Source: a virus (Duplodnaviria > Caudoviricetes). Taken from it: a DNA stretch of 64,000 bases. The notes beneath the pieces are model-generated. The model did not search any database, was not told where the DNA came from, and saw nothing but the letters and a program-made list of their open reading frames with translations. The translations under genes were made by a program, and so were the position numbers. The DNA is taken from IMG/VR virus record IMGVR_UViG_3300035698_013504, positions 136,904 through 200,903 of that record, one strand, 5' to 3'. Shown here in pieces: positions 1 through 64,000 of this stretch. Numbering within the stretch: the first letter of the stretch is position 1; each line of letters opens with the position of its first letter.

Positions 1-841
1 TTGTCACGCGTGATCGTAATCAAGGAGAGCAGCCATGCCCAGATCAATGTCTATCGAGAAGAACTGTGAACAGTGCGGTAAAAAGTTTTCCCCAAGCAAT
101 AGAGGTAAGCGCGGAAGGGAGCAGAAGTATTGCTCTTCATCGTGTGGACTTCGTGGCGCCAGACCGTCTAGAGAAGTGTGTTGCAAGTATTGTAAGACAA
201 CGTTTCTCCACCGAGGTAGAGGCCGACGGCTATTTTGCGATCGTTGTATGGTCGTGCGTCGGCGGGAGTACACGCTGGAGTACCGTATACGCCAGGGTAC
301 TATTGAAAAACCAGGCGTTGGGTCAGGAGGTAACCAGTGGGGTGAGAAGAATCACAGCTGGAAGCCGGTGGATCAGCGGAAAACCACGAAGTACAAAGGA
401 AACTATCGGACAAGATGTTTTCGTGTGTGGGATAAAACGTGTGTCGTCTGCGGATCAGAGGATCGCATACAAGCCCACCATATTGACGGAGACTCACAGA
501 ACTTTAAGACAGACAACCTTGTGCCCCTTTGCCATGAGCACCACTGGGTGGTGCATCACGACAGACGAGCTACAAAGGAAGAGCTACTCGACGCTCTATT
601 CAAGATCTGGCCAAAAGGCCGAATCAAAATCGCGGAAAAAACGGGGATCTCCCACGTGGACAACCCGAGGTGAAGGCCGCTGTAAAGGCGCCCAGCCGCA
701 ACGACTAGGTGGTGAGGCCGGTGTTAGTGTTCCGGCGTATAATCTACCCACGAGGCCGCGACCTGGAAACAGGAAGAGATAGTCTGGCCTTACAGGTAAC
801 TGTAAGAAGCACCGGATAAAGAGCCGGTGCGATAACAACAG
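1..841 (+). mobile_element. Group I intron (3' part) in DNA polymerase gene; 5' splice site lies upstream of the window
   Basis: P7 pair GACTA (703-707)/TAGTC (780-784) in CAACGACTA and AAGAGATAGTCTGG contexts; P9 hairpins cttacag-gtaa-ctgtaag and gcaccgg...ccggtgc; ends ...ATAACAACAG at 841. The polymerase frame resumes at 842 but is closed by TAA at 817-819. Confidence 0.88.
35..673 (+). CDS. Intron-encoded HNH homing endonuclease with Zn-finger N-terminus
   Basis: CEQC...YCSSSC Zn motifs; CVVCGS...AHHIDGDSQN...NLVPLCHEHH HNH motif; lies inside the intron. Confidence 0.88.
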   Translation: MPRSMSIEKNCEQCGKKFSPSNRGKRGREQKYCSSSCGLRGARPSREVCCKYCKTTFLHRGRGRRLFCDRCMVVRRREYTLEYRIRQGTIEKPGVGSGGNQWGEKNHSWKPVDQRKTTKYKGNYRTRCFRVWDKTCVVCGSEDRIQAHHIDGDSQNFKTDNLVPLCHEHHWVVHHDRRATKEELLDALFKIWPKGRIKIAEKTGISHVDNPR

Positions 842-1437
842 CGATTCCGTATTCAAGAGGCGCCAGAGCGGTTGCCCGAGAAATTCAACGAAGAGGCGTA
901 CCCTGTACGCCGGAGCAAGCTCAAGGTTTTATCGATGCATACAATCTGAAGTACATGTATGTGGCGGAGTTTATGAAGGATGTGAAGTCCGCCGTCACAG
1001 ATCCTGGTTATGTTGTGAGTCCATTCGGTCGTCGCCGTCGTTTCGGTGGCGCCGAGATTAACGACACCTCAATCATTGCAGCAATGCAGCGTGAAGCAGG
1101 CAACTTTCCCATCCAATCTACGGTAGCAGATATCCTAAATAGCGCGGCGTATGCGCTATGGCTCTACAGACACTTTCATCCGGACGCTCCGGAGTTTAAG
1201 ATAGTCCTAGCTATACATGACGCCCTTCTCGTCGAATGTGCCGCGAGAGATGCGCACCGTGTAGCAACGGCGCTGTCTATGTGTATGTGCAGCGTTAAGG
1301 TACCGCATTTTAATTTCTCGCTCGAAGTGGACGTAGACGTGTTCATGGAGTGGGGAATTCACCCAAGGAAGGAGGATCTCATAGCACGAGGAATGCCTGA
1401 AGAACATGCTTTGATGTATGCTGCAGAGGAAAAGTGA
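842..1437 (+). CDS. polA: Family A DNA polymerase, 3' exon
   Basis: IPYSRGA (end of motif B), SPFGRRRRF, AGNFPIQSTVADI, motif C VLAIHDALLVE. The open frame extends upstream of the ATG at 955 to the intron end. Confidence 0.9.
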
Positions 1438-1486
1438 CAATGACAATGGTCAACGTAAACGACAATGAGATCAAGGAGACGTACGT

Positions 1487-2926
1487 ATGAGTTACAAAGA
1501 TCAACGCGGTGGCGGAGACGGCCTGGACACGATCCCCGGGTTTTCCGTCAAGCAGAAGGGTCAGCCGCATGACACGTTCTCGCCGACCTTCAAGGATGGG
1601 CACGTCTTGACTTTCCGCCCGTTCCCCGAGGTTCTCAAGGACGGGACCGAAGCCGAGTGGCGTACCGGCCCTAACGAATTTGAGTTTGGCAACCAGATGT
1701 GCGCCGTGAAGATGGTTCGCTACTGGGGCGCCAACGACAAGTTCACGTTCATCTGTACCCTGCCGGACAGCGAAGGTGGGCAGGAAGCCGCAAGCCCGGC
1801 CGAGATGTTCTACCGTGCCATCAAGCGCGCGGTGGACCAGAAGGACCCGCTCTATCCGATGCACTGGTACGAGTGGTTCGCAGGCGGTCAGAATCAAGGC
1901 GAGGCCCTTTCGGCTCCCAAGATTCACCTGATGCTTCAGGGCGCGGTCCTTCAGGACGGCCCGAAGCAGTACGTTGACCCCTCGACGGGCCAGGCATCCC
2001 CTAAGATGCCCGCCATCCTCATGCTGCCCGTGTCTGCCCGCATGGAGATCGAGCGCAAGATGAACGAGGAAGTAAAGGGATATCAAGGTTCCTTCGAAGA
2101 CTACGCGAATAAGTTTTCGATGGGTGACGTTTTCAGCTGTGCCGGTGGCCACGCCATCAGCATATACAAAGCCCCACCGGCCCCGAACGTTAGGCCTCAC
2201 TATGAGGTGGTTCCCACCCCGACAGTGATGCCGATTCCGGTGAACTTGGTTGCCCAGCACTGGCGTCCGTGGGATGAGTTGCTTCATCACATGCCCGCCG
2301 CTGAGCAGGTTAGGCTCATCGAGAGAGCGTTCTCTCCCGAGGCCGTTGATTACGCGTTCTCGACGACCCCTCACGCTAAGCTTGTTAGCGACGGCGTGAA
2401 GGGCACGTGGGCAGCGTACAAGGCGACGAGGCAGCAATCGCAGCAGCCTCAAGGTGGAGGTTATGCGGCTCCCCAGCCGTACAGCCCGCCGATGTCTCCT
2501 CAGCAGGCGGCTCCCATGCAGCCCGTAGCTGCTCCTCAGGCGCCTCCTGCGACCTTTACCCCTCCCCAGGCACCCACGGCTCCCCCCGTGGCTCCTGCGG
2601 TCCCCCAGACGGCTTCCGGAGCGCCTGGTACGTTCGGTCAGCCGCTGCAAGCCCCAGCACTTGGAGCTATGCCGCCGGTTGATTGGGGTCAAGGTGCCCC
2701 CCAGGAGTCTACAGAGGCTCCAGCAGCTCCCGCAGCGCCCCCGGCGGCCCCGTCGGCGGCAGCTCAAGCTCAGGACTTTACAGCTAACCCCGTCGGTGAC
2801 CCGGCGCAGGGCGATGCGATGATGTCCGACGCAATGTCGGAGTTGGGTAAGGCTCAGGCTATGGCCGGTGCATCACCTCCGGAGGCAACCCCTCCCGAGG
2901 CACCGACGCAGCCGACGCCGTTTTAG
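1487..2926 (+). CDS. Probable single-stranded DNA-binding protein (gp32-like) with long Pro/Ala/Gln-rich tail
   Basis: Position between DNA polymerase and RecA-like genes; LTFRPFP motif; low-complexity acidic tail; strong codon bias. The family call is inference. Confidence 0.5.
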   Translation: MSYKDQRGGGDGLDTIPGFSVKQKGQPHDTFSPTFKDGHVLTFRPFPEVLKDGTEAEWRTGPNEFEFGNQMCAVKMVRYWGANDKFTFICTLPDSEGGQEAASPAEMFYRAIKRAVDQKDPLYPMHWYEWFAGGQNQGEALSAPKIHLMLQGAVLQDGPKQYVDPSTGQASPKMPAILMLPVSARMEIERKMNEEVKGYQGSFEDYANKFSMGDVFSCAGGHAISIYKAPPAPNVRPHYEVVPTPTVMPIPVNLVAQHWRPWDELLHHMPAAEQVRLIERAFSPEAVDYAFSTTPHAKLVSDGVKGTWAAYKATRQQSQQPQGGGYAAPQPYSPPMSPQQAAPMQPVAAPQAPPATFTPPQAPTAPPVAPAVPQTASGAPGTFGQPLQAPALGAMPPVDWGQGAPQESTEAPAAPAAPPAAPSAAAQAQDFTANPVGDPAQGDAMMSDAMSELGKAQAMAGASPPEATPPEAPTQPTPF

Positions 2927-2945
2927 TAGCACGTTACAGACGTAA

Positions 2946-2980
2946 GGGGGTCGGGCATTGTGCCCGACCCCCACCTCTTG
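2946..2980 (+). terminator. GC-rich hairpin after the SSB-like gene
   Basis: 12-bp perfect stem GGGGGTCGGGCA-TTG-TGCCCGACCCCC; weak U tract. Confidence 0.55.
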
Positions 2981-3006
2981 GGTTGTTCATTGAGGAGGTT
3001 GTATAG

Positions 3007-3348
3007 GTGGTAGGCCGCGATAGAAGACTGTACATCGAGCTTTTCCACGGCCGTGAAGCCGGTGACGAGCTGGAGGATTGGGGAGAACCCGGGCCGGTTT
3101 TTGGTCCATGTTGTTGGGTACACACAACGTACGCGAACCACATTCGTGGTGGCGATGATGACGGTGAGATTTTTGAGGTCTTCACCGAAGACGATATGAT
3201 CTACTACGACGGGATGTGGTACGGAGACTGGTCGATCTTCCCTGTCGGAACGTTTGAGCAGGAGAGTGACCTACGCCAACGATTGACCATATTTGACCCA
3301 GAGCTGGCTAAGATACCGGAGAAGACGCATGGCGAAGAAGAAGGTTAA
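3007..3348 (+). CDS. Hypothetical protein
   Basis: ORF in operon flow, overlaps start of next gene. Confidence 0.65.
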   Translation: MVGRDRRLYIELFHGREAGDELEDWGEPGPVFGPCCWVHTTYANHIRGGDDDGEIFEVFTEDDMIYYDGMWYGDWSIFPVGTFEQESDLRQRLTIFDPELAKIPEKTHGEEEG

Positions 3349-4567
3349 CAAGATTGCCCCCGCGGACTTTGTGACGTCGATGTGTCAAAACGCACAAGCC
3401 AAGGCGGGAGCCGAGAAGGTGTACGTTGCCAGCGAGCACGAGAAGCGCGAGTGGGGCCTGCCGATACCATGGCTTGCTCTCCAGTGGCTTCTCCACAGCA
3501 ATGTCTTCCTCCTCCAAAAGGTGTGGGGCGCTGCAGGTCTGCCTCACAGCTGTAAGTCCGCGTTTCTTTTCGAGCTCTTTCGTATTCACGCTATGTACGG
3601 CGGCGTTGGAGCCCTGATTGAGACAGAGGGCAAGTTCTCCCACGAGTTGTTCAAGGCGATCCTCTGGGATCTCGAGGACAACATTATGTACCAACGTGCT
3701 GAGACCGTTGACGAGGTACAGTGCGCGGCAACAAACGTTCTCAAGTTTATCAAGAACAGTTCAAAGACCAAAGAGCAGATCGTTATGCTCGGCATCGACA
3801 GCCTGACTGGCACGCTCGGCGAGGAGATGAAGAAGAAGATCGGAGAGGAAGGCCATGCCGACAGAGCTTTCCCCGAGACGGCGCTTAAGTATGCCCCCTA
3901 CTTCCAGTATCTCACGGGCGAGCTTGTTGGCTGGCCGATTACAGCTGCGTTCACCAACCACCGTAAGAAGGATGTGGATGGCGGCGCCGACAGGACACCC
4001 GGCGGGTCTTCGCAGAACTTCCACGCGTCGATCTACCTGTGGATGGACAAGCTTGGCCAGGACCGCCCTAAGGCCGACGGCACCGAGGGTCGTATGATTC
4101 GCTTCCGCACGAAGAAGAATTCGTTTGGACCCAACGACCGGCGTATCGCTTGCGAGTTCAAGTGGTGGTGGGACGTGGATCCCGAGACCGGCTTAAGGTA
4201 TCAACGTGCTATCTGGGATTGGGATGCGGCTACAGCACACATGCTTAGCCAGAAGCTGATTAAGACCGGCATGCCGACGAAGGTTGGCGACATCATCAAC
4301 GTGAAGGCCGACGGGTTGAAGTACAGCTGTAAGCTTCTTGGCTTGAAGGATGTTACGGCTCACGAAATGGGCGTTGCTATCCACAACGACCCCGAGCTTA
4401 TGCGGGAGCTTGGAGATGCCCTGGCCATACATCAGTATGAGTCGTATGGCGGTGTGCAGGCTATTCAGTCCGTGCTTGATGAGGAAGCAGCGAAGCGTGC
4501 AAACGCTGAGAATGTTGAAGGTGTAGTCGACTATGTGCCAGAGGAAGGTGAGAGTGTTGACGTTTAG
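3329..4567 (+). CDS. RecA/UvsX-like recombinase
   Basis: Walker A-like GLPHSCKS, IETEGK, Walker B MLGIDSL, FTNH, TPGGSSQNFHASIYL (cf. RecA TPGGRALKFYASVRL). Start ATG 3329. Confidence 0.85.
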   Translation: MAKKKVNKIAPADFVTSMCQNAQAKAGAEKVYVASEHEKREWGLPIPWLALQWLLHSNVFLLQKVWGAAGLPHSCKSAFLFELFRIHAMYGGVGALIETEGKFSHELFKAILWDLEDNIMYQRAETVDEVQCAATNVLKFIKNSSKTKEQIVMLGIDSLTGTLGEEMKKKIGEEGHADRAFPETALKYAPYFQYLTGELVGWPITAAFTNHRKKDVDGGADRTPGGSSQNFHASIYLWMDKLGQDRPKADGTEGRMIRFRTKKNSFGPNDRRIACEFKWWWDVDPETGLRYQRAIWDWDAATAHMLSQKLIKTGMPTKVGDIINVKADGLKYSCKLLGLKDVTAHEMGVAIHNDPELMRELGDALAIHQYESYGGVQAIQSVLDEEAAKRANAENVEGVVDYVPEEGESVDV

Positions 4568-4569
4568 TC

Positions 4570-5220
4570 TTGACACAGGATGTCCCTTCAGATAGCATGG
4601 TGGTTGGTAAAACACCATACAAGTCGGAGGTACTCCAGGTGGAAGTTCAAGTCTTAGCAAAGCACGACATCATCACAGATGGCGGGTTGTACATAGCGGA
4701 CACGGGCGCCACAGGTGTGGCGTTTGGTGACACGGCCCCTACCCAGGCACAGAATATCGGTAGGGTTGCGGTGCAGTGGGCCGGTAAGAGTCGTATCTAC
4801 TGGGTTGATGCAGAAGACCTCGTAGTACCCGACGGCCTAGACCCAGAGGATCTCGTGTCACAGCCTTCGAGTAAAGTATGTCTTAGTCTGCCTAAGTACC
4901 CGCCATCTTCGTTTCATTTTGGCACGAGCCTTCGGATGTTTCGTAAGGCGAGAGGCCTTGGCCAGAGTGCCCTGGCTGACAAGATGGGTGGTACTACGGG
5001 CCAGACAACCATTTCATTCTGGGAGAGGAAGGCGCATTGTCCGTCCGGCGAGTTCATCAAAGCAGTAGCTAACGCGCTGGATGTTCCGCCGTTCTTCTTC
5101 CTTGTGAGTAACAGTGACGCTGACGAGTCCGAACAGGAGCAGTTCATGGAAAATCTTTGTGAGAGTATTTCGGACGGCCTTGAGTGTCTACAACGCCTAA
5201 GGTCTCAAGTTTGTGGCTAA
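4570..5220 (+). CDS. XRE-family HTH domain protein
   Basis: LRMFRKARGLGQSALADKMGGTTGQTTISFWERKAHCPS...VANALDV Cro/C1-type HTH in the C-terminal half. Confidence 0.75.
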   Translation: MTQDVPSDSMVVGKTPYKSEVLQVEVQVLAKHDIITDGGLYIADTGATGVAFGDTAPTQAQNIGRVAVQWAGKSRIYWVDAEDLVVPDGLDPEDLVSQPSSKVCLSLPKYPPSSFHFGTSLRMFRKARGLGQSALADKMGGTTGQTTISFWERKAHCPSGEFIKAVANALDVPPFFFLVSNSDADESEQEQFMENLCESISDGLECLQRLRSQVCG

Positions 5221-5710
5221 CTTCTTTGAAGGGTTCGCCGATAAAGCAGCCCGCAGCGAGATTGACAGGCTAGACGTTTATGGCGTCAAGACCGTGCGCA
5301 GGATGCTTAAAGCCATGGGGGCAACTGATGCAGAACGTAAGGCCATCGAGTACAATTTAGGACCTGAGTACGCGATAGCTGACTTCTGTGAGCAGATGGC
5401 TTTCCCCGTTCTTCTCATACCTTGTAAGGTTGAGCCTTTTCCGTTCCACAGGCTTGCCACCGCGTTCATTAAGACACCCGTGTATGACAGTCTTAGTGAC
5501 GTTATCAGTTCCCTAGGCAGCGCTACGCGTGTCGGCATTGTCTTCTCCGCGTGGAGGAAACACTGGGTGGCACACACGTACTGGGAGGTTGTAGAAGTCC
5601 CCGGACACTCTCAGATGCGACGATGCGGTAAGACCGAGGGTATAGGTATGGTAGTTGAACTTGTTGACGGGTTCGCAAAAGCCGTCAGAACAGCGTGGAG
5701 TTACGAATGA
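5213..5710 (+). CDS. Hypothetical protein
   Basis: ORF coupled to its neighbours by overlaps. Confidence 0.7.
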   Translation: MANFFEGFADKAARSEIDRLDVYGVKTVRRMLKAMGATDAERKAIEYNLGPEYAIADFCEQMAFPVLLIPCKVEPFPFHRLATAFIKTPVYDSLSDVISSLGSATRVGIVFSAWRKHWVAHTYWEVVEVPGHSQMRRCGKTEGIGMVVELVDGFAKAVRTAWSYE

Positions 5711-6159
5711 GTAACTTACGACCAGAGAAACAATACTCTGAGCCGGACATTCGGGTCAAAGACCTGATAGAGTTCGGGAAGGAGCTAATCGATAAAGGCG
5801 TCTCGGAGAAGACGCGTACGAAGTTCGCCCGACTCGCCGTAAAGCCGCCCATGGTCCGTCTTGCGATAAATCAACGTTCCCTAATAACATGTCTTTCGGG
5901 TACCAACAATTATCGTGACGTACTGATGGCTGGGCTTACCGAAGAGGAGAGGCAAGCTCTCGTTGAGCTGGACCTTCGAGGCGTCTCGTTACGGAGTCGC
6001 GAGATCGCGCATGGGTTACTTAATGTCCATGAGCGGTGGATGGTAGCCAGACGGATCGGCCCTGTCTTTCAAAGGGCTAGGTCACGTCGGCACGCGTATG
6101 TAAATTTGCACCAGATGTTTGAACCGGAAGATTTTGATGGAGTAGATCATGAGCCCTAA
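5707..6159 (+). CDS. Hypothetical protein
   Basis: ATGA overlap with previous stop. Confidence 0.7.
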   Translation: MSNLRPEKQYSEPDIRVKDLIEFGKELIDKGVSEKTRTKFARLAVKPPMVRLAINQRSLITCLSGTNNYRDVLMAGLTEEERQALVELDLRGVSLRSREIAHGLLNVHERWMVARRIGPVFQRARSRRHAYVNLHQMFEPEDFDGVDHEP

Positions 6160-7402
6160 ATTCGTTACTGGAGGCATCATGCTGCGGGGTCGTAGGACTC
6201 CTGCGGAAATTCTTGAGGAGCTAGAACGTCAGAAGGCATCGGTGAAGGATTACGTGTTGAGTACCTCCGATGTTTCCTTTATGACACACCCCGTTACGGG
6301 CGACCTGACCTTTGTGCTAGACATTGATGACGGCGATTTCCCCGAGCGGCTTTGTATGCCTCTCAACTCAAGGACGCATGCGCAGATTGCTCAGTATGTC
6401 GGCCTACCTATGCGATCCGGGCTTTACAAGCGGTTCCGCACAGGCTCGTCGACGAATGAGCATCTCTATTATGAGACGTGGGCGATGCTTTACAACGAGG
6501 TTCTTCACAAAGAACCGTCGAGGCGGTTGTTTCGTACGGTAGAGGACAGCGGCGGTAACCGGTACCTTAGGGCATTCTTGTCCAACCGTTACATGATTAT
6601 CGACAACGCCGATGTCTTCTTTGCAGCGGCCGACGCGCTTGAGAATGTAGGCGCCGAGATCGTTCACGCGCGCCTTGACGACGATCACTTTCACATCTAC
6701 GCCGTCGCGCCTGGCATTTGTGCTCAGGTGTCCCCGGACAGAGTGTTCACGGATGCAGACGGTAAGCGCGTCCGGTGGTCAGGCGATAAGGCCGACGTGC
6801 TTAACGCAGCGATCAGCATCTCCAACTCCGAAACCGGAGAAGGCCAGTGTGAGATCCGACCTGCTATCTTCCGCAGTGTTTCACAGACGTACTCAGTGTG
6901 GGACAGTGTTCTGTCCAAGAGGCACGCAGGCGGCACCGATGCCGCAGACGCTGCGATGCTGACGGACGATACTCGTAGGAAGAAGAACGACGTGTTCTAC
7001 AGCGAGATCAAGGACTGGGTTGCTGGTACGTTTACACCGGAGACGCTCGAGAAGTACATCAAGATAGTTGAAGGCGCCGCGGTTGACGAGGTTGTTGACC
7101 CCATAGCCGCCGTTGAAGGTTTGCGTGTTACATACGATATCACTGACGACCGGAAGGACGCTATCCGCGACCGGTTCCTTCGTCAGGGTGACAGAAGTCG
7201 ATACGGGCTGGCTCAGGCTATTATGGATGAGTCTGCTGGTGACTTGGCGCCTTCGGAAGGCACCAACCTTGAGCGTATTAGTGCTAAGGTCCTGGAAATC
7301 ACCACGTCGGAAGAGCTTGCACACGTTGGACGTCGTGAGATCAAATCTCGTGAGAGTAAGGTACCGGCAACAGCAGTCGCTGTTGGCGATTTAGACATTT
7401 AA
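6149..7402 (+). CDS. DUF932-family protein
   Basis: RAFLSNRYMIIDN, ISISNSETGEG...IRPAIFR, KRHAG pattern typical of DUF932 phage/plasmid proteins. Confidence 0.7.
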   Translation: MSPKFVTGGIMLRGRRTPAEILEELERQKASVKDYVLSTSDVSFMTHPVTGDLTFVLDIDDGDFPERLCMPLNSRTHAQIAQYVGLPMRSGLYKRFRTGSSTNEHLYYETWAMLYNEVLHKEPSRRLFRTVEDSGGNRYLRAFLSNRYMIIDNADVFFAAADALENVGAEIVHARLDDDHFHIYAVAPGICAQVSPDRVFTDADGKRVRWSGDKADVLNAAISISNSETGEGQCEIRPAIFRSVSQTYSVWDSVLSKRHAGGTDAADAAMLTDDTRRKKNDVFYSEIKDWVAGTFTPETLEKYIKIVEGAAVDEVVDPIAAVEGLRVTYDITDDRKDAIRDRFLRQGDRSRYGLAQAIMDESAGDLAPSEGTNLERISAKVLEITTSEELAHVGRREIKSRESKVPATAVAVGDLDI

Positions 7403-7413
7403 GGAGAAGCAAG

Positions 7414-8103
7414 ATGGCGAAGGCGGCAACACCAGAGAAGACGGGCGCAGCACTCGTGAAGGCAGGCGAGGCGCGGTACGCATCAGTTGTGAAGGAGTTC
7501 CAAGGCCGGTTCACCAAGCTGTCCAAAGGCGTGCTTCAGATCTACTGGGACATCGGTATCCACCTGACCTCCCTGACGGACAAGCCCGGGTACTTCGGGT
7601 CTCATACGGTTGGCGACATCGGTAGAGACCTCAATCTCTCCGGCGAGACGCTTCGTGCGGCCATGCGGTTTAACCGCGCCTACACCAAGGTGCAGCTGGC
7701 TGGGCTTCAGTCCAGGCGTATCAGTTGGCACAACACAATCATCCTGTTGGCGGTTGACAACGTCGAGAAGCGTACAGAGATGGAGACGGACCTGGCCTCA
7801 GGTAAGTTGAAGTCTAAGGACCTGCCTGAGATGGTCAAGAAGATCACCACGGCGGAGCGAGAGGCCAACCCGGACAAGTCTCGTAGAGGTGGCAGCCCCC
7901 CAACTACCGTACTGCGTCAGGCGTCGAAGCTTTCGTCGTCGCTCGGGGACTTCCTTGGCGGCGAAGTGACACAAGCTCTCAAGGCTTTCGAGAAGATGGA
8001 CGCTGAGAAGAGTGAGAAGGCCGCGGAGTACCGTAAGGACCTGAAGCGAGGCCTGACGGTCTTGGCCAGGAAGGTATCTGGCGCCCTCTCGTACTTCGAT
8101 TAG
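7414..8103 (+). CDS. DUF1016 N-terminal (YhcG-like) domain protein
   Basis: YWDIG...LRAAMRFNRAY...ISWHN pattern; RBS AAGGAG. Confidence 0.5.
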   Translation: MAKAATPEKTGAALVKAGEARYASVVKEFQGRFTKLSKGVLQIYWDIGIHLTSLTDKPGYFGSHTVGDIGRDLNLSGETLRAAMRFNRAYTKVQLAGLQSRRISWHNTIILLAVDNVEKRTEMETDLASGKLKSKDLPEMVKKITTAEREANPDKSRRGGSPPTTVLRQASKLSSSLGDFLGGEVTQALKAFEKMDAEKSEKAAEYRKDLKRGLTVLARKVSGALSYFD

Positions 8104-8123
8104 TCGTTACCGGCACGTATCAT

Positions 8124-8163
8124 GAGGTCGGCGCTCTAATCGGCGTCGGCCTCTTTCGTTTTT
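8124..8163 (+). terminator. Intrinsic terminator
   Basis: GAGGTCGGCGC/GCGTCGGCCTC stem followed by TTTCGTTTTT. Confidence 0.8.
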
Positions 8164-8176
8164 ACACGGAGTTGTT

Positions 8177-8599
8177 ATGGCCACATGGGAAAAAGACGGA
8201 CAGACTCAGATTCATTGTTCTAACTGCGGCACCATCTCCCCGCTTGACGCATGTTTCTTGTACCGCGCAGGATTTGGAGGAATAACCGCGGGGAGCGTAA
8301 TGGATGTGGATAGGCTTGAATGTCCGTGCTGTCTGCAGATCATCGATGAAGACGCAAAGGTAACGATGGCCGATCACGATTACGTTTACGCTTCCATAAA
8401 ATCGGCCGGGGAGACGCTTATCAACCTAGCGCGCGCACATCACGGTCATGGTGTACGAAGGGTACTGCTTGCCCAAGACCCCGAGCAGCCTGGCAAGTGG
8501 TGTGTGACTATTGACAGTGAGCATACGCACGAGGTGTATCCTCTAGACATTCCGCCCCCGCCCGAGCACCCGGAGCTTGCGAGGCCAGATGGTAATTAA
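8177..8599 (+). CDS. Hypothetical Zn-ribbon protein
   Basis: CSNC and CPCC motifs; RBS GGAG. Confidence 0.65.
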   Translation: MATWEKDGQTQIHCSNCGTISPLDACFLYRAGFGGITAGSVMDVDRLECPCCLQIIDEDAKVTMADHDYVYASIKSAGETLINLARAHHGHGVRRVLLAQDPEQPGKWCVTIDSEHTHEVYPLDIPPPPEHPELARPDGN

Positions 8600-8969
8600 C
8601 GTTGACAAAGATGACGAGCTTGGCTCCTTCACGTACGAGGTGCCGATTGTCGCGTCACTACAATTCCGCACGCGGAGGGAACTCCAACCGGCGGACATCA
8701 ATATGGTTTTAGAAATAGTACGCAGAGAGCTCGACAAACGCACGATGCACCCGATGGAAATCATGTTGGCCCACGGTGTAGATCCAGCTCAGGCTGCTCA
8801 TCGTGTCAGAGCTCTATGTATGCCATCATGGTATGATTATCCAGGTGAGGACCCGCCGGGCGGTAACCTGGATGTGCAGGCGGCCGTAGTTAATCTTCGT
8901 CTCCAGGAGGAAGATAAGGATGTCTACTCAGGATCAGTGGTGGACGGACACGACATACCTCCAGTTTAG
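8589..8969 (+). CDS. Hypothetical protein
   Basis: ORF track 8577-8969; ATG at 8589. Confidence 0.6.
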   Translation: MVINVDKDDELGSFTYEVPIVASLQFRTRRELQPADINMVLEIVRRELDKRTMHPMEIMLAHGVDPAQAAHRVRALCMPSWYDYPGEDPPGGNLDVQAAVVNLRLQEEDKDVYSGSVVDGHDIPPV

Positions 8970-9315
8970 CGCACACGTTCGTGTGAGCTACGAAGGTGTT
9001 GGCAATGGCCGCCGATGTTTTTGGCTGAAGGATTGTGACGGACGCAGGGCACGGGTGCTCGATGTTTTACAAGTCGAGCATACGCTACCCATCGAGATCC
9101 TTGGCGGTTTACGCTTCCAGGGGTATGACCATAAGATTGACGAAGGGACAGGGCATCTGATGCTCCAGCCCTGTGAAGGTGGCGAGTGGGTAGACCACGG
9201 CCCGTGGGATCAGTATGAGAAGGATAACGACATCAGTAAGAAGACTACACCTATCAATTTGAGTCGTAAACTCTCTACCCGTAAAGCTATCGAGGAGGCG
9301 CCTCTAGATCTTTGA
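8920..9315 (+). CDS. Hypothetical protein
   Basis: ORF with RBS GGAGG upstream. Confidence 0.55.
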   Translation: MSTQDQWWTDTTYLQFSAHVRVSYEGVGNGRRCFWLKDCDGRRARVLDVLQVEHTLPIEILGGLRFQGYDHKIDEGTGHLMLQPCEGGEWVDHGPWDQYEKDNDISKKTTPINLSRKLSTRKAIEEAPLDL

Positions 9316-9327
9316 GGCAAAAGTCTG

Positions 9328-9361
9328 TTGACATTTAAGCGACAGAGCTGGTAAACTTGTC
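9328..9361 (+). promoter_or_regulatory. Sigma70-type promoter TTGACA-N15-TGn-TAAACT
   Basis: TTGACA 9328-9333, extended -10 TGG TAAACT 9349-9357; same architecture as the promoter at 25016. Confidence 0.7.
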
Positions 9362-9389
9362 ACAACATAACTTGGAAGTGGGCTATCGC

Positions 9390-10418
9390 ATGCATCAAAA
9401 TGAAATCCCGTTTACACCTAGAGTACCTCGCGCTGCGATACGTAAGTCGTACGCGAGTCCGGGGAGTAAGTTCATATCCGATCATGTTCCAAAGCACCCA
9501 GAGATACCTTGCCACAAGTATTCAATACTGCACCAGTCTTACGGTTGTCCGGCCCGATGCGCGTATTGTTACCTGGTAGGGATCCTACAGAAGAAGACGT
9601 TCCCCACGTACTACACCAACTTCGACCGCATGGTACAAGACGTAGAGACGTGGATGGCGCAGCACAAAAGTCCAGCAATTCTTAACGCAGGGGCGCTTTC
9701 AGATTCATTCAGTACATCAATGCAATGGCTAAAGCACATTGCCCCCCTCTTCGCCGAGCAGGATAAGCACACCCTTGTCCTCGTCACCAAAGGCTGGAAC
9801 GCGAAGTGTACCGATATGCCCTGGGAGCTCAGGTGGCTTACAGAGCGTTACACGTGGCAGCAGCGATCAAAGATCCTCGTTGTCTATTCCCTCAATGCCC
9901 CCGATGTCACGATGATGTACGAGTCCGGTACTCCGATGTTGAAGGACCGGCTTGAACAGTCTTTTGAGTTGTGGCGAAGCGGGTGGCGTATGCGATTCCG
10001 TATCGACCCGATGATACCCGTGCCCAGCTGGAAAGAGCAGTACCGTCTTCTGGCTTGGCAACTCGGTGAGCTTGCAGGTTCGAGATCAGCGCTTCAGGAC
10101 GACGGCGACCTGCATGGTGACCCAAAGTTTTGGAAGGCGTTTCCCTACCCTGAGCGTATTACACTCGGAGCTCTGCGCGGCACGAAGTCGCTGATCACAC
10201 TCTGTGATGAACGCAAGTGGCCGTACGAGCTTGATGAAGACTCGAAACTTGAGGATGGCAAGCTGAGGATCGCTGGCGCTGTTCGTGCCAGGATGTTTCA
10301 GCACATGCAGTTTCACCTCAGAAAGGCTTTACCGTCTATACCCGTTGCGCTATGCAAGGAGCCGGTAGAGCTGTGCAAGTCGTTCTCGAAACGACTAGAG
10401 TGTGTCTGCGTACCATAG
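9390..10418 (+). CDS. Spore photoproduct lyase (SplB)-like radical SAM protein
   Basis: GCPARCAYCYL CxxxCxxC; NAGALSDSF, LVTKG, FRIDPMIP, ITLGALR, ALCKE features of the SPL family. Confidence 0.7.
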   Translation: MHQNEIPFTPRVPRAAIRKSYASPGSKFISDHVPKHPEIPCHKYSILHQSYGCPARCAYCYLVGILQKKTFPTYYTNFDRMVQDVETWMAQHKSPAILNAGALSDSFSTSMQWLKHIAPLFAEQDKHTLVLVTKGWNAKCTDMPWELRWLTERYTWQQRSKILVVYSLNAPDVTMMYESGTPMLKDRLEQSFELWRSGWRMRFRIDPMIPVPSWKEQYRLLAWQLGELAGSRSALQDDGDLHGDPKFWKAFPYPERITLGALRGTKSLITLCDERKWPYELDEDSKLEDGKLRIAGAVRARMFQHMQFHLRKALPSIPVALCKEPVELCKSFSKRLECVCVP

Positions 10419-10424
10419 GGCTAT

Positions 10425-10766
10425 ATGTTACTACAAAGCGAGAGACGCGACAGGCTATGTTTGGGCGGGTGCAGTCAGATATTTGACAGCGTAGGTCGGG
10501 GTAATCGCGTCTGTAAGGCCTGCGCCCGCAGGCATGCACGTGAGCCCTCGCCGCCCAAGTCTCATAGTGTCTCTGGTAGTAGTAGGAGCCCCATGGCTAC
10601 TGACTCCCAGTCAGTATTCCTCGGGTCTGGCGCGTCTAAGGCGCCTAGTTCCGTTAATGGGAAGACCACGAAGTCTAAGGCGCCGCGAAAGTGTAAGCAA
10701 CCCCCTGTGAAACGCACACGTAAGGCCAGACCGCTGTTGCAAGATACCGGCGCGCTGGATTTTTGA
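10425..10766 (+). CDS. Hypothetical Zn-finger protein
   Basis: CLGGC...F.S.GRGNRVCKAC motif. Confidence 0.6.
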   Translation: MLLQSERRDRLCLGGCSQIFDSVGRGNRVCKACARRHAREPSPPKSHSVSGSSRSPMATDSQSVFLGSGASKAPSSVNGKTTKSKAPRKCKQPPVKRTRKARPLLQDTGALDF

Positions 10767-10778
10767 GGAGATGTTGTT

Positions 10779-11432
10779 GTGATTATAGCCTCTACGACTA
10801 AAGGAATCGTTTTCCGATTTGAGTGCGCCGACGAGGTAGACAGGCTTTGGCACGATCTGAAGCACCTGTACGACTGGTCATGCCAGAAGTCTAGGAACGC
10901 GCCGTCGGGGTATGAGCCGCCGCTGGTCTTCTGTATTCAGCATTCCGATATACCTGAGGATGTATCTGGAGATCTGCTGAGACTCGGCAAGTCAGTGCTC
11001 GTCTCAGAGTCTTCCGAGGGCGCGCGTCTTGTACTGGTGACGACCCCGTCGGGGTTTTCAGTCAGGTTTCGTAACGCGCAGGACTTGAAGACTGTGTGGA
11101 CCACTCTGGAGCGTATGGCTCGTGAGGGTAAACGCTCTGAGAAGCAGAAGTCCGAAGAGAGTCATGTCCTTGTTTACATCGTTCACGAGGACGGCCTTCC
11201 CCAGGAGGACCTAGACGATCTATTCGATGTCGGAAAAAGTCTTGCCCCATGGGAGTCTTCGGTTGTCAGATACGACCCCTCGGAGAGTAACACCATACCG
11301 GGCATACCGGTGCCAACACTAGGAGAGAGACAGAGTGCCCCGCAAATCGAAGGGTTCAAAGTTATCCAAGGCGGACAAAGCAAAGAGACTCAAGCTTATC
11401 AAAGCCCGCCACCAGATATTCCTGAAGCTTAA
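10779..11432 (+). CDS. Hypothetical protein with internal duplication
   Basis: Two similar segments (STTKGIVFRF... and TTPSGFSVRF...); RBS GAGGAG. Confidence 0.65.
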   Translation: MIIASTTKGIVFRFECADEVDRLWHDLKHLYDWSCQKSRNAPSGYEPPLVFCIQHSDIPEDVSGDLLRLGKSVLVSESSEGARLVLVTTPSGFSVRFRNAQDLKTVWTTLERMAREGKRSEKQKSEESHVLVYIVHEDGLPQEDLDDLFDVGKSLAPWESSVVRYDPSESNTIPGIPVPTLGERQSAPQIEGFKVIQGGQSKETQAYQSPPPDIPEA

Positions 11433-11581
11433 TCAAGAAGTAGAGCCGCCGCTGGACGACGTCGAGAAGCCCGAATGTGTCTACGTCGACGACGGACTAA
11501 GCGACGAGGACCTGATGGAGGACGCGCGTACTGTGTAATTGTTACAGCTGTGCCTGACGTTTCGGGCGCAGCTGTTGTTTA

Positions 11582-12346
11582 TTGTGGAGACTACAGATGC
11601 ATGAGACGGAACAAAGGTATGACGTGTACGCGTGTGAAATTGTGCACGTTAAGATTGAGGGTGTTGTAGCCCCGTCTATGGAGCGGGCTATCGAGCTGGC
11701 CTCTCGAAGGTATGACGCTCACCAGCTGTTTGGCTATGCCCCCACGGACGGCTATGTCAGATACACCAAGTGGGCTGAGGAGACCGATGGGTTTTTAGTC
11801 GATGCCGTGAACGATGACGGGTCCATACAGTCTCAGTGGTTCCATGGCGACGGGAAGACACGTGTAGCCGCGTGGATGCCCAGCACAAAGGCAGAGACCC
11901 AGGACCTCATCGAGGTTGCGAGCGGCGCGAAGATGACACCGGACTTCATTGGTGACACTACCCCAGTTACCCAGTGCGACCTTATCGGGCACTACAAGGC
12001 CATGTATGAGGAAGTGCTACAAAGGTACGACGAGGTGGCGCAAGTCTTTGATCTCTCGACCGAGCTGTGCCCCACGATTAACGCCGCCCCGTGGACGCCG
12101 GAGCAGCTCCGCGAGTTTGCCGACTTCAACAACTATGTTGACGGGTTCGTTGAGGTCGACCTCAATGACCTTATCAGTAACGATCTGGAGGAGGTGCTTG
12201 ACACCCTCTCAGTGAAGTTAACAGGCTCGTCTTTGCTTATGGACATTACCTATAAGGTCGTAGGCGGCTCATACGAACGAGGCACGGTATTCATGCGTGT
12301 CTCCGGTGACGCGACGGATATTTTGGAGGAGGCTTCAGGTGAGTGA
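11582..12346 (+). CDS. Hypothetical protein
   Basis: Long ORF in operon flow. Confidence 0.65.
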   Translation: MWRLQMHETEQRYDVYACEIVHVKIEGVVAPSMERAIELASRRYDAHQLFGYAPTDGYVRYTKWAEETDGFLVDAVNDDGSIQSQWFHGDGKTRVAAWMPSTKAETQDLIEVASGAKMTPDFIGDTTPVTQCDLIGHYKAMYEEVLQRYDEVAQVFDLSTELCPTINAAPWTPEQLREFADFNNYVDGFVEVDLNDLISNDLEEVLDTLSVKLTGSSLLMDITYKVVGGSYERGTVFMRVSGDATDILEEASGE

Positions 12347-12770
12347 CTACTATCAGATATGGGGTTCGTTGAGAGTGAACCCGTTTGAAGGTATGCACGC
12401 GTTTCTCGACGACATGATTGATGAAGATGGTCCGTGCGCCTCGATTTCGGAGGTGCTTACGGACCATACAGTTCTCGTTGACATCACATACTCAAGTTTC
12501 GGTAGTCCTGAGACGGCGGAAGAGTTTGACGCCAAAATTCTCACGTTGGGCTTACACGCCGCCGAGTCGTCCGTATTCGAGTTCAATTATGACGGCGAGG
12601 AGGGGCACATAACTGCAGGCCCTTCTAATACAGCTAATGCCGCGGCGTTTTCCACCTGGACACTGGGTCGCATTATGGCCCTCACCCCCGATTTGAGGGG
12701 TGAAGATAGAAGGAGAGCAGCAAATGCCTGTCTCGGACAAGAGGGTTCAGATTCCCAAGTCAGCGGTTGA
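12339..12770 (+). CDS. Hypothetical protein
   Basis: Probable GTG start behind GGAGG; ORF track 12297-12770. Confidence 0.55.
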   Translation: MSDYYQIWGSLRVNPFEGMHAFLDDMIDEDGPCASISEVLTDHTVLVDITYSSFGSPETAEEFDAKILTLGLHAAESSVFEFNYDGEEGHITAGPSNTANAAAFSTWTLGRIMALTPDLRGEDRRRAANACLGQEGSDSQVSG

Positions 12771-13002
12771 AGATGTCATTAAGGGTCTCCGCGTGGAGCT
12801 CGACCGTCGTACGAAGGAGAAAGGCGCCGGAGCGTTCCTATCAACGCACGAAGTACTTGGCGTCGTAAGTGAGGAGTTTCACGAGTTGGAACATGCGGTA
12901 CGGAGTAACCGGCTGAAGGATGTCCACAACGAGCTTGTCGACATTGCTGTCGCGTGTATCTTTGGCGTTGCGTGTATCCAGGAAGAAAGGATGGACTGGT
13001 AA
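12724..13002 (+). CDS. MazG-like nucleotide pyrophosphohydrolase
   Basis: EEFHELEHAV...NELVDIAVAC EExxE...ExxD motif. Confidence 0.75.
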   Translation: MPVSDKRVQIPKSAVEDVIKGLRVELDRRTKEKGAGAFLSTHEVLGVVSEEFHELEHAVRSNRLKDVHNELVDIAVACIFGVACIQEERMDW

Positions 13003-13967
13003 TGGGCGCTGACATGCTTGGAATTACCATTAGTTGGCCGCTCGGCAAAACCCGAGAGGTCACTAACAGGAACGTTGACTGGCTGTTTAGCGTAGCGGCG
13101 GACCGTATCCCAGAGCTTACTGAAGACGACCTAGAGTACTTCTTTGATCACTGTTGGCATACTGACACCCAAGAGGTTGAAGGTTTGCCGCGGGATGAGA
13201 TCGAGCGTGAGCTAAAGGATATCAGAGAGTCGCTGACTGTGTCGTTGCGGGAGGTTAAGTCTGCAGCGGATGGCCATCATCGTTACGCCTTCCTCGATGT
13301 TGTTGGTGACCGAGAGGTTCTCTTCGCAGGCGGGCTGTCATGGGGTGACGAGCCGAACGAGTTGTACACCCACATGAACAACGTTGTTACGGCCGGTCTT
13401 TTTGACCAAGACTCTCCCAAGAGCTACGAGGAACATCTCTCCGAGTCGTACGTTGAGTCGGACGGCAATTGCCCAATCTGTGGCGATAGTGATATAGTTG
13501 GTGACAGCCTTAACGTGGACACGCAGTGCGTTACGCAAGAAATCTTCTGCAGCAACTGCGAGTCGAGATGGTACGATTTCTACAAGTTGCAGGGTTTGTT
13601 CAACCTGCATATCTGTGAGGAGGACGGTGACGTGAGTGAGAATCTTTCAGAGATCCCGGATCGGGAGTTTAACCTGGAGCACGCTGAAGGCACGCTATTT
13701 GGTGTGCGCCTCAGGGGTAATGCTGACGGTAAGGACGCGGTCCGTGACGTAACTCGCGAGGACGCGATGGCGAGAGCTGTCGTAGCCAACAGCATCGCGA
13801 AACTTAGGCCGGAGTTGAAGGACAAGCTTCTCAACCAGGTTGGTATGATCATCGACGCGTGTAACAAGTCGCGCAAGCTTAACAACATGACGCCGTACCA
13901 GTCTTCGTTTGTCCAGGCGATCCTTGCGGAGCGCGAGGATGAACGTATTGATGCTAAGCGCAAATAG
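13002..13967 (+). CDS. Hypothetical multidomain protein with Zn ribbon
   Basis: TAATG coupling; CPIC...CSNC motif. Confidence 0.7.
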   Translation: MGADMLGITISWPLGKTREVTNRNVDWLFSVAADRIPELTEDDLEYFFDHCWHTDTQEVEGLPRDEIERELKDIRESLTVSLREVKSAADGHHRYAFLDVVGDREVLFAGGLSWGDEPNELYTHMNNVVTAGLFDQDSPKSYEEHLSESYVESDGNCPICGDSDIVGDSLNVDTQCVTQEIFCSNCESRWYDFYKLQGLFNLHICEEDGDVSENLSEIPDREFNLEHAEGTLFGVRLRGNADGKDAVRDVTREDAMARAVVANSIAKLRPELKDKLLNQVGMIIDACNKSRKLNNMTPYQSSFVQAILAEREDERIDAKRK

Positions 13968-13987
13968 CCCTGTTCGTAATTTACCCA

Positions 13988-14028
13988 AAGCCGCGCGGTC
14001 CCTATAAACGGGTCGCGCGGTTTTCTTT
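13988..14028 (+). terminator. Intrinsic terminator
   Basis: CCGCGCG/CGCGCGG stem followed by TTTTCTTT. Confidence 0.75.
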
Positions 14029-14040
14029 GGAGATATACGT

Positions 14041-14550
14041 ATGAGCGTTGCAAGACCTGACTGGCCGGACCACGACTTTTCCGTTGCGTCCATCAAGAGC
14101 TTTATGGGGATGGACACGCTTGGCTACAACTGTTCTCTCCGCTGGGGCAATAAGAAGGTTGCTGATGTTGTCAACGACGGTAGTGGTGGAGAAACCATAA
14201 TCAGCTGGGCGCGGAACGATAACGCTGTTGCGGCCCGAGAGGCGGCGGAAGAATTGGTTACCAGACTTCCAGACCTTCCTCCTTTCGGTGGCTTTAAGGG
14301 GTCGTTGCCGATCGATTCCGCTGAGTTCTTTGTTGACCTCATCTATGAGGATGCGGAGCAGGTGAAAGAGTACAGACGTATTACCAAGAGCGACAAGCGC
14401 GTAGCGTTCCGCCTCATTGGTGATACGGAGGGCGAGTACCGCCTATACAGTATCCCGTATACGAAGGAGTTTGCAGAAAAGCTTCGCGCTAAGCACGGCG
14501 ATGAGCTGGAGTGCATCCTTAACGAGAGTCCCCTATTGGAGGCAGCGTAA
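14041..14550 (+). CDS. Hypothetical phage protein
   Basis: RBS GGAG; clean ORF. Confidence 0.7.
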   Translation: MSVARPDWPDHDFSVASIKSFMGMDTLGYNCSLRWGNKKVADVVNDGSGGETIISWARNDNAVAAREAAEELVTRLPDLPPFGGFKGSLPIDSAEFFVDLIYEDAEQVKEYRRITKSDKRVAFRLIGDTEGEYRLYSIPYTKEFAEKLRAKHGDELECILNESPLLEAA

Positions 14551-14795
14551 TGCTTTGGGCTGTTGTAGAAATCACACGAGATGAACCCTCTGTAGTCCTG
14601 TTCGGTACGAAGGGTGAAGCGATTGATGAAGCCATTTTGCGCCTGGAGGAGGGCAACGTCACAATAACTGAAAGCATCATTGATGACTTTGAAGCTGAGG
14701 GCTCGTACTGCGAGTCGTGTTGGGCGGTGCATGTTGTGCCTGCTGACCCTTGTCCTCAGTTGCTTAAAGCGGGGCCAACATGTCATTCGGCGTGA
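14550..14795 (+). CDS. Hypothetical protein
   Basis: TAATG coupling. Confidence 0.6.
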   Translation: MLWAVVEITRDEPSVVLFGTKGEAIDEAILRLEEGNVTITESIIDDFEAEGSYCESCWAVHVVPADPCPQLLKAGPTCHSA

Positions 14796-15205
14796 TGAAG
14801 ACGGCAGCGCTGTATGCAAAGCGAATCAATTCTGCTTGTCGACTTTGTCGTCGTCGTAACGAGATAGATAGCCCCGTTATGGTTTCAGGTACAAATGTGC
14901 CGTTTCGGATTAAAGGCTCACAGGTAAAGGCCACGGTATTTGGAACCGAAACGCACTACTGTCTCCGCTGTTTTCGAGCGCTCGTTAGCGCCGCGATGAA
15001 GTCGAGTCCGGAGATACGGGAGGCGGTAACGTCGAACGCGTCGTTCTCCAAGCTCTTGCTTGGGTATGGTATGGACCACCTTTGTGTTGGGCAGTCCACC
15101 CTACTAGGTGGTCGTGATTGGGTGCTTGTGCCAAATGTGGTGTGCCCTGAAGATGACATGTTAAGACCCTTTTGGGATCAGGTTAGAGAGGAAGTACAAG
15201 TATGA
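14780..15205 (+). CDS. Hypothetical Cys-containing protein
   Basis: CRLC and CLRC motifs. Confidence 0.6.
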   Translation: MSFGVMKTAALYAKRINSACRLCRRRNEIDSPVMVSGTNVPFRIKGSQVKATVFGTETHYCLRCFRALVSAAMKSSPEIREAVTSNASFSKLLLGYGMDHLCVGQSTLLGGRDWVLVPNVVCPEDDMLRPFWDQVREEVQV

Positions 15206-15558
15206 TGCATATTACGGTTTTTGGTAAAGAAGATTGTTCGCTTTGTAAGGCGATCAAGGAGCTGTTCTCAAATCACATCGCTGGCGGGCGCCTTAACGCG
15301 ACGATTGATGTCTTTGAGTTTCCAACGTCGCTGGTAGGCACGTCGGTGGAGCAGCGAGGAGTTCTTGCGAACATCCGCGGGGATATGGCGTTTCATGATC
15401 TTTATGAGGCTCCGGCGGTACTCGTTCGTTCTGCCCCTGAAGGTACTGTGATTTGGCAAGCCGGGGAGATCAAGAGTATTAAGACGATCCCCACAGGCAA
15501 GATCATTCGGGCGTCAAGTGGCGACGAGGACAGCCTCAACGCCCTGGCCCAAGGTTAG
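15202..15558 (+). CDS. Glutaredoxin/thioredoxin-like protein
   Basis: ITVFGKEDCSLCK N-terminal CxxC; APAVLV (cis-Pro-like). Confidence 0.6.
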   Translation: MMHITVFGKEDCSLCKAIKELFSNHIAGGRLNATIDVFEFPTSLVGTSVEQRGVLANIRGDMAFHDLYEAPAVLVRSAPEGTVIWQAGEIKSIKTIPTGKIIRASSGDEDSLNALAQG

Positions 15559-15591
15559 CAACGCGTTGCTGAAATACCTCAAATAGTTGTC

Positions 15592-15620
15592 TTGCATTTC
15601 AGCGGCTGTGTGGGTATAAT
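15592..15620 (+). promoter_or_regulatory. Sigma70-type promoter
   Basis: TTGCAT-N17-TATAAT upstream of the gene at 15652. Confidence 0.65.
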
Positions 15621-15651
15621 GTTTACAACTGGTAGGTGGAGGCAATGACCG

Positions 15652-16584
15652 ATGGATAGTGTTCATGACTACAAGTTGGGTAAGATTGCCCACCTTCGTA
15701 GGCAGATTCACGAGAAGGTTCACTTCTTGAAGCAGTACCTGGGAGAGGAGCTAAGCGGCGCTACCTTCCAGGCGTATGTTGACGCAATGAGGGCCTGCCT
15801 CCGCCTACCGGTTGCAAGCAGGTCCGTATTAGCCGCGTCGTTATCTCAGTTCGCCGGAGAGGTTCTCACAAGTGACATGGCACGCCAGATAGAATACATG
15901 ATGGCAGGTGGCCGGGATATGTTAGAGCCATCGGCCCTGTCTATGAAAGACGAGGCGCTGGACTTTGACTCCTCGGAGTCTCTTACTGAGGTTACGCAGC
16001 GGCGGAAAGCCGGGCAGGTGATCTTACCGTTTCAAGGCGTGTTGAAGCCGCAGTGGTTTCCCGTCGAGATAACAGACGGTGTGTTGTCATCTGCAGGCCG
16101 TAAGAATACGGTCTTTGTTGAGTTCTCGTTCATCATCGCGGCTGGGCCCGGCTCCGGAGCAACGCTGAAGCAGAAGGTTCCTAAGGGCTTTGTGCATCAG
16201 TTTGCTGTAGCGCTGGGCTTACCGAAGTTCAAACGGTACCACCACCGCGAGCTTGTACGCATGTGGTTTACAGGTCTATGGGACCTAGTAGACGATAAGC
16301 CGACGTTGCAGAAGCACAGAGTAGAGCCGCACCACGTAACGCACAACCAGAAGACCTACCGAGCTCGTAGCCGCGCATGTATTCGGGAATGGAACGTTCT
16401 GTGTCACAACTGTCATGTAGGCTTCGAGGCGTGCCCCAACGGTACGCACTGGTTGACCCACACGGCAAAGGAGTGCAGGAATGGCCATCGTGGGTGGTTC
16501 CTGAAAGAAGGTACATCACCGCTATGTCTTCGTTGTCAGGAGGCAGCAGTTCGAAGGAGGAGACGAAGTGCCGCTACAGCTTAG
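15652..16584 (+). CDS. Hypothetical protein with Cys-rich C-terminus
   Basis: Long ORF with RBS GGAGG; CHNC, CPNG, CRNGH, CLRC. Confidence 0.7.
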   Translation: MDSVHDYKLGKIAHLRRQIHEKVHFLKQYLGEELSGATFQAYVDAMRACLRLPVASRSVLAASLSQFAGEVLTSDMARQIEYMMAGGRDMLEPSALSMKDEALDFDSSESLTEVTQRRKAGQVILPFQGVLKPQWFPVEITDGVLSSAGRKNTVFVEFSFIIAAGPGSGATLKQKVPKGFVHQFAVALGLPKFKRYHHRELVRMWFTGLWDLVDDKPTLQKHRVEPHHVTHNQKTYRARSRACIREWNVLCHNCHVGFEACPNGTHWLTHTAKECRNGHRGWFLKEGTSPLCLRCQEAAVRRRRRSAATA

Positions 16585-17092
16585 ACCAACGGACGGGTCT
16601 GATAACAGACTGTACTGTCCGGATCGTGACGTCGTCTATTTGTTCCCGGCGCTTGTTCGTCGGATGATGCATTCGTTTGATGACCAGGACTTGGAGGAGG
16701 TTTGGTGGCTCAACTATCCGCCGGGTCTAATAGAGGCCGCGAAGTCAATGGCCTTGTTCTGGGACCTCGCGCGTGACGGCAACGTACCCGCGGAAGACGT
16801 GCTGGACAGGTGCGGGTTTACGTCTTTGAGTCTTCAGATACGGCTTGCGGTCTCGCATAGGTTCTTCCAGCTGTTCTTGCAGTCGTACATCGTGTACCTG
16901 CGTGATATCACAACGCCCGGCGAGCCCCTTCCGGACAAGATTGTCAGTGACTACAACCATCTGCGGTTTGCAGAAACCTATAAGTCGTGGGGGCCGCTAA
17001 GAAGGTGGACCCACCGAGCAGTGCGTTGTGTACGTCGGTGGTTTGAGGCCACGAAGTACGACGCTCCGGGAGAAAAATGTCAATCAGAATAG
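16568..17092 (+). CDS. Hypothetical protein
   Basis: Coupled ORF. Confidence 0.65.
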   Translation: MPLQLRPTDGSDNRLYCPDRDVVYLFPALVRRMMHSFDDQDLEEVWWLNYPPGLIEAAKSMALFWDLARDGNVPAEDVLDRCGFTSLSLQIRLAVSHRFFQLFLQSYIVYLRDITTPGEPLPDKIVSDYNHLRFAETYKSWGPLRRWTHRAVRCVRRWFEATKYDAPGEKCQSE

Positions 17093-17790
17093 AACTTCAG
17101 AGGCTGACAGGCATGTTGCAGCAGATCGCCAACAGCTTTGGACTTGAAGACCTTCCCCGTAAGTACCTCGTGTTGGACTGCGAGACTTCGGGCGTCGATA
17201 AAAACAACGACAGTATCATTCAAGTAGGGTACTGCGCTGTTGATTATGGAAAACCTCAGCTGATGGGCTCGATTACCATAAACCGCCCGCCGGGTGTCGT
17301 ACGGGACTGGCCTATTATCACAAAGATCACGGGACTTACGCAGGCTGACCTTGACGTTGCTATGTCCCCTGAGGCCATATTCCCTAGATTCATGGATATG
17401 ATTAAGGATTGGCTGGACAAGGACCATTTGCTCGTTGGCCACAACTTCATACGGTTTGACCTGCCCTTCTTTAATCGGGCGTTCGCTTCGGTAGGTGACA
17501 CTAGACGGATACCGGCTGACCGGTGTCTTGATACGGGTATGATGGTGAAGGCGTCACGCCTGAACCTGTCTATGTTGCCCAAGGAGAGCTTCAGATCTTT
17601 TGCTACGCGGGTGGACAGTATCCGCCGTCGTGGCGTCTACTGGTCGCTTGACAGGTACTGCATTGATGCTTACGGCCTTGAGAAGCGCGGTGCGGATAGG
17701 ACTAAGGCTCATGATGCAGGCTATGACTGTTTCATGACTCACCTCTTGCTTGAGGCCATGCGAGAGCAGCATGAGGAGGCGCAGCAATGA
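17077..17790 (+). CDS. DEDDh 3'-5' exonuclease (DNA polymerase III epsilon-like)
   Basis: LVLDCETSG, GHNFIRFD, LDT, AHDAGYDC. Confidence 0.88.
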   Translation: MSIRIELQRLTGMLQQIANSFGLEDLPRKYLVLDCETSGVDKNNDSIIQVGYCAVDYGKPQLMGSITINRPPGVVRDWPIITKITGLTQADLDVAMSPEAIFPRFMDMIKDWLDKDHLLVGHNFIRFDLPFFNRAFASVGDTRRIPADRCLDTGMMVKASRLNLSMLPKESFRSFATRVDSIRRRGVYWSLDRYCIDAYGLEKRGADRTKAHDAGYDCFMTHLLLEAMREQHEEAQQ

Positions 17791-18128
17791 GGTACTGCAA
17801 GAAGCCCGTTGCGGTAGAAGCCGTAAGGTGGTTTAAGAATGGGGACCACCCCGACGACGGGAAGGAAACCTTCACAGATGATGATGGTACTCATCTTTAT
17901 GGGGGCAAGGTAGTTCGACGTTATCGCCATCCAGAGCATAGTGGGCTAAGCATGTGTGACCAGTGCGGGGTTAAGATGCATTACCACGGCTGGCTTGACA
18001 CACTTGAGGGTGGGCAGGTTGTCTGTCCGGGTGACTGGATTATCACGGTAGAGGGCGAAATGTGTCTCTGTAAACCGAGAGTCTTTGACGCGATGTACGA
18101 ACCTATGGAGGTAGATGACAATGGGTAG
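17787..18128 (+). CDS. Conserved phage protein (KPVAVEAVRW...PGDWII type)
   Basis: Typical small phage family pattern ending CKPRVFDAMYE. Confidence 0.65.
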   Translation: MRYCKKPVAVEAVRWFKNGDHPDDGKETFTDDDGTHLYGGKVVRRYRHPEHSGLSMCDQCGVKMHYHGWLDTLEGGQVVCPGDWIITVEGEMCLCKPRVFDAMYEPMEVDDNG

Positions 18129-18714
18129 GCTACTTGCCCTAGACCCAGGAACGAAGTGCGGGTATGCGATTGTCGACTTCAGTGCCGACAACATGCCTAA
18201 GAAGGCCGACCCGAACCTTTGTGGTGTATGGGACTTGGCCGCTAAGCGCCACGAGGGCGCCGGGATGCGTTTCGTACGCTTCAAGAAGTTGCTGTTAGAC
18301 ACAGCCCCGACGATTGTTCTTTATGAAGAGGTACAGAGCCACTTCAAGTCGTCAGGAGCCGCACAGATGTACGGAGGTATCAGGAGTATCCTCGTGGCTT
18401 ATTGCGAGGAGCATGAAGTACCGTACGCAGGTATCCCTGTGGGTACCATTAAGAAGCGCGCGACAGGTAAGGGTAACTGCGGCAAGGTTCCCATGATCTC
18501 AGCGGCCATTGACTTCTTTGGCGCGATACAGCTCAATCCTGACCGAGCTGGTAAGGGTGACGACGACATCGCTGATGCGTTGTGGATCGCCCAGATCGGC
18601 GTTGAAGACTACATTGAGGGAGCAGTAGATGGCGGCCAGGAAGAAGTTCGAGACCAGGATGGTAGTCCGGATATCGCCGAACCAGGTGGTGCTGAGGATT
18701 CTGGAGCGGTGTGA
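18121..18714 (+). CDS. RuvC-like Holliday junction resolvase
   Basis: LLALDPGT, YEEV, KKRATGKGN, DDIADALWI. Confidence 0.8.
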   Translation: MGRLLALDPGTKCGYAIVDFSADNMPKKADPNLCGVWDLAAKRHEGAGMRFVRFKKLLLDTAPTIVLYEEVQSHFKSSGAAQMYGGIRSILVAYCEEHEVPYAGIPVGTIKKRATGKGNCGKVPMISAAIDFFGAIQLNPDRAGKGDDDIADALWIAQIGVEDYIEGAVDGGQEEVRDQDGSPDIAEPGGAEDSGAV

Positions 18715-18967
18715 CTCGGTTGATGGTAAGGCCTGGTGGCGCCTAGAGGTGGACGACGGCATAACGCTGTCGACGCTGTACACGTGGATCGACAATAACT
18801 TATTGAACGACTGCGGCGAGGTTAAGTGCGAGAGCGCCCGACAAGTGCTGAGTCTTATTGGTAAGGCGGTAGTCGCCCCGGGTTGTAGCGTTGACATATC
18901 TTCCAACATCAAGTGGCCAGTGTGGCGACTTTACATCAAGCACCTTATAACAGGAGGCTACGAGTGA
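18629..18967 (+). CDS. Hypothetical protein
   Basis: RBS GGGAG; overlaps the RuvC tail by 86 nt. Confidence 0.55.
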   Translation: MAARKKFETRMVVRISPNQVVLRILERCDSVDGKAWWRLEVDDGITLSTLYTWIDNNLLNDCGEVKCESARQVLSLIGKAVVAPGCSVDISSNIKWPVWRLYIKHLITGGYE

Positions 18968-19953
18968 GAGACCATCAGATACTTGGTTCAGATGGACAGC
19001 CGATCACTGACCCTGAGGACATCAACGTCTTGATGATCGAGGCAAAGCGAGCGTTGCAGGACAACGAAACAGCGTTGTTGGTTCATGCAATGACTCAGGC
19101 GCATCAGATCTATCAGTTCGCTAGAGCTGAGCTGGAGACAAAGAACCTATCCCCCGACGTGTTACAGGTACTTGTTGAGTCTTCGACAGGTAAGGCAACG
19201 AAGGGATTCACGATTCAGCAGTTGGTCAGAAGTCTTAAGAAGAAGACGGTTCCGTTTCTTGAGCACAAGATGGCCAACTTCCGCAAGGAAGAGAACAAGA
19301 GGAAGGAGCAAGCGAAGAAGATAGAACGCGCGCTTCCTCCTGTAGGTTTCCGTATGCCGCTGAAGTCTATGCAGGACAAGGTGGAGAGGTTTACGCTGTC
19401 GAGTGCCTTCGTCGTAGCAGGCAAGGATCATACTGGACAGATGGGTCTGCTTCAGCATACAGCGAAGCATTTCAAGGATCAAGAATACCGTGTTGCGTAT
19501 CTTAGCGGCGCGGACTATACCCCTGACAAGGGCGGCGTACCGTGGGCTACAATGCTCATGCCTGCGTCTTGGTGGGCAGGGGCTGCGGCTAGTGCCCAGA
19601 CGTTCGCAGAGGCGCTGGCCCCTGTTGCAGAGCAGGACATGCAGTTCCTTTTCGTCGAGAACCTCTCTGTGGCCTGTGGCGTACAGGACTCCTTCGAGTC
19701 TATGCGTGACTGGACGCAGCGTGCGATGGCTTTGCTCGTGTCGTGGTGTAAGTCGAAGCGGGTGGCCCTCTTTATGGGGCTGGACGTTTCACAGTGTGTG
19801 GACCCGGACAACCTCGAGACTGATTTCCCGTTTCTTGCTGACATACCCTATGTCGTAGCGAGATCCGGGGGTGTCGAGGGTACTGATGGTGTGTTGATGC
19901 ACGTCATCGTTGAGAATGACACAGTTCCACTGGAGGATGATGATGGCGAGTAG
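18964..19953 (+). CDS. Hypothetical protein
   Basis: GTG start behind GGAGG within ORF 18913-19953. Confidence 0.7.
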   Translation: MRDHQILGSDGQPITDPEDINVLMIEAKRALQDNETALLVHAMTQAHQIYQFARAELETKNLSPDVLQVLVESSTGKATKGFTIQQLVRSLKKKTVPFLEHKMANFRKEENKRKEQAKKIERALPPVGFRMPLKSMQDKVERFTLSSAFVVAGKDHTGQMGLLQHTAKHFKDQEYRVAYLSGADYTPDKGGVPWATMLMPASWWAGAAASAQTFAEALAPVAEQDMQFLFVENLSVACGVQDSFESMRDWTQRAMALLVSWCKSKRVALFMGLDVSQCVDPDNLETDFPFLADIPYVVARSGGVEGTDGVLMHVIVENDTVPLEDDDGE

Positions 19954-20566
19954 TGAAGCTCCCCTATTTCTTGGCTTTGTTACTGAGGCCCTGCCGGATT
20001 GGGCGTCGTACATTCCCCCGATTGTCGCCCCGTCGAATTACAAAGACGAGGTTAAGATCATGGCGTACATTGATAAGCGGCAGGACGAGCTGCTGTCTTC
20101 GGCGCACGTAGGTTCGCTTACCGGGCGTGTGACTGGCTTCTCGGCGGTCAATATTGATGGTGAGGTTATAGCCGAAGGATGTACCGCGGTTGACTTCACG
20201 AACATATTTGGTTCTGGGGGCACCCGGGAGATTCAGTGTGAGCACGCGGAAGATAACTTCTTTGGGTCTTTTCAAGTCCATTACATTGCCCCTGCGCTCG
20301 TAGGCTTTGGGCTGAAGGACCGGCTGCGGCAACTATCTATCCAGTTAGCGGCTGACGGAATCCTGCCGCCCACGTGGATGTGGCAAGTACCGGTGTTCAA
20401 CTCGTTCGCTTATGGTATCGTCGACCCGCTTCGTATAGCCGATTGTGGCATAGACGAGCTTCCGGCCTTGCTGTACCGTCTTGGTGTTGACCAGGATCGG
20501 TTTGACTTTTCCACCCCTGTCGGTTACGCACAGGCGGCAAGGATTATCTATGGGAGGTTTGTGTAA
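19943..20566 (+). CDS. PolB-type 3'-5' exonuclease-like protein, probably degenerate
   Basis: APSNYKDEVKIMAYI...LTGRV and LVGFG resemble stand-alone PolB-like exonucleases, but the first DxE is replaced (FVTEAL). Confidence 0.45.
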   Translation: MASSEAPLFLGFVTEALPDWASYIPPIVAPSNYKDEVKIMAYIDKRQDELLSSAHVGSLTGRVTGFSAVNIDGEVIAEGCTAVDFTNIFGSGGTREIQCEHAEDNFFGSFQVHYIAPALVGFGLKDRLRQLSIQLAADGILPPTWMWQVPVFNSFAYGIVDPLRIADCGIDELPALLYRLGVDQDRFDFSTPVGYAQAARIIYGRFV

Positions 20567-20567
20567 C

Positions 20568-21194
20568 ATGACAGAGCCTGTACAGATGCGTCAGAAGGGC
20601 GAGCCTGACCCGGTGAAGTCCCCTGACAAGAGTATCAAAGGTGTTCGTACTCTCGCTGACCTTCGTAGCGAAGGTTACAGACCGTTCTCCATATCGTTGC
20701 TACACGCCTACGCTGGTGTGGACTTCGACATCGTTGCCCGGTTTGCCGAGGAGAGCAAGGAGACCGTAAGGTCTATGGCTATTAACTTTCCCTTCCCCCT
20801 CTTCAGTGTTGATAGCGAGTGGACTCGTCTATTGCATATCATCAACGAAGATGTGTGGGAGACGTTCAGGGCATTCATGATGGGTGTCGTGTTCGCCAAT
20901 ACTCCCGAGCAGGAGTATTGGAAGGCCACGCCCGCGCTGGGTACGCTTCAGGACCCGTTCGCGAGGATGACGAACCCGACGGAGGAGCCGGAACGTTGTT
21001 CGTTAGACGTGCTGCTCCCCATCGGCAACAAGCGGAGTCTTGGTATTATCCCCCACACCATTGAGGTTGAGGACGCCGAGGCGCCGGTCAGGATCGTACA
21101 AATACCTACATCGATCACCTTGCAGTGGGGTCCGCCGGATCCCCGGGTTGTCGAGGAGGCTAAGGCCGTGTTTAGCACAGGAGACTTACAGTGA
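20568..21194 (+). CDS. Hypothetical protein
   Basis: ATG just after the previous stop, within ORF 20481-21194. Confidence 0.65.
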   Translation: MTEPVQMRQKGEPDPVKSPDKSIKGVRTLADLRSEGYRPFSISLLHAYAGVDFDIVARFAEESKETVRSMAINFPFPLFSVDSEWTRLLHIINEDVWETFRAFMMGVVFANTPEQEYWKATPALGTLQDPFARMTNPTEEPERCSLDVLLPIGNKRSLGIIPHTIEVEDAEAPVRIVQIPTSITLQWGPPDPRVVEEAKAVFSTGDLQ

Positions 21195-21478
21195 ACCTCG
21201 TTATCGCAATGCCGGACAGCATCGACGCTGGAAACGCCGTAGTTGTAAACCCCGACCTTGAGGCCGACAGTCAGGCTCTCGGGTCGCACCATGAAATTCA
21301 CATGGAGCCCATCTTCTACTCGAAGACGGCGCTTGTGAACGGGCCGTCTATCAGGCTGGTGGACGACGACGGTAAGATCATCTTTGCCGGTGTCCTCCGT
21401 ATCTCTGGTAAGACTGGACAGATGTCTCTTGAGAGACGTATGAACCCGGTCAAGCCCGCGATCGTATCCGGCGAATGA
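21191..21478 (+). CDS. Hypothetical protein
   Basis: GTGA coupling. Confidence 0.6.
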   Translation: MNLVIAMPDSIDAGNAVVVNPDLEADSQALGSHHEIHMEPIFYSKTALVNGPSIRLVDDDGKIIFAGVLRISGKTGQMSLERRMNPVKPAIVSGE

Positions 21479-22119
21479 TCAAATACGCGCACGTGCGTGA
21501 GATCGACGAGGGGGTGGAGGTTGTCGGTATATCCGGCGAGCCACCCGATGAGACGTTCAGGGTGTTGTCTTCGTGGAAGACGGCAGACGAGGCCATATCT
21601 ATCCTAGAGCTTAATGGGTGGAGTCGTGTTTGGTCCTCAGGTAAGTCTACCGGCCTTGTAGGTCCGCGGCTGTGGTGTCCTCCGGTAATGGGCCCTTCAT
21701 TGGGTTCTTTGCCGGGGGTGCCCACTGCCTGCGTTCCCGTATCGTTCCTTGAAGCTTGTCCGTTCCCTGTTCACTCCGTGCATATTCCAGAGGTGAACCA
21801 TACGTATGATATCTTCCCGGAGATTGTTGAAGTTTTGGATCGCCGGTATGGTGCTATGTTTGGGTTCACTTACGGCGTGTCATCACTTATGGACATGTCA
21901 TCTTCACTTGGCTATGGCCCTGTGCTTAACGCTGTGAGTCAGCGTGTTGGTGTAGGTATTCGTGCGATTGGTATTTGGTTTCGGCCCGAGGATGCTCAAA
22001 CGGCCGCGTATAAGTACTTTGACAATTTGATCAGGAGAGACACAGATGGGAGTTTCTATGCGGAGGTTCGTGCGTACATTCACCGAAACGCGTTATCAGA
22101 CGCTGACCCCGGGGGGTGA
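21475..22119 (+). CDS. Hypothetical protein
   Basis: ATGA coupling. Confidence 0.65.
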   Translation: MIKYAHVREIDEGVEVVGISGEPPDETFRVLSSWKTADEAISILELNGWSRVWSSGKSTGLVGPRLWCPPVMGPSLGSLPGVPTACVPVSFLEACPFPVHSVHIPEVNHTYDIFPEIVEVLDRRYGAMFGFTYGVSSLMDMSSSLGYGPVLNAVSQRVGVGIRAIGIWFRPEDAQTAAYKYFDNLIRRDTDGSFYAEVRAYIHRNALSDADPGG

Positions 22120-22567
22120 CGAGCAGCAGTGGCGTACAGAGACGTCGACGGATTCGATTGACAACCAGGTCAACAAGTGGCTGTCTGAGGAGGATGCGAT
22201 CATCATCTCGATTCAGCCAGAGACAAACATATCCGTCAGGAACACAGGTCCCGGCGAGATCGGGCAGAGGACAGTCAGGCTCCGGTATGTCGTATTGTAC
22301 ATGCCTGCTGACAAGTACTTTGAGTCCGAGACTCATCTGCGTCAAGCCACGCTGGCTGGTGTTGTTCAGGGCTTGCCTGTTGCACCACAGCCGCTAGCAC
22401 CCATGACAGCCCCGGAGCGTACGGTAGTCGTATCGGACCCCGCGCCACCGCAGCAAGCCCCGAGGATGTTCCCCGGTATGCCCATCGAGGTTGTTCCCGT
22501 ACCCTCAACGCCTCAGGCCCCCCCACCGCCGCTATCTACGCAAGGCGCTATCGTAGCGGGCGGGTAG
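22046..22567 (+). CDS. Hypothetical protein with Pro-rich C-terminus
   Basis: ORF track. Confidence 0.6.
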   Translation: MGVSMRRFVRTFTETRYQTLTPGGDEQQWRTETSTDSIDNQVNKWLSEEDAIIISIQPETNISVRNTGPGEIGQRTVRLRYVVLYMPADKYFESETHLRQATLAGVVQGLPVAPQPLAPMTAPERTVVVSDPAPPQQAPRMFPGMPIEVVPVPSTPQAPPPPLSTQGAIVAGG

Positions 22568-22606
22568 ATGTTCAACACCGCAATCTTTGTTACATGAGAA
22601 GGAGTA

Positions 22607-22948
22607 ATGATGGCAGACAAAAAGTTCTGGATGGTGCTCGTAGGCGATGATGACCCGGTGTGTATCGGGATCAACTCCGAGGAAGAGCTTCAGAAAGCTA
22701 TACGTACTAGAGTGCTCGAGGCTGTAGAACCTCTGTGGGCATTTGTCTTTGACGGTGAGAAGTTAAAGATTCAGAATCCCCTGGCGTCCTGCACGGTTAC
22801 CGGCGCAGGCGTTAACATGGAGATCAAAGGTGTAGGGGCCGGTCAAGCTGACGACGATTTGTTCGTCCCGATGAGGTATGTACGAGATGTTGCCACTAGA
22901 GAAGCCCCCGACGATGTCCCCCCTCCTGAAGACTCTGACGGAGAATAA
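22607..22948 (+). CDS. Hypothetical protein
   Basis: RBS AAGGAG. Confidence 0.65.
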   Translation: MMADKKFWMVLVGDDDPVCIGINSEEELQKAIRTRVLEAVEPLWAFVFDGEKLKIQNPLASCTVTGAGVNMEIKGVGAGQADDDLFVPMRYVRDVATREAPDDVPPPEDSDGE

Positions 22949-23762
22949 GATACGCGAGATAGCCGGGAGGTACACGGGGAACCGCCCCTTCCAAGTTCGA
23001 AGCTCTAAGGCGCGCGTCGACCCAGATGACCCAGACCGCGTTATTATCGATGTCGAGTTCATGCCCGTACTAGATCACATCACTGTCGATTTCACTATAG
23101 ATGAGCCTACCATGACAACATTCGAGGGAGTACAACCCGGCGAGCAATGCTGGATATCTCTAACGGAAGGATTTGGGTGGTATACGGCGCAGGTTGGTCC
23201 TCGTGCCGAGTCCCTAGCGACAGCAACGACGATGCATTTGGGGGAGGAGCGTGTATTGACATTACGCGATCTCCGCTCACAGATGCCCGGACGAACCCCG
23301 GAGACGAAGCTGTGGTACGACATATATGACAGGAGACTCGCTGAGGGCAATCAGCGAGACCCTTTCTCAGGATCAGATACTTTCCAGTACGAGAACAGGA
23401 CCCTGAAGGTTTGGGTGAAGTGCGAGGATGAAACTGTTTATGTTTGCACGTGTCATGTATATGACATAGAGGGAAAGACTTTCGATGGCGCACAGCGGGT
23501 AGTTCTTATCGGCGGCCACCCGCTGGTTAGTAACTCGTCGTTGACTAATGGGATGTTTGACGATATGTCCGTTCCAGCGTGGGCTACTAACGCGTTGTCG
23601 GCGAACCAGAACTCGGTGTCGGATATGCAATCAACACCACGTAAGCGCAGCAACGTCTTTGCCGACTACTTTCGACAGGCGGCTAAGTCACGTCTGTACC
23701 AAACGGTATTCGGGCCACCTAAGCTGGAGCGACAAGACCAACGAGTTAAGACAACTGAATAG
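22878..23762 (+). CDS. Hypothetical protein
   Basis: Long ORF; start uncertain. Confidence 0.6.
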   Translation: MYEMLPLEKPPTMSPLLKTLTENKIREIAGRYTGNRPFQVRSSKARVDPDDPDRVIIDVEFMPVLDHITVDFTIDEPTMTTFEGVQPGEQCWISLTEGFGWYTAQVGPRAESLATATTMHLGEERVLTLRDLRSQMPGRTPETKLWYDIYDRRLAEGNQRDPFSGSDTFQYENRTLKVWVKCEDETVYVCTCHVYDIEGKTFDGAQRVVLIGGHPLVSNSSLTNGMFDDMSVPAWATNALSANQNSVSDMQSTPRKRSNVFADYFRQAAKSRLYQTVFGPPKLERQDQRVKTTE

Positions 23763-23823
23763 GAGTGCGGCTGGCCGTTACTATAGAGTGTAAAGGTCAG
23801 CTGTTAGCTCTGACCGTTTTCGC

Positions 23824-23860
23824 AGCCGCGGTGGTGGTCACCGTGGCTTCTCTTTTTGTT
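23824..23860 (+). terminator. Intrinsic terminator
   Basis: AGCCGCGGTG/CACCGTGGCT stem followed by TCTCTTTTTGTT. Confidence 0.75.
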
Positions 23861-23876
23861 GTCGGTCTCTTGGAGG

Positions 23877-24944
23877 ATGTTGCCTATGCAGGATGTACTG
23901 GATAAGGCCCGCGAGCTGTGCGCGGACGAGGCTCTCTTCGGCATTTACGAGCGAGATCCCGTGCCGGGCGCCAGCATCGTTCCGTGTCAGGACGTCGTTG
24001 TCGTTTGCCTCGAGAACTCGGTTGGGGTACCCAAGGTGCATTGCTACCCCTTCGTTAACTTGGGTGATCACGTGCTCGTCGGTGGACAAGCTGGCAAGAT
24101 CCCCACCGGCAAGTACAAGGGCTGTTTCTTCGAGAAGGGCCGAGAGCCTTCCGATACTGGCGGCGCCAAGCTTATGGCCGCTGGCGTAACAAAGCGACTC
24201 GCTATGGGCACGACCTCTGACTCGTTCAGAGAAAACTCCATGGCGGATAGTACGCTGTTCACGTGGGTGTACGACATGGTCGAGGAGCACCAAAACACTC
24301 CCAAGGTCCGCGAGTTCTCGGTTCCAGAGTGCTACATCTGCGCTGATGACACCAACGACCTGATCCCGGGTCGTAGCGTCAATCACCGCGTGCTGCGGGC
24401 CTCGCAGTTCGGCACCGTCGATGGAGTGCCCACCGCACCCGAGGCTGGACTCATTGAAAAGCATACAAAGGCAGGCGTCGTCCTTAATGGTACGCTGATC
24501 GAAGCTGATTCAAGCGTGCTTGAAGGTAGGGCCGAGCCCGTATTTGGCCAGACGTCTATCGCGCTGTACCCTCTGCCCAAGGTGGGCGAGCGGGTCAAGC
24601 AGGGTCAGGCGTTGTTCACGCCGTTCCCCACAGACCCCCAGATTCAGACGAGTGCCGAAGTTGACCAGATGCCGAACGCGAGAGTGTTACGGTGGTTGGT
24701 CATGCAGGACTCGTTGATCGGCTACGACGGCATGACGCTCGCGCCGTTATCGTGTATCAGCCCGGAAAGTTCTACCGGGGAGAAGTTCGTGGATGTCGAG
24801 TGTGCACGCCTGTCGCGTGTCAGCTTGTCTTTCAACCCTCGAACCGATCCGCTGTGGATGCGTGACGACGTTGGCGTTGAGATGAACTTCAGGTACCCCT
24901 GGCACCGTAAGTTCATCATTGCTGCAGACAGGGCGAAACGTTAA
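23877..24944 (+). CDS. Hypothetical protein with barrel-sandwich hybrid-like motif
   Basis: LRASQFGTVDGV and PKVGERVKQGQALF; start uncertain within ORF 23856-24944. Confidence 0.6.
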   Translation: MLPMQDVLDKARELCADEALFGIYERDPVPGASIVPCQDVVVVCLENSVGVPKVHCYPFVNLGDHVLVGGQAGKIPTGKYKGCFFEKGREPSDTGGAKLMAAGVTKRLAMGTTSDSFRENSMADSTLFTWVYDMVEEHQNTPKVREFSVPECYICADDTNDLIPGRSVNHRVLRASQFGTVDGVPTAPEAGLIEKHTKAGVVLNGTLIEADSSVLEGRAEPVFGQTSIALYPLPKVGERVKQGQALFTPFPTDPQIQTSAEVDQMPNARVLRWLVMQDSLIGYDGMTLAPLSCISPESSTGEKFVDVECARLSRVSLSFNPRTDPLWMRDDVGVEMNFRYPWHRKFIIAADRAKR

Positions 24945-25015
24945 GCGCAGTAACCCTGCGCCTCTATGAAAGCAGGTCAACATTTTTGTTGGCCTGTTTT
25001 TTAGCTCTTGAGTTG

Positions 25016-25049
25016 TTGACATATTAGCATGGTTGCTGCTAAACTTGTC
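25016..25049 (+). promoter_or_regulatory. Sigma70-type promoter TTGACA-N15-TGn-TAAACT
   Basis: TTGACA 25016-25021, TGC TAAACT 25037-25045 followed by TGTC, as at 9328. Confidence 0.7.
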
Positions 25050-25081
25050 GAGTAGGGATACGAGTTATAGGAGATACAGGT

Positions 25082-25705
25082 ATGCCGAGCGGAGGCCCGG
25101 AACACTATTTTGGCGAAGAGCGTGAGACGACGTACGGTAAGGGGATAGCTGGTGGAACCCGAATACCCTCAGCCGAGCCCGGCACTGGCGGCGGATCTTT
25201 AGGGTTTGACCCGCACGTGGCCCAGCCTTATACGGTGGTTGATCTTAGTGGCGACGCCCCAAAGGTCGTTGCTACAGTTGACCGCACTACACCAGAGCCC
25301 CAACCAGAGCCTCAACCAGAGGCCGAGGCCGAAGACGCCCAGGAGGGGGTGTCGAGACAGTCTACAGCGGATGACCACGCCACATCTGTTGCTCCGCCCC
25401 CTCCGCCCCCTTTACCGGCTGTTCCCGCGGCGCAACCAGAGCCTGCGGCCGCACCTAAACAGGCGGAGAAGGTGACGTTTCTTGACTTCGGGGAACTCAC
25501 GGTTCCGTACGACTCCGTCTTTATTGATGGCATGTGTCTGGTTTTGGTGTATGATAGGGGGAACGAGGTTACGTTTGATCCTCCGGTAAACGACGAACCC
25601 CTTAGTCTGCGTTACGCCGGTCGAAATTTTAAGGCGTATTCGAGTGGTGTCCGCTTTGTGGAGCCTGGGACCAGTAGAGTTTTTACGGTCCTGTTGATAG
25701 AATGA
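25082..25705 (+). CDS. Hypothetical protein (possibly virion assembly)
   Basis: RBS GGAG; Pro/Glu-rich linker; upstream of the portal-like gene. Confidence 0.7.
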   Translation: MPSGGPEHYFGEERETTYGKGIAGGTRIPSAEPGTGGGSLGFDPHVAQPYTVVDLSGDAPKVVATVDRTTPEPQPEPQPEAEAEDAQEGVSRQSTADDHATSVAPPPPPPLPAVPAAQPEPAAAPKQAEKVTFLDFGELTVPYDSVFIDGMCLVLVYDRGNEVTFDPPVNDEPLSLRYAGRNFKAYSSGVRFVEPGTSRVFTVLLIE

Positions 25706-25917
25706 GTATTGACAAAGATGGATCGACTCACGTCGGAGTAACTCCCTGCGAGGGTTGCGGTGAGCCCTCTACCGGCCGTGACGATAAAGGCCGGGCTCTT
25801 TGTGCCCGTTGTTTGACGCTTGAAAAATCCAGTGGCGTACTGGATGGACCCGCAGGTTCTTTGCGAACTGCGGGAGAAGACCTGGCCGTAAAACACACCG
25901 AGGGAAGTAATGGCTGA
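25702..25917 (+). CDS. Small Zn-finger protein
   Basis: CEGC...CARC; coupled on both sides. Confidence 0.6.
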   Translation: MSIDKDGSTHVGVTPCEGCGEPSTGRDDKGRALCARCLTLEKSSGVLDGPAGSLRTAGEDLAVKHTEGSNG

Positions 25918-27754
25918 TAATTTCCCGCTGTTTTCAAACCAGTCGGGGGGCGAAACAAACGCGATTGATCGCTACTCCGCTGAGTTCGGTAACCCCTTTT
26001 ACCACTACGCCACGAGCGCCATGCCCAACAAGCTCGATGACGTATTCAAGCTTGCCGAGCACATGTGGCTGACCGACGCTACCTTCAAACGCGGCATGCA
26101 ACGCGTTGTACGCTACTTCTTGACCTCTGTAGAGCTCAAGGATGTGGAAGCGGACGAGAAGGAGAAGTGGGACGAGTTCCTCTATGAAACCCTTGACATA
26201 ACCTCGCAGGCTGCGCTCGTGGGCGATGACTTTGTGGGGTATGGCAACAGCTTTACCTCGATCTATGTACCCTTCCGCCGCTACCTTGTCTGCCCCAAGT
26301 GTTACGTTCACCGGCCAATTGAGCGCGTGGACTACAAGTTCACCAACTTCAAGTTCATGGCGACGTGCCCGGCGTGTCAGTACAAGGGCGCGCTGAAGCG
26401 TATTGATCGTAGGACGGCTGAACAGGACAAGCTCAAGGTAATCAGATGGCCGGTGCAAGAGATGCGCCTACTGCACAACCCGATCAGCCAAGCGACCTGT
26501 TACGAGTGGCAGGTAAGCGCCACGATGAAGAAGAACATCGAGGCTGGCACAAATCACTACATCAATACGACACCTTGGGAGATCATTGATACGGTCAGGC
26601 GGAAGAAGACTCTGTTCCGCTTCAACCCGAAGATCATCTATCATATGAAAGAGGACTCCCTTGCTGGCGTACCTCTTTACGGCTGGGGCCTACCGCCTAT
26701 CCTGTCGAGCTTTAAGCAGGCATGGGTGCGCCAGATCCTCCGAAGGTACAACGAAGCCATTGCGATGGACTATATCGTTCCCTTCCGCCTGCTGACACCC
26801 GGCAAAGGATCACCAGCCGCCGACCCCCTTATTCACCAGGACCTTGGTAATTTCGTCAATAACATCATGGGGCAGATCAAGCAGCACCGCAAGGATCCCA
26901 CCTCGTGGCACGTTGTTCCTCACCCGGTTGACTACATGGCGATCGGCGGAGAAGCCAAGGACTTGGCCCCGACAGAACTCATCCAGTTTGAGGACGACGA
27001 GCTCCTCAACGGTCTTGGTATCCCCGCAGAGCTTTACCGCGGTACGATCCAGGTGCAAGCGGCCCCTACAGCCCTGCGCCTGTTTGAACGTACATGGACC
27101 TACTACGTCAGCGCGCAGAACGCATGGTTGCGCTGGTTGATCGATAGTTGTGCAGACCTTCTTAGCTGGGAACGTGTTGGCGGCAGATGGCAGCCGGTCA
27201 CCCTTGCCGAGGACATGGAGAAGAAGCAGGTGCAGCTCCAGCTCGCCGCAGGTATGCAGATTTCACGCGGTACGGCCTATGCCCCGTTTGGCATCGACTA
27301 CCGCGAGGAGATCCGCCGGATGTTCCAGGAAGAGCGCTTCTACCAAGACGAACAGAAGCGGTTCGAAGAGGAACAGGGCCAGCGACAGGAGATGGAGCAG
27401 CAGATGTCCACAGGAGGCCAACAGGGCGGCATGGGCGGCGGTATGATGCCACCTGGCGGCGGTATGATGCCGGGTATGCCTGCTGGCGCACCGGGATCGA
27501 TGGGCGCACCCATGGGTGGAGGGGGAGGCGCAGTCACACCGGAAGCGCTTTCAGCCCAGGCAGAAGAGCTCGCATACCAAATGCTCGCCATGCCGTATGA
27601 GTCTCGGCGGTCTCAGCTCTCCGATATCAAGGGGAGCAATCGTGAGCTACACGCCCTCACGATGGCTAAAATGCAGGAGATACGAGATCAGGCCGCAAGT
27701 GAGGGCAAGCAAGAGAAGTTACAGCAGCTTCAAGGTCAAGGCGCGGTTATGTAA
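25910..27754 (+). CDS. Probable portal protein with inserted Zn ribbon and Gly/Met-rich tail
   Basis: 614 aa; LVGDDFVGYGNSF, IYHMKE, YGWGLPPI, LLNGLGIP, LRLFE pattern resembling large-phage portals; CPKC...CPAC insert. Confidence 0.65.
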   Translation: MADNFPLFSNQSGGETNAIDRYSAEFGNPFYHYATSAMPNKLDDVFKLAEHMWLTDATFKRGMQRVVRYFLTSVELKDVEADEKEKWDEFLYETLDITSQAALVGDDFVGYGNSFTSIYVPFRRYLVCPKCYVHRPIERVDYKFTNFKFMATCPACQYKGALKRIDRRTAEQDKLKVIRWPVQEMRLLHNPISQATCYEWQVSATMKKNIEAGTNHYINTTPWEIIDTVRRKKTLFRFNPKIIYHMKEDSLAGVPLYGWGLPPILSSFKQAWVRQILRRYNEAIAMDYIVPFRLLTPGKGSPAADPLIHQDLGNFVNNIMGQIKQHRKDPTSWHVVPHPVDYMAIGGEAKDLAPTELIQFEDDELLNGLGIPAELYRGTIQVQAAPTALRLFERTWTYYVSAQNAWLRWLIDSCADLLSWERVGGRWQPVTLAEDMEKKQVQLQLAAGMQISRGTAYAPFGIDYREEIRRMFQEERFYQDEQKRFEEEQGQRQEMEQQMSTGGQQGGMGGGMMPPGGGMMPGMPAGAPGSMGAPMGGGGGAVTPEALSAQAEELAYQMLAMPYESRRSQLSDIKGSNRELHALTMAKMQEIRDQAASEGKQEKLQQLQGQGAVM

Positions 27755-27788
27755 GGCACTCGGTACGATGCGTACTGATAGGAAAGTT

Positions 27789-28871
27789 ATGGCACAAGAC
27801 CTCCAAGAATGTCGGCAGGACATATCTGAACTCCGCGAGATATCTACACGGGTAGCCTCTGAGATGCGCCTGCGTAAAGAAGCTGAAGAGAGGTTTCGCG
27901 CCCTCTTTGAGCAGGGCGTGCACGCGATGGCTCTTATCAGCGTACCCGAGCTGAGGTTTGTCGAAGTGAACAGCACGGTGTCGACGCTGCTGGGGTACAC
28001 GAAGGACGAGCTACTGGGGCTGACCCTTTTCGACATTGAGGGTAATGAGACACCAGACGAGATCAAGGAGCACGCTAACTCTGTTGTCCGCATGGGCGGC
28101 CGTATTCGCGACTTCCAGACAAAGCATATACGCTCTGACGGCGACATTCGCGACGTACATGTTCGCGTGCGGTGTACCGAGTTAGGCGGGGTAGCGTACC
28201 TCCAGGCAAGCTGGAAGGATATCACGGACATCAAGCGATCGTTGGGCAGACAGGAATTGGCGCTTGAGGTTCTAAAGGTGCTCAACAACTCACCTCCAAC
28301 CAATGGTGCCATCCCAAAGCTCACGTTGCTTGTTAAGGACTTCATGAGCTTTGAGGCTGTGGGGGTCAGGCTGGTTAGTGGGGACGATTATCCATATTAT
28401 GCACACATCGGCTTCCCGCCAAAGTTCATTACGAAGGAGGACAGCTTATGCGCGATAGATTCTGACGGTAAGGTAGTTCGCGCGGAGGATGGCAGCGTCA
28501 TGTTAGAATGCGTTTGTGGCGCTGTTATATCCGGCGATACGAAACAGCACTGCTGTGAATACTTCACAGTTACGGGTAGCTTTTTCACGAACAGCACGAC
28601 CGATCTTATTGAGAGCGGCGGCATACCTACATTGACGTGCGCGCGTAATACGTGTCACGAACACGGGTATGAGTCTGTTGCCGTTATCCCGCTTCGTCAT
28701 GCTGGTGGTATCATAGGCGCGTTGCATATCGCGGATACACGCAGAGACCTGTTTAACCTCGAACTCATATTGTTCCTTGAGTCCGTGGCGAACTCAGTGG
28801 GGATTGCTTTCGCGAGAGATCAGTACATCTTGCGACTCCAAGCACAGTTAGACGCAATAAAGGGTGCGTAG
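27789..28871 (+). CDS. Coiled coil-PAS-GAF protein without output domain
   Basis: EERFRALFEQ...VEVN...LLGYTKDELLGLTLFDI (PAS); GYESVAVIPLR...IIGALHIAD (GAF); stop follows directly. Confidence 0.85.
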   Translation: MAQDLQECRQDISELREISTRVASEMRLRKEAEERFRALFEQGVHAMALISVPELRFVEVNSTVSTLLGYTKDELLGLTLFDIEGNETPDEIKEHANSVVRMGGRIRDFQTKHIRSDGDIRDVHVRVRCTELGGVAYLQASWKDITDIKRSLGRQELALEVLKVLNNSPPTNGAIPKLTLLVKDFMSFEAVGVRLVSGDDYPYYAHIGFPPKFITKEDSLCAIDSDGKVVRAEDGSVMLECVCGAVISGDTKQHCCEYFTVTGSFFTNSTTDLIESGGIPTLTCARNTCHEHGYESVAVIPLRHAGGIIGALHIADTRRDLFNLELILFLESVANSVGIAFARDQYILRLQAQLDAIKGA

Positions 28872-28873
28872 TT

Positions 28874-29257
28874 ATGGCGCGAAGTACCGCAGCGGGCTCG
28901 GCCGACAATCTTCTAGAAACTTGGTTTAAGCGGGTTCTCGATCGCGTGGAGAAGCTGAGTGAGAAGTTCGGGGACCTCCGAACGGAGATCGCCGTGTTGA
29001 AGACTAAGATGGGTATCATGTGCGCGTGTATCGCACTGGTTATCAGTGTGATCTTTTCTGGTGTTACTCGCTACGTCGTAGTATCCTCTAACGATGCCCG
29101 GCTCACCGCGCAGCGTGTAGAGATAGGTAGGCTTCGCAAGTTGATCAATGCCGCGCCCTCACCGCACGCGGTCACACCGGCGGATGTCCGCCTTGAGATA
29201 GAGAAGCTGAAAGAGATGATTATAGAGATGAGCAAGAAGAAGGCTGCAACTCCGTAG
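28874..29257 (+). CDS. Single-pass membrane protein with coiled coils (holin/spanin-like?)
   Basis: Hydrophobic stretch MGIMCACIALVISVIFSGV flanked by heptad segments. Confidence 0.6.
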   Translation: MARSTAAGSADNLLETWFKRVLDRVEKLSEKFGDLRTEIAVLKTKMGIMCACIALVISVIFSGVTRYVVVSSNDARLTAQRVEIGRLRKLINAAPSPHAVTPADVRLEIEKLKEMIIEMSKKKAATP

Positions 29258-29292
29258 CGGTGCGGACACCACGTACTTAGGAGGTCGACGGC

Positions 29293-30207
29293 ATGGCTCA
29301 CAACGGTAACCGCTGGGTATGCGCCCAGATCATGACGACGTCGGTTTGTCCCGCCTCTTGCTTCTACTGCGCCTATCCCGACGGCTGGCACAAGGAGCAC
29401 CCCGGCCGTATGACAGAGGAGACGTTCGAGAAAGTCCTTGAGGGCCTACAACAGGTCGGAGACTTCTCGGGCGGTAAAGTCTGTCTCTACCTGATGAACG
29501 AGCCCCTCGCTGACCCCGACATCTGCTGCCGTATCGAGCGGGTCCAGGCGGTATTCCCTAAGACCCTCATCGAGATCAACACGAACGCTATGCTTCTCAA
29601 TGAGGAGCGGGGCCAGCAGTTTGCTGAGGTGATGAGTAAGCAGCGCCACCAGATCCACATCCACCTGTCGGGCTACGACGAAGAGACCAGCCAGCGTGCG
29701 ATGGGTCTCCCCTTCCAAGTACGGTACGACAACGTCGACCGCTTCCTAGGCCTTGTAGGTGAGTACAAACTCCACGTAGAGATCGAGGGCTTCTATCGTG
29801 CTGAGCCGAACAGTGGCCCTATTCTTTTTGACTACCACCCGTGGCGGGCGAAGATGAAAGAACTCAGCCGAGGCCGGGCCAAGAGTTATGACCTCTACAG
29901 GTTCCACGACCGGGCGGGCACGATCAAGAGACATGGCAATGTGGACTTTGGTCTGCGTCGTGACTGTGACTGCGACAAAAATGGGCCATGTAGACGCGTA
30001 CACGAATGGATACACACTGATTGGGAGGGCAGGTTGAGGATTTGTTGTAACGATTATCACCGGGAAATTACACTACCTCTCGTCAAAGACTTGCCGAATC
30101 TCAAAACATACCTGGAGGGCCACGAGTGGCAATTCGTACAAGGGTTATCACAGGGGACAGACGCGCCACTAGACTTCATATGTATGCGATGTCGGGGCAA
30201 TAGGTGA
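29293..30207 (+). CDS. Radical SAM/SPASM protein
   Basis: CPASCFYC; YLMNEPL; INTNA; C-terminal C...GRLRICCND...CMRC. Confidence 0.85.
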   Translation: MAHNGNRWVCAQIMTTSVCPASCFYCAYPDGWHKEHPGRMTEETFEKVLEGLQQVGDFSGGKVCLYLMNEPLADPDICCRIERVQAVFPKTLIEINTNAMLLNEERGQQFAEVMSKQRHQIHIHLSGYDEETSQRAMGLPFQVRYDNVDRFLGLVGEYKLHVEIEGFYRAEPNSGPILFDYHPWRAKMKELSRGRAKSYDLYRFHDRAGTIKRHGNVDFGLRRDCDCDKNGPCRRVHEWIHTDWEGRLRICCNDYHREITLPLVKDLPNLKTYLEGHEWQFVQGLSQGTDAPLDFICMRCRGNR

Positions 30208-30208
30208 A

Positions 30209-30958
30209 ATGAAAGCAAATGAACTAACCGGTCGCCGCTTTGGGGAGCTAACCGTTAAAAAACGGCTGGGCCCTCTACGTAAAGATACAGGCGATCGGCA
30301 TGTTTATTGGGGATGTAGTTGTTCGTGTGGTAACACCGCGGCTGTAGCAAGTACACAGCTTACAAGCGGTAAGACTAAGAGCTGCGGCTGTTTGCGGGGC
30401 AGGAGTCCCAGCTCTGTTGCAGCATTCGCGCGAGCCACGAAGGATTTGACCGGGAAGGTCTTCGGTCGTCTTACAGTCATTAGACAAGCCCCGACGCGAT
30501 GTAAGGGTAAGTCACGCTGGATCTGTAAGTGCTCGTGCGGTGAAGATAGGGACATACTTGGTCACAGCTTGGTAAGCGGCCACACAAAGAGTTGTGGGTG
30601 CTTGAGTGTGGAATTAAGGCGTGAGCGTAAAGGATCAAAGCACGGGTCTTGGAAGGGTGGCCGCAGCTTACAGCATGGTTACGTAATGATTCACCAGCCG
30701 GAACACCCTAACGCGAAAATCTCAGGGTATGTGCGCGAACACGCCCTTGTGATGTCGGAACATCTTGGTCGCCCTCTGCTATCCAACGAGAAGGTTCACC
30801 ACAAGAACGGCATCAGAGATGATAATCGACTTTGCAATCTCGAGCTTTGGACAGTATCGCACCCAACAGGCCAGCGAGTGGAGGACATTACAGCGTTCGC
30901 TATCAGACACCTGAAGCAATATGTGCCGAAGGCGTTAGCAACGCGCTACAGAAAATAG
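30209..30958 (+). CDS. Free-standing HNH homing endonuclease
   Basis: Two LTG(R/K)xFG(E/R)LTV...C.C.CG...L.SG.TKSCGC repeats; EKVHHKNGIRDDNRLCNLELW. Confidence 0.9.
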   Translation: MKANELTGRRFGELTVKKRLGPLRKDTGDRHVYWGCSCSCGNTAAVASTQLTSGKTKSCGCLRGRSPSSVAAFARATKDLTGKVFGRLTVIRQAPTRCKGKSRWICKCSCGEDRDILGHSLVSGHTKSCGCLSVELRRERKGSKHGSWKGGRSLQHGYVMIHQPEHPNAKISGYVREHALVMSEHLGRPLLSNEKVHHKNGIRDDNRLCNLELWTVSHPTGQRVEDITAFAIRHLKQYVPKALATRYRK

Positions 30959-30968
30959 GAGAATACCG

Positions 30969-31340
30969 ATGGCGGGTTACCCAACAGAACTTGAAAGACA
31001 GATTCAGCTACTTTGTGGCGGCAAGGCTCCGGCAGGTGAAGTCACGTCGCAGGACATCAAGATTCCCAAGATGACCGAGCGTATCCTGCACATGGCGCAG
31101 GAAGAGGCACAGTTGCACGGCATGCGGGAGCCGGGGTCTCTGCACGCCCTCAAAGAGAGTATACGACAGACACTGAATCAGCCACTCCGCAGCGTTTCTA
31201 ACGATATTGACGAAGGTAAGCCGATGAACGCTGTGCGGATTGCCGTAGGCGAAGACTTGCTCGGCAAGCTGGCCCTCTACATGTACGCGACGATCAACTT
31301 CGCAGCACAAGAGCCGCCGAACGACTGCGGGGTGTGTTAA
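30969..31340 (+). CDS. Hypothetical protein
   Basis: RBS GGAG. Confidence 0.65.
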   Translation: MAGYPTELERQIQLLCGGKAPAGEVTSQDIKIPKMTERILHMAQEEAQLHGMREPGSLHALKESIRQTLNQPLRSVSNDIDEGKPMNAVRIAVGEDLLGKLALYMYATINFAAQEPPNDCGVC

Positions 31341-31341
31341 A

Positions 31342-32271
31342 ATGCTACGAGGACCTTGCGGCGTCATGTTTCACCACTTCACCGGGGCAGGTCATACTCA
31401 TGGGCAGGGAGCTATTAGCTCTCGTACCTTCTCTGCATTCCTTGATAATATGGGCGATCGTATCATCGGTGCCACTAAATGGCACGACCTAGCTCTTAAA
31501 GGCGACCTGAACGATCAGGTGTGTCTTACGTTCGATGATGGGCTACAGTCACAGTACGCCATAGCCCGGTACGCCATGGTGGAGCGAAAGCTCACGGCTT
31601 TCTTCTTTATCTACACCGCCCCCATGTCTGGCCGCCCGGAGCGTATGGAGATCTACCGGAAATTTAGGTCGACGCACTTCTATCAGATTCAAGACTTCTA
31701 CGATCAGTTCATCACGCGTGTGGCGAAGATCTTCCCGGATATGATGACACGTGAGAGTATGTTAGGGGCGCGTTACTACCTACGCGATTACACTTTCTAC
31801 TCTGACGCTGATCGTGTCTTCCGTTATATCAGGGATATTCTCCTTGGTGCCGACAAGTATGTAGAGCTCATGGATACGTGGATTGTCTCTCAGGTAGGGG
31901 ATATCGACGCTTACATGCACCACCTTTGGATGGGCGCTGACGAGATCAAGACGTTGTCTAACGAGGGGCATGTGATCGGTATGCACGCGCACACGCACCC
32001 TACGACGTTCAGTGACTTCCAGCAACACTCCGAGTACTACGCGAACAGGGAGATCCTGCGCTCGGTGACGGGCGTGACTCCTACGGTCGTGTCCTACCCT
32101 TCAGACCTTTTCAATTACCGCACGCGGGTTACGATGCAGGAGCTGGGGGTTACCCTCGGTTTCCGCGCAAAGCCGCAGCATAGTGGCACTGATCTGTTTC
32201 AGATGCCTAGAGAGGATTGCGCCACAGTATGCACATTACAGTCTTCACCAGCAACCAACCTCGGCACCTAG
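31342..32271 (+). CDS. Polysaccharide deacetylase (CE4-like)
   Basis: MFHHF, CLTFDDG, IGMHAHTH, SYPS. Confidence 0.85.
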   Translation: MLRGPCGVMFHHFTGAGHTHGQGAISSRTFSAFLDNMGDRIIGATKWHDLALKGDLNDQVCLTFDDGLQSQYAIARYAMVERKLTAFFFIYTAPMSGRPERMEIYRKFRSTHFYQIQDFYDQFITRVAKIFPDMMTRESMLGARYYLRDYTFYSDADRVFRYIRDILLGADKYVELMDTWIVSQVGDIDAYMHHLWMGADEIKTLSNEGHVIGMHAHTHPTTFSDFQQHSEYYANREILRSVTGVTPTVVSYPSDLFNYRTRVTMQELGVTLGFRAKPQHSGTDLFQMPREDCATVCTLQSSPATNLGT

Positions 32272-33056
32272 CACTGCTCTACTGCCTGCGAGAACACTGC
32301 GACAGTATGACGGTAGTGATGGAGTGTAACACTATCTTTCCAGGACGTACTAAGGACTTCTTTCGCAAGTCGGATGCTATGCGGGCGTACTTTCAGCGCG
32401 TGATGATAGCGGAGAAGAGGGTATTCGGTCACTACCCTAAGGTGACACCGGACGACACGGATATTATCCCGCTGCGTATGGGCGATCTTACGCAGATACC
32501 TCTTTCGATTTTAGCTCCTATCCTCAGAGGTTCCGACCACTTTGTTGTGTTTGGGTCGTCGTACATCCGAGGGCCCCTATTCAACTTTTTGCCGGACCGT
32601 ACGATCAACATTCACATGGGTATTTCGCCGTATTACCGTGGGAGCTCATGTAATTTCTGGGCTATGTACGATAAGAACCCTCAGTTTGTAGGCGCCACAA
32701 TTCATTACCTTAGTGAGAAGCTAGACGGCGGCAATATCCTTCTCCATGCTATACCGCTGGCGCAACCTGTCGACCCCTTCACGTATGGCATGCTTTCCGT
32801 TAGAGCCGCCATTGAGGGGCTTGTCACTGAGGTCATAGCTCCGGGTATACGGCTTGACGAAGGCGTACCACAAGACAGCCTGCCGGATACGATTCGGTAC
32901 AGCGTTAATAAGGACTTCACCGACGCGGTTGCCGACGAGTATCTTGAGCGTGCGGTGTCGCAGGAGGAGATGTTCGAGGCGGTGTGTCACCTACCGGATA
33001 GGTTTGCTGATGTACCGCCGTACGTTGCAACAGAATGGGAAGAAGGCAAAGATTGA
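32229..33056 (+). CDS. Sugar N-formyltransferase (formyl_trans_N family)
   Basis: INIHMGISPYYRGSSCNFWA, GATIHYLSEKLDGGNIL. Confidence 0.8.
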   Translation: MHITVFTSNQPRHLALLYCLREHCDSMTVVMECNTIFPGRTKDFFRKSDAMRAYFQRVMIAEKRVFGHYPKVTPDDTDIIPLRMGDLTQIPLSILAPILRGSDHFVVFGSSYIRGPLFNFLPDRTINIHMGISPYYRGSSCNFWAMYDKNPQFVGATIHYLSEKLDGGNILLHAIPLAQPVDPFTYGMLSVRAAIEGLVTEVIAPGIRLDEGVPQDSLPDTIRYSVNKDFTDAVADEYLERAVSQEEMFEAVCHLPDRFADVPPYVATEWEEGKD

Positions 33057-33814
33057 TTACCGCGGTTATCCCAATCAGACAGACGGAGGAGCATAGTCGG
33101 TCATGGGACCGGCTGGAGATAGGTATCAGCTCCCTCAAGAGGTTCGTACCCTCTGTGACGAGTATCTTCGTTGTTGACAGTAACTCTGATGAGCCGTGGG
33201 CTACCGAGCTTGTGGACATCTGTGAGCGTCTTGACGTTCACCTGTGGCGTATTGACGACCTAGATCATTGGAACAAGTGCAAGACGATGAATGCGGCGAT
33301 GTATCAAGCTGTGACGCCGTACGTCATGCAGTTCGACGTGGACATGGTCATTACGACAGACGAGGTGGAGAAGGCGATTCAGGCGCAGCTTGAACCCAAT
33401 ATCTTCCTCACCTTCCTCATCCATAACTTATGCCACCAGTTGACGTGTGACAGGGTTATCGAAGAGGATGCCGATAAGCTCCACGAGTGGATGAAGTCAC
33501 ACAGCCTACTACGAGCTGGTGGCCGATCTACCGGCGGTATCCAGATCTTTGACCGTACTTGGTTCCTTAAGGTACGTGGTTACGACGAGGAGTACGCCTT
33601 GTGGGGCCGTGAGGACGATGATATGGTGAAGAGGGCTAAGTTGGACGGCCTGACCCATCTGCACGACCGTACGCTCGTGTTTCACATCGGCCACAAGAAC
33701 CCCATCAAGACGAAGGATCAGATGAAGGCCAACGAGATCAGGTACAAGACGACAGAGACAGTCGTACGTAACGACGAAGAGTGGGGATCTGTCCCCATCC
33801 GTAAACTAGTATAG
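33035..33814 (+). CDS. Glycosyltransferase (GT2/GT7-like)
   Basis: VVDSNS, MQFDVDM, GYDEEYALWGREDDD. Confidence 0.8.
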   Translation: MGRRQRLITAVIPIRQTEEHSRSWDRLEIGISSLKRFVPSVTSIFVVDSNSDEPWATELVDICERLDVHLWRIDDLDHWNKCKTMNAAMYQAVTPYVMQFDVDMVITTDEVEKAIQAQLEPNIFLTFLIHNLCHQLTCDRVIEEDADKLHEWMKSHSLLRAGGRSTGGIQIFDRTWFLKVRGYDEEYALWGREDDDMVKRAKLDGLTHLHDRTLVFHIGHKNPIKTKDQMKANEIRYKTTETVVRNDEEWGSVPIRKLV

Positions 33815-33839
33815 ACACCTTACGATAAGGAGAAGGACA

Positions 33840-34856
33840 GTGTTGAACCCCCCGATCAACCACAACGAGCGCGTTGTGCACCAGGGTGGCATGTATGACG
33901 TTTGGAAATCAAGACGGAAGCCCGGGTACGACGAGTACCGTGCCGCGTGGGAGAACAACCCGGCCCAGCAGATCGTGGGTAAGTTCCCAATCCACCTCGA
34001 CTGCGAGGTGACGAGCCGGTGTAACCTCGCGTGCCCGTTCTGTATGCGGACGAGTATGTTCCGCGAGGGGCATACCGCTAACTTCTGGCTTGGCGACATG
34101 AAGCCGGAGGTCTACTACAAGTGTATTGGTGAGGGAGAGACGAAGGGTCTCAAGTCCGTCAAGTATAACTTCCTCGGCGAGTCCCTTCTCATCGGGTCTG
34201 AGCGTCTCTATGACTACATCCACTACGCTACTGCGCTGGATGGTATCCAGGAGACCCTACTCAACACCAACGCCTGCCTGCTTGACCACGACATGACGAC
34301 GGCGCTGTTGGAGTCTCGTCTGGACAAGCTGATCATCTCGATGGACTCCCCCGACCCCGAGACGTATGAGAGTCTACGAGTTGGCGCCTCGTTCGATAAC
34401 GTGGTGGGTAACGTCCGTCACTTCATCGAGCAGCGTAACCGCGGTAAGTTCTTCGGTACGCTCGTACGTCTGCAGATGACGGTGGTCCCCGAGAACAAGG
34501 ACCATGTCGCAGACTTCGTCGAGATGTGGAAGCCGTATGCCGACGAGGTTACAGCGAACGTCGCTTGTGCCGTCATCGAGAACGAGACGAAGGAACAGTT
34601 TATCAACGACCCCAACCGGCTGATGTCTTGCCCGGCGCCGTGGCAGCGCTTGATCGTGTTGGCTGACGGCCGAGTTGTACCGTGCTGTGGTGACCATCAC
34701 CACGTTTACATCCTCGGTGACGCGCTGGCCGACAACTTGTCGGATATCTGGGTCGGACGTAAGATGAAAGAGTTGCGCAAGGCGATCTCAACAGGTAGTA
34801 TCGACGAGATGGCTGTCTGTAAGATCTGTAGTGGTAGGAGAATGCGACCAGTATGA
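33840..34856 (+). CDS. Radical SAM/SPASM protein
   Basis: CNLACPFC; CPAPWQRLIVLADGRVVPCCGD...CKIC. Confidence 0.88.
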   Translation: MLNPPINHNERVVHQGGMYDVWKSRRKPGYDEYRAAWENNPAQQIVGKFPIHLDCEVTSRCNLACPFCMRTSMFREGHTANFWLGDMKPEVYYKCIGEGETKGLKSVKYNFLGESLLIGSERLYDYIHYATALDGIQETLLNTNACLLDHDMTTALLESRLDKLIISMDSPDPETYESLRVGASFDNVVGNVRHFIEQRNRGKFFGTLVRLQMTVVPENKDHVADFVEMWKPYADEVTANVACAVIENETKEQFINDPNRLMSCPAPWQRLIVLADGRVVPCCGDHHHVYILGDALADNLSDIWVGRKMKELRKAISTGSIDEMAVCKICSGRRMRPV

Positions 34857-36295
34857 TTAAGACCTTGGCTGTAATCCCAGCGCGGGGAGGCTCCCAGAGA
34901 GTCCCCCGCAAGAACCTACGGATGCTTGGAGGTGTACCTCTAATCATGCACACGATTGAGTGTGCGAAGAGTGTGGACGGCATCGAGGATATCGTTGTGT
35001 CCACGTCCGACCCTGAGATCGCCAGTGTCGCTAAGGCGGCCGGTGTGCTCGCGGTTACACGTCCCGTAGAGCTTAGGGGCCCTGACGTATGGGCCTTTGC
35101 TGTCACAAAGGATGCAGTCAGTCAGACTGAGACGTTGACGGGTAAGACGTACACGCAGGTTGTGCATCTTCAGCCCACTTCCCCGTTCCGTAAGCCGGAG
35201 CTGATCAAAGCGGCACTTAGCTTGGCCGACGAGTTCAGTCCAAACATGGTGACGTCAGTGGCTCCGGTCCCGAAGTATCACCATCCCGCCATGTTGCTCT
35301 CAGATACGCAGAAGGGTGCGGTCCCGTGGATGAAAAGGTGGAAGCCAATCCCGGACGGTATTGAAGAACGGGTCAAGTGGTACGGCAACTATCCGGGGTT
35401 CTATCCTACGGGTAGTGTAGCTGTCTTGCAGCTTCCGTGGCTCATGACTTGTGATATAGGTCAGTTGACGAACATCTCGTGGCCAATAGGTACGAAGGCA
35501 CGCTTTGTCGTTGAGGAAGACGAGATCGCTAATCTCGACATTGACACGGAGTTGGACTTCAGGTTCGCCGAGTTCATTAATGGCCTCGAGAGTGAGAGGG
35601 AGACGTCACACGTCGACCTGCACCCCTACGAGGGCCACCTCGACTACCTGACGGGTAAGCGTGTGGCTGTTGTGGGTAACTCGTCAGCTATGATTGACAC
35701 CGACTACGGTGAGCGTATTGACGGTTACGATGAGGTTGTACGCATGAACATCGCCGCGACCCGGGGATACGAGAAGGACGTTGGTACCAAGATGTCTATC
35801 TGGGTTACCTGCTTGCCTCGGCGTGAGGCGTGGAAGGCGAACCAGCTCCGAGCGAAGGGTATCCACAGTGTGTGGCTCAGCAACGTAGGCCCATCTAGGC
35901 AGCGCAACGTGCGGCTGCGTCAGTATAAGACGTTCCCGGTCTATTGGTATGATTACGACAAGACTCAGAAGATGCGGGATGAGTTCGGGCAGATTCTTAC
36001 GAGCGGCGGTGTCGTTCTACATGCGATCCTTACCCACAGTGCCCCGAGCGAGGTATTCTTGACAGGGTTCACCTTCTTGCGTGAGTTTCATCAGAAGGGT
36101 ACTCCTATAGCATATGCCGCCCGCCCAGAGCTTCGCTACGGTGACGGCCGGGGTGAGCATAAGAATATGGCCCGAGAATTGGAGATGGTGCGCGACATGA
36201 TCCGGAATGCCACAGGCACGAAGTTCATTGTTGCAGCGCATACGAACGAGGTACTAAACCTCGAAGGCGAGGATCATGTGGAGGTTCTGAAATGA
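34853..36295 (+). CDS. CMP-nonulosonate synthetase (NeuA-like) fused to GT29 sialyltransferase-like domain
   Basis: N-term IPARGGSQRVPRKN, LQPTSPFR, DIDTELD; C-term VAVVGNSS...IDGYDEVVRMN...YEKDVGTK = sialylmotif L. Confidence 0.85.
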   Translation: MIKTLAVIPARGGSQRVPRKNLRMLGGVPLIMHTIECAKSVDGIEDIVVSTSDPEIASVAKAAGVLAVTRPVELRGPDVWAFAVTKDAVSQTETLTGKTYTQVVHLQPTSPFRKPELIKAALSLADEFSPNMVTSVAPVPKYHHPAMLLSDTQKGAVPWMKRWKPIPDGIEERVKWYGNYPGFYPTGSVAVLQLPWLMTCDIGQLTNISWPIGTKARFVVEEDEIANLDIDTELDFRFAEFINGLESERETSHVDLHPYEGHLDYLTGKRVAVVGNSSAMIDTDYGERIDGYDEVVRMNIAATRGYEKDVGTKMSIWVTCLPRREAWKANQLRAKGIHSVWLSNVGPSRQRNVRLRQYKTFPVYWYDYDKTQKMRDEFGQILTSGGVVLHAILTHSAPSEVFLTGFTFLREFHQKGTPIAYAARPELRYGDGRGEHKNMARELEMVRDMIRNATGTKFIVAAHTNEVLNLEGEDHVEVLK

Positions 36296-37338
36296 ACCAC
36301 AAGGAATTCTTAGGCGTATCGACAGAGGCGCGCCCGTTTATCGTAGCTGAGGCCGGGCACAACCATGAGGGCGACATTGATGTTGCCCGCGAGATGATCT
36401 ACAAGGCAAAAGAGGGCGGAGCTGACGCCATCAAGTTTCAGACAATCATACCGGGTCGACTTGTCTCACCCAGCTTCCCGATAACCGCCGCGTACGCAGC
36501 TGAAATGGCAAGGGCTTCCGCATTCTCCCTTCCGTTTGACAACTTCATTGCCTTAAAGGAAGAGGCAGAGAAGGTCGGCATCCTCTTCTTCTCGACGCCT
36601 TTTGATGTGCCGAGTGCAAAGATGTTGGTTAGTCTTGGCATCCCGGCTTTCAAGATAGGTTCGGGGCAGATCGACCTTTGGCCCATGGTAGATATCGTCG
36701 CGAGGGCGTGTAGGCCGGTGATCCTTTCTACTGGCGCGTCAACAATTGCGGATGTACGTACGGCCATTGGACGTATTCGTGCTGGGTGGGGACGTATGAA
36801 TTGGCAAGGGCAGCTCGTGTTGCTTAACTGCACCTCGATGTATCCCACACCGTCCGAGCACGTCCATCTTAGACGTATCCAGGAGCTACATAGGGTTACG
36901 CGCCTTGTCGGCTTCTCGGACCACACCGAGGGTATACAGGCCTCTGTACTGGCTGCAGTGATGTTTGACACCTTCATGATTGAAAAGCATTTTACGTTGG
37001 ACAAGAACTTCTCCGACTTCTGCGACCATAAGATCTCCGCGACGGCCGAGGACCTTAAAGATATGATCCGGCTGATCATGGAAGGTAAGGCGATGATTGG
37101 GTCGGAGACCCGCCCGGTACTTGACGACGAGAACCAAAGCCTTATCCGCCACTCCGCGTGTGCGGCCAGGGCGCTGCCCGAGGGGCATACCTTGAACCGG
37201 GATGACATTGTGTGGCTTCGGCCTCAGCATGGCGTTAAGCCCGGTGAAGAGCGGCAGATCTTCGGTAAGAACCTTAAGGTAGCTAAGGAAGACGGGGAAA
37301 CCATCAAACTGGATGACGTATGTAGTTCAGTCGAATAA
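36292..37338 (+). CDS. neuB: Nonulosonic acid synthase (NeuB/LegI/PseI family)
   Basis: IVAEAGHNHEG, ADAIKFQT, STPFD, ILSTG, CTSMYP, GFSDHTEG, IEKHFTLDK, C-terminal SAF domain. Confidence 0.92.
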   Translation: MNHKEFLGVSTEARPFIVAEAGHNHEGDIDVAREMIYKAKEGGADAIKFQTIIPGRLVSPSFPITAAYAAEMARASAFSLPFDNFIALKEEAEKVGILFFSTPFDVPSAKMLVSLGIPAFKIGSGQIDLWPMVDIVARACRPVILSTGASTIADVRTAIGRIRAGWGRMNWQGQLVLLNCTSMYPTPSEHVHLRRIQELHRVTRLVGFSDHTEGIQASVLAAVMFDTFMIEKHFTLDKNFSDFCDHKISATAEDLKDMIRLIMEGKAMIGSETRPVLDDENQSLIRHSACAARALPEGHTLNRDDIVWLRPQHGVKPGEERQIFGKNLKVAKEDGETIKLDDVCSSVE

Positions 37339-37352
37339 AGGAGACCGATGCA

Positions 37353-38972
37353 ATGCTGGAACCTTATGTACCCACCAAGAGAGATGTGCTCGATGTTAAC
37401 AGAGCATGCCAGGCCCGCTGCGATTTTTGTTACTACTTCCATAGCGGCGGCTCTGGGTCTTTCGGACATGACCCGAATTGGGTTATGCCTCTTCAAGGCG
37501 CTATCAACAAGTTGAACCGTATGAAAGAGATCGGGTGCGAGTTTGCCGACTTTACAGGCGGTGAGCCCACTCTCTATAAGGCGATGCCAGCGCTGCTTGA
37601 GCATTGCGCGGCCATCGATCTGACACCTTGTATTATCACCAACGGGTTAGCATCCCATGACAAGTTTGGGTCGTACCTGGAAGCCAACCCGAACACGCGG
37701 TTCCTCTTGTCGCTTCACGGCGCGTCTGGAGTAACCCACGACGCGGCGATGGGCGTTGACGGCGCTTTTGCGACCATGCTTTCACTTATGAGGTTCCTAC
37801 TGGACCGTGGTGTGTTCTTTCGTACCAACACGGTGATCACACGCAGGAACTACAAAGAGCTTGAGGATATTGCGAGTATTGCTCGTTGCGCCGGGGCTCG
37901 AATGTCCAACTTCATCTTCTTTCAGCCCTTTCACGGTTGGGATAAGAATCAAAACGACGACGTGCAAGTAGCCCCCGACCTTGTGGGGCCGTACCTTAGC
38001 CGAGCTGTGCATGAGCAGCGCGCCCACAACTACTGGGTACAGATACGGTACTTCCCCTACTGTTGCATCGATGAGGACTGCTGGCAGAACATATGCGGTC
38101 AGACTCAGGTTAGGCTGGACCCCTATGAATGGCTGTATAATCCCCCTTCGATTGATATGGAGTTCTCTCTTCGTAAGTGTCGCGAGAAGGCCCGTGACCG
38201 TTACGGTAAGGGTAATGATGTCTGTGACGCTTGTCAGATACGCGCTGTCTGTGGCGGCAACTACGAGACACGTACGAACATGTATGGTACGGCCGGGTTA
38301 CGGGCTGTGACGGACAGATATACGGAGAACGTCTTTGAGTTCCGCGATGATCTCAAGACGGACATCATCATTCCCTCCTACAAGGCGGCGGCTCTGCCGG
38401 GCATCATAGATGAGGTGGTGCGCACGGCCGTACAGCCCTATCGTATTATCATCCAAGGAGATGAGACACACGCGACCATTAACCGGCAGAGGGGCCTTGA
38501 TGCTTCAGACGCCGATTGTGTTATCATGGTAGATGACGACATCCGAGATCTACCGGAAGGGTGGAACCGAGCCTTTGTTGAAATCCTTCGAGCAAACCCA
38601 CAAGTCTGTGCCGTGTCCGCACGGCTGCTTGATCGTGATGGTCGGGCCGCCCCTAATTCAGCCGACAATTTCGATCTGTCCGAATCTCTCGTACGCGTGC
38701 CTCTCATACCTACTGCCCTCTGTGCCTTTAGACGACCTAGCAAGGCTCGCTTTGATCCACGGTATCGTGGAAGCGGGTTCGAAGACTCCGACTTCTTCTT
38801 GCAGCTAGCGGGTGAGTATAACCCCTGTAACGAGATCGCGATTACAAACGATATCCGAGTTATGCACCTACATGAGAAGAAGGAGCAAAGCCGATTTCAT
38901 GACCACAATAAATCTCTCTTTGAAGCCAAGTGGGGTCCCATTCGTAAAATCATGCGAGGACAAGATGCCTAA
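37353..38972 (+). CDS. Radical SAM/SPASM fused to GT2 glycosyltransferase
   Basis: CQARCDFC, TGGEPTL, CDACQIRAVCGG; then DIIIPSY, IMVDDD, GFEDSD. Confidence 0.85.
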   Translation: MLEPYVPTKRDVLDVNRACQARCDFCYYFHSGGSGSFGHDPNWVMPLQGAINKLNRMKEIGCEFADFTGGEPTLYKAMPALLEHCAAIDLTPCIITNGLASHDKFGSYLEANPNTRFLLSLHGASGVTHDAAMGVDGAFATMLSLMRFLLDRGVFFRTNTVITRRNYKELEDIASIARCAGARMSNFIFFQPFHGWDKNQNDDVQVAPDLVGPYLSRAVHEQRAHNYWVQIRYFPYCCIDEDCWQNICGQTQVRLDPYEWLYNPPSIDMEFSLRKCREKARDRYGKGNDVCDACQIRAVCGGNYETRTNMYGTAGLRAVTDRYTENVFEFRDDLKTDIIIPSYKAAALPGIIDEVVRTAVQPYRIIIQGDETHATINRQRGLDASDADCVIMVDDDIRDLPEGWNRAFVEILRANPQVCAVSARLLDRDGRAAPNSADNFDLSESLVRVPLIPTALCAFRRPSKARFDPRYRGSGFEDSDFFLQLAGEYNPCNEIAITNDIRVMHLHEKKEQSRFHDHNKSLFEAKWGPIRKIMRGQDA

Positions 38973-39333
38973 GTACCTCTACCGCAAGATACCGTTTCAT
39001 GCATACCAGGTAGACGTAGACACGGATGTTACGAGTTCCCTCGGTGACGACGTCGCTCACCGGGGGGACTGGATTCTCCAGTACAGGGCTACAGGTTTCA
39101 TGCTTGTCTTGAACGACGAGGAGTTTCAGGCTCACGTGACCCCCAACCCTAAGTCAGTTGATGATAAGGGGTCCGAGTCCGTACGAGCCGCCATTACAGA
39201 GGAGTTCAAGAGGGGCGTTGCCGAGCTACGGACTTTTATGGATCCAGTACGCGCCGCAATAACCACGTCACAGGTACCAACCAATGAGAAACATACGGTC
39301 GCAGATATTCCGCGGTCAGCGGTGGCGGGTTGA
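38965..39333 (+). CDS. Hypothetical protein
   Basis: ATG 38965 within ORF 38812-39333. Confidence 0.6.
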   Translation: MPKYLYRKIPFHAYQVDVDTDVTSSLGDDVAHRGDWILQYRATGFMLVLNDEEFQAHVTPNPKSVDDKGSESVRAAITEEFKRGVAELRTFMDPVRAAITTSQVPTNEKHTVADIPRSAVAG

Positions 39334-39562
39334 GCACGTAAAGAAGCTTAAAGGTGCTGACGGCGACATAGACGACCCGTCGACAACAGGTAAGGTCTTG
39401 CGCCTGAAAGAGGGCCTGCCACCCGTTAGGGAACTGGAGTGCGCGATTCACGAGGGTCTCCACGGGTGCTTCTGGGACCTCGACGAGGCGGCTATCACAC
39501 AGTCCGCTACGGACCTGGCCAGGTGGCTATGGCGACTTGGCTACAGGAAGATACATCAGTAA
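39284..39562 (+). CDS. Small HExxH-motif protein
   Basis: AIHEGLHGCFWDLDE; start uncertain. Confidence 0.55.
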   Translation: MRNIRSQIFRGQRWRVEHVKKLKGADGDIDDPSTTGKVLRLKEGLPPVRELECAIHEGLHGCFWDLDEAAITQSATDLARWLWRLGYRKIHQ

Positions 39563-39585
39563 CGTGCTACAGAAAGGACAACACG

Positions 39586-40416
39586 ATGTCTCACCAGCTT
39601 GAAGAAACAGTTGACTATGAGGACCTCAACCGTGTTGCCATGGTTGTCACGTGTAAGGGTAGACTCACCCACCTGAAGGAAACGATCGAGTCCAAGATGG
39701 ATGTAATGGGCGTCGACCACGTCGTTATCGTGGATTACGATGACCCGAGTGACTCTTTCGGCTGGGCCTGCGAGTTGGATGATCCCCGTATCACGGCGAT
39801 TAAGGTGGAGGACCGCGAGTTCTACCACCATGGTAAGGCTCGCAACATTGGGCTTCGAGTAGCCATTGAACGTCTGAAGGCGAACGCCATACTGCTTACT
39901 GATGCAGATGTACGGTTCCACCCGGCCTTTGTGGATCACTGTACGCGCGTGCTGGTCGGCCACCCCCACGAGATATGCGTGATCGGTAACTGCAAGAACA
40001 AGTTCAGCGGTGGCGCAGGCACCGTATTCTCCTCCGCGCGCCTTGTAGCTGAGGTCCACGGTAATCAGGAGCTGCTTCAAGAGGCTTGGGGCGCCGACGA
40101 CACAGATCTGAAACGTCGTATGGAGCATCACGCTCACGAGACACGCGGTTACCCCCATCCCTGCCCTGAGTTCAACGGCGAGCTTCTGGACGTGATTGGA
40201 CATGGCTCAGGTGATCGTACACGTCACTACGTGGTCAAAGCCATGGGTGAAGGCGAACGCCGTAACACCAAGATTGCCCTTGATTGGCAAAAGGAGCACG
40301 GCTGGATAGCTAACCCCGACGGGTGGGGCCAAGCGATCGGACACATCCTTCTGCCGGGTCATGATGTGCAGAGATACGACAGCCGCTCGTCCACATTCCT
40401 GACTGAATACGCATAG
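39586..40416 (+). CDS. Glycosyltransferase (GT7/galactosyltransferase-like)
   Basis: VTCKGRLTHLKE, IVDYDD, KARNIG, LTDADV, WGADDTD. Confidence 0.8.
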   Translation: MSHQLEETVDYEDLNRVAMVVTCKGRLTHLKETIESKMDVMGVDHVVIVDYDDPSDSFGWACELDDPRITAIKVEDREFYHHGKARNIGLRVAIERLKANAILLTDADVRFHPAFVDHCTRVLVGHPHEICVIGNCKNKFSGGAGTVFSSARLVAEVHGNQELLQEAWGADDTDLKRRMEHHAHETRGYPHPCPEFNGELLDVIGHGSGDRTRHYVVKAMGEGERRNTKIALDWQKEHGWIANPDGWGQAIGHILLPGHDVQRYDSRSSTFLTEYA

Positions 40417-40491
40417 GGCAAAGCGTTACTATAAGGTGACACCCCGCCTCCTAATATTTTGCGTTGGTTTCTTTTGTGGAGAGGATTCACC

Positions 40492-40743
40492 ATGGGCATG
40501 TTCGACAGCTTGTATGTATGTTGTCCCGCTTGCGGGGCGCAGAACGAGTTCCAGTCTAAGGCTGGAGCTTGCACGCTTCATAACTACAGCGTGTCCGACG
40601 TCCCCCCGTCGATAGCCGGGGACCTCAACGGCGACTATCAGGCCTGCGAAGGTCCGGGCTGCGACAAGATTATCACCCTTCGGGTTCAGACCATGCTTAG
40701 CGTTATGGTCTCCGACAGTCCGCCCGACGATGACGAAGACTAG
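40492..40743 (+). CDS. Small Zn-ribbon protein
   Basis: MGMFD...CPACG...FQSK. Confidence 0.6.
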   Translation: MGMFDSLYVCCPACGAQNEFQSKAGACTLHNYSVSDVPPSIAGDLNGDYQACEGPGCDKIITLRVQTMLSVMVSDSPPDDDED

Positions 40744-40753
40744 TAGATCCCCC

Positions 40754-40824
40754 GGGCGTCGAGGACATGCCCCACATCATGCGGATGACCTCCGCGTGTT
40801 GGTTCTCGGCGCCCACCTTCTTTT
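40754..40824 (+). terminator. Probable terminator ending the glycan cluster
   Basis: GGGCGTCGAGGA/TTCTCGGCGCCC stem followed by ACCTTCTTTT. Confidence 0.55.
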
Positions 40825-40847
40825 ATCGGGCAACGGGCAATAGTATG

Positions 40848-40876
40848 TTGACAATCAGCAACCACCATGCTAAGAT
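40848..40876 (+). promoter_or_regulatory. Sigma70-type promoter of the RNA island
   Basis: TTGACA-N17-TAAGAT with extended TG. Confidence 0.75.
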
Positions 40877-40948
40877 CTGAACTACATGGCGCAAGGCCAT
40901 TGATGGTTCTTTGACAACTTGGAACTACGAGTACACAGTTTCGGCGCG

Positions 40949-40992
40949 CTTCAGACTGGAGGTACTTCCTATTAAGAAATATCCCTCCCGTC
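40949..40992 (+). ncRNA. CUUCAG-N8-UACUUC stem module, copy 1 (short, Y-RNA-like)
   Basis: cttcag actggagg tacttc ...aaat atccctcccgtc; N8 pairs with the downstream segment. Confidence 0.55.
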
Positions 40993-41056
40993 GACTATTG
41001 CCGCCGAATTTCTTACTTGAGCCGCAGGCTAGGCTCACCACTACCGACTACTTCAC

Positions 41057-41428
41057 GGGGGTGAAAGGTATCGACAGGACGACTGAAGTATAGACGGCGT
41101 GCCGGAGTTGACCGAATGGCTCCGTTATCAAATCGGTTACACTTAAATTAAGTGACGAAGTTCCCATGCTCGCCGCTGCATAGCGGCCTCGGCCCAAGCG
41201 AGATTGCCTTGGTAGCTTGACGCTGAGACCATACAAAGGTTGACTGCTGGCAAGACAGCGGACATCTCCGGAAAGACGGGGTGCGGGATGGTCATACCCG
41301 CATACAACTCTGACCAAGGCTGCCTGGATGAGCCTGGTGACGTTTGGCCGAATCGCCTGGCTACGCACGTAGATGTTTATATCGAGGACGTAACTGGACC
41401 GGATTTTCAATGATCCGCACCTCCACCA
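41057..41428 (+). ncRNA. ssrA: tmRNA
   Basis: 5' GGGGGTGAAAGGTATCGAC; 3' CACCTCCACCA; 7-bp acceptor stem with G3-U; tag ORF 41154-41183 DEVPMLAAA*; 372 nt. Confidence 0.93.
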
Positions 41429-41459
41429 CTTTAACACTCAGCACAAAGGAGACCGGCTA

Positions 41460-42074
41460 GTGCCCAGAGACACGTTGTTCTACTACATCAGAAAAGCTGT
41501 GCTCATTCCGCGCGGCGTGCCGGAAGACGTTGCCGACAGGATGCGCAAGTACAAAGGCCGACCCAAGGGCGTGTTGGCCGCAACCACTGACGATCAGGGG
41601 AACCTGACCTTCGGCTTTTCGTTCTGCCACACGTCGCCCATATACCGCTCCCGGGACGCGGACCAGAGCGACCCGGATTTGGCCGCCGAGCTGGACTGTA
41701 TGCGCGGCGACTCGTTCAACAAAGTCATCGGGCGCAATATCGCCCTCGCGCGCGCAGAAAAGTACCGCGATGCCGGGCTGCAGTACATCGATAATCACTG
41801 GCACCTTGTCCGCGGAGAAAAGAAACTCGCCGTTCCGGAGGCGGTGCTAAAGGCGCTTCCGCGTTTCATCGCCCGCTCCCAGCGTTTCTTCTCTGATAAG
41901 AAGACGGACACCCGGTGGGTTAGCGGCCTACGTGTCGAAATCGACGCGGCCGTCGCCGCGACGGAGGCCTATCACGCAGCAAACACGAAGGCGCCGGAAG
42001 AAGATTCGGACGGAGGCACCGCAGACATCGGGAAAGTTGTTAGTGACGCCGCGGCTGTGGCCAAACGCGAGTAA
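41460..42074 (+). CDS. Hypothetical phage protein
   Basis: RBS AAGGAG; GFSFCH...DSFNKVIGRNIALARA. Confidence 0.7.
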   Translation: MPRDTLFYYIRKAVLIPRGVPEDVADRMRKYKGRPKGVLAATTDDQGNLTFGFSFCHTSPIYRSRDADQSDPDLAAELDCMRGDSFNKVIGRNIALARAEKYRDAGLQYIDNHWHLVRGEKKLAVPEAVLKALPRFIARSQRFFSDKKTDTRWVSGLRVEIDAAVAATEAYHAANTKAPEEDSDGGTADIGKVVSDAAAVAKRE

Positions 42075-42095
42075 TACACAACACTTCAGGGTGTA

Positions 42096-42215
42096 CTTCA
42101 GGTAAGGGATACTTCAATCAACTCTGCAGGTTACCGGTTCGAGTCCGGTTGCGTACCTTCGGGGCGCATAGCTCAATCGGTAGAGCGGCAGATCCAAAAG
42201 ACCCTCACCGCTTTT
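42096..42215 (+). ncRNA. YrlA-like RNA with circularly permuted tRNA domain (module copy 2)
   Basis: Order: module 5' strand, anticodon-stem 3' strand TCTGC, variable loop, T arm ACCGG-TTCGAGT-CCGGT, acceptor stem closed by cUUCGg, D arm GCTC...GAGC, GCAGA, module 3' strand. Confidence 0.85.
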
Positions 42216-42240
42216 CGTCACCCTTTTCATTACAAGTTAG

Positions 42241-42384
42241 CATGGCGGCGGTGTGGAAGGACACACCCCATGACAGATGGACGCTGCGGAATAACAGACG
42301 GCAGGCAGCACGTGCCCTAATAAGGTACGGGCGGTCACGGCCGAATACGTGGCACTAGTCGGTTTCGAGTCCGGCACGCCGTGT
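42241..42384 (+). ncRNA. tRNA-like RNA with expanded central domain
   Basis: 7-bp acceptor CATGGCG/CGCCGTG, 6-bp D-like stem, T-like arm with 8-nt loop; four hairpins in place of the anticodon/variable arms. Confidence 0.7.
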
Positions 42385-42427
42385 GTTTTGTCTCTACTGA
42401 TCTTTACGCTTGTTGCCTTAACTTGAC

Positions 42428-42568
42428 GGGGAGTTACTGGATCAGTGTCCGGACACAATTCGGTTTTGAGCCTACGTACGTGGGTGATGCCGTGGAATGC
42501 TTACGCTGTACAGAAGACACTGAGCTCAAAGCGATGCATTTCGGCCAGTCGATACGCTCTCCCCACCA
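42428..42568 (+). ncRNA. CCA-ended structured RNA with acceptor-like stem
   Basis: GGGGAG pairs with CTCCCC followed by A-CCA; nested stems ACTGG/CCAGT and CAGTGTC/GACACTG. Confidence 0.65.
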
Positions 42569-42587
42569 TTTTAGATAGGAGACCCAG

Positions 42588-42893
42588 ATGTCCGAAGTTC
42601 CAGGAAACATTCCCGCACCGGAGGAGCCCGCCTCGCAGGTCTTGGCGCAACGTCGTGCCATAGATGAAGTCCAGGAGGAGGTCCACGTGGATCTATGCGA
42701 GTTACGCAGGCGTCTCGGCCAGGTGCTGCGTGACGAAGGTAAGGAGCTGGTTCCTGACGCTGCGACCGCTGTCGCTGATGCGGTTAAGGAGGAGCAGCTT
42801 GTGCCTCTTGCTAACCACCTACGAGACATGAAGCATAAGTCGGAATCGTTCCGCAATTCCATCCGTAACCTACTCGAGCGCCTTGAGCTGTAA
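42588..42893 (+). CDS. Hypothetical coiled-coil protein
   Basis: RBS AGGAG. Confidence 0.7.
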   Translation: MSEVPGNIPAPEEPASQVLAQRRAIDEVQEEVHVDLCELRRRLGQVLRDEGKELVPDAATAVADAVKEEQLVPLANHLRDMKHKSESFRNSIRNLLERLEL

Positions 42894-42919
42894 CCACAGC
42901 CAGGCATAGGAGAAAGAAG

Positions 42920-43345
42920 ATGGGCTCTACACCAAGCAATAAAGACGGCGGATGTTCTCTCTTACATGACCTTTGGAGAAGGTCTGTAGGTATGGAACCC
43001 AGACCGTCTACGGTGTTGATGCCCGATCTTGCATCTCTGAGGCAGACCGAGTGGTCTGATACGTTCGAGCAGTACATGCGCAACAGACTCGTCTTCGGGG
43101 CCGTCAGGTACGGCCTGGTTGGCGACAAGGGCAAACCCCGGTACGACCGGATCAAGTCGATACGCCAGAGACTTGACGCGTACGAAGAAACGGGGAATGA
43201 TGAACATCTGGTAGACGTCGCGAATATGGCCCAGCTCGAGTTTATCGAGGGGATTCATCCCAACAAGCATTTCGCGTCTATCGATGACGGTGTTCACACA
43301 CCAGTTTGCTCAGGTACTCTTCAGGCACGGGTTACTTCCCTTTAG
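42920..43345 (+). CDS. Conserved phage protein, possible nucleotide pyrophosphohydrolase-like
   Basis: MRNRLVFGAVRYG...EHLVDVAN; the last codons overlap the 5' end of an RNA module. Confidence 0.6.
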   Translation: MGSTPSNKDGGCSLLHDLWRRSVGMEPRPSTVLMPDLASLRQTEWSDTFEQYMRNRLVFGAVRYGLVGDKGKPRYDRIKSIRQRLDAYEETGNDEHLVDVANMAQLEFIEGIHPNKHFASIDDGVHTPVCSGTLQARVTSL

Positions 43346-43438
43346 GAGGGCGAGGTCATGGGTTCGAATCCCATTACCCGACTAATACTCGGGTATAGCT
43401 CAGAGGCAGAGCGCGCTTGTAAACCTGTACCGCTTTTT
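43319..43438 (+). ncRNA. YrlA-like RNA with circularly permuted tRNA domain (module copy 3)
   Basis: GGGCG/CGCTT anticodon stem, AGGTC variable loop, T arm ATGGG-TTCGAAT-CCCAT, perfect 7-bp acceptor TACCCGA/TCGGGTA closed by a loop, D arm GCTC...GAGC. Confidence 0.88.
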
Positions 43439-43480
43439 GGTGCCGAGCATTTTCTTTTGAAGCGGCGGCGGACGTCAGTC

Positions 43481-43579
43481 CAGCGTATGGTGTAACGGTT
43501 AACATTCTGTCGAAACAGTTACTCTCTGACGAGATTGGCTAAAGTAGGCGGGCTACGGGTTCGAATCCCGTTGCGTAGC
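43481..43579 (+). ncRNA. tRNA-like RNA lacking a canonical anticodon arm
   Basis: Acceptor CAGCGTA/TGCGTAG, D arm GTGT-AACGGTTA-ACAT, T arm ACGGG-TTCGAAT-CCCGT; 49 nt with short hairpins between D and T arms. Confidence 0.7.
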
Positions 43580-43609
43580 TGCTTCACATTTGATGGGACG
43601 ATGGTATAC

Positions 43610-43652
43610 CTTCAGCGGTGGGTTACTTCAATTGCTGAAAAAACCCCACTGC
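43610..43652 (+). ncRNA. CUUCAG-N8-UACUUC stem module, copy 4 (short)
   Basis: cttcag cggtgggt tacttc aattgctg aaaaaa ccccactgc. Confidence 0.6.
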
Positions 43653-43710
43653 ATCTATTGGACCTAGTCCCTCCTTATTGTTCTGCCCTGGAGGTTATAC
43701 CACCTCCCTC

Positions 43711-44052
43711 TGTCCTTTAGCGGGGATGGACGTCTAACGTCGCTGGCCAAGCGGCTGTAGACGCTAATCAAATAGGTCTCGCCACCCGGGCGAGTAGGGA
43801 TGTAGCTACCGAAAGCGCGCACCTTGATCTTTGGATATAGGGTGCAATCGATTAGTAGGTGTACGCCATCTTTCTATCATAGGTTCTTAACATGCTGCGG
43901 TACCACAGCTATGCCTGGATCACCGGTACGGACTTCGGTCCGGGGCAGTTCATCTTATTACGTTTGCCGCTGGGGTTCCCTCGTTAAAGTGGCCCGCTGC
44001 GGCGCCGCCCCCTCGGCGCCGTTTCGAAGGGCCTCAGCGGCTCTACAGGACA
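43711..44052 (+). ncRNA. Unknown ~340-nt multidomain structured RNA
   Basis: Closing stem TGTCCTTTAG/CTACAGGACA; nested GATGG/CCATC, CTAATC/GATTAG, CGTCTA/TAGACG, GCACCTT/AGGGTGC, CGGAC-TTCG-GTCCG, CCGCTGGGG/CCTCAGCGG. Confidence 0.65.
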
Positions 44053-44073
44053 TGAATGATGAGGTGTACTAGA

Positions 44074-44125
44074 CTTCAGGTAGGGGCTACTTCTATCCTA
44101 CAAGAAAAATACCCCAACTGACTTT
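44074..44125 (+). ncRNA. CUUCAG-N8-UACUUC stem module, copy 5, in the TROVE leader
   Basis: cttcag gtaggggc tacttc ...aaaaat accccaactg acttttg; ends ~75 nt before the TROVE start. Confidence 0.6.
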
Positions 44126-44195
44126 TGTCAGTCACCTCTCCCATTGTTGGCAGCCCTCTACGGAGCTGCTCTTGAAAGAACAGGGGGAACACACG

Positions 44196-46022
44196 ATGGC
44201 ACGATCGTTCCGCCGTATCTTGCGCGACGGCGCGCGAAAGAACGCGTTACCTTCCAACCGCCCCGATGCCACGGTTAACCGAGCTGGCGGCGTCTCCTTC
44301 GAGATCGCCGACCCGGCTACCAAGCTCATCACCATGACTGGTGGGGCGTTCTTTGGTGAGCCGAGGTTCTATTCAGGTTCCGACTGTGTACCCGTCCGGT
44401 CGTTCGGCGGGGCGTTCGCACCCTTGCAGGCACGTCTGGAGATCGCCAGGGACAAGTCTGTATCGTTCGCACGCTGCGAGGAGCTCGATGACACGGCACA
44501 GGAGATCATCGCAACGATCTTGGCTGTGCTCGATGGCGACACCCCAGAAGATGCGTTGGTTATCGCGGCGTGGCTGCGTAACGACGCAAACATCAGGCTC
44601 ACCCCCCAGGTGATCCTCACGCTTGCCGCCAATCACGAGAATGGCAAACCCTTCGTGCGCAAGTATGCGCCGAAGATCATGCTACGTCCGGATGAGGCGA
44701 AGACGAACCTCCTGTTGCACCGGTTCTTCTTTGGCTCGCGTAACCTGCCGAATAGCCTCAACAAAGCCATCGGTGACGGAGTCGCTCGCTTTGGCGAGTG
44801 GGGACTCATCAAGTATGATACGCCCTCCTTCCCCCGCTGGAAGGATGTGCTTCGTTGGATCAAGCGCCGCAACGGGTGGCCCCTCTCAAGAGGGCTGGCC
44901 CGCTACTTCACCCATGGTGAGGTGGATCGTGACGCTACTCCGATCGCCTATGCTCGCAGCCTCTTGGCTCAGAAGACTACCTTCGACACCGAGACTCGCG
45001 AGTTGATCACGGCCAGCCGTGCGACCTGGGAAGTCGTGATGTCTCAGTTCGGCCCACAGGACAAGACACGGGCCTGGGAGTACCTGGTTTTCGAGAACCT
45101 GTTGGGCTATATGGCCACGATGCGCAACCTGCGTAACATGGCTCAGGCCAACGTCAGCTCCCTGTGCGTCGACGCCGTTTGCAGAAAGCTTGTCAACCCC
45201 GAGGAAGTGGCAACAAGTAGGCAACTGCCTTATCGCTTCCTTGCCGCAAACAATGCCCTCTGGGGTAGCCCCGATCGGTTTGGTGGCAACAGCCGCGATA
45301 ACCGCATGGTGTCCCAGTGGCGCGTTAACCCGGTTGTTGGCGGGGGAGGCCTCTCCGGCTTCCGCGGGCTGAGTAAGTTCACAGATGCTCTCGATGAAGC
45401 CGCGGACATGTCCGTGAAGAACGTGCCTGTGTTGCCGGGCCAGACGGCCGTCCTTGTGGACGAGTCCAGCTCTATGCGTCAGCCGATCTCGGAGAAGTCG
45501 CAGATGCTAGTCTGTGACGCGTCGAATATGCTGGCGGGTATTATCGGGCGTGTCTCGGCCGATACGATCCTGTTGCCGTTCGGTGGTACCGTCGAGCATG
45601 TCCCCTGTCGTCATAGGGATACGGTGATCAGCATCGCAGAGAGGTGCGCGGCGGCCAATGTCGGCCACTCGACGAATACGTACCTCGGTATCCAGTACCT
45701 GATCGACAACGACATCGCGCCCGACCGGATTGTCATTCTGTCGGATGCACAAGCGTGGAACAGCTACAGCCGATCGTCGGGCTCGTTGCCTGACACGGTA
45801 CAGCAATACCGCCGCGGTTCGGCGATTGCAAAGGACACATGGATTCACAGTGTTCACGTCAACGGTTACGGCGACGACCCTATCCCCCCCGGTCCCCGTG
45901 TTAACCTCGTTTCTGGGTGGACGGACAAGATCGTGGACTCCATGCTTCACTGCGAAGGTGGCGTTGAGGGAGAAGAAGCGCTGGCGACCATCGACTACAT
46001 CAGAGCCAGGTGGTGTAATTAG
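44196..46022 (+). CDS. Ro60/TROVE-domain RNA-binding protein with vWA domain
   Basis: NRAGGVSF, FFGEPRFY, RNDANIRLTP, KYD, TWE, YMATMRNLRNM, LPYRF, vWA VDESSSM and LSDAQ. Confidence 0.92.
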   Translation: MARSFRRILRDGARKNALPSNRPDATVNRAGGVSFEIADPATKLITMTGGAFFGEPRFYSGSDCVPVRSFGGAFAPLQARLEIARDKSVSFARCEELDDTAQEIIATILAVLDGDTPEDALVIAAWLRNDANIRLTPQVILTLAANHENGKPFVRKYAPKIMLRPDEAKTNLLLHRFFFGSRNLPNSLNKAIGDGVARFGEWGLIKYDTPSFPRWKDVLRWIKRRNGWPLSRGLARYFTHGEVDRDATPIAYARSLLAQKTTFDTETRELITASRATWEVVMSQFGPQDKTRAWEYLVFENLLGYMATMRNLRNMAQANVSSLCVDAVCRKLVNPEEVATSRQLPYRFLAANNALWGSPDRFGGNSRDNRMVSQWRVNPVVGGGGLSGFRGLSKFTDALDEAADMSVKNVPVLPGQTAVLVDESSSMRQPISEKSQMLVCDASNMLAGIIGRVSADTILLPFGGTVEHVPCRHRDTVISIAERCAAANVGHSTNTYLGIQYLIDNDIAPDRIVILSDAQAWNSYSRSSGSLPDTVQQYRRGSAIAKDTWIHSVHVNGYGDDPIPPGPRVNLVSGWTDKIVDSMLHCEGGVEGEEALATIDYIRARWCN

Positions 46023-46052
46023 ATGTAGCACCACCACAAACAAATACGCAAG

Positions 46053-46089
46053 GAGCTGGTCACACGTTGTGACCAGCTCTTGTTCTTTA
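46053..46089 (+). terminator. Intrinsic terminator after TROVE
   Basis: 12-bp GAGCTGGTCACA/TGTGACCAGCTC stem followed by TTGTTCTTT. Confidence 0.8.
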
Positions 46090-46110
46090 GTCTCGCCTCA
46101 GGAGGGTACG

Positions 46111-47025
46111 ATGACCATCGTGACTCATGGTGGTACGGCCCACGCCGATGAGGTCATGTCGATTGCGCTGCTCGTATTGCGTGATGAGCATGTCCGCGCG
46201 GCGTACCGAAGACAGGCCCTCGATATCAAACGTGTCGCAAACTTCATGGATGACACGATTGCCCCGGGCGACTGGGTGTTGGATGTCGGGCTGATACATG
46301 ATCCCGAACGTTTGCGATTTGACCATCACCAGCAAAGGCCGCCCGTTGATAGCACGTTCAGTTTGCTCGCTAAGCATTTCGGGCTACATGAGACGCTGTC
46401 AACATGCACCTCGTGGTACAACCAGATCGTGTGCGTAGACGTACACGGCCCTATAAAGTACATGGAGAGCCTTGGGTTCTCAGACCCTACGATGGATACA
46501 TTCACCAGTGTGTTCAGCACCAGCATCCTTCAATGGTTTGTCACTCAGTTTGAGCGCCTGCCCATTGTTGGTATTGACTTGGCCGTACCTTGGCTAACCG
46601 AGCGTATCTCTGAGGCCCAGTCGATACGACTACGAGTTGATGAGCTGCTGGACACGGCGTCGGTATTTGGTAACGTAGTTGTCTTCCCGGATGCCGCGAC
46701 ACCTTTCGGCACAGGTTTGGCTATTCGCGAGCTTGTCTCGAGAAGTGATGTCTTTCTTGACATCGCCGTATCTATTCTCCCTGACAGTCGTGACAAAGGC
46801 ATGTGGTCGCTTATGCGGCTAGACGACGACGCAAGGGTAGACATGTTACGCATCGAAGAATTACCCTTTGTGGAGTTCGTACACGCCAACGGCTTTCTTG
46901 CCAAGGTGCGGTGCTCACTTCCTGAGGCTATTCAGCTTGCACAACAAACCATAAGGGAGGACGATGAGGATGTCTGGGAACGAAAGCACGACCGATGGCT
47001 TCAAGGAAAGCCTGGAAGATCTTAA
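46111..47025 (+). CDS. MYG1-family (UPF0160) nuclease/hydrolase
   Basis: VTHGGTAHADE, VLDVG...DP...FDHHQ, FVHANGF. Confidence 0.8.
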   Translation: MTIVTHGGTAHADEVMSIALLVLRDEHVRAAYRRQALDIKRVANFMDDTIAPGDWVLDVGLIHDPERLRFDHHQQRPPVDSTFSLLAKHFGLHETLSTCTSWYNQIVCVDVHGPIKYMESLGFSDPTMDTFTSVFSTSILQWFVTQFERLPIVGIDLAVPWLTERISEAQSIRLRVDELLDTASVFGNVVVFPDAATPFGTGLAIRELVSRSDVFLDIAVSILPDSRDKGMWSLMRLDDDARVDMLRIEELPFVEFVHANGFLAKVRCSLPEAIQLAQQTIREDDEDVWERKHDRWLQGKPGRS

Positions 47026-47413
47026 CGCCCACGTGGTGGATCTCGACGAACAGCTGCGTGCGGCCGAGAGTAAGGTGAGTAGCCTAGAGCACGAGTTGGC
47101 GGATACGAAGTTGGCCCACATCGCCGCGGCCGACAAGGCGACGGCGCTTGAGGTCATAATCGTCATGAAGAACGAGCAGCTTGAAAGGGACCACGAACGT
47201 CTCTGCGGGCTCATCGCATGGCTTGGCTATTATCACGCCAAGCTCAAAGGCCTCCAGTCGGCGCTGAGTGCTGTTACCGTCTTGTCATGCGATATCGACA
47301 TGAACTTCGAGGACTTCCGTAAGAAGCCCCCGATGGTAGGAACGCCCATCGCACTGTCTGATCAGACGGAACGCATTTCGGGTACGGCTGCTGAAGCGGA
47401 ACCGGTAAGGTGA
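46970..47413 (+). CDS. Coiled-coil hypothetical protein
   Basis: Heptad-rich ORF. Confidence 0.6.
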   Translation: MSGNESTTDGFKESLEDLNAHVVDLDEQLRAAESKVSSLEHELADTKLAHIAAADKATALEVIIVMKNEQLERDHERLCGLIAWLGYYHAKLKGLQSALSAVTVLSCDIDMNFEDFRKKPPMVGTPIALSDQTERISGTAAEAEPVR

Positions 47414-47823
47414 GTACCCAACGCCCCTGCACTATGTGTGCGCGCTGCTGCGGTGCTTCGCCTTGCTACATACCCGCGAGGTACGAGCAGTTCCTGCGCC
47501 ACACTTGTTGTGATATAGGCGTGCGCTTCTCGCGCAAGTGGGAGCTTTGTGTCACTAATTGGCCTATTGAAAGCCTGGCGGTGTCTGACCCGAATCGGGC
47601 GCCTCCGACAGACACGGCCCTACGAAGTTTCACGTACCGCCCGCGCGTAAGACGTGGCCGGTGTGCCTTCCTAACCGACGCCAATGAGTGTCGGTTTTTC
47701 TACCATCTTGAGGGACCCAAGAAGGGAGAACCTCGAGACCTCACGCTTGCCCGGCGCTTGATAAACGCCGAGAAGGGCTGCATGTTTAGGCCTCCGGTTG
47801 TTCGTCGTCACACGCGCAACTAA
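47410..47823 (+). CDS. YkgJ-like Cys-cluster protein
   Basis: CTMCARCC...CAFL...C. Confidence 0.6.
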   Translation: MSTQRPCTMCARCCGASPCYIPARYEQFLRHTCCDIGVRFSRKWELCVTNWPIESLAVSDPNRAPPTDTALRSFTYRPRVRRGRCAFLTDANECRFFYHLEGPKKGEPRDLTLARRLINAEKGCMFRPPVVRRHTRN

Positions 47824-47835
47824 GGATAGGAGAGC

Positions 47836-48360
47836 GTGAACGACCACTACATGGTCAAATGGGAAGGTGAAGGAGGGGATACGCACTACGGAACGGTTGA
47901 CGCATATAGTGAAGATGCGCAAGAGTTACGAGAGCGTAAGGTCCTTCTTATCGACGACGCGGTCTTGCATCTGCAGTACGAGGTGCCCGAGGCTAGCGTC
48001 ACAGACATTCCGTTTTCGTGGTCACAGCCCGACGAGTATACTTCATATGTCACCTCCGCGTTTAACGCAGCGGTAGCACGTGCAGCATCGTTGGGTAAAG
48101 GACTGAAACCGGGTAAGCTACTCCGCACACAAGTGGGGGACGGCTATGCTTGGTACATTGTTACGAAGGTAACACGAACGCAGGCAAACATCGAATGGCG
48201 AGGATTCTGCCCAGATCATTGGTATGATCAGGTCCTCGGGGCTGGCGGGTCTTTTGATAGAAGTATTATCGCTAGGCTTGTACAGCAACGTGAGTACGTA
48301 TATAAACATCAACCCCAAACCGAAGCATTTGCCACAAAGGAACAACAAGATGAAGGTTAA
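47836..48360 (+). CDS. Hypothetical protein upstream of Ubl
   Basis: RBS AGGAG; stop overlaps the Ubl start. Confidence 0.7.
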   Translation: MNDHYMVKWEGEGGDTHYGTVDAYSEDAQELRERKVLLIDDAVLHLQYEVPEASVTDIPFSWSQPDEYTSYVTSAFNAAVARAASLGKGLKPGKLLRTQVGDGYAWYIVTKVTRTQANIEWRGFCPDHWYDQVLGAGGSFDRSIIARLVQQREYVYKHQPQTEAFATKEQQDEG

Positions 48361-48637
48361 GATCTTCCCCCTCGCCGCTACGCCCCTGGAAGTTGAGCTC
48401 CCCGACACCATCGAGAACATCTCGGTAAAGCACATCTTCAGCCAGACCGGCACCGGCCGCGTCTTCAACGAGGACGATAACACCATCATGGGCGTTATCC
48501 AGGCTCGCCACGGTTCCTTCGAGAACTACGGCTCCGTTCACGTGAACGGCAACGTCGCCACCCTCGCCACGTCCCTCCGCAACGGCGACAACATCATGAT
48601 CGTCCCGCGCGTCCAGGGCGGCCGTCTGGTCGGCTAA
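48350..48637 (+). CDS. Ubiquitin-like (ThiS/MoaD beta-grasp) protein, 95 aa, GG followed by RLVG
   Basis: MKVKIFP...VHVNG...SLRNGDNIMIVPRVQGG-RLVG; RBS AAGG; strongly biased codon usage. Confidence 0.85.
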   Translation: MKVKIFPLAATPLEVELPDTIENISVKHIFSQTGTGRVFNEDDNTIMGVIQARHGSFENYGSVHVNGNVATLATSLRNGDNIMIVPRVQGGRLVG

Positions 48638-48667
48638 GGCGGCAGTCAATCCGGCAGTTAGACGATG

Positions 48668-48718
48668 GACCGTCACCCACCCACCGCTGCACGAGTGGGT
48701 GGCGGTCTTCGTTGGTTC
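48668..48718 (+). terminator. Attenuating hairpin between Ubl and E2
   Basis: 13-bp GACCGTCACCCAC/GTGGGTGGCGGTC stem followed by TTCGTTGGTT. Confidence 0.6.
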
Positions 48719-48733
48719 GTAATGGAGATTCTC

Positions 48734-50518
48734 ATGGAAGTAAGGTTAGAAGCTAGCGGACTCGCTATGTCCCCGGAATCACTTACCCAGCCGCTCTCCT
48801 TTCTATCGCACCAGGTAGGTAAGCCGGTGCGAGTCGTCGATTGGAATGACAGCATCATCAACGCGGACCTGGTAGACCGAAGTGAGCTTCTGGTCTGCTT
48901 CGTGCCGCCAGAGCGCAGTCGCCAGATGCGCGACCACCTCTACTACGGCACCACAGGTCACCGCGCGCTGGAACCAGCGACCTCATCGCGTCGGTCCGAT
49001 CGGATACGAACCAGCAGCACGTTCTGTAACGCGCTGCTATTGGATACCGGTCAGGTCGTCGAGCAAACGATGTTGTCCGACGTTGTTCAATGCGCGATCC
49101 CGGTCCTGGCCGACTTCTTCGACCACGAGGTCCAAACCGCGCAGACCCCCGAGTTTCTCAGGTCAATTACCCGGGGCATACAGCGATTCTTCCAGACCAA
49201 CACCAGAGACGAGCAGGTCATTTTGGCGCAGGCGCAGGAGAAGTACGAGAACCTGCGTGCCGAGATGTATGAAACAAACCGGACGATCATCCGGGCACGC
49301 GCGATTGTCAACTCGATGCAATTCAGTGAGGAAAGTCTGGTTGACGGCAGGTCGCGTATTGCGGCCAACAGGCTGGCCTCGTTGGTTGACACTGGTGTGT
49401 ACAAACGCATCAGGATCACCGAAGATAACGTCGAAGCCGAGACCGGCCATATCGATATCCTCTGGCAGAACTACGCCATTCCGATGGGCACGTACAAAGT
49501 GTACATCAGTTTGTCTACCGGCCGTCTCACCGTCAGAGCGGTTACGTTGTCGCATAACTCGCCTAACGGGTATACCCATCCGCACCTTAGTAGCGGAGAT
49601 GTCTGTTGGGGTAATCTCAGCGTTGAGGCGAGTAGGGCTCAGACTCGTGGTAACTGGGGTGATGCTTTGATGTATGCCCACGCACTTCTCCAGTCTTACT
49701 ACCCGGACAACCCGTATATCGTCATCGGTCGTTTCAGCTCAGCCGAGGGGGTTCTCCCCAGCGAATTGATGCACGGCCCCGGCGACGAGGATCGGTGCGA
49801 AGGGTGCGATGATCGTAACTCGCCCTACTGTATCTTCAGCTGTGACCACAACGAGGACGGTGAAAGGTTCACGAGTGATGACTGCTGCGATTACGGCAAC
49901 ATCACGTGCTACACGACGTGTGACCACAACGCTGACCACTGCTGCATATCGCCGTGCGACAACTGCGACTACAGCAGCCCGACCGTAGCCGACTGCATGC
50001 GTTGTCAGAATAACCCGCATTTCATGCACAACAACCCGTGTAGGGCCTGTACCGAAGAGTACGTAGACGCCTGCCGCGCCTGCGAGTTCCAATCCCGGGT
50101 CGACGAAGCCGTTAGACGCGGTGTCGAAGACGCCAGACCAACAGAGGAACGTCCAGATGATCCGACAGATTCCGACGGGCCCAGTGACTCCGGCGACTCC
50201 GGCGAAGAAGCTGACCCCGCCAGTGACACCGGCGTCGAAAGCGAAGGAGCCGGAGGAGGAGGAGGACCTGTCCCAAATCGAGGGAACAGTGATCCGGTCC
50301 CTGTCTCAGCCGAAGCCTCCAACGATTCAGACGTCGGCGAAGCAGTCCGCAACCCCGGTGACGAAGCCAGACCCAGTCGTCGTCGGCAAGGTAGTGACGC
50401 CGCCAGCATCAGCGCAGACGTCAACACCGGCAACTCTACCGAAACCGTTTACACCGGCAGCCCCAGCAGCGTCGGCTACCCCAGCGACAGCCCCGTCGGG
50501 AGCGAAGTCGACCGTTAA
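48734..50518 (+). CDS. Prokaryotic E2-like (UBC-fold) protein with coiled coil and Cys-rich region
   Basis: YTHPHLSSGDVCWGN (HP...G.xC; Cys codon 49604-49606); ATG 48734 behind GGAG; about 20-Cys region downstream. Confidence 0.75.
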   Translation: MEVRLEASGLAMSPESLTQPLSFLSHQVGKPVRVVDWNDSIINADLVDRSELLVCFVPPERSRQMRDHLYYGTTGHRALEPATSSRRSDRIRTSSTFCNALLLDTGQVVEQTMLSDVVQCAIPVLADFFDHEVQTAQTPEFLRSITRGIQRFFQTNTRDEQVILAQAQEKYENLRAEMYETNRTIIRARAIVNSMQFSEESLVDGRSRIAANRLASLVDTGVYKRIRITEDNVEAETGHIDILWQNYAIPMGTYKVYISLSTGRLTVRAVTLSHNSPNGYTHPHLSSGDVCWGNLSVEASRAQTRGNWGDALMYAHALLQSYYPDNPYIVIGRFSSAEGVLPSELMHGPGDEDRCEGCDDRNSPYCIFSCDHNEDGERFTSDDCCDYGNITCYTTCDHNADHCCISPCDNCDYSSPTVADCMRCQNNPHFMHNNPCRACTEEYVDACRACEFQSRVDEAVRRGVEDARPTEERPDDPTDSDGPSDSGDSGEEADPASDTGVESEGAGGGGGPVPNRGNSDPVPVSAEASNDSDVGEAVRNPGDEARPSRRRQGSDAASISADVNTGNSTETVYTGSPSSVGYPSDSPVGSEVDR

Positions 50519-52241
50519 GCCCGTAGGGACAACGGTCGTGAAGACCGTCGCCGTGCCGAAGCAGCCACGTAACGCTTTCGGCGCCTACGACAGCACTGTC
50601 TATGACGTTGACGACAAGGTTGATCCCCCTGTCAACATCACCATCACTCAAACCGCGTACCAGAAGATCCGGGCATTCACCAATGCCGGGAACAGCCTCG
50701 AGATCAGTACCTTAGGTCTCGTCGATGTGATAACCCACGGACAGACCGAGCCCACCGAGTTACAGGTGAGCGACGTGTTCTTGGTTGAACAAAAGGGTAG
50801 TATGGGTGACACCACGATGGATTCGGAGGCTATCGCCAAGCTCATGATGGAGCTTATTGAAGAAGGCGTTGACACCTCCCGTATCCGCTGTTGGCACCAC
50901 ACCCATGGTACCGGCGGTGTTTTCTGGTCTGGAACAGACCACGACACTGCTTCGCGTATCTGCGCCGAGTGGGTCATCTGCCTGGTCACAAACGTGGCCG
51001 GTGACATGATTGCCCGTCTCGATCTCAATACACCCTTCCCCCTAACGGTCGATGAAGTCCCAGTCCGAGTGATATTGGACGGCGAGGACGACGTATGGGC
51101 CATTTGTAAGGAGGAAGTCGCAAAGAAGGTCACGAGTAGTTTCAGCGGAGTTGTCCGAGGTAACAATAAGTGGAACGGCAACTACGGTAACAGCTACGGA
51201 GGTAGATACGGAGCAGCAGGCGGCGACGACGACGACTTTTCAGGCTGGGGAATGTGTGGTCACCGATCAATCGGTGCGACCGGCAATTCCGCAGCAGGAC
51301 AGGACGCGTCGGGAGACCACGTTTACGCCGATCGCTTTGGCGATCCGGATGCGAAGTATGACGAGGTGGTCCACGAGTTAGGGGTCAAACCTGCGGATCA
51401 GGTTAGTACCCTACCTACGGGCATCGAAATCTACTGTCCGGCCTGTTCGGAGCTGCACAGAGTCATTGACGTGTGCCGAGAGGGCGTTGGAGGCGCCACT
51501 ATCTCCAGCGTCTTCGAAGCCATGGCAAAGCTCATGGCGGAGAAAACGTACATCTGGTGCCCCAACTGTAGGGGTACTGGCGGTATTGCCACCTCATGCG
51601 TTACCTGCATGGGTTACGGGTATCTCACGGAGCACGAGGTCGAAACTTTCCAGTTACTGCAAAGTGATAACCCCGAAGATCCCACTCCGATGGTCGTTGT
51701 TGAAGCTGACGACGATGACGATACGGCTAAGGCTCTTGCACTCTTTGATGCTCAAGCCGATATCGACGCGGAAGCGGAGATCGGCGAGCGTCTACGGATT
51801 ACCTCCGGCGAGTATGAAGAGATGGCCCTTCCGATGTGCCCGTTCGATCAGCTCCCGATGTTGCCGTACAGCCTACCCGTCTACTGTGCCCAATGTGATA
51901 ACACTCACACGGTTATGGACCCGTGCTTTGAGCCAACAGGGGTTAACGGTGACCGCGTAAGCAGTATCAAGAACACCATGGCTGCCCACATGTCGGTTCA
52001 CAAGTTCTTGTGGTGCCCCAGCTGTGTTGGTACCGGCGGAGATAACATGAGTTGCACTGACTGTCAGGGCCTCGGTTATCTCACGCATGAGAAGTACGCA
52101 GACGTCGAAGCTGACGCTGAAGGCCTGAAGGCTCTCCTCGCCACGCGACATGCCGCGGAGAACCCCAACGAAGAAACCAGTGTTCTGATTGTCAGTGTAT
52201 TGGAGGACGAGACCGATGGAACCAGCTGTACAAACACCTGA
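50157..52241 (+). CDS. JAB/MPN+ metallopeptidase with Pro-rich N-terminus and tandem Zn-finger repeats
   Basis: LEISTLG...WHHTHG...FWSGTD (E...HxH...SxxD); two CxxC...CxxCxGxG...CxxCxGxG repeats; ATG 50157 behind GAGGA. Confidence 0.85.
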   Translation: MIRQIPTGPVTPATPAKKLTPPVTPASKAKEPEEEEDLSQIEGTVIRSLSQPKPPTIQTSAKQSATPVTKPDPVVVGKVVTPPASAQTSTPATLPKPFTPAAPAASATPATAPSGAKSTVKPVGTTVVKTVAVPKQPRNAFGAYDSTVYDVDDKVDPPVNITITQTAYQKIRAFTNAGNSLEISTLGLVDVITHGQTEPTELQVSDVFLVEQKGSMGDTTMDSEAIAKLMMELIEEGVDTSRIRCWHHTHGTGGVFWSGTDHDTASRICAEWVICLVTNVAGDMIARLDLNTPFPLTVDEVPVRVILDGEDDVWAICKEEVAKKVTSSFSGVVRGNNKWNGNYGNSYGGRYGAAGGDDDDFSGWGMCGHRSIGATGNSAAGQDASGDHVYADRFGDPDAKYDEVVHELGVKPADQVSTLPTGIEIYCPACSELHRVIDVCREGVGGATISSVFEAMAKLMAEKTYIWCPNCRGTGGIATSCVTCMGYGYLTEHEVETFQLLQSDNPEDPTPMVVVEADDDDDTAKALALFDAQADIDAEAEIGERLRITSGEYEEMALPMCPFDQLPMLPYSLPVYCAQCDNTHTVMDPCFEPTGVNGDRVSSIKNTMAAHMSVHKFLWCPSCVGTGGDNMSCTDCQGLGYLTHEKYADVEADAEGLKALLATRHAAENPNEETSVLIVSVLEDETDGTSCTNT

Positions 52242-52962
52242 AGCCGTTGAAGAAGAAGTTGTCGAGACGGCGGAGGAAGAGGTTGTGGCTGATGACTTCG
52301 AGGCTCCCCCTTCGTACTTACGTCAGTTGGACATTTGCCCGCCCGATAAGCTTCAGTTCCCGATCACAGTGATCGGGGCTGGCGCCATCGGTTCTGCCGT
52401 CGTTCTCGCCATATCGAAGATGGGATGCCAAAACATCACCGTCTTCGACCATGACACTCTGGAGGCACACAACGTGCCCAACCAGATCTGTCTCTCGGCG
52501 GCAGTCGGAGAAGGTAAGGTCGAGGCCCTTGATGCCTTGATTAGGAATTTGTGCGGCTACGGACTCCAAGCCAAAAAGCCCTTCAAGTACACAGGGCAGA
52601 CGGTTGAGGGAGTACTCGTACTTGCCGTTGACGACATGGATACACGCATCAACATCTGGAAGTGGATCCAGGAGAATAGCCGTCGTCAGCCGGACCTCAT
52701 CATCGATGCTCGTATGGGCGCCGAGGTGGGTCGCATTCACTCAGCCTACATGAACGATACGTTGGGAGTCGAGGCATTTGATGCGAACCTTTACCCGAGC
52801 AGCGAAGCTCTTGAGCTTCCGTGTTCGGCACGTTCGATCATCTTCTGTCCGATCGTGTTGGGAGGCCTGGTCGCCGCGCTTATCAAAAAGCACGCGATGG
52901 ACCAGGACATTCCGCACAACCTGGCGCTCGACATGGAGAACCTGGGTATCGTGCGTTTCTAG
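52216..52962 (+). CDS. ThiF/E1-like adenylating enzyme
   Basis: IGAGAIGS, FDHDTLEAHNVPNQ, LAVDDM, IDARMG, candidate catalytic Cys in ELPCSAR (52822-52824). Confidence 0.92.
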   Translation: MEPAVQTPEAVEEEVVETAEEEVVADDFEAPPSYLRQLDICPPDKLQFPITVIGAGAIGSAVVLAISKMGCQNITVFDHDTLEAHNVPNQICLSAAVGEGKVEALDALIRNLCGYGLQAKKPFKYTGQTVEGVLVLAVDDMDTRINIWKWIQENSRRQPDLIIDARMGAEVGRIHSAYMNDTLGVEAFDANLYPSSEALELPCSARSIIFCPIVLGGLVAALIKKHAMDQDIPHNLALDMENLGIVRF

Positions 52963-53005
52963 CACGTTAACGCCGTTCAACATATAGACATACGCAAGTG
53001 TGTAT

Positions 53006-53080
53006 GGGGCATAGACGGGAGAGCGAGGCCCGGTAAGGGTCTTTCTCTTCCGTCTTGCCCCCTCTGTTCCCTTTACTTTA
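53006..53080 (+). terminator. Long hairpin ending the Ubl operon
   Basis: GGGGCATAGACGGGAGAG/CTCTTCCGTCTTGCCCC followed by a pyrimidine tract. Confidence 0.65.
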
Positions 53081-53100
53081 GTAGTGAGGAGCCTAATACT

Positions 53101-53559
53101 GTGCTACGCGGAGACGAGTTGGAGAATGTTCTATCTCCGGAAGAACTTAGACGCATGTTTACACAGCCACCGGAATCAATGAACCTTAACCAGCTAATCG
53201 AATCCCTCGAAGCCCTCCGCGTTGAGTTGAAGGCTGGGGGCACGCCTGTTTCGCTCTCCCTCATCGATCGGCTGGTACTGGACGACGGCGCTGTTGTGAC
53301 CCAGGGAGACATCAACGGGCACAAGATCGCCATGGTCGCGGCATGGGCATGCCCCGAAGATGGTAAGGAGGCTATCCTGCTGCGTATAGACCCCGAGGAA
53401 GCAAAGGACGACTTCGTCCATGTAGGAAATACCAACGACGTCGGCGGGAGGCTTGGGCCTCCCAAGATTCTGCGACTGGTTGCCATTTCCGAGTCCTGCG
53501 TCACGATGACCCTCAAGGAATACGAGGATCAGCCTGACGCACAAGATGGAGAGGGGTAA
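53101..53559 (+). CDS. Hypothetical protein
   Basis: RBS GAGGAG; GTG start. Confidence 0.6.
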   Translation: MLRGDELENVLSPEELRRMFTQPPESMNLNQLIESLEALRVELKAGGTPVSLSLIDRLVLDDGAVVTQGDINGHKIAMVAAWACPEDGKEAILLRIDPEEAKDDFVHVGNTNDVGGRLGPPKILRLVAISESCVTMTLKEYEDQPDAQDGEG

Positions 53560-53676
53560 ACACTACCCCGTGCACACACTATGTCCAGCGGACGAGCCGC
53601 GACCCCCAACGAGGACATGGACGCCATCTACGGCGAAGATGCCCCCTAACCTTAATACACAAAGGCGGTACCCTCA

Positions 53677-54426
53677 ATGCCTCTTAACAACGTTTCGAGC
53701 TTCTGCGCCAATCCCGAGAACTTTGCCAATATCCCCACAGCCCCGGCCCGTCAGCCGCATGACGGCCGCCTTATCGTTCATGTCGGGTTCCATTCGAGCG
53801 ACAAAGACTTCTTCTGTGCATCCTACTCCCCTGACACTGGTATCTTCACGTGTTGGGAGCAGTACGGCCGGGAGGGCCGAGAGCGTACTGTCGCGGCGGA
53901 CTACATCGCGCGTGACTCGGAAAACTACAAGTTGGACTTCACCGGCCCCACACCCATTCAGAAGTTGGCGTCGACCGCTATGAATGGCACTGACCTGCGC
54001 ATGGATATCACAGCAACGTGCCCGGGGTGTAGCGAGTCTGAAGGGCGGGTCCACCAGATCGGCTGCGAGATGGAGATTTGTCCCTTCTGTGGTGGCAAGC
54101 TCTTCGGCTGTGCCTGTCGATTCAGGCTCTTGAGCCTTGTCGACCCGAGTACGTACGACGCGACGACGGGGTTTCTGCCCCCTGAGGTCTTCGCGGACGG
54201 GCTTAACGACGAGATGCAGGCCCGCTGGAATCAGATACTCGCCGATAGAGGCCGATGCGTCTTTATCAAGTATCCGCCTCTCTGTTCGTACTGCGGCACA
54301 CCCAGGAACCTGATGTCCCCCCTTCCCGTAGAATGGGGTGCGTTCGTCGCACTGGATTATCAGGGTAAGCCTATGTGCCACCAGTGTTTCGCGCGTATCA
54401 AGCATCTCACACTTCGCGCCAGATAA
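53677..54426 (+). CDS. Cys-rich hypothetical protein, paralog 1
   Basis: CPGC...H..GC..E.CPFCGGKLFGC.C; paralog of the next gene. Confidence 0.75.
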   Translation: MPLNNVSSFCANPENFANIPTAPARQPHDGRLIVHVGFHSSDKDFFCASYSPDTGIFTCWEQYGREGRERTVAADYIARDSENYKLDFTGPTPIQKLASTAMNGTDLRMDITATCPGCSESEGRVHQIGCEMEICPFCGGKLFGCACRFRLLSLVDPSTYDATTGFLPPEVFADGLNDEMQARWNQILADRGRCVFIKYPPLCSYCGTPRNLMSPLPVEWGAFVALDYQGKPMCHQCFARIKHLTLRAR

Positions 54427-54450
54427 CCCGTTACGCATAGGAGGCATCGC

Positions 54451-55221
54451 ATGCCTAGGCCCGACCTTTCCAACTTCTGTCTTGGGGCGCGCGATTTAGA
54501 TCGCATTCCGATCGTACCGATCATACAGTCGCATGACCCCCGCCCCATGGTCTATATCGGTTTCAACTACGAAGGCGTGGATTTCTTCTGCTTCTCTTAC
54601 AACCCCGAGACAGGAGTCTTCGAGTGTTACGTAGATAATGATAGCAGCGGGTGGTACAGCTCTGTCTCCGTCCACTACATATCGCGGGACCCCGATCACT
54701 ACGTGTTGGACATCATGACCCCCATAGGGCTTCAGAGGGTCGCCCACCACGCCATGACGCCTATGGACCTCCGTATGGACACTAAGGCCACATGTTTTGC
54801 CTGTGGGGCCATAGAGGGACAGCGGCACTCTGAGACCTGTATCTTGGAGCTATGCCCCCTCTGTGGTAAGACTCTCTCCGGTTGTTTCTGCAATTACGAG
54901 TTTCTTGGTCTTCTCAACCGGGATCTCTTCGACACGTCCACGAACTTCTTGCCACTAGAGATCTACCACAATGGGCTTAGCCAGTCTCAGGAGAGAGCGT
55001 GGTGCGATCATCTTGAGGACGTAGGGCGAATTCCCTTTATCAAGTATCCGTGCCTGTGTGGCTACTGTGGGACGCCACACAACCTCATTTACGACCACGA
55101 TGACTGGGAGGATGTCCTCCCGGACAGCAAACAGAACGAACCACTGTGTCGTATGTGCTTCGAACGTATCAAGCGCCTCATCAGAGGAGCCCCACCGCCG
55201 CACGCTACCCCTGCTAACTAA
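54451..55221 (+). CDS. Cys-rich hypothetical protein, paralog 2
   Basis: Collinear similarity with 53677-54426; RBS AGGAGG. Confidence 0.75.
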   Translation: MPRPDLSNFCLGARDLDRIPIVPIIQSHDPRPMVYIGFNYEGVDFFCFSYNPETGVFECYVDNDSSGWYSSVSVHYISRDPDHYVLDIMTPIGLQRVAHHAMTPMDLRMDTKATCFACGAIEGQRHSETCILELCPLCGKTLSGCFCNYEFLGLLNRDLFDTSTNFLPLEIYHNGLSQSQERAWCDHLEDVGRIPFIKYPCLCGYCGTPHNLIYDHDDWEDVLPDSKQNEPLCRMCFERIKRLIRGAPPPHATPAN

Positions 55222-55780
55222 AGGGGGGTTTCGGCGTTACCATCTAATGAATTGGGTGATCGGAAACACACAACCACCCACGGTTGAGGTGACCCATATC
55301 ACCTGCAAATAAGGATTGCCTGGATAACCCAGTCTGGGCAGCCACGATAGCGGATAAACCCCTCACACCCTACGAGGAGGCCGCTTATTTTACCTCTTGT
55401 ATACCGCTGGAGCATGATAGCTGGATCGGACAAACGTCTGTAGCGCAAAGAATCAGGCCTAAATGGCCATAGATATTGAGGTTAGGTGTGGCCAGGTAAA
55501 CCCTACGGTGTTTGCCCCCGCGCTCTCATATCTTGTACTCTGCCCGCGAGTTTGTCCGATCTGGCGACTTGCACCTTATTGGGTGCGAGTGTGTTATGTA
55601 GTTGTACGAGTGGTGTGTTTAGGTAGAGTTTAGGCGGTTAGGGCATGGCGTGATGTAGCATTTGCGTTGGCGACTCCAAACTTTTCATGTTGCACGAGTT
55701 GCAGGTTGTCGGCTATCATATGGTTGTGGTCGCTAATACTCATAGAGGACTATGTCGACCACATAGCTAAAGAAAAAGGA
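55221..55780. other. ~560-nt noncoding region with many hairpins and strong strand asymmetry
   Basis: 16-bp long-range stem GCTGGATCGGACAAAC/GTTTGTCCGATCTGGC; CA-rich left part, GT-rich right part. Confidence 0.5.
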
Positions 55781-55793
55781 AGAAGTGTATACC

Positions 55794-56174
55794 ATGGCGA
55801 GAGAATTTACAGAACTCCCCAGTTCTAGCGAGGTACCGGACGATCTTGTGTCGGTGCCCGTTCCTGGCGGACAGTCTGTGCTTGTTGGGGCAGAGACACT
55901 TCGAGACAGGCATGTCGCAGTGAGTGACGCCGTCTCGGAAAATCCGCCGGAGAATTGGATTACGCACCTTATTACCGGCGCCCTGACCAACGCTTACGTG
56001 GGCTACCTCGTTCACAAGGGCCACGCGCTGTCGGACGCCATCGAGGCGTCAGAAGACCCCGTCTTGCGGTACCAGCTCTTGCATCAATCGATGGAGGATA
56101 AGGACAAGGCGCTTAACATGGCGCTGACCCTCTTCTCCCAGATCCGTGGCGACAAACCCAGGGAGGCAACGTAG
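55794..56174 (+). CDS. Hypothetical protein
   Basis: ATG behind AAGGAAG within ORF 55785-56174. Confidence 0.65.
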   Translation: MAREFTELPSSSEVPDDLVSVPVPGGQSVLVGAETLRDRHVAVSDAVSENPPENWITHLITGALTNAYVGYLVHKGHALSDAIEASEDPVLRYQLLHQSMEDKDKALNMALTLFSQIRGDKPREAT

Positions 56175-56177
56175 ACC

Positions 56178-57353
56178 GTGGCTGACATTATTAACGCATT
56201 CTTCGAAGTACTGTCCGGCTTCATGGTATTGCTACACTGTCGACGTGTATGGATCGACAAGGGCACCAAGGGTGTCAGCATACCCGCGACGTTCTTCTTT
56301 GCCCTATGGGGCTTCTGGAACCTGTACTACTACCCGTCACTCGGCCAGTGGTGGTCGTTGTGGGGTGGCGTTTCGATTGTGTCCGCCAACTGCCTGTGGA
56401 TCTACTTGATGATGAAGTACAGGTATCGCAGTAGGCCGGTGTCGTGTTCAACACCCACCGTCGACGACGTTAGCGATGTGTGTATAGACATCCCGGGTGC
56501 GCGAGCGATAGTCGAGCACTACGAAGAGACGCAGGACCAGCGAGCAGCCGAAGCGGTGAGCCTTGCGAATCAGAAGCGGGCGACGCCAGAAGGTCAGAAG
56601 TTCCCGGCCGGTAGTCGTGTAAGGATTGTGGACACGCTTCCCTCGCTCATGGACTACTACGACGGCGCCGGGTGTCTCGCTACGGTAAGGAGATCGGCTG
56701 CCCAGGCCTACAGTGGCGGCGACCCGACCGACTACGCCTTATACGTTGATGGTATAGGCGAGGTGCCTCAGTATTACCCCGAGTATGTACTGACTCTTAT
56801 TGAGGACGAGTCATCCAGCTTGGCAAACCAGCGGCGATCGACCCCAGAAGGGCAGAAGTTCCCCCGTGGTAGCCAAGTAAGGATTTCGGAAGACCCCGAA
56901 GAGCTTTTTGGCCGCCGTAGGTGTAAGGGGCTCTCGGCTACCGTGGTGCACTCGCATGCCCAGGCCTATAGCGGCACACAAGCGGGCTCTTATGCCCTTT
57001 ATATCGACGGCATAGGAGAAGTGAACTGGTATCCTGAGGGGATGTTGACCCTCGTCGGCGGGGAGGAACCCGCGCCAGTTAAGCCACTACGAGTTCAGAA
57101 GTTTCCGAAGGGTACGCGCGTAAGGATTGCGGATGCGCCCGCGGGATTGAATAAGTATCAGGCGAAACGCTACGTAGGAGCAGGATGTCTTGCCACCGTG
57201 CTGCATACCTACGCTCAACTCCATGGTGGCACGGAGGTAGGCTCGTACGTCTTGGACGTTGATGAGCTAGGGACCGTGTCCTGGATCCCTGAGAGTAGGT
57301 TAACGCGGTATCCATTAGGAGAGGATGAGAGGACCAAACATGAGTGCGAATAG
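56178..57353 (+). CDS. PQ-loop/SemiSWEET-like membrane domain fused to three tandem SH3-like repeats
   Basis: Three hydrophobic helices with KGTKGVS; three QKFPxG(S/T)xVRI...ATV...AQ.Y.G...Y.L.VDG.GEV.(W/Y).PE repeats. Confidence 0.65.
   Translation: MADIINAFFEVLSGFMVLLHCRRVWIDKGTKGVSIPATFFFALWGFWNLYYYPSLGQWWSLWGGVSIVSANCLWIYLMMKYRYRSRPVSCSTPTVDDVSDVCIDIPGARAIVEHYEETQDQRAAEAVSLANQKRATPEGQKFPAGSRVRIVDTLPSLMDYYDGAGCLATVRRSAAQAYSGGDPTDYALYVDGIGEVPQYYPEYVLTLIEDESSSLANQRRSTPEGQKFPRGSQVRISEDPEELFGRRRCKGLSATVVHSHAQAYSGTQAGSYALYIDGIGEVNWYPEGMLTLVGGEEPAPVKPLRVQKFPKGTRVRIADAPAGLNKYQAKRYVGAGCLATVLHTYAQLHGGTEVGSYVLDVDELGTVSWIPESRLTRYPLGEDERTKHECE
56595..57320 (+). repeat. Three diverged ~250-nt coding repeats
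   Basis: CAGAAGTT(C/T)CC...GTAAGGATT units start at about 56595, 56853 and 57096. Confidence 0.8.
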
Positions 57354-58356
57354 CAAGATCGAGTGGACGGACCACACGTTTAACCCTTGGTGGGGGTGTC
57401 ACAAGAAGCCCGGGCGGCCCGGGTGTGACCACTGCTATGCGGAGCCGTTCGCAAAGCGTGTTGGACATAAGGTGTGGGGGCCCGCCGCGCCGCGCAGGTT
57501 CTTTGGTGACAAGCACTGGGCTGAACCGCTGAAGTGGAACCGTAAGGCTGAGAAGGCAGGCAAACGGGCGCGGGTGTTCTCGGGGTCGATGTGTGACGTG
57601 TTCGAGGACCGCGACATCCTCATACCGTTCCGGTCGCGCCTGTTTGAGTTGGTTGAGGCCACGCCATTCCTTGATTGGATGTTGCTCACCAAACGCGCAG
57701 AGAACATGGCCCTAATGTCTCAGGTATTGTGGCGCGAGGGTTGGCCCGCTAACGCATGGGCGCTGTGTACTGTTGAGAATCAAGCTGCGGCTGACGAACA
57801 GATACCCCACCTCCTGCGAGTTCCTGCCCCTGTACGTCTCCTCTCCGTTGAGCCGATGCTTGGGCCGGTGGACATTTACGATGCGCTCAGCGGCTATCCA
57901 CAGTTGGTGTCACAGCGGCAATACGTGAGCGCGGACATGGCAACCGACGCTGGCGACCCATCCCTTGATGGCGCAAGGCTCTCTGATGAAGAGTGGGAGC
58001 AAACAAGCCCGGCCCTTGACGGCGTCATCTGCGGCGGCGAGAGCGGCCACGGCGCCCGCCCCATGCACCCTGACTGGCCCGGCGACCTCCGCGACCAGTG
58101 CGCCGCCGCCGGTGTACCGTTCTTCTTTCAGCGGTGGGGGGAATGGTGTCCCCGGTCTGATGGATATGCGCAGGATGAGAACAAGCCCATGGTTCGGCTT
58201 GAAATCGACGGATCTGACGGCCAGACGGTCGTCACCGATGTGCTAAAGTCTAACCAGGTGTGGATGGGCCGCGTTGGCAAGAAAGCCACCGGCCGCCTCC
58301 TCGACGGATGCGAACACAACGACCTGCCGGGTGCGGCCAGCAGAGGCCAGCAATGA
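57340..58356 (+). CDS. DUF5131 / phage Gp37-Gp68 family protein
   Basis: SKIEWTDHTFNPWWGC...GCDHCYAE, LLTKR, LSVEPMLG, ICGGESG...ARPMHP. Confidence 0.92.
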   Translation: MSANSKIEWTDHTFNPWWGCHKKPGRPGCDHCYAEPFAKRVGHKVWGPAAPRRFFGDKHWAEPLKWNRKAEKAGKRARVFSGSMCDVFEDRDILIPFRSRLFELVEATPFLDWMLLTKRAENMALMSQVLWREGWPANAWALCTVENQAAADEQIPHLLRVPAPVRLLSVEPMLGPVDIYDALSGYPQLVSQRQYVSADMATDAGDPSLDGARLSDEEWEQTSPALDGVICGGESGHGARPMHPDWPGDLRDQCAAAGVPFFFQRWGEWCPRSDGYAQDENKPMVRLEIDGSDGQTVVTDVLKSNQVWMGRVGKKATGRLLDGCEHNDLPGAASRGQQ

Positions 58357-58400
58357 GCATAACCCGCGAAACTCTGATGAAAATGAAAAGGAATAACACA

Positions 58401-58700
58401 ATGCGCGCGAACACAAGAACCATCCTCATCGGTATGTTGCTGGTAGCAGTTGCGTGCGCTCTGTCTGGGTGTGCGCGCCCGTACCCGTTGGAGAAGCCCA
58501 TATATGAGTACCCTGCAGGCTTCTGGAGTGGCCTGTGGCACGGGATGACTATCGTCTTCTCGTTTTGTGGCTCCCTGTTCGACAACAACATCGCCATGTA
58601 CTCAAGCCACAACGCTGGTGCATGGTACGACTTTGGCTTCCTCATCGGCCTGGCCGCATACTCGGCGCCTGTGTGCCGTAGTAGGAAAGGTAAGCGATGA
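58401..58700 (+). CDS. Small lipoprotein-like membrane protein
   Basis: LSGC lipobox; AGFWSGLWHG...WYDFGF. Confidence 0.65.
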   Translation: MRANTRTILIGMLLVAVACALSGCARPYPLEKPIYEYPAGFWSGLWHGMTIVFSFCGSLFDNNIAMYSSHNAGAWYDFGFLIGLAAYSAPVCRSRKGKR

Positions 58701-59257
58701 CCCGCAAAGAGATCATGGCGCTTGAATATGGTCCGGAGACTAATGCGCTGGTGGCAGAGGCGCTCAGTATTGCTCCCACACGAAGGTGGGCTGCTTCGTC
58801 GGCCGGATATCTGATTCACCGCCCGTATTCAACCAACATCGGCACGGCCTACGACGCCGAGGGAAATGTGCCAGAGCTACTGTGTGAGGACTACGCCGAC
58901 TGGCTTGTGACTGTGTGCAACGACGAGGGTTCAGACGGCAAGTTGTTCCCCATCATGCATGCGACCCCGCTACAGCGCTGTAAGGCTATCCTGTTGACAT
59001 TTCAGATGGAATGCAGCGACGACAAACCAGAATGCTGCGAAGCCCATACACGCGGGCATGTGCACCACTATGAAGGTATGCCAGAGTGCGAGGCGTGTGC
59101 GCATATTCTGTATCCGGCTCTATCGGATCTCGGACATGGCTGTACTCACCCAGACTTTAAGCATACGGGAATTTCCGGAGCTACGTCCTGTAATGTAGCG
59201 AGGAGCCGCGAAGGTTATTGTGGTCCTTCTGCCCGGCGTTTTTGCCAGCACCCGTAA
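58697..59257 (+). CDS. Phage ABA-sandwich-like protein, paralog 1
   Basis: EIMALEYGPETNALVAEAL...YSTNIGTAY...ATPLQRCKAILL. Confidence 0.6.
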   Translation: MTRKEIMALEYGPETNALVAEALSIAPTRRWAASSAGYLIHRPYSTNIGTAYDAEGNVPELLCEDYADWLVTVCNDEGSDGKLFPIMHATPLQRCKAILLTFQMECSDDKPECCEAHTRGHVHHYEGMPECEACAHILYPALSDLGHGCTHPDFKHTGISGATSCNVARSREGYCGPSARRFCQHP

Positions 59258-59303
59258 CGGGCGACGAGTAACACAGGACTAACAGACCAAGGAAGGATAA
59301 GCG

Positions 59304-59621
59304 ATGAAGCGCGAAGAGATCATGGCGCTTGAGGCCGGGCCAGAGACGGATGCGCTGGTGGCAAAAGCGCTTGGGGTCGCTCCCGTACGCAGATGGGCCG
59401 GATCATCGGACGATTATCAGATGTATCCGCTCTATTCTACACGCATCAGTGCTGCCTACGAGGCCCAAGAGGCGCTGTCGCCGCCGCACCAGAGGGAGTT
59501 CGGAAACATCCTCGGCAACATATCGCGCGGCGGCCTTGGCCTTACTGTTTACTGGCGCATGGCAAGCGCGACCCCGCTTCGGCGGTGTAAGGCTATCCTG
59601 TTGACACTAAGTATGGATTAG
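59304..59621 (+). CDS. Phage ABA-sandwich-like protein, paralog 2
   Basis: Near-identical N- and C-terminal segments to the previous gene. Confidence 0.65.
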   Translation: MKREEIMALEAGPETDALVAKALGVAPVRRWAGSSDDYQMYPLYSTRISAAYEAQEALSPPHQREFGNILGNISRGGLGLTVYWRMASATPLRRCKAILLTLSMD

Positions 59622-59631
59622 GAGGCAAACG

Positions 59632-60609
59632 ATGGAAATCCTTGAACGTCTCCCCGTCCCCACAGGTGACATCCTCATCGTTGAGGGAGCCAAAGGGAAG
59701 TTGGAGATGCTGTCTCTTGCCGACTACGGTAAGGACGTCAATGTGAAGTGTGACGCAATGGGCCTCACGAGGGCACCAGCACGCGTTGAGCACACTGACA
59801 TGATGCCGTTGTCGGAGAAGTGGGTGTTGACCATATCGACGCAGTACGGGTGCTCTATGGGGTGCGTGTTCTGTGATGTGCCCGATGTAGGGCCAGGTGT
59901 GAACGCAACGCTACGCGACCTTCAGCAGCAGGTGATCACAGGGTTACATCTTCACCCCGAGGTTACCGGGACTGATCGGCTGAACATACACTTTGCGCGT
60001 ATGGGCGAGCCCACATGGAACCCGAATGTGCTTGACTGCGCCAAGTGGTTGAAGGAACACGTCGACCCGGAGTACAACGTACACCCGGTGGTGTCTACGA
60101 TGATGCCAAGGCGTAACCAGTGGTTGAAGACATTCATCCACGGTTGGATGCGTCTGAAGAACCGGGTCTACGGTGGAAACGCCGGGCTACAGCTCAGCAT
60201 CAACTCAACGAATGAGTGGGAGCGCGACAGAATGTTCGGCGGTCACGCTCTGTCCTTGTGCGAGATATCGGAAGTACTTCAGGGCGTTGTGCCTGTAGGC
60301 CGTAAGATCACGCTCAACTTCGCCCTGGCCGGGTACACCATCGATAGTAGCGTGTTACTACGCCACTTCTCGCCGGAAGACTACATCATCAAGCTGACAC
60401 CCATGCACAAGACGCGCATGTGTGCTCGGCATGACATCGAGACTTCGGGTGACTATGCTACCTACGAGCCGTACGAGGCGGTAGAAACACACCTGAAGGA
60501 CGCAGGGTACGATGTGCTTGTGTTCATCGCATCCAAGGCCGAAGACGAGAGCCGTATCACCTGTGGCAACGCGATACTCAGCGGAAGCCACCCTTCAGCT
60601 AGGCGCTAA
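59632..60609 (+). CDS. RlmN/Cfr-like radical SAM enzyme
   Basis: ISTQYGCSMGCVFC, FARMGEP, VSTM, LQLSINS, C-terminal TCG. Confidence 0.8.
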   Translation: MEILERLPVPTGDILIVEGAKGKLEMLSLADYGKDVNVKCDAMGLTRAPARVEHTDMMPLSEKWVLTISTQYGCSMGCVFCDVPDVGPGVNATLRDLQQQVITGLHLHPEVTGTDRLNIHFARMGEPTWNPNVLDCAKWLKEHVDPEYNVHPVVSTMMPRRNQWLKTFIHGWMRLKNRVYGGNAGLQLSINSTNEWERDRMFGGHALSLCEISEVLQGVVPVGRKITLNFALAGYTIDSSVLLRHFSPEDYIIKLTPMHKTRMCARHDIETSGDYATYEPYEAVETHLKDAGYDVLVFIASKAEDESRITCGNAILSGSHPSARR

Positions 60610-60618
60610 GGAGTAGAC

Positions 60619-60774
60619 ATGATTTGGCCTACGATTGCTATCATCGTCGTTCTCGCGATTCTGGGAGTCATATGGAGTTGCTGTCATGCCTCCTCCAACG
60701 CCGATGACGCGATGGGTAGAGCCATGAGAGAGACGGATAAAGCCATGCGAGAGATGGAGGATGAGGCACAGTGA
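60619..60774 (+). CDS. Small membrane protein (51 aa)
   Basis: RBS AAGGAG; MIWPTIAIIVVLAILGVIW...; below the ORF-track cutoff. Confidence 0.55.
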   Translation: MIWPTIAIIVVLAILGVIWSCCHASSNADDAMGRAMRETDKAMREMEDEAQ

Positions 60775-61016
60775 GTACGATAACAAAGACCGACATCGCC
60801 GCCTGGGCGCGACTCCGTAAGTGGGCCGACCCTGATTTGGGGCGTTCCGTCTCAATCTCGTTCCCATGGCGTAAGCCGGGCGGTACACTCATACCCTACA
60901 TCGTGTATCTAGGGACAAAGTCAGAGCCTAGAGGCGGTATGGGCAGGGGACAGACCCTTGCTGCCGCTACACGTAGGGCGTTCAATGCACTCAACGATTC
61001 ACGAGGAGGCTACTAG
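60771..61016 (+). CDS. Hypothetical protein
   Basis: GTGA coupling. Confidence 0.55.
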   Translation: MSTITKTDIAAWARLRKWADPDLGRSVSISFPWRKPGGTLIPYIVYLGTKSEPRGGMGRGQTLAAATRRAFNALNDSRGGY

Positions 61017-61017
61017 C

Positions 61018-61677
61018 ATGCCTAAGTTCCGAGAAGGCGGCCCCATATGGCAAGCCATTGCCGCAGATGCGGCAGAGACCAAGCTGGACGCATTGGCCCG
61101 CCGAAGGTATATGGACCTGACGCCGGAGGACGTTCCCCCGCTGAATCAGGTCGTTGACGAGTTCATGGCCGCGAACCCCGAGGCCTTGGAGATGCTGGAG
61201 AAGGCTGGCGTCACTGACGAGATCGTGGATAACGTGCGTGCGGCCGAGGGCGGGGAGTCCCTCGCGGATAGACTTTCCCCCGAGGCACGCGAAGAGCTCG
61301 TCAAGGTTGGCACCGAGATGATTAAGGAATCAGATCTGACTGAAGATGATATCGTCAGGAGGATCCTTACCTCAGCTCGTAAGTGCCATATGGTTGGAAT
61401 CGCCGGTCTTACCGACGAAGAGATCCAGGTCGGAATGCGAGGCGTACTCGTCTCTGCGCTCATGGCGGCCGGGCACAGCGTCGAAGAAGTTGCCGGGATG
61501 GTTGTCAAAGGCGCTATTGGTGAGAGGGCGGAGAGTCTCGCCAATGACCCGAACGAGCGCGAGGATGCCCTGAGACGCATCGCTGGCTGGTACGAGCGGC
61601 AATGGAAGGCTGGGGGCCACAGATACGAAGAACTTTGTGGAGGAGACGACGATGGGCTGGTATCCGATACTGAATAG
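61018..61677 (+). CDS. Hypothetical acidic protein
   Basis: ATG behind GAGGAGG within ORF 60958-61677. Confidence 0.65.
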   Translation: MPKFREGGPIWQAIAADAAETKLDALARRRYMDLTPEDVPPLNQVVDEFMAANPEALEMLEKAGVTDEIVDNVRAAEGGESLADRLSPEAREELVKVGTEMIKESDLTEDDIVRRILTSARKCHMVGIAGLTDEEIQVGMRGVLVSALMAAGHSVEEVAGMVVKGAIGERAESLANDPNEREDALRRIAGWYERQWKAGGHRYEELCGGDDDGLVSDTE

Positions 61678-62032
61678 CGTCGTACTGATCGTGTTGTGCC
61701 TGATCGTGCTCGGTACGTACATCAGGCATGTTGCAAGCAATCGTGAGCAGTACAACCGCGCGGAGAACAAACTGGATAGCATAGGCGCCGGTGTTGTCCT
61801 CATGCGGAAGGACCTGGAGCGAGTACTCGGCGGCCTCGGAGCTGAGCGCAGTGAGCGTCAGCTTGCCGCCCTTGCTTCCGCAGTTGGCAACGAGCCGGAG
61901 AAGGTTATGGCTCAGTTGGACCGGATCGAGGCCAACGTGGTCCTCATCGGTAAAGACTTTGGCATCCACAAGCGCGGGCTTGTGCCCGTCGATGGGCTAG
62001 ACCCAGAACCCGGCGGAGATGAAGAAGCATGA
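61652..62032 (+). CDS. Membrane-anchored coiled-coil protein
   Basis: N-terminal TM helix; ATG 61652 behind GGAGGAG. Confidence 0.65.
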   Translation: MGWYPILNSVVLIVLCLIVLGTYIRHVASNREQYNRAENKLDSIGAGVVLMRKDLERVLGGLGAERSERQLAALASAVGNEPEKVMAQLDRIEANVVLIGKDFGIHKRGLVPVDGLDPEPGGDEEA

Positions 62033-62237
62033 CCCTAACTCAATTCATCACCAGTACCTCCAAAGGTGGATGAGGCATGAGGTATTACGAGTCACCTACA
62101 CAGTGTGCTTTGCGTATAGGACGACGCCGAGAGGTTGAAAGAGCCCTTAACCGGGCGGACATTGCTAGGGCGCGGGTAGCGCCTACACCGCCGCCATCAG
62201 GGCGGAAGACATCAAAAACCAGTGGAGACAAGACATA

Positions 62238-62702
62238 ATGGGACTATCCCAACTGCTAGGACTTACCGCGCTCGTCTTTCTCGCCGCTACGTGGCGTGTC
62301 CTGACTGAGCGATCGTCTGCGAGACGCCGGGCCGAGGACATGGCGCATAACGAGGTCATGCTGGATAAAGCCGAGAGGGTTCTCGGTAACTCCAGGTCGA
62401 TCACCAGCGGTATCACATCGCTGTGTTCTGCCGTCACGGAGCTATCCGATCATTCGTTGAAGCAAAGTAGCGTGTTTGAGTTCAACGCGTTCCTCCAGGA
62501 GACCGACTGGGGTTTGATGAGAGAACAAGTGGACTTACTTCGTCGCGCTATGGACGCGGTCGACCCGGCCGATGCTCACCTCATTGAAGGTGTGATCGCG
62601 TTTCTTGGTCAATTTCAGGACTTCTCCGTCGTGACGTGTGGCGTACCGAAGAACGAGGTACATGGCCCTGAAGACACAGAAACCCCCAACATTGAACCAT
62701 AA
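62238..62702 (+). CDS. Membrane-anchored protein, FL..DW family paralog
   Basis: N-terminal TM; FLQETDWGLMREQVDLL. Confidence 0.7.
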   Translation: MGLSQLLGLTALVFLAATWRVLTERSSARRRAEDMAHNEVMLDKAERVLGNSRSITSGITSLCSAVTELSDHSLKQSSVFEFNAFLQETDWGLMREQVDLLRRAMDAVDPADAHLIEGVIAFLGQFQDFSVVTCGVPKNEVHGPEDTETPNIEP

Positions 62703-62713
62703 GGAGAGGTACC

Positions 62714-63208
62714 ATGAGGTACTTGGCATGCTGTTTGACCCTGCTCGTTAGCCTGAATGTTCTCGCTGGCGATGCGGAGTATGAGATTCGTAAGCTCAAG
62801 GCCCAGAATGCTTTGTTGCAGAAGCAGGTCACGCGGCTGAAAGTGGCGCTCGCCGAAGCCAAAGGGAGTACGAGTAAGCCCCCGACGACGGCGTCTACCC
62901 TATGGGGCTTGTACCCTTACAAGGTCGGTAACGTCGGCATGTTCTATTGCTGTAAGTACATCACGGACATCAGTATGACGAAGAGTATCGCCACTATCTA
63001 CCGCGTTAGGTCGTTGCGCGGTAGGGGGAGAAAAGACAGGCAAGCCACAGAGAACGTTATTCTCATTGACGACAAGGCTTGGTACCCCGCAGGTAGTACG
63101 CTGGTCGCCAGAAAGCTGTACAACCCTAAAGCGGCGTTCAAGGTCACAGGCGTCGAGACGTATAAGGGAAAGAAGTACTTTGTGATCAGGCCGTTCATCA
63201 AGAAATAG
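62714..63208 (+). CDS. Secreted/exported hypothetical protein
   Basis: Signal-peptide-like N-terminus followed by a coiled coil; RBS AAGGAG. Confidence 0.7.
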   Translation: MRYLACCLTLLVSLNVLAGDAEYEIRKLKAQNALLQKQVTRLKVALAEAKGSTSKPPTTASTLWGLYPYKVGNVGMFYCCKYITDISMTKSIATIYRVRSLRGRGRKDRQATENVILIDDKAWYPAGSTLVARKLYNPKAAFKVTGVETYKGKKYFVIRPFIKK

Positions 63209-63224
63209 CCCAAGGAGAGGCCTG

Positions 63225-63683
63225 ATGGAACCGTATCAGATCGCGCTGGTCATCGGCGCAGGCGTGTGCTTTGCGGGCCAACTGGTGCTTGCCATTCGGT
63301 TGCTCCTGGACGTCCAGCAGCACAGGACGGCGATGCAGGAGTTGCTCACAACCACCCGCCACACTAAGACGTACGCGATGAGGCAGCAGTTCAATTTCAG
63401 CGGCCTCCTTTGTCGCCTCGCTGCAGGCGATACGGCCGTGTCGTTCAGTAAGTTCCTTCATCAAGATGTGGACTGGCCTATGTTGGCCAAGACGCAGAAG
63501 GAACTTATGGTCATGGCGAAGACAGCCAGTGACGGCGATGTGTCCTCCATCGTGTGTGCGGTGTGCTTCATTGATCAGTTCCGCAGTAACGCTGTCCGAG
63601 AGTGGAAAGTACCAGATGGCGTAGTCGGCACGCCCCCTGACCTTAAAGAAGCAGCCGAGCCTGAAGGAGACGAGACATCATGA
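63225..63683 (+). CDS. Membrane-anchored protein, FL..DW family paralog
   Basis: N-terminal TM; FLHQDVDWPMLAKTQKEL. Confidence 0.7.
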   Translation: MEPYQIALVIGAGVCFAGQLVLAIRLLLDVQQHRTAMQELLTTTRHTKTYAMRQQFNFSGLLCRLAAGDTAVSFSKFLHQDVDWPMLAKTQKELMVMAKTASDGDVSSIVCAVCFIDQFRSNAVREWKVPDGVVGTPPDLKEAAEPEGDETS

Positions 63684-64000
63684 CACCGGGAGAAATTGCC
63701 GACGTTGTGTTTACCGTCTCTGTTTTCGGGCTTGTCGTTTTCGCCAGCTGGATCACCATAAAGGGCCTCATGAGCAACACGCGGTCAACGCGCGATCTTG
63801 CGGACCTGCTACTCGCAGTGCGGGCGATGCGAGCGTCACCGTCGCCGTCCAATCGGGAGAGGCAGCTGACTGCATTCCTCGATCACATTGATTGGGGCTA
63901 TCTGCACGTGCAGATGGACGAGCTTACGGCCGCGGCGAATATGGCGCCCGACCCTGGAGGGCAGGTTCTCCGCGATCTTGTGTGTCTTCTTCATGGCCTA
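63680..64000 (+). CDS. Membrane-anchored protein, FL..DW family paralog (runs off the window)
   Basis: ATGA coupling; MTPGEIADVVFTVSVFGLVVFASW...FLDHIDWGYLHVQMDEL. Confidence 0.65.
   Translation, partial: MTPGEIADVVFTVSVFGLVVFASWITIKGLMSNTRSTRDLADLLLAVRAMRASPSPSNRERQLTAFLDHIDWGYLHVQMDELTAAANMAPDPGGQVLRDLVCLLHGL

Follow-up and report, generated by a model that had tools for sequence, protein, structure and literature searches.

The four-gene unit and its viral carrier

The carrier of the cassette is a jumbo phage with a 200.9-kb genome, represented by the complete IMG/VR record IMGVR_UViG_3300035698_013504, which has direct terminal repeats and encodes phiKZ-type RNA polymerase subunits. These features bear out the phage setting claimed in the original prediction, for which a chromosomal origin had been named as the alternative. 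The window (the whole stretch of DNA analyzed; 64,000 nt) corresponds to positions 136,904-200,903 of that record, and coordinates below are those of the window. Positions 48350-52962 hold four co-directional genes on the + strand in the order Ubl-E2-JAB-E1, as first read from the sequence, encoding a small ubiquitin-like protein (Ubl), an E2-like protein, a JAB protease and an E1. The features of the unit were as follows.

48350..48637, +: Ubl gene; 95 aa, ThiS/MoaD/SAMP-type beta-grasp, ending VQGG-RLVG
48617-48622, +: conserved Gly-Gly of the Ubl, followed by the four-residue cap RLVG (48623-48634)
48734..50518, +: E2-like gene; 594 aa (ORF 48665-50518; upstream ATG at 48665 possible)
48734-49390, +: N-terminal alpha/beta domain and long coiled coil of the E2-like protein
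about 49328-49753, +: UBC core of the E2-like protein
49577..49606, +: predicted active-site motif HPHLSSGDVC (HPH-x6-Cys), candidate catalytic Cys at 49604-49606
49796..50083, +: Cys-rich appendage of the E2-like protein; 18 Cys in about four CxxC...CxxxC/CxxC units
50538..52241, +: JAB/MPN+ (JAMM) metalloprotease gene; 567 aa from GTG 50538 (ORF 50121-52241)
about 50630-51170, +: MPN domain of the JAB protein
50898-50939, +: JAMM motif HxHx7Sx2D, HTHGTGGVFWSGTD, with its upstream Glu at 50700-50702
51405..52097, +: two tandem Zn-finger modules at the JAB C-terminus (51405-51647 and 51855-52097)
52216..52962, +: minimal E1 gene; 248 aa from ATG 52216 (TTG 52189 possible), a single ThiF-type adenylation domain
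52375-52395, +: E1 GxGxxG
52447-52485, +: E1 DxD...NVPNQ
52627-52647, +: E1 Mg-Asp region
52822-52824, +: E1 candidate catalytic Cys (PCSAR)
53006..53061, +: long GC-rich hairpin 44 nt past the E1 stop, then a U-containing stretch

The unit sits inside a co-directional phage operon. The preceding gene (47836-48360) overlaps the Ubl start at 48350, and an AAGGAA site precedes the Ubl ATG. Because a scan of the window found no promoter-like site belonging to the unit and the upstream gene abuts it, the four genes may form the last part of a longer operon. The E2 start at 48734 agrees with the N-termini of homologues and with a GGAG site. The JAB start is ambiguous by sequence: starting at ATG 50157 (AGAGGA site) the gene would overlap the E2 tail by 362 nt, and starting at GTG 50538 (AGGGA site) it would begin 19 nt past the E2 stop. 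Two frames are open at once over 50121-50518, with the coding signal moving from one to the other, as might happen if the genes were real and the system had decayed or lost activity in this phage, for instance through a frameshift at the E2/JAB junction. We give almost no weight to such decay, since the catalytic motifs are all intact, GTG 50538 offers a clean, non-overlapping JAB start, and a related phage contig (L001) has the same two-frame overlap, in which the E2 tail is acidic and the JAB leader rich in Pro and Thr.

The large hairpin said to close the unit was recovered at 53006-53061. The surrounding 141-nt stretch (52960-53100) folds at -59.2 kcal/mol (z -5.69), and 0/200 shuffles folded as well. 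A simple terminator scan left the hairpin unlisted because its stem and loop exceed the limits of the scan and it has no clean T run. It is likely a transcription stop or a 3' stabilizer of the unit.

Families, folds and conserved residues

The identities originally proposed for the four proteins are supported by profiles, folds and conserved motifs. The Ubl matched ThiS at E 2e-4 (22.2 bits, cut-off 22.5) and the MoaD model TIGR01687 at E 1.4e-4. Its family profile matched SAMP2 (5lda_B; E 1.4e-4), the best solved relative, and also PF1061 and MoaD, with alignments that reach the last residue of these proteins. The terminal Gly was invariant in 9 Ubl homologues, which carry 0-4 residues beyond it. 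By sequence and by the predicted E1:Ubl complex the Ubl is assigned to the ThiS/MoaD/SAMP beta-grasp type, with its C-terminal Gly predicted to lie in the E1 active site. Judged from its sequence, the RLVG cap must be removed before the Ubl is activated.

The E1 matched Pfam ThiF (E 1.4e-12, 47.8 bits, cut-off 28.1), the PADLOC E1-E2 model (1.2e-12) and, below that model's own cut-off, NCBIfam 6A-MBL cap2_3 (2e-14); its family profile matched UBA5, ThiF and PaaA at about 1e-13. The GxGxxG, DxD, Lys, Mg-Asp and Arg residues were invariant in 11 homologues, consistent with a ThiF/MoeB-type adenylating enzyme. An invariant Asn (EAHNVPNQ) occupies the place of the Arg in the MoeB NLxRQ motif, which leaves room for different ATP chemistry. 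The PCSAR Cys was present in 10/11 E1 homologues and missing at the aligned position in one; its loop lies next to the tail of the docked Ubl. No rhodanese domain was found in the E1.

Structure prediction of the E1:Ubl pair, one of the checks proposed at the outset, favored docking, with an ipSAE of 0.75 against 0.00 for the best of 3 controls, a score that may come from resemblance to solved complexes (MoeB-MoaD and ThiF-ThiS) and not from specific binding. The ipSAE mark used in this test was reached by 51/78 solved complexes and by 2/108 mismatched pairs. Runs shared at least 78% of contacts, with a partner pLDDT of at least 63. In the predicted complex, Ubl residues 85-91 touch E1 residues 54-59, 137-141 and 165-173, and the Ubl tail lies in the E1 ATP site (P-loop/Asp pocket).

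The E2-like protein gave no match to Pfam UQ_con or Prok-E2 at E<=1, no model for it was found in Pfam, NCBIfam or PADLOC, and UQ_con was matched by 1/64 of its relatives (1.9e-4). The AF2 model had a pLDDT of 82 (core >90). UBC E2s headed both the Foldseek and the VIA lists, with Z 8.1-6.6 and alignments over about 120 of some 150 residues, and among the 50 VIA-align matches listed nearly all were UBC E2s. Foldseek probabilities reached 0.98 with weak E-values against the PDB (0.02-0.5), and the AFDB cluster 'UBC core domain-containing protein' was matched at E 6e-8. The core could be aligned with UbcH7 and Ubc13, HPN...Cys included, and the family profile placed the motif on the HPN...Cys active site of UbcH7 (E 0.007). 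The family numbers 276 representative homologues at E<=1e-3. The UBC E2 fold, whose absence would have counted against the original prediction, is thus present in the modeled core, which runs from alpha1 through a four-stranded sheet and the active-site loop to alpha2/alpha3. The H, P, C and G of the motif were invariant across 64 sequences, and HPH-x6/7-C recurred in 148/150 E2 representatives; the invariant His-Pro and Cys argue for catalysis.

Beyond its core the E2-like protein carries the Cys-rich appendage and ends in an acidic low-complexity tail. The appendage probably binds metal, and its Cys columns are kept across the 47 homologues that have such a tail. About 40% of E2 representatives have the Cys-rich tail, and it is therefore optional in the family. 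AF2 gave it no confident fold (pLDDT 36-60), and the ESM Atlas returned no named match. Its four Cys4 knuckle-like repeats do not have RING C3HC4-type spacing, the E2-like protein matched no RING model in Pfam, and no RING gene, RING-spaced motif or other E3 was found at the locus. The earlier suggestion that the Cys-rich and Zn-finger appendages act as built-in E3s thus found no support, given the lack of RING spacing and of a confident fold and the optional tail; it is kept as a lead because a few E2 relatives are automatically named RING-type.

The JAB protein carries an exact E...HxHx7Sx2D motif, the E, H, H, S and D of which were invariant in 12 homologues. Its family profile matched Rpn11/PSMD14 (3e-11), the Caldiarchaeum Rpn11-like protein (8e-10) and CSN5 (1e-7), and the single sequence matched 6fjv (E 0.008); Pfam Prok-JAB scored 15.9 bits, under its cut-off of 25. 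On this sequence evidence we place it in the JAB/MPN+ (JAMM) metalloprotease family, nearest Rpn11/CSN5. Each of the two Zn-finger copies (44% identity, E 8e-24) combines a CxxC...H...C knuckle with a DnaJ-type CxxCxGxG pair, and the region matched DnaJ_CXXCXGXG at E 3.7e-4 (below cut-off) and DnaJ_bact TIGR02349 at E 6e-5.

Distribution and relation to known systems

The cassette is a conserved module: the same gene set was found in 25 other loci, far beyond chance. Among loci seeded with the E1 (homologues of 199-250 aa), both an E2-like gene and a small gene for a Gly-ended protein were present in 10/10 viral and 13/13 bacterial MAG loci; the JAB gene was present in 10/10 and 8/13, respectively, with no detectable JAB in the other five MAG loci. 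The flanks differ from locus to locus, and across 13 loci compared no fifth gene or other conserved neighbor was found.

This distribution bears on whether the cassette is instead a defense or exclusion module riding on the phage, which would tag structural proteins of rival phages or serve bacterial carriers rather than help this phage take over its host. Characterized Bil operons are anti-phage and tag a tail protein. The original framing of the cascade as lying on the phage side holds in that the cassette is in a complete phage, and needs qualifying in that the same cassette occurs in bacterial MAG contigs, at least one of which has it among housekeeping genes. One relative (L002) adjoins ApeA-HEPN, SLFN/AlbA and PIN genes and resembles a defense island, and variable flanks are like those of mobile accessory modules. 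Against these points, all 10 E1-seeded IMG/VR matches came from viral contigs (25-207 kb), the E2 clusters in the ESM Atlas were 53-73% viral, and the unit is embedded in the phage operon. PADLOC models did not match the Ubl or the E2 and gave only a weak, unrelated match to the JAB (PDC-M01B, E 0.022); on the E1 only generic Cap2-type 'E1-E2' models matched, over the Rossmann region. We regard the defense or exclusion module as unlikely.

Bil operons share with the phage cassette the gene order Ubl-E2-JAB-E1, a Ubl with a conserved C-terminal Gly and sometimes a few-residue cap taken off by the JAB, and an E2 that carries a catalytic Cys, without a gene of its own for an E3. BilD, however, is a multidomain E1 with inactive and active adenylation domains and a CYS domain, whereas the phage E1 is one 248-aa adenylation domain. 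The phage Ubl is a single ThiS/MoaD/SAMP-like domain and not ISG15-like, its E2 keeps a canonical HPx...Cys and ranks with eukaryotic UBC structures, and the carrier element is a phage. Thus the gene order and capped Ubl of Bil are present, whereas the multidomain E1 and recognition by defense profiles are absent.

The archaeal SAMP/UbaA/HvJAMM1 and Thermus TtuB/TtuC systems resemble the cassette in their small MoaD-like Gly-Gly Ubl, MoeB-size E1 and JAMM protease. They lack an E2, whereas the loci of the cassette all include a conserved Cys-bearing UBC-fold protein. Archaeal sampylation works without an E2, and the SAMP/UbaA and TtuB/TtuC systems double as sulfur carriers. The E1 and Ubl might accordingly be an E2-independent pair or a sulfur carrier, with the E2-like protein a non-catalytic scaffold or adaptor, as the SAMP2 likeness of the Ubl and the minimal MoeB/ThiF size of the E1 would allow. 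This is very unlikely, given the invariant His-Pro and Cys of the E2 and a Ubl made with a cap that the co-encoded JAB would remove. Sulfur-transfer genes had been noted as absent nearby, and their absence extends to the whole 200.9-kb genome: rhodanese, MoaE and ThiG gave no match, and controls found them in 11-14/14 reference genomes. The phage differs in this from the ThiS-ThiF and MoaD-MoeB sulfur-carrier pathways, and the lack of a rhodanese domain in its E1 points the same way.

With canonical eukaryotic and archaeal UBC systems, such as the Caldiarchaeum Ub-E1-E2-RING-Rpn11 operon, the cassette shares an E2 core close to UbcH7/Ubc13 and a JAB profile close to Rpn11. It departs from them in that its Ubl is not ubiquitin-like by sequence, its E1 is minimal, without a UFD or Cys domain, the cassette has no RING, and Pfam UQ_con misses its E2.

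E1, E2 and JAB domains in one conflict-type operon are also a feature of CBASS Cap2/Cap3 and of classes 6a-6e (Iyer 2006), and Cap2-type models give the Rossmann region of the E1 its best scores. Cap2, however, is an E2 fused to an E1 and tags a CD-NTase, not a Ubl, whereas the phage E2 and E1 are separate genes with a dedicated Ubl; no CD-NTase was found among the neighbor genes scanned. Operons of class 6d (Iyer 2006) encode an E2 missing the upstream His, along with a JAB-N domain and a fifth, alpha-helical protein; Bub (class 6e) has Ser/Tyr oxyesters, a Cys-less E1 and E2, and a DUF6527 protease. The cassette shows none of these traits. The upstream His-Pro of the cassette E2 is invariant, and conserved Cys are found in both its E2 (invariant) and its E1 (10/11). 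Membership of Bil, CBASS Cap2/Cap3, Bub and Iyer class 6d was rejected because defining features of each are lacking. The prokaryotic 'tri-ligase' Ubl systems (Burroughs et al. 2011, cited through another paper) may be related, which we keep only as a lead.

Proposed pathway and significance

The cassette is probably a functional, self-contained Ubl protein-conjugation cascade carried by the jumbo phage. We infer the following steps. The JAB would trim RLVG off the Ubl precursor after Gly91, exposing the Gly-Gly. The ThiF-type E1, probably a homodimer, would take the Ubl tail into its ATP site, adenylate the terminal Gly and then probably form a Ubl thioester on the near-invariant Cys of the PCSAR loop. 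The Ubl would be handed to the HPH...C Cys of the UBC-fold E2, presumably as a second thioester, and joined by the E2 to a target amine. The likeliest target-selecting parts are the N-terminal domain, coiled coil and Cys-rich tail of the E2, and the JAB may also be able to reverse the mark. As to its role, our best guess is that it modifies host or phage proteins in the course of infection, which could serve host takeover, counter-defense or exclusion.

To our knowledge, Ubl conjugation in bacteria has so far been characterized only as host defense (CBASS Cap2/Cap3, Bil and Bub). A complete, conserved cascade found most often in phage genomes reverses that defense-only picture. A tentative extension, which we consider possible, is that a eukaryote-like Ubl pathway of their own operates in jumbo phages and in many further uncultured phages, modifying host or viral proteins during infection; if true, prokaryotic viruses would thereby have their first virus-owned protein-conjugation cascade. 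As a compact four-protein system the cassette is testable, and identifying its target could reveal a new form of phage control over host or rival proteins. Its unusual parts are an E2 nearer to canonical UBC proteins than known bacterial E2s, an Rpn11-like protease and a 220-250-aa E1 with the invariant EAHNVPNQ motif. The family may lie near the base of the canonical E2/Rpn11 lineage and would be useful for studies of eukaryotic ubiquitin origin and for minimal protein-ligation tools. The cassette may also be co-transcribed with the upstream Ro60 and MYG1 genes, a possible pointer to RNA-protein quality control.

Genome context and operon layout

The virus record is a single contig of 200,903 bp with a CheckV completeness of 100% and direct terminal repeats (IMG/VR). 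An exact terminal repeat of 127 bp was found in the genome sequence, and two large ORFs matched PHROG families of the phiKZ-type multisubunit RNA polymerase (RNAP) beta subunit with E-values down to 1e-73; judged by these matches, the virus is a jumbo phage that encodes an RNAP of its own. The Pfam models Terminase_6N, Terminase_6C and Phage_sheath_1 had no match anywhere in the genome, which argues for a divergent jumbo phage, and its identity as a phage was therefore based on the record in IMG/VR and CheckV together with the 127-bp repeat and the RNAP families. On these grounds the contig was assigned to a phage rather than a chromosome, as originally predicted. Genes in the window, which is the final 64 kb of the record, lie almost all on the + strand. 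The cassette had no match by blastn among GenBank phages. Four consecutive + strand ORFs were found as first described, and the features used below were as follows.

Genome (C1) 40128-44507 and 47270-49120 (7129-11505 and 14271-16118 of L016, a stretch of the same genome): phiKZ-type RNAP beta-subunit ORFs, by PHROG matches
44172-46022, + strand: Ro60/TROVE plus vWA gene, 2.3 kb upstream of the cassette
46117-47025, + strand: MYG1-family gene, upstream of the cassette
48350-48637, + strand: ubiquitin-like protein (Ubl)
48734-50518, + strand: E2-like protein
50538-52241, + strand: JAB peptidase
52216 (or TTG 52189)-52962, + strand: E1 ORF
53006-53061: hairpin

The E2-like gene most likely starts at ATG 48734, which has an upstream GGAG site and agrees with the N-termini of homologs, and stops at 50518. 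The JAB ORF is open from 50121 and has two credible starts, ATG 50157, which gives a 362-nt overlap with the E2 tail, and GTG 50538, 19 nt past the E2 stop. Codon-usage and GC3 profiles alternated between both frames over 50100-50520 and favored neither start; JAB was annotated from 50538 and 50157 was flagged as the alternative. Across this junction (50121-50518) two frames are open together for ~400 nt; in one, the E2 tail is acidic and rich in Ser, Asp and Gly, and in the other, the JAB leader is rich in Pro, Thr and Ala. The same double-open arrangement is present at 3038-3219 of L001, a related 4.3-kb phage contig whose E2 is the nearest relative of this one (34% identical in the alignment; gene order MYG1, 174-aa homolog, Ubl, E2, JAB). 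Fusion of E2 to JAB by frameshift was set aside because the two are separate proteins in homologs. The hairpin predicted to close the operon is long, and the 141-nt stretch that holds it folded at -59.2 kcal/mol (z -5.7).

No sigma-70-like promoter was found within the cassette unit, and a gene for a 174-aa protein immediately upstream overlaps the start of the Ubl gene. On this evidence the four genes may form the downstream end of a longer operon, with its start near the Ro60/TROVE and MYG1 genes. Genes for a 149-aa coiled coil, a 137-aa CxxCxxCC protein and the 174-aa protein lie between MYG1 and Ubl (up to 48360), and those from Ro60/TROVE through the 174-aa gene (44172-48360) are on the same strand as the cassette with tiny or negative gaps. 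When the flanks of 15 related loci (L001-L015) were searched for Ro60, MYG1 and other flanking genes, MYG1 and the 174-aa gene were conserved in L001 only and Ro60 adjoined the cassette in none. A general Ro60-Ubl linkage for this cassette family was not supported, since only this close relative shares the flanks. Downstream of the cassette are adjacent paralogs at 53677-54426 (249 aa) and 54451-55221 (256 aa) with common Cys-rich motifs and no Pfam match, and a DUF5131 (phage Gp37Gp68-type) protein with a strong match at 57325-58356 (E 4.7e-74).

Folds and active sites of the four proteins

The E2-like protein was the questionable member of the set, because it was not recognized by Pfam, NCBIfam, PHROG, PADLOC or a single-sequence PDB search; a word-based search for homologs, run from the E2 alignment, yielded one protein. 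When 1.84 billion representatives were searched exhaustively with HMMER, 276 relatives were recovered at E≤1e-3. The motif YxHPH[VI]xxxGxxC[WL]GN has invariant His, Pro, Cys and Gly in 64 aligned E2 sequences and was present in 148 of 150 representatives among the matches listed. An AlphaFold2 model built from the homolog alignment had a mean pLDDT of 82, with values >90 across residues 199-340. Besides the UBC core it shows an alpha/beta domain at the N-terminus and a coiled coil roughly 100 residues long. Foldseek against the PDB ranked the canonical UBC E2s UbcH7, UbcH5, Ube2K and Ubc13 at the top (probabilities up to 0.96-0.98, with weak E-values of 0.02-0.5), and VIA-align gave Z-scores of 8.1-6.6 over ~120 aligned residues, with Z of at least 5 in 109 chains. 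The family profile matched UbcH7 (E 0.007) and Ubc13 (E 0.022), and HPH...C fell exactly on HPN...Cys. Matching AlphaFold DB clusters (E 6e-8 to 1e-4) included one titled "UBC core domain-containing protein", and the ESM Atlas returned unnamed, mostly viral clusters first, followed by Prok-E2_D and E2-CBASS clusters; its E2 clusters were 53-73% viral. The structural, profile and cluster matches to UBC proteins therefore speak against a protein lacking the UBC fold, and the E2-like assignment was upheld.

The predicted JAB/MPN+ peptidase matches the JAMM signature exactly (Glu, HxH, x7, S, xx, D), with no variation among 12 homologs, and its family profile matched Rpn11/PSMD14 (3e-11), a Caldiarchaeum Rpn11-like protein (8e-10) and CSN5 (1e-7). 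E1 scored above the Pfam ThiF cut-off and has no rhodanese domain. GxGxxGS, DxD, Lys, the Mg-Asp and Arg are invariant across 11 E1 homologs, as is the block EAHNVPNQ (52447-52485), where Asn takes the place of the Arg found in NLxRQ, the ATP-binding motif of MoeB/ThiF. The candidate catalytic Cys proposed for E1 is that of PCSAR, which was kept in 10 of the 11. The E1 profile was about equally near UBA5, ThiF, PaaA, TcdA, MccB and the Uba1 active domain, and by its sequence the protein belongs with generic minimal E1s and not with the multidomain enzymes of Bil.

The Ubl is, as originally reported, a 95-aa protein ending VQGG followed by RLVG, and its scores against the ThiS and MoaD models were borderline. 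Its family profile matched SAMP2, PF1061 and MoaD, aligned through the C-terminal residue. The terminal Gly is invariant in nine homologs and is followed by 0-4 residues, the pattern expected if JAB trims a precursor. In the predicted E1:Ubl complex, residues 85-91 of the Ubl contact three segments of E1, namely 54-59 (P-loop), 137-141 (Mg-Asp) and 165-173, with an ipSAE of 0.75 compared to 0.00 for the best control, contacts agreeing by at least 78% between runs and partner pLDDT of at least 63. Of 78 solved complexes, 51 attained an ipSAE of 0.75, as did 2 of 108 mismatched pairs; here the score would indicate likeness rather than prove binding, because MoeB-MoaD-like complexes have already been solved.

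The Cys-rich and Zn-finger appendages had been proposed as built-in E3 or substrate adaptors. The 18 Cys of the E2 tail (49796-50083) fall into roughly four CxxC...CxxxC/CxxC units. Their spacing differs from that of a RING, and this E2 had no match to any RING model. In a second model of the UBC core plus tail, the tail (pLDDT 36-60) had no confident fold, and a named-cluster ESM Atlas search with it found nothing. Such a tail is present in ~40% of E2 representatives, in at least two sequence styles, and absent from the rest; one relative matched zf-RING_4 and two AFDB clusters were auto-named RING-type. The E3 proposal was therefore not supported for this protein and would be a lead for some of its relatives. 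At its C-terminus JAB carries a module of roughly 78 aa twice in tandem (copies 44% identical, E 8e-24), each copy consisting of a CxxC...H...C knuckle and a DnaJ-type CxxCxGxG pair; model scores fell short of the threshold.

Distribution of the cassette

An E1-seeded search of IMG/VR recovered 10 loci, whose contigs measure 25-207 kb. E2-like and JAMM genes stand beside E1 in all 10, and in eight of them a small neighboring ORF has Gly as its last residue or followed by just 1-2 more. A first scan of genome contigs with a two-sequence E1 alignment returned no locus; a later scan with a broader alignment returned 13, all in MAGs (NC10/Methylomirabilota, Melainabacteria, Patescibacteria/CPR, Thermoanaerobaculia and one gammaproteobacterium). 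These were the only loci with the exact motif E[AE]HNVPNQ in 185,579 species genomes, and all were cassette E1s. E2-like, E1 and Ubl matches were present in 13/13 and JAB in 8/13; no JAB was detected in the fetched stretches of L020-L023 and L030 (NC10/Methylomirabilota and one gammaproteobacterial), which retain E2, E1 and Ubl. On L002, a metagenome contig, Ubl-E2-JAB-E1 adjoins PIN, ApeA-HEPN and SLFN/AlbA genes. One further relative is surrounded by genes for RuvX, YceG, Obg and photolyase, indicating a chromosomal setting. The phage context first described is thus not exclusive, as the bacterial MAGs and this chromosomal setting showed.

Gene orders were Ubl-E2-JAB-E1, E2-E1-JAB, E2-JAB-E1-Ubl and Ubl-JAB-E1-E2-E2, and no fifth gene was conserved across the loci compared. 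The varied order, the lack of a fifth gene and the occurrence in viral and bacterial loci argue that the cassette is an autonomous mobile module, commonest in phages but also present outside them. Tandem E2-like gene pairs were observed in L012 (3152-6121) and in L026, L027, L029 and L031 (about 5750-7870), and the order Ubl-JAB-E1-E2-E2 was common to the four Melainabacteria/Cyanobacteria-related MAG loci.

Proposed relay and relation to known systems

The cassette probably encodes a functional Ubl conjugation cascade, because the parts are present, the catalytic residues intact and the linkage strict. JAB would mature the Ubl, and could also remove it; E1 would adenylate the Ubl; and E2 would carry it on Cys before ligating it to a target. 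Use of the Ubl as a sulfur carrier was weighed against this. The original prediction had noted no sulfur-transfer genes nearby, and rhodanese, MoaE and ThiG were absent from the whole phage genome, although controls found them in 11-14 of 14 reference genomes. Together with the rhodanese-free E1 and the constant presence of an E2 whose active site is invariant, this makes a sulfur-carrier role unlikely. If the cassette does conjugate, its purpose may be a pro-phage role or Bil-like exclusion of competitors.

Bil resembles the phage cassette in gene order and in its capped, Gly-ended Ubl, but BilD is a multidomain IAD-AAD-CYS enzyme whereas the phage E1 is minimal. PADLOC had no match for the phage Ubl or E2 and just one weak, unrelated match for JAB. 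In CBASS, Cap2 has E2 fused to E1 and the CD-NTase is tagged; Bub/6e, unlike the phage cassette, features oxyesters and a DUF6527 protease. The E2 of Iyer class 6d, accompanied by a JAB-N domain and an additional helical protein, lacks the upstream His that is invariant in the phage-cassette family. SAMP and TtuB systems lack the E2 found here. In sequence and structure ranking, the phage E2 and JAB were nearest to canonical UBC and Rpn11/CSN5 proteins. They recall the Ub systems of eukaryote-like type that a later paper cites from Burroughs et al. (2011) for prokaryotes, compared with which the phage Ubl and E1 are of a simpler MoaD/MoeB grade. No description of phage-encoded Ubl-E2-JAB-E1 cassettes was found in full-text literature outside subscription papers; the nearest report was of ThiF-like genes in Asgard archaeal viruses.
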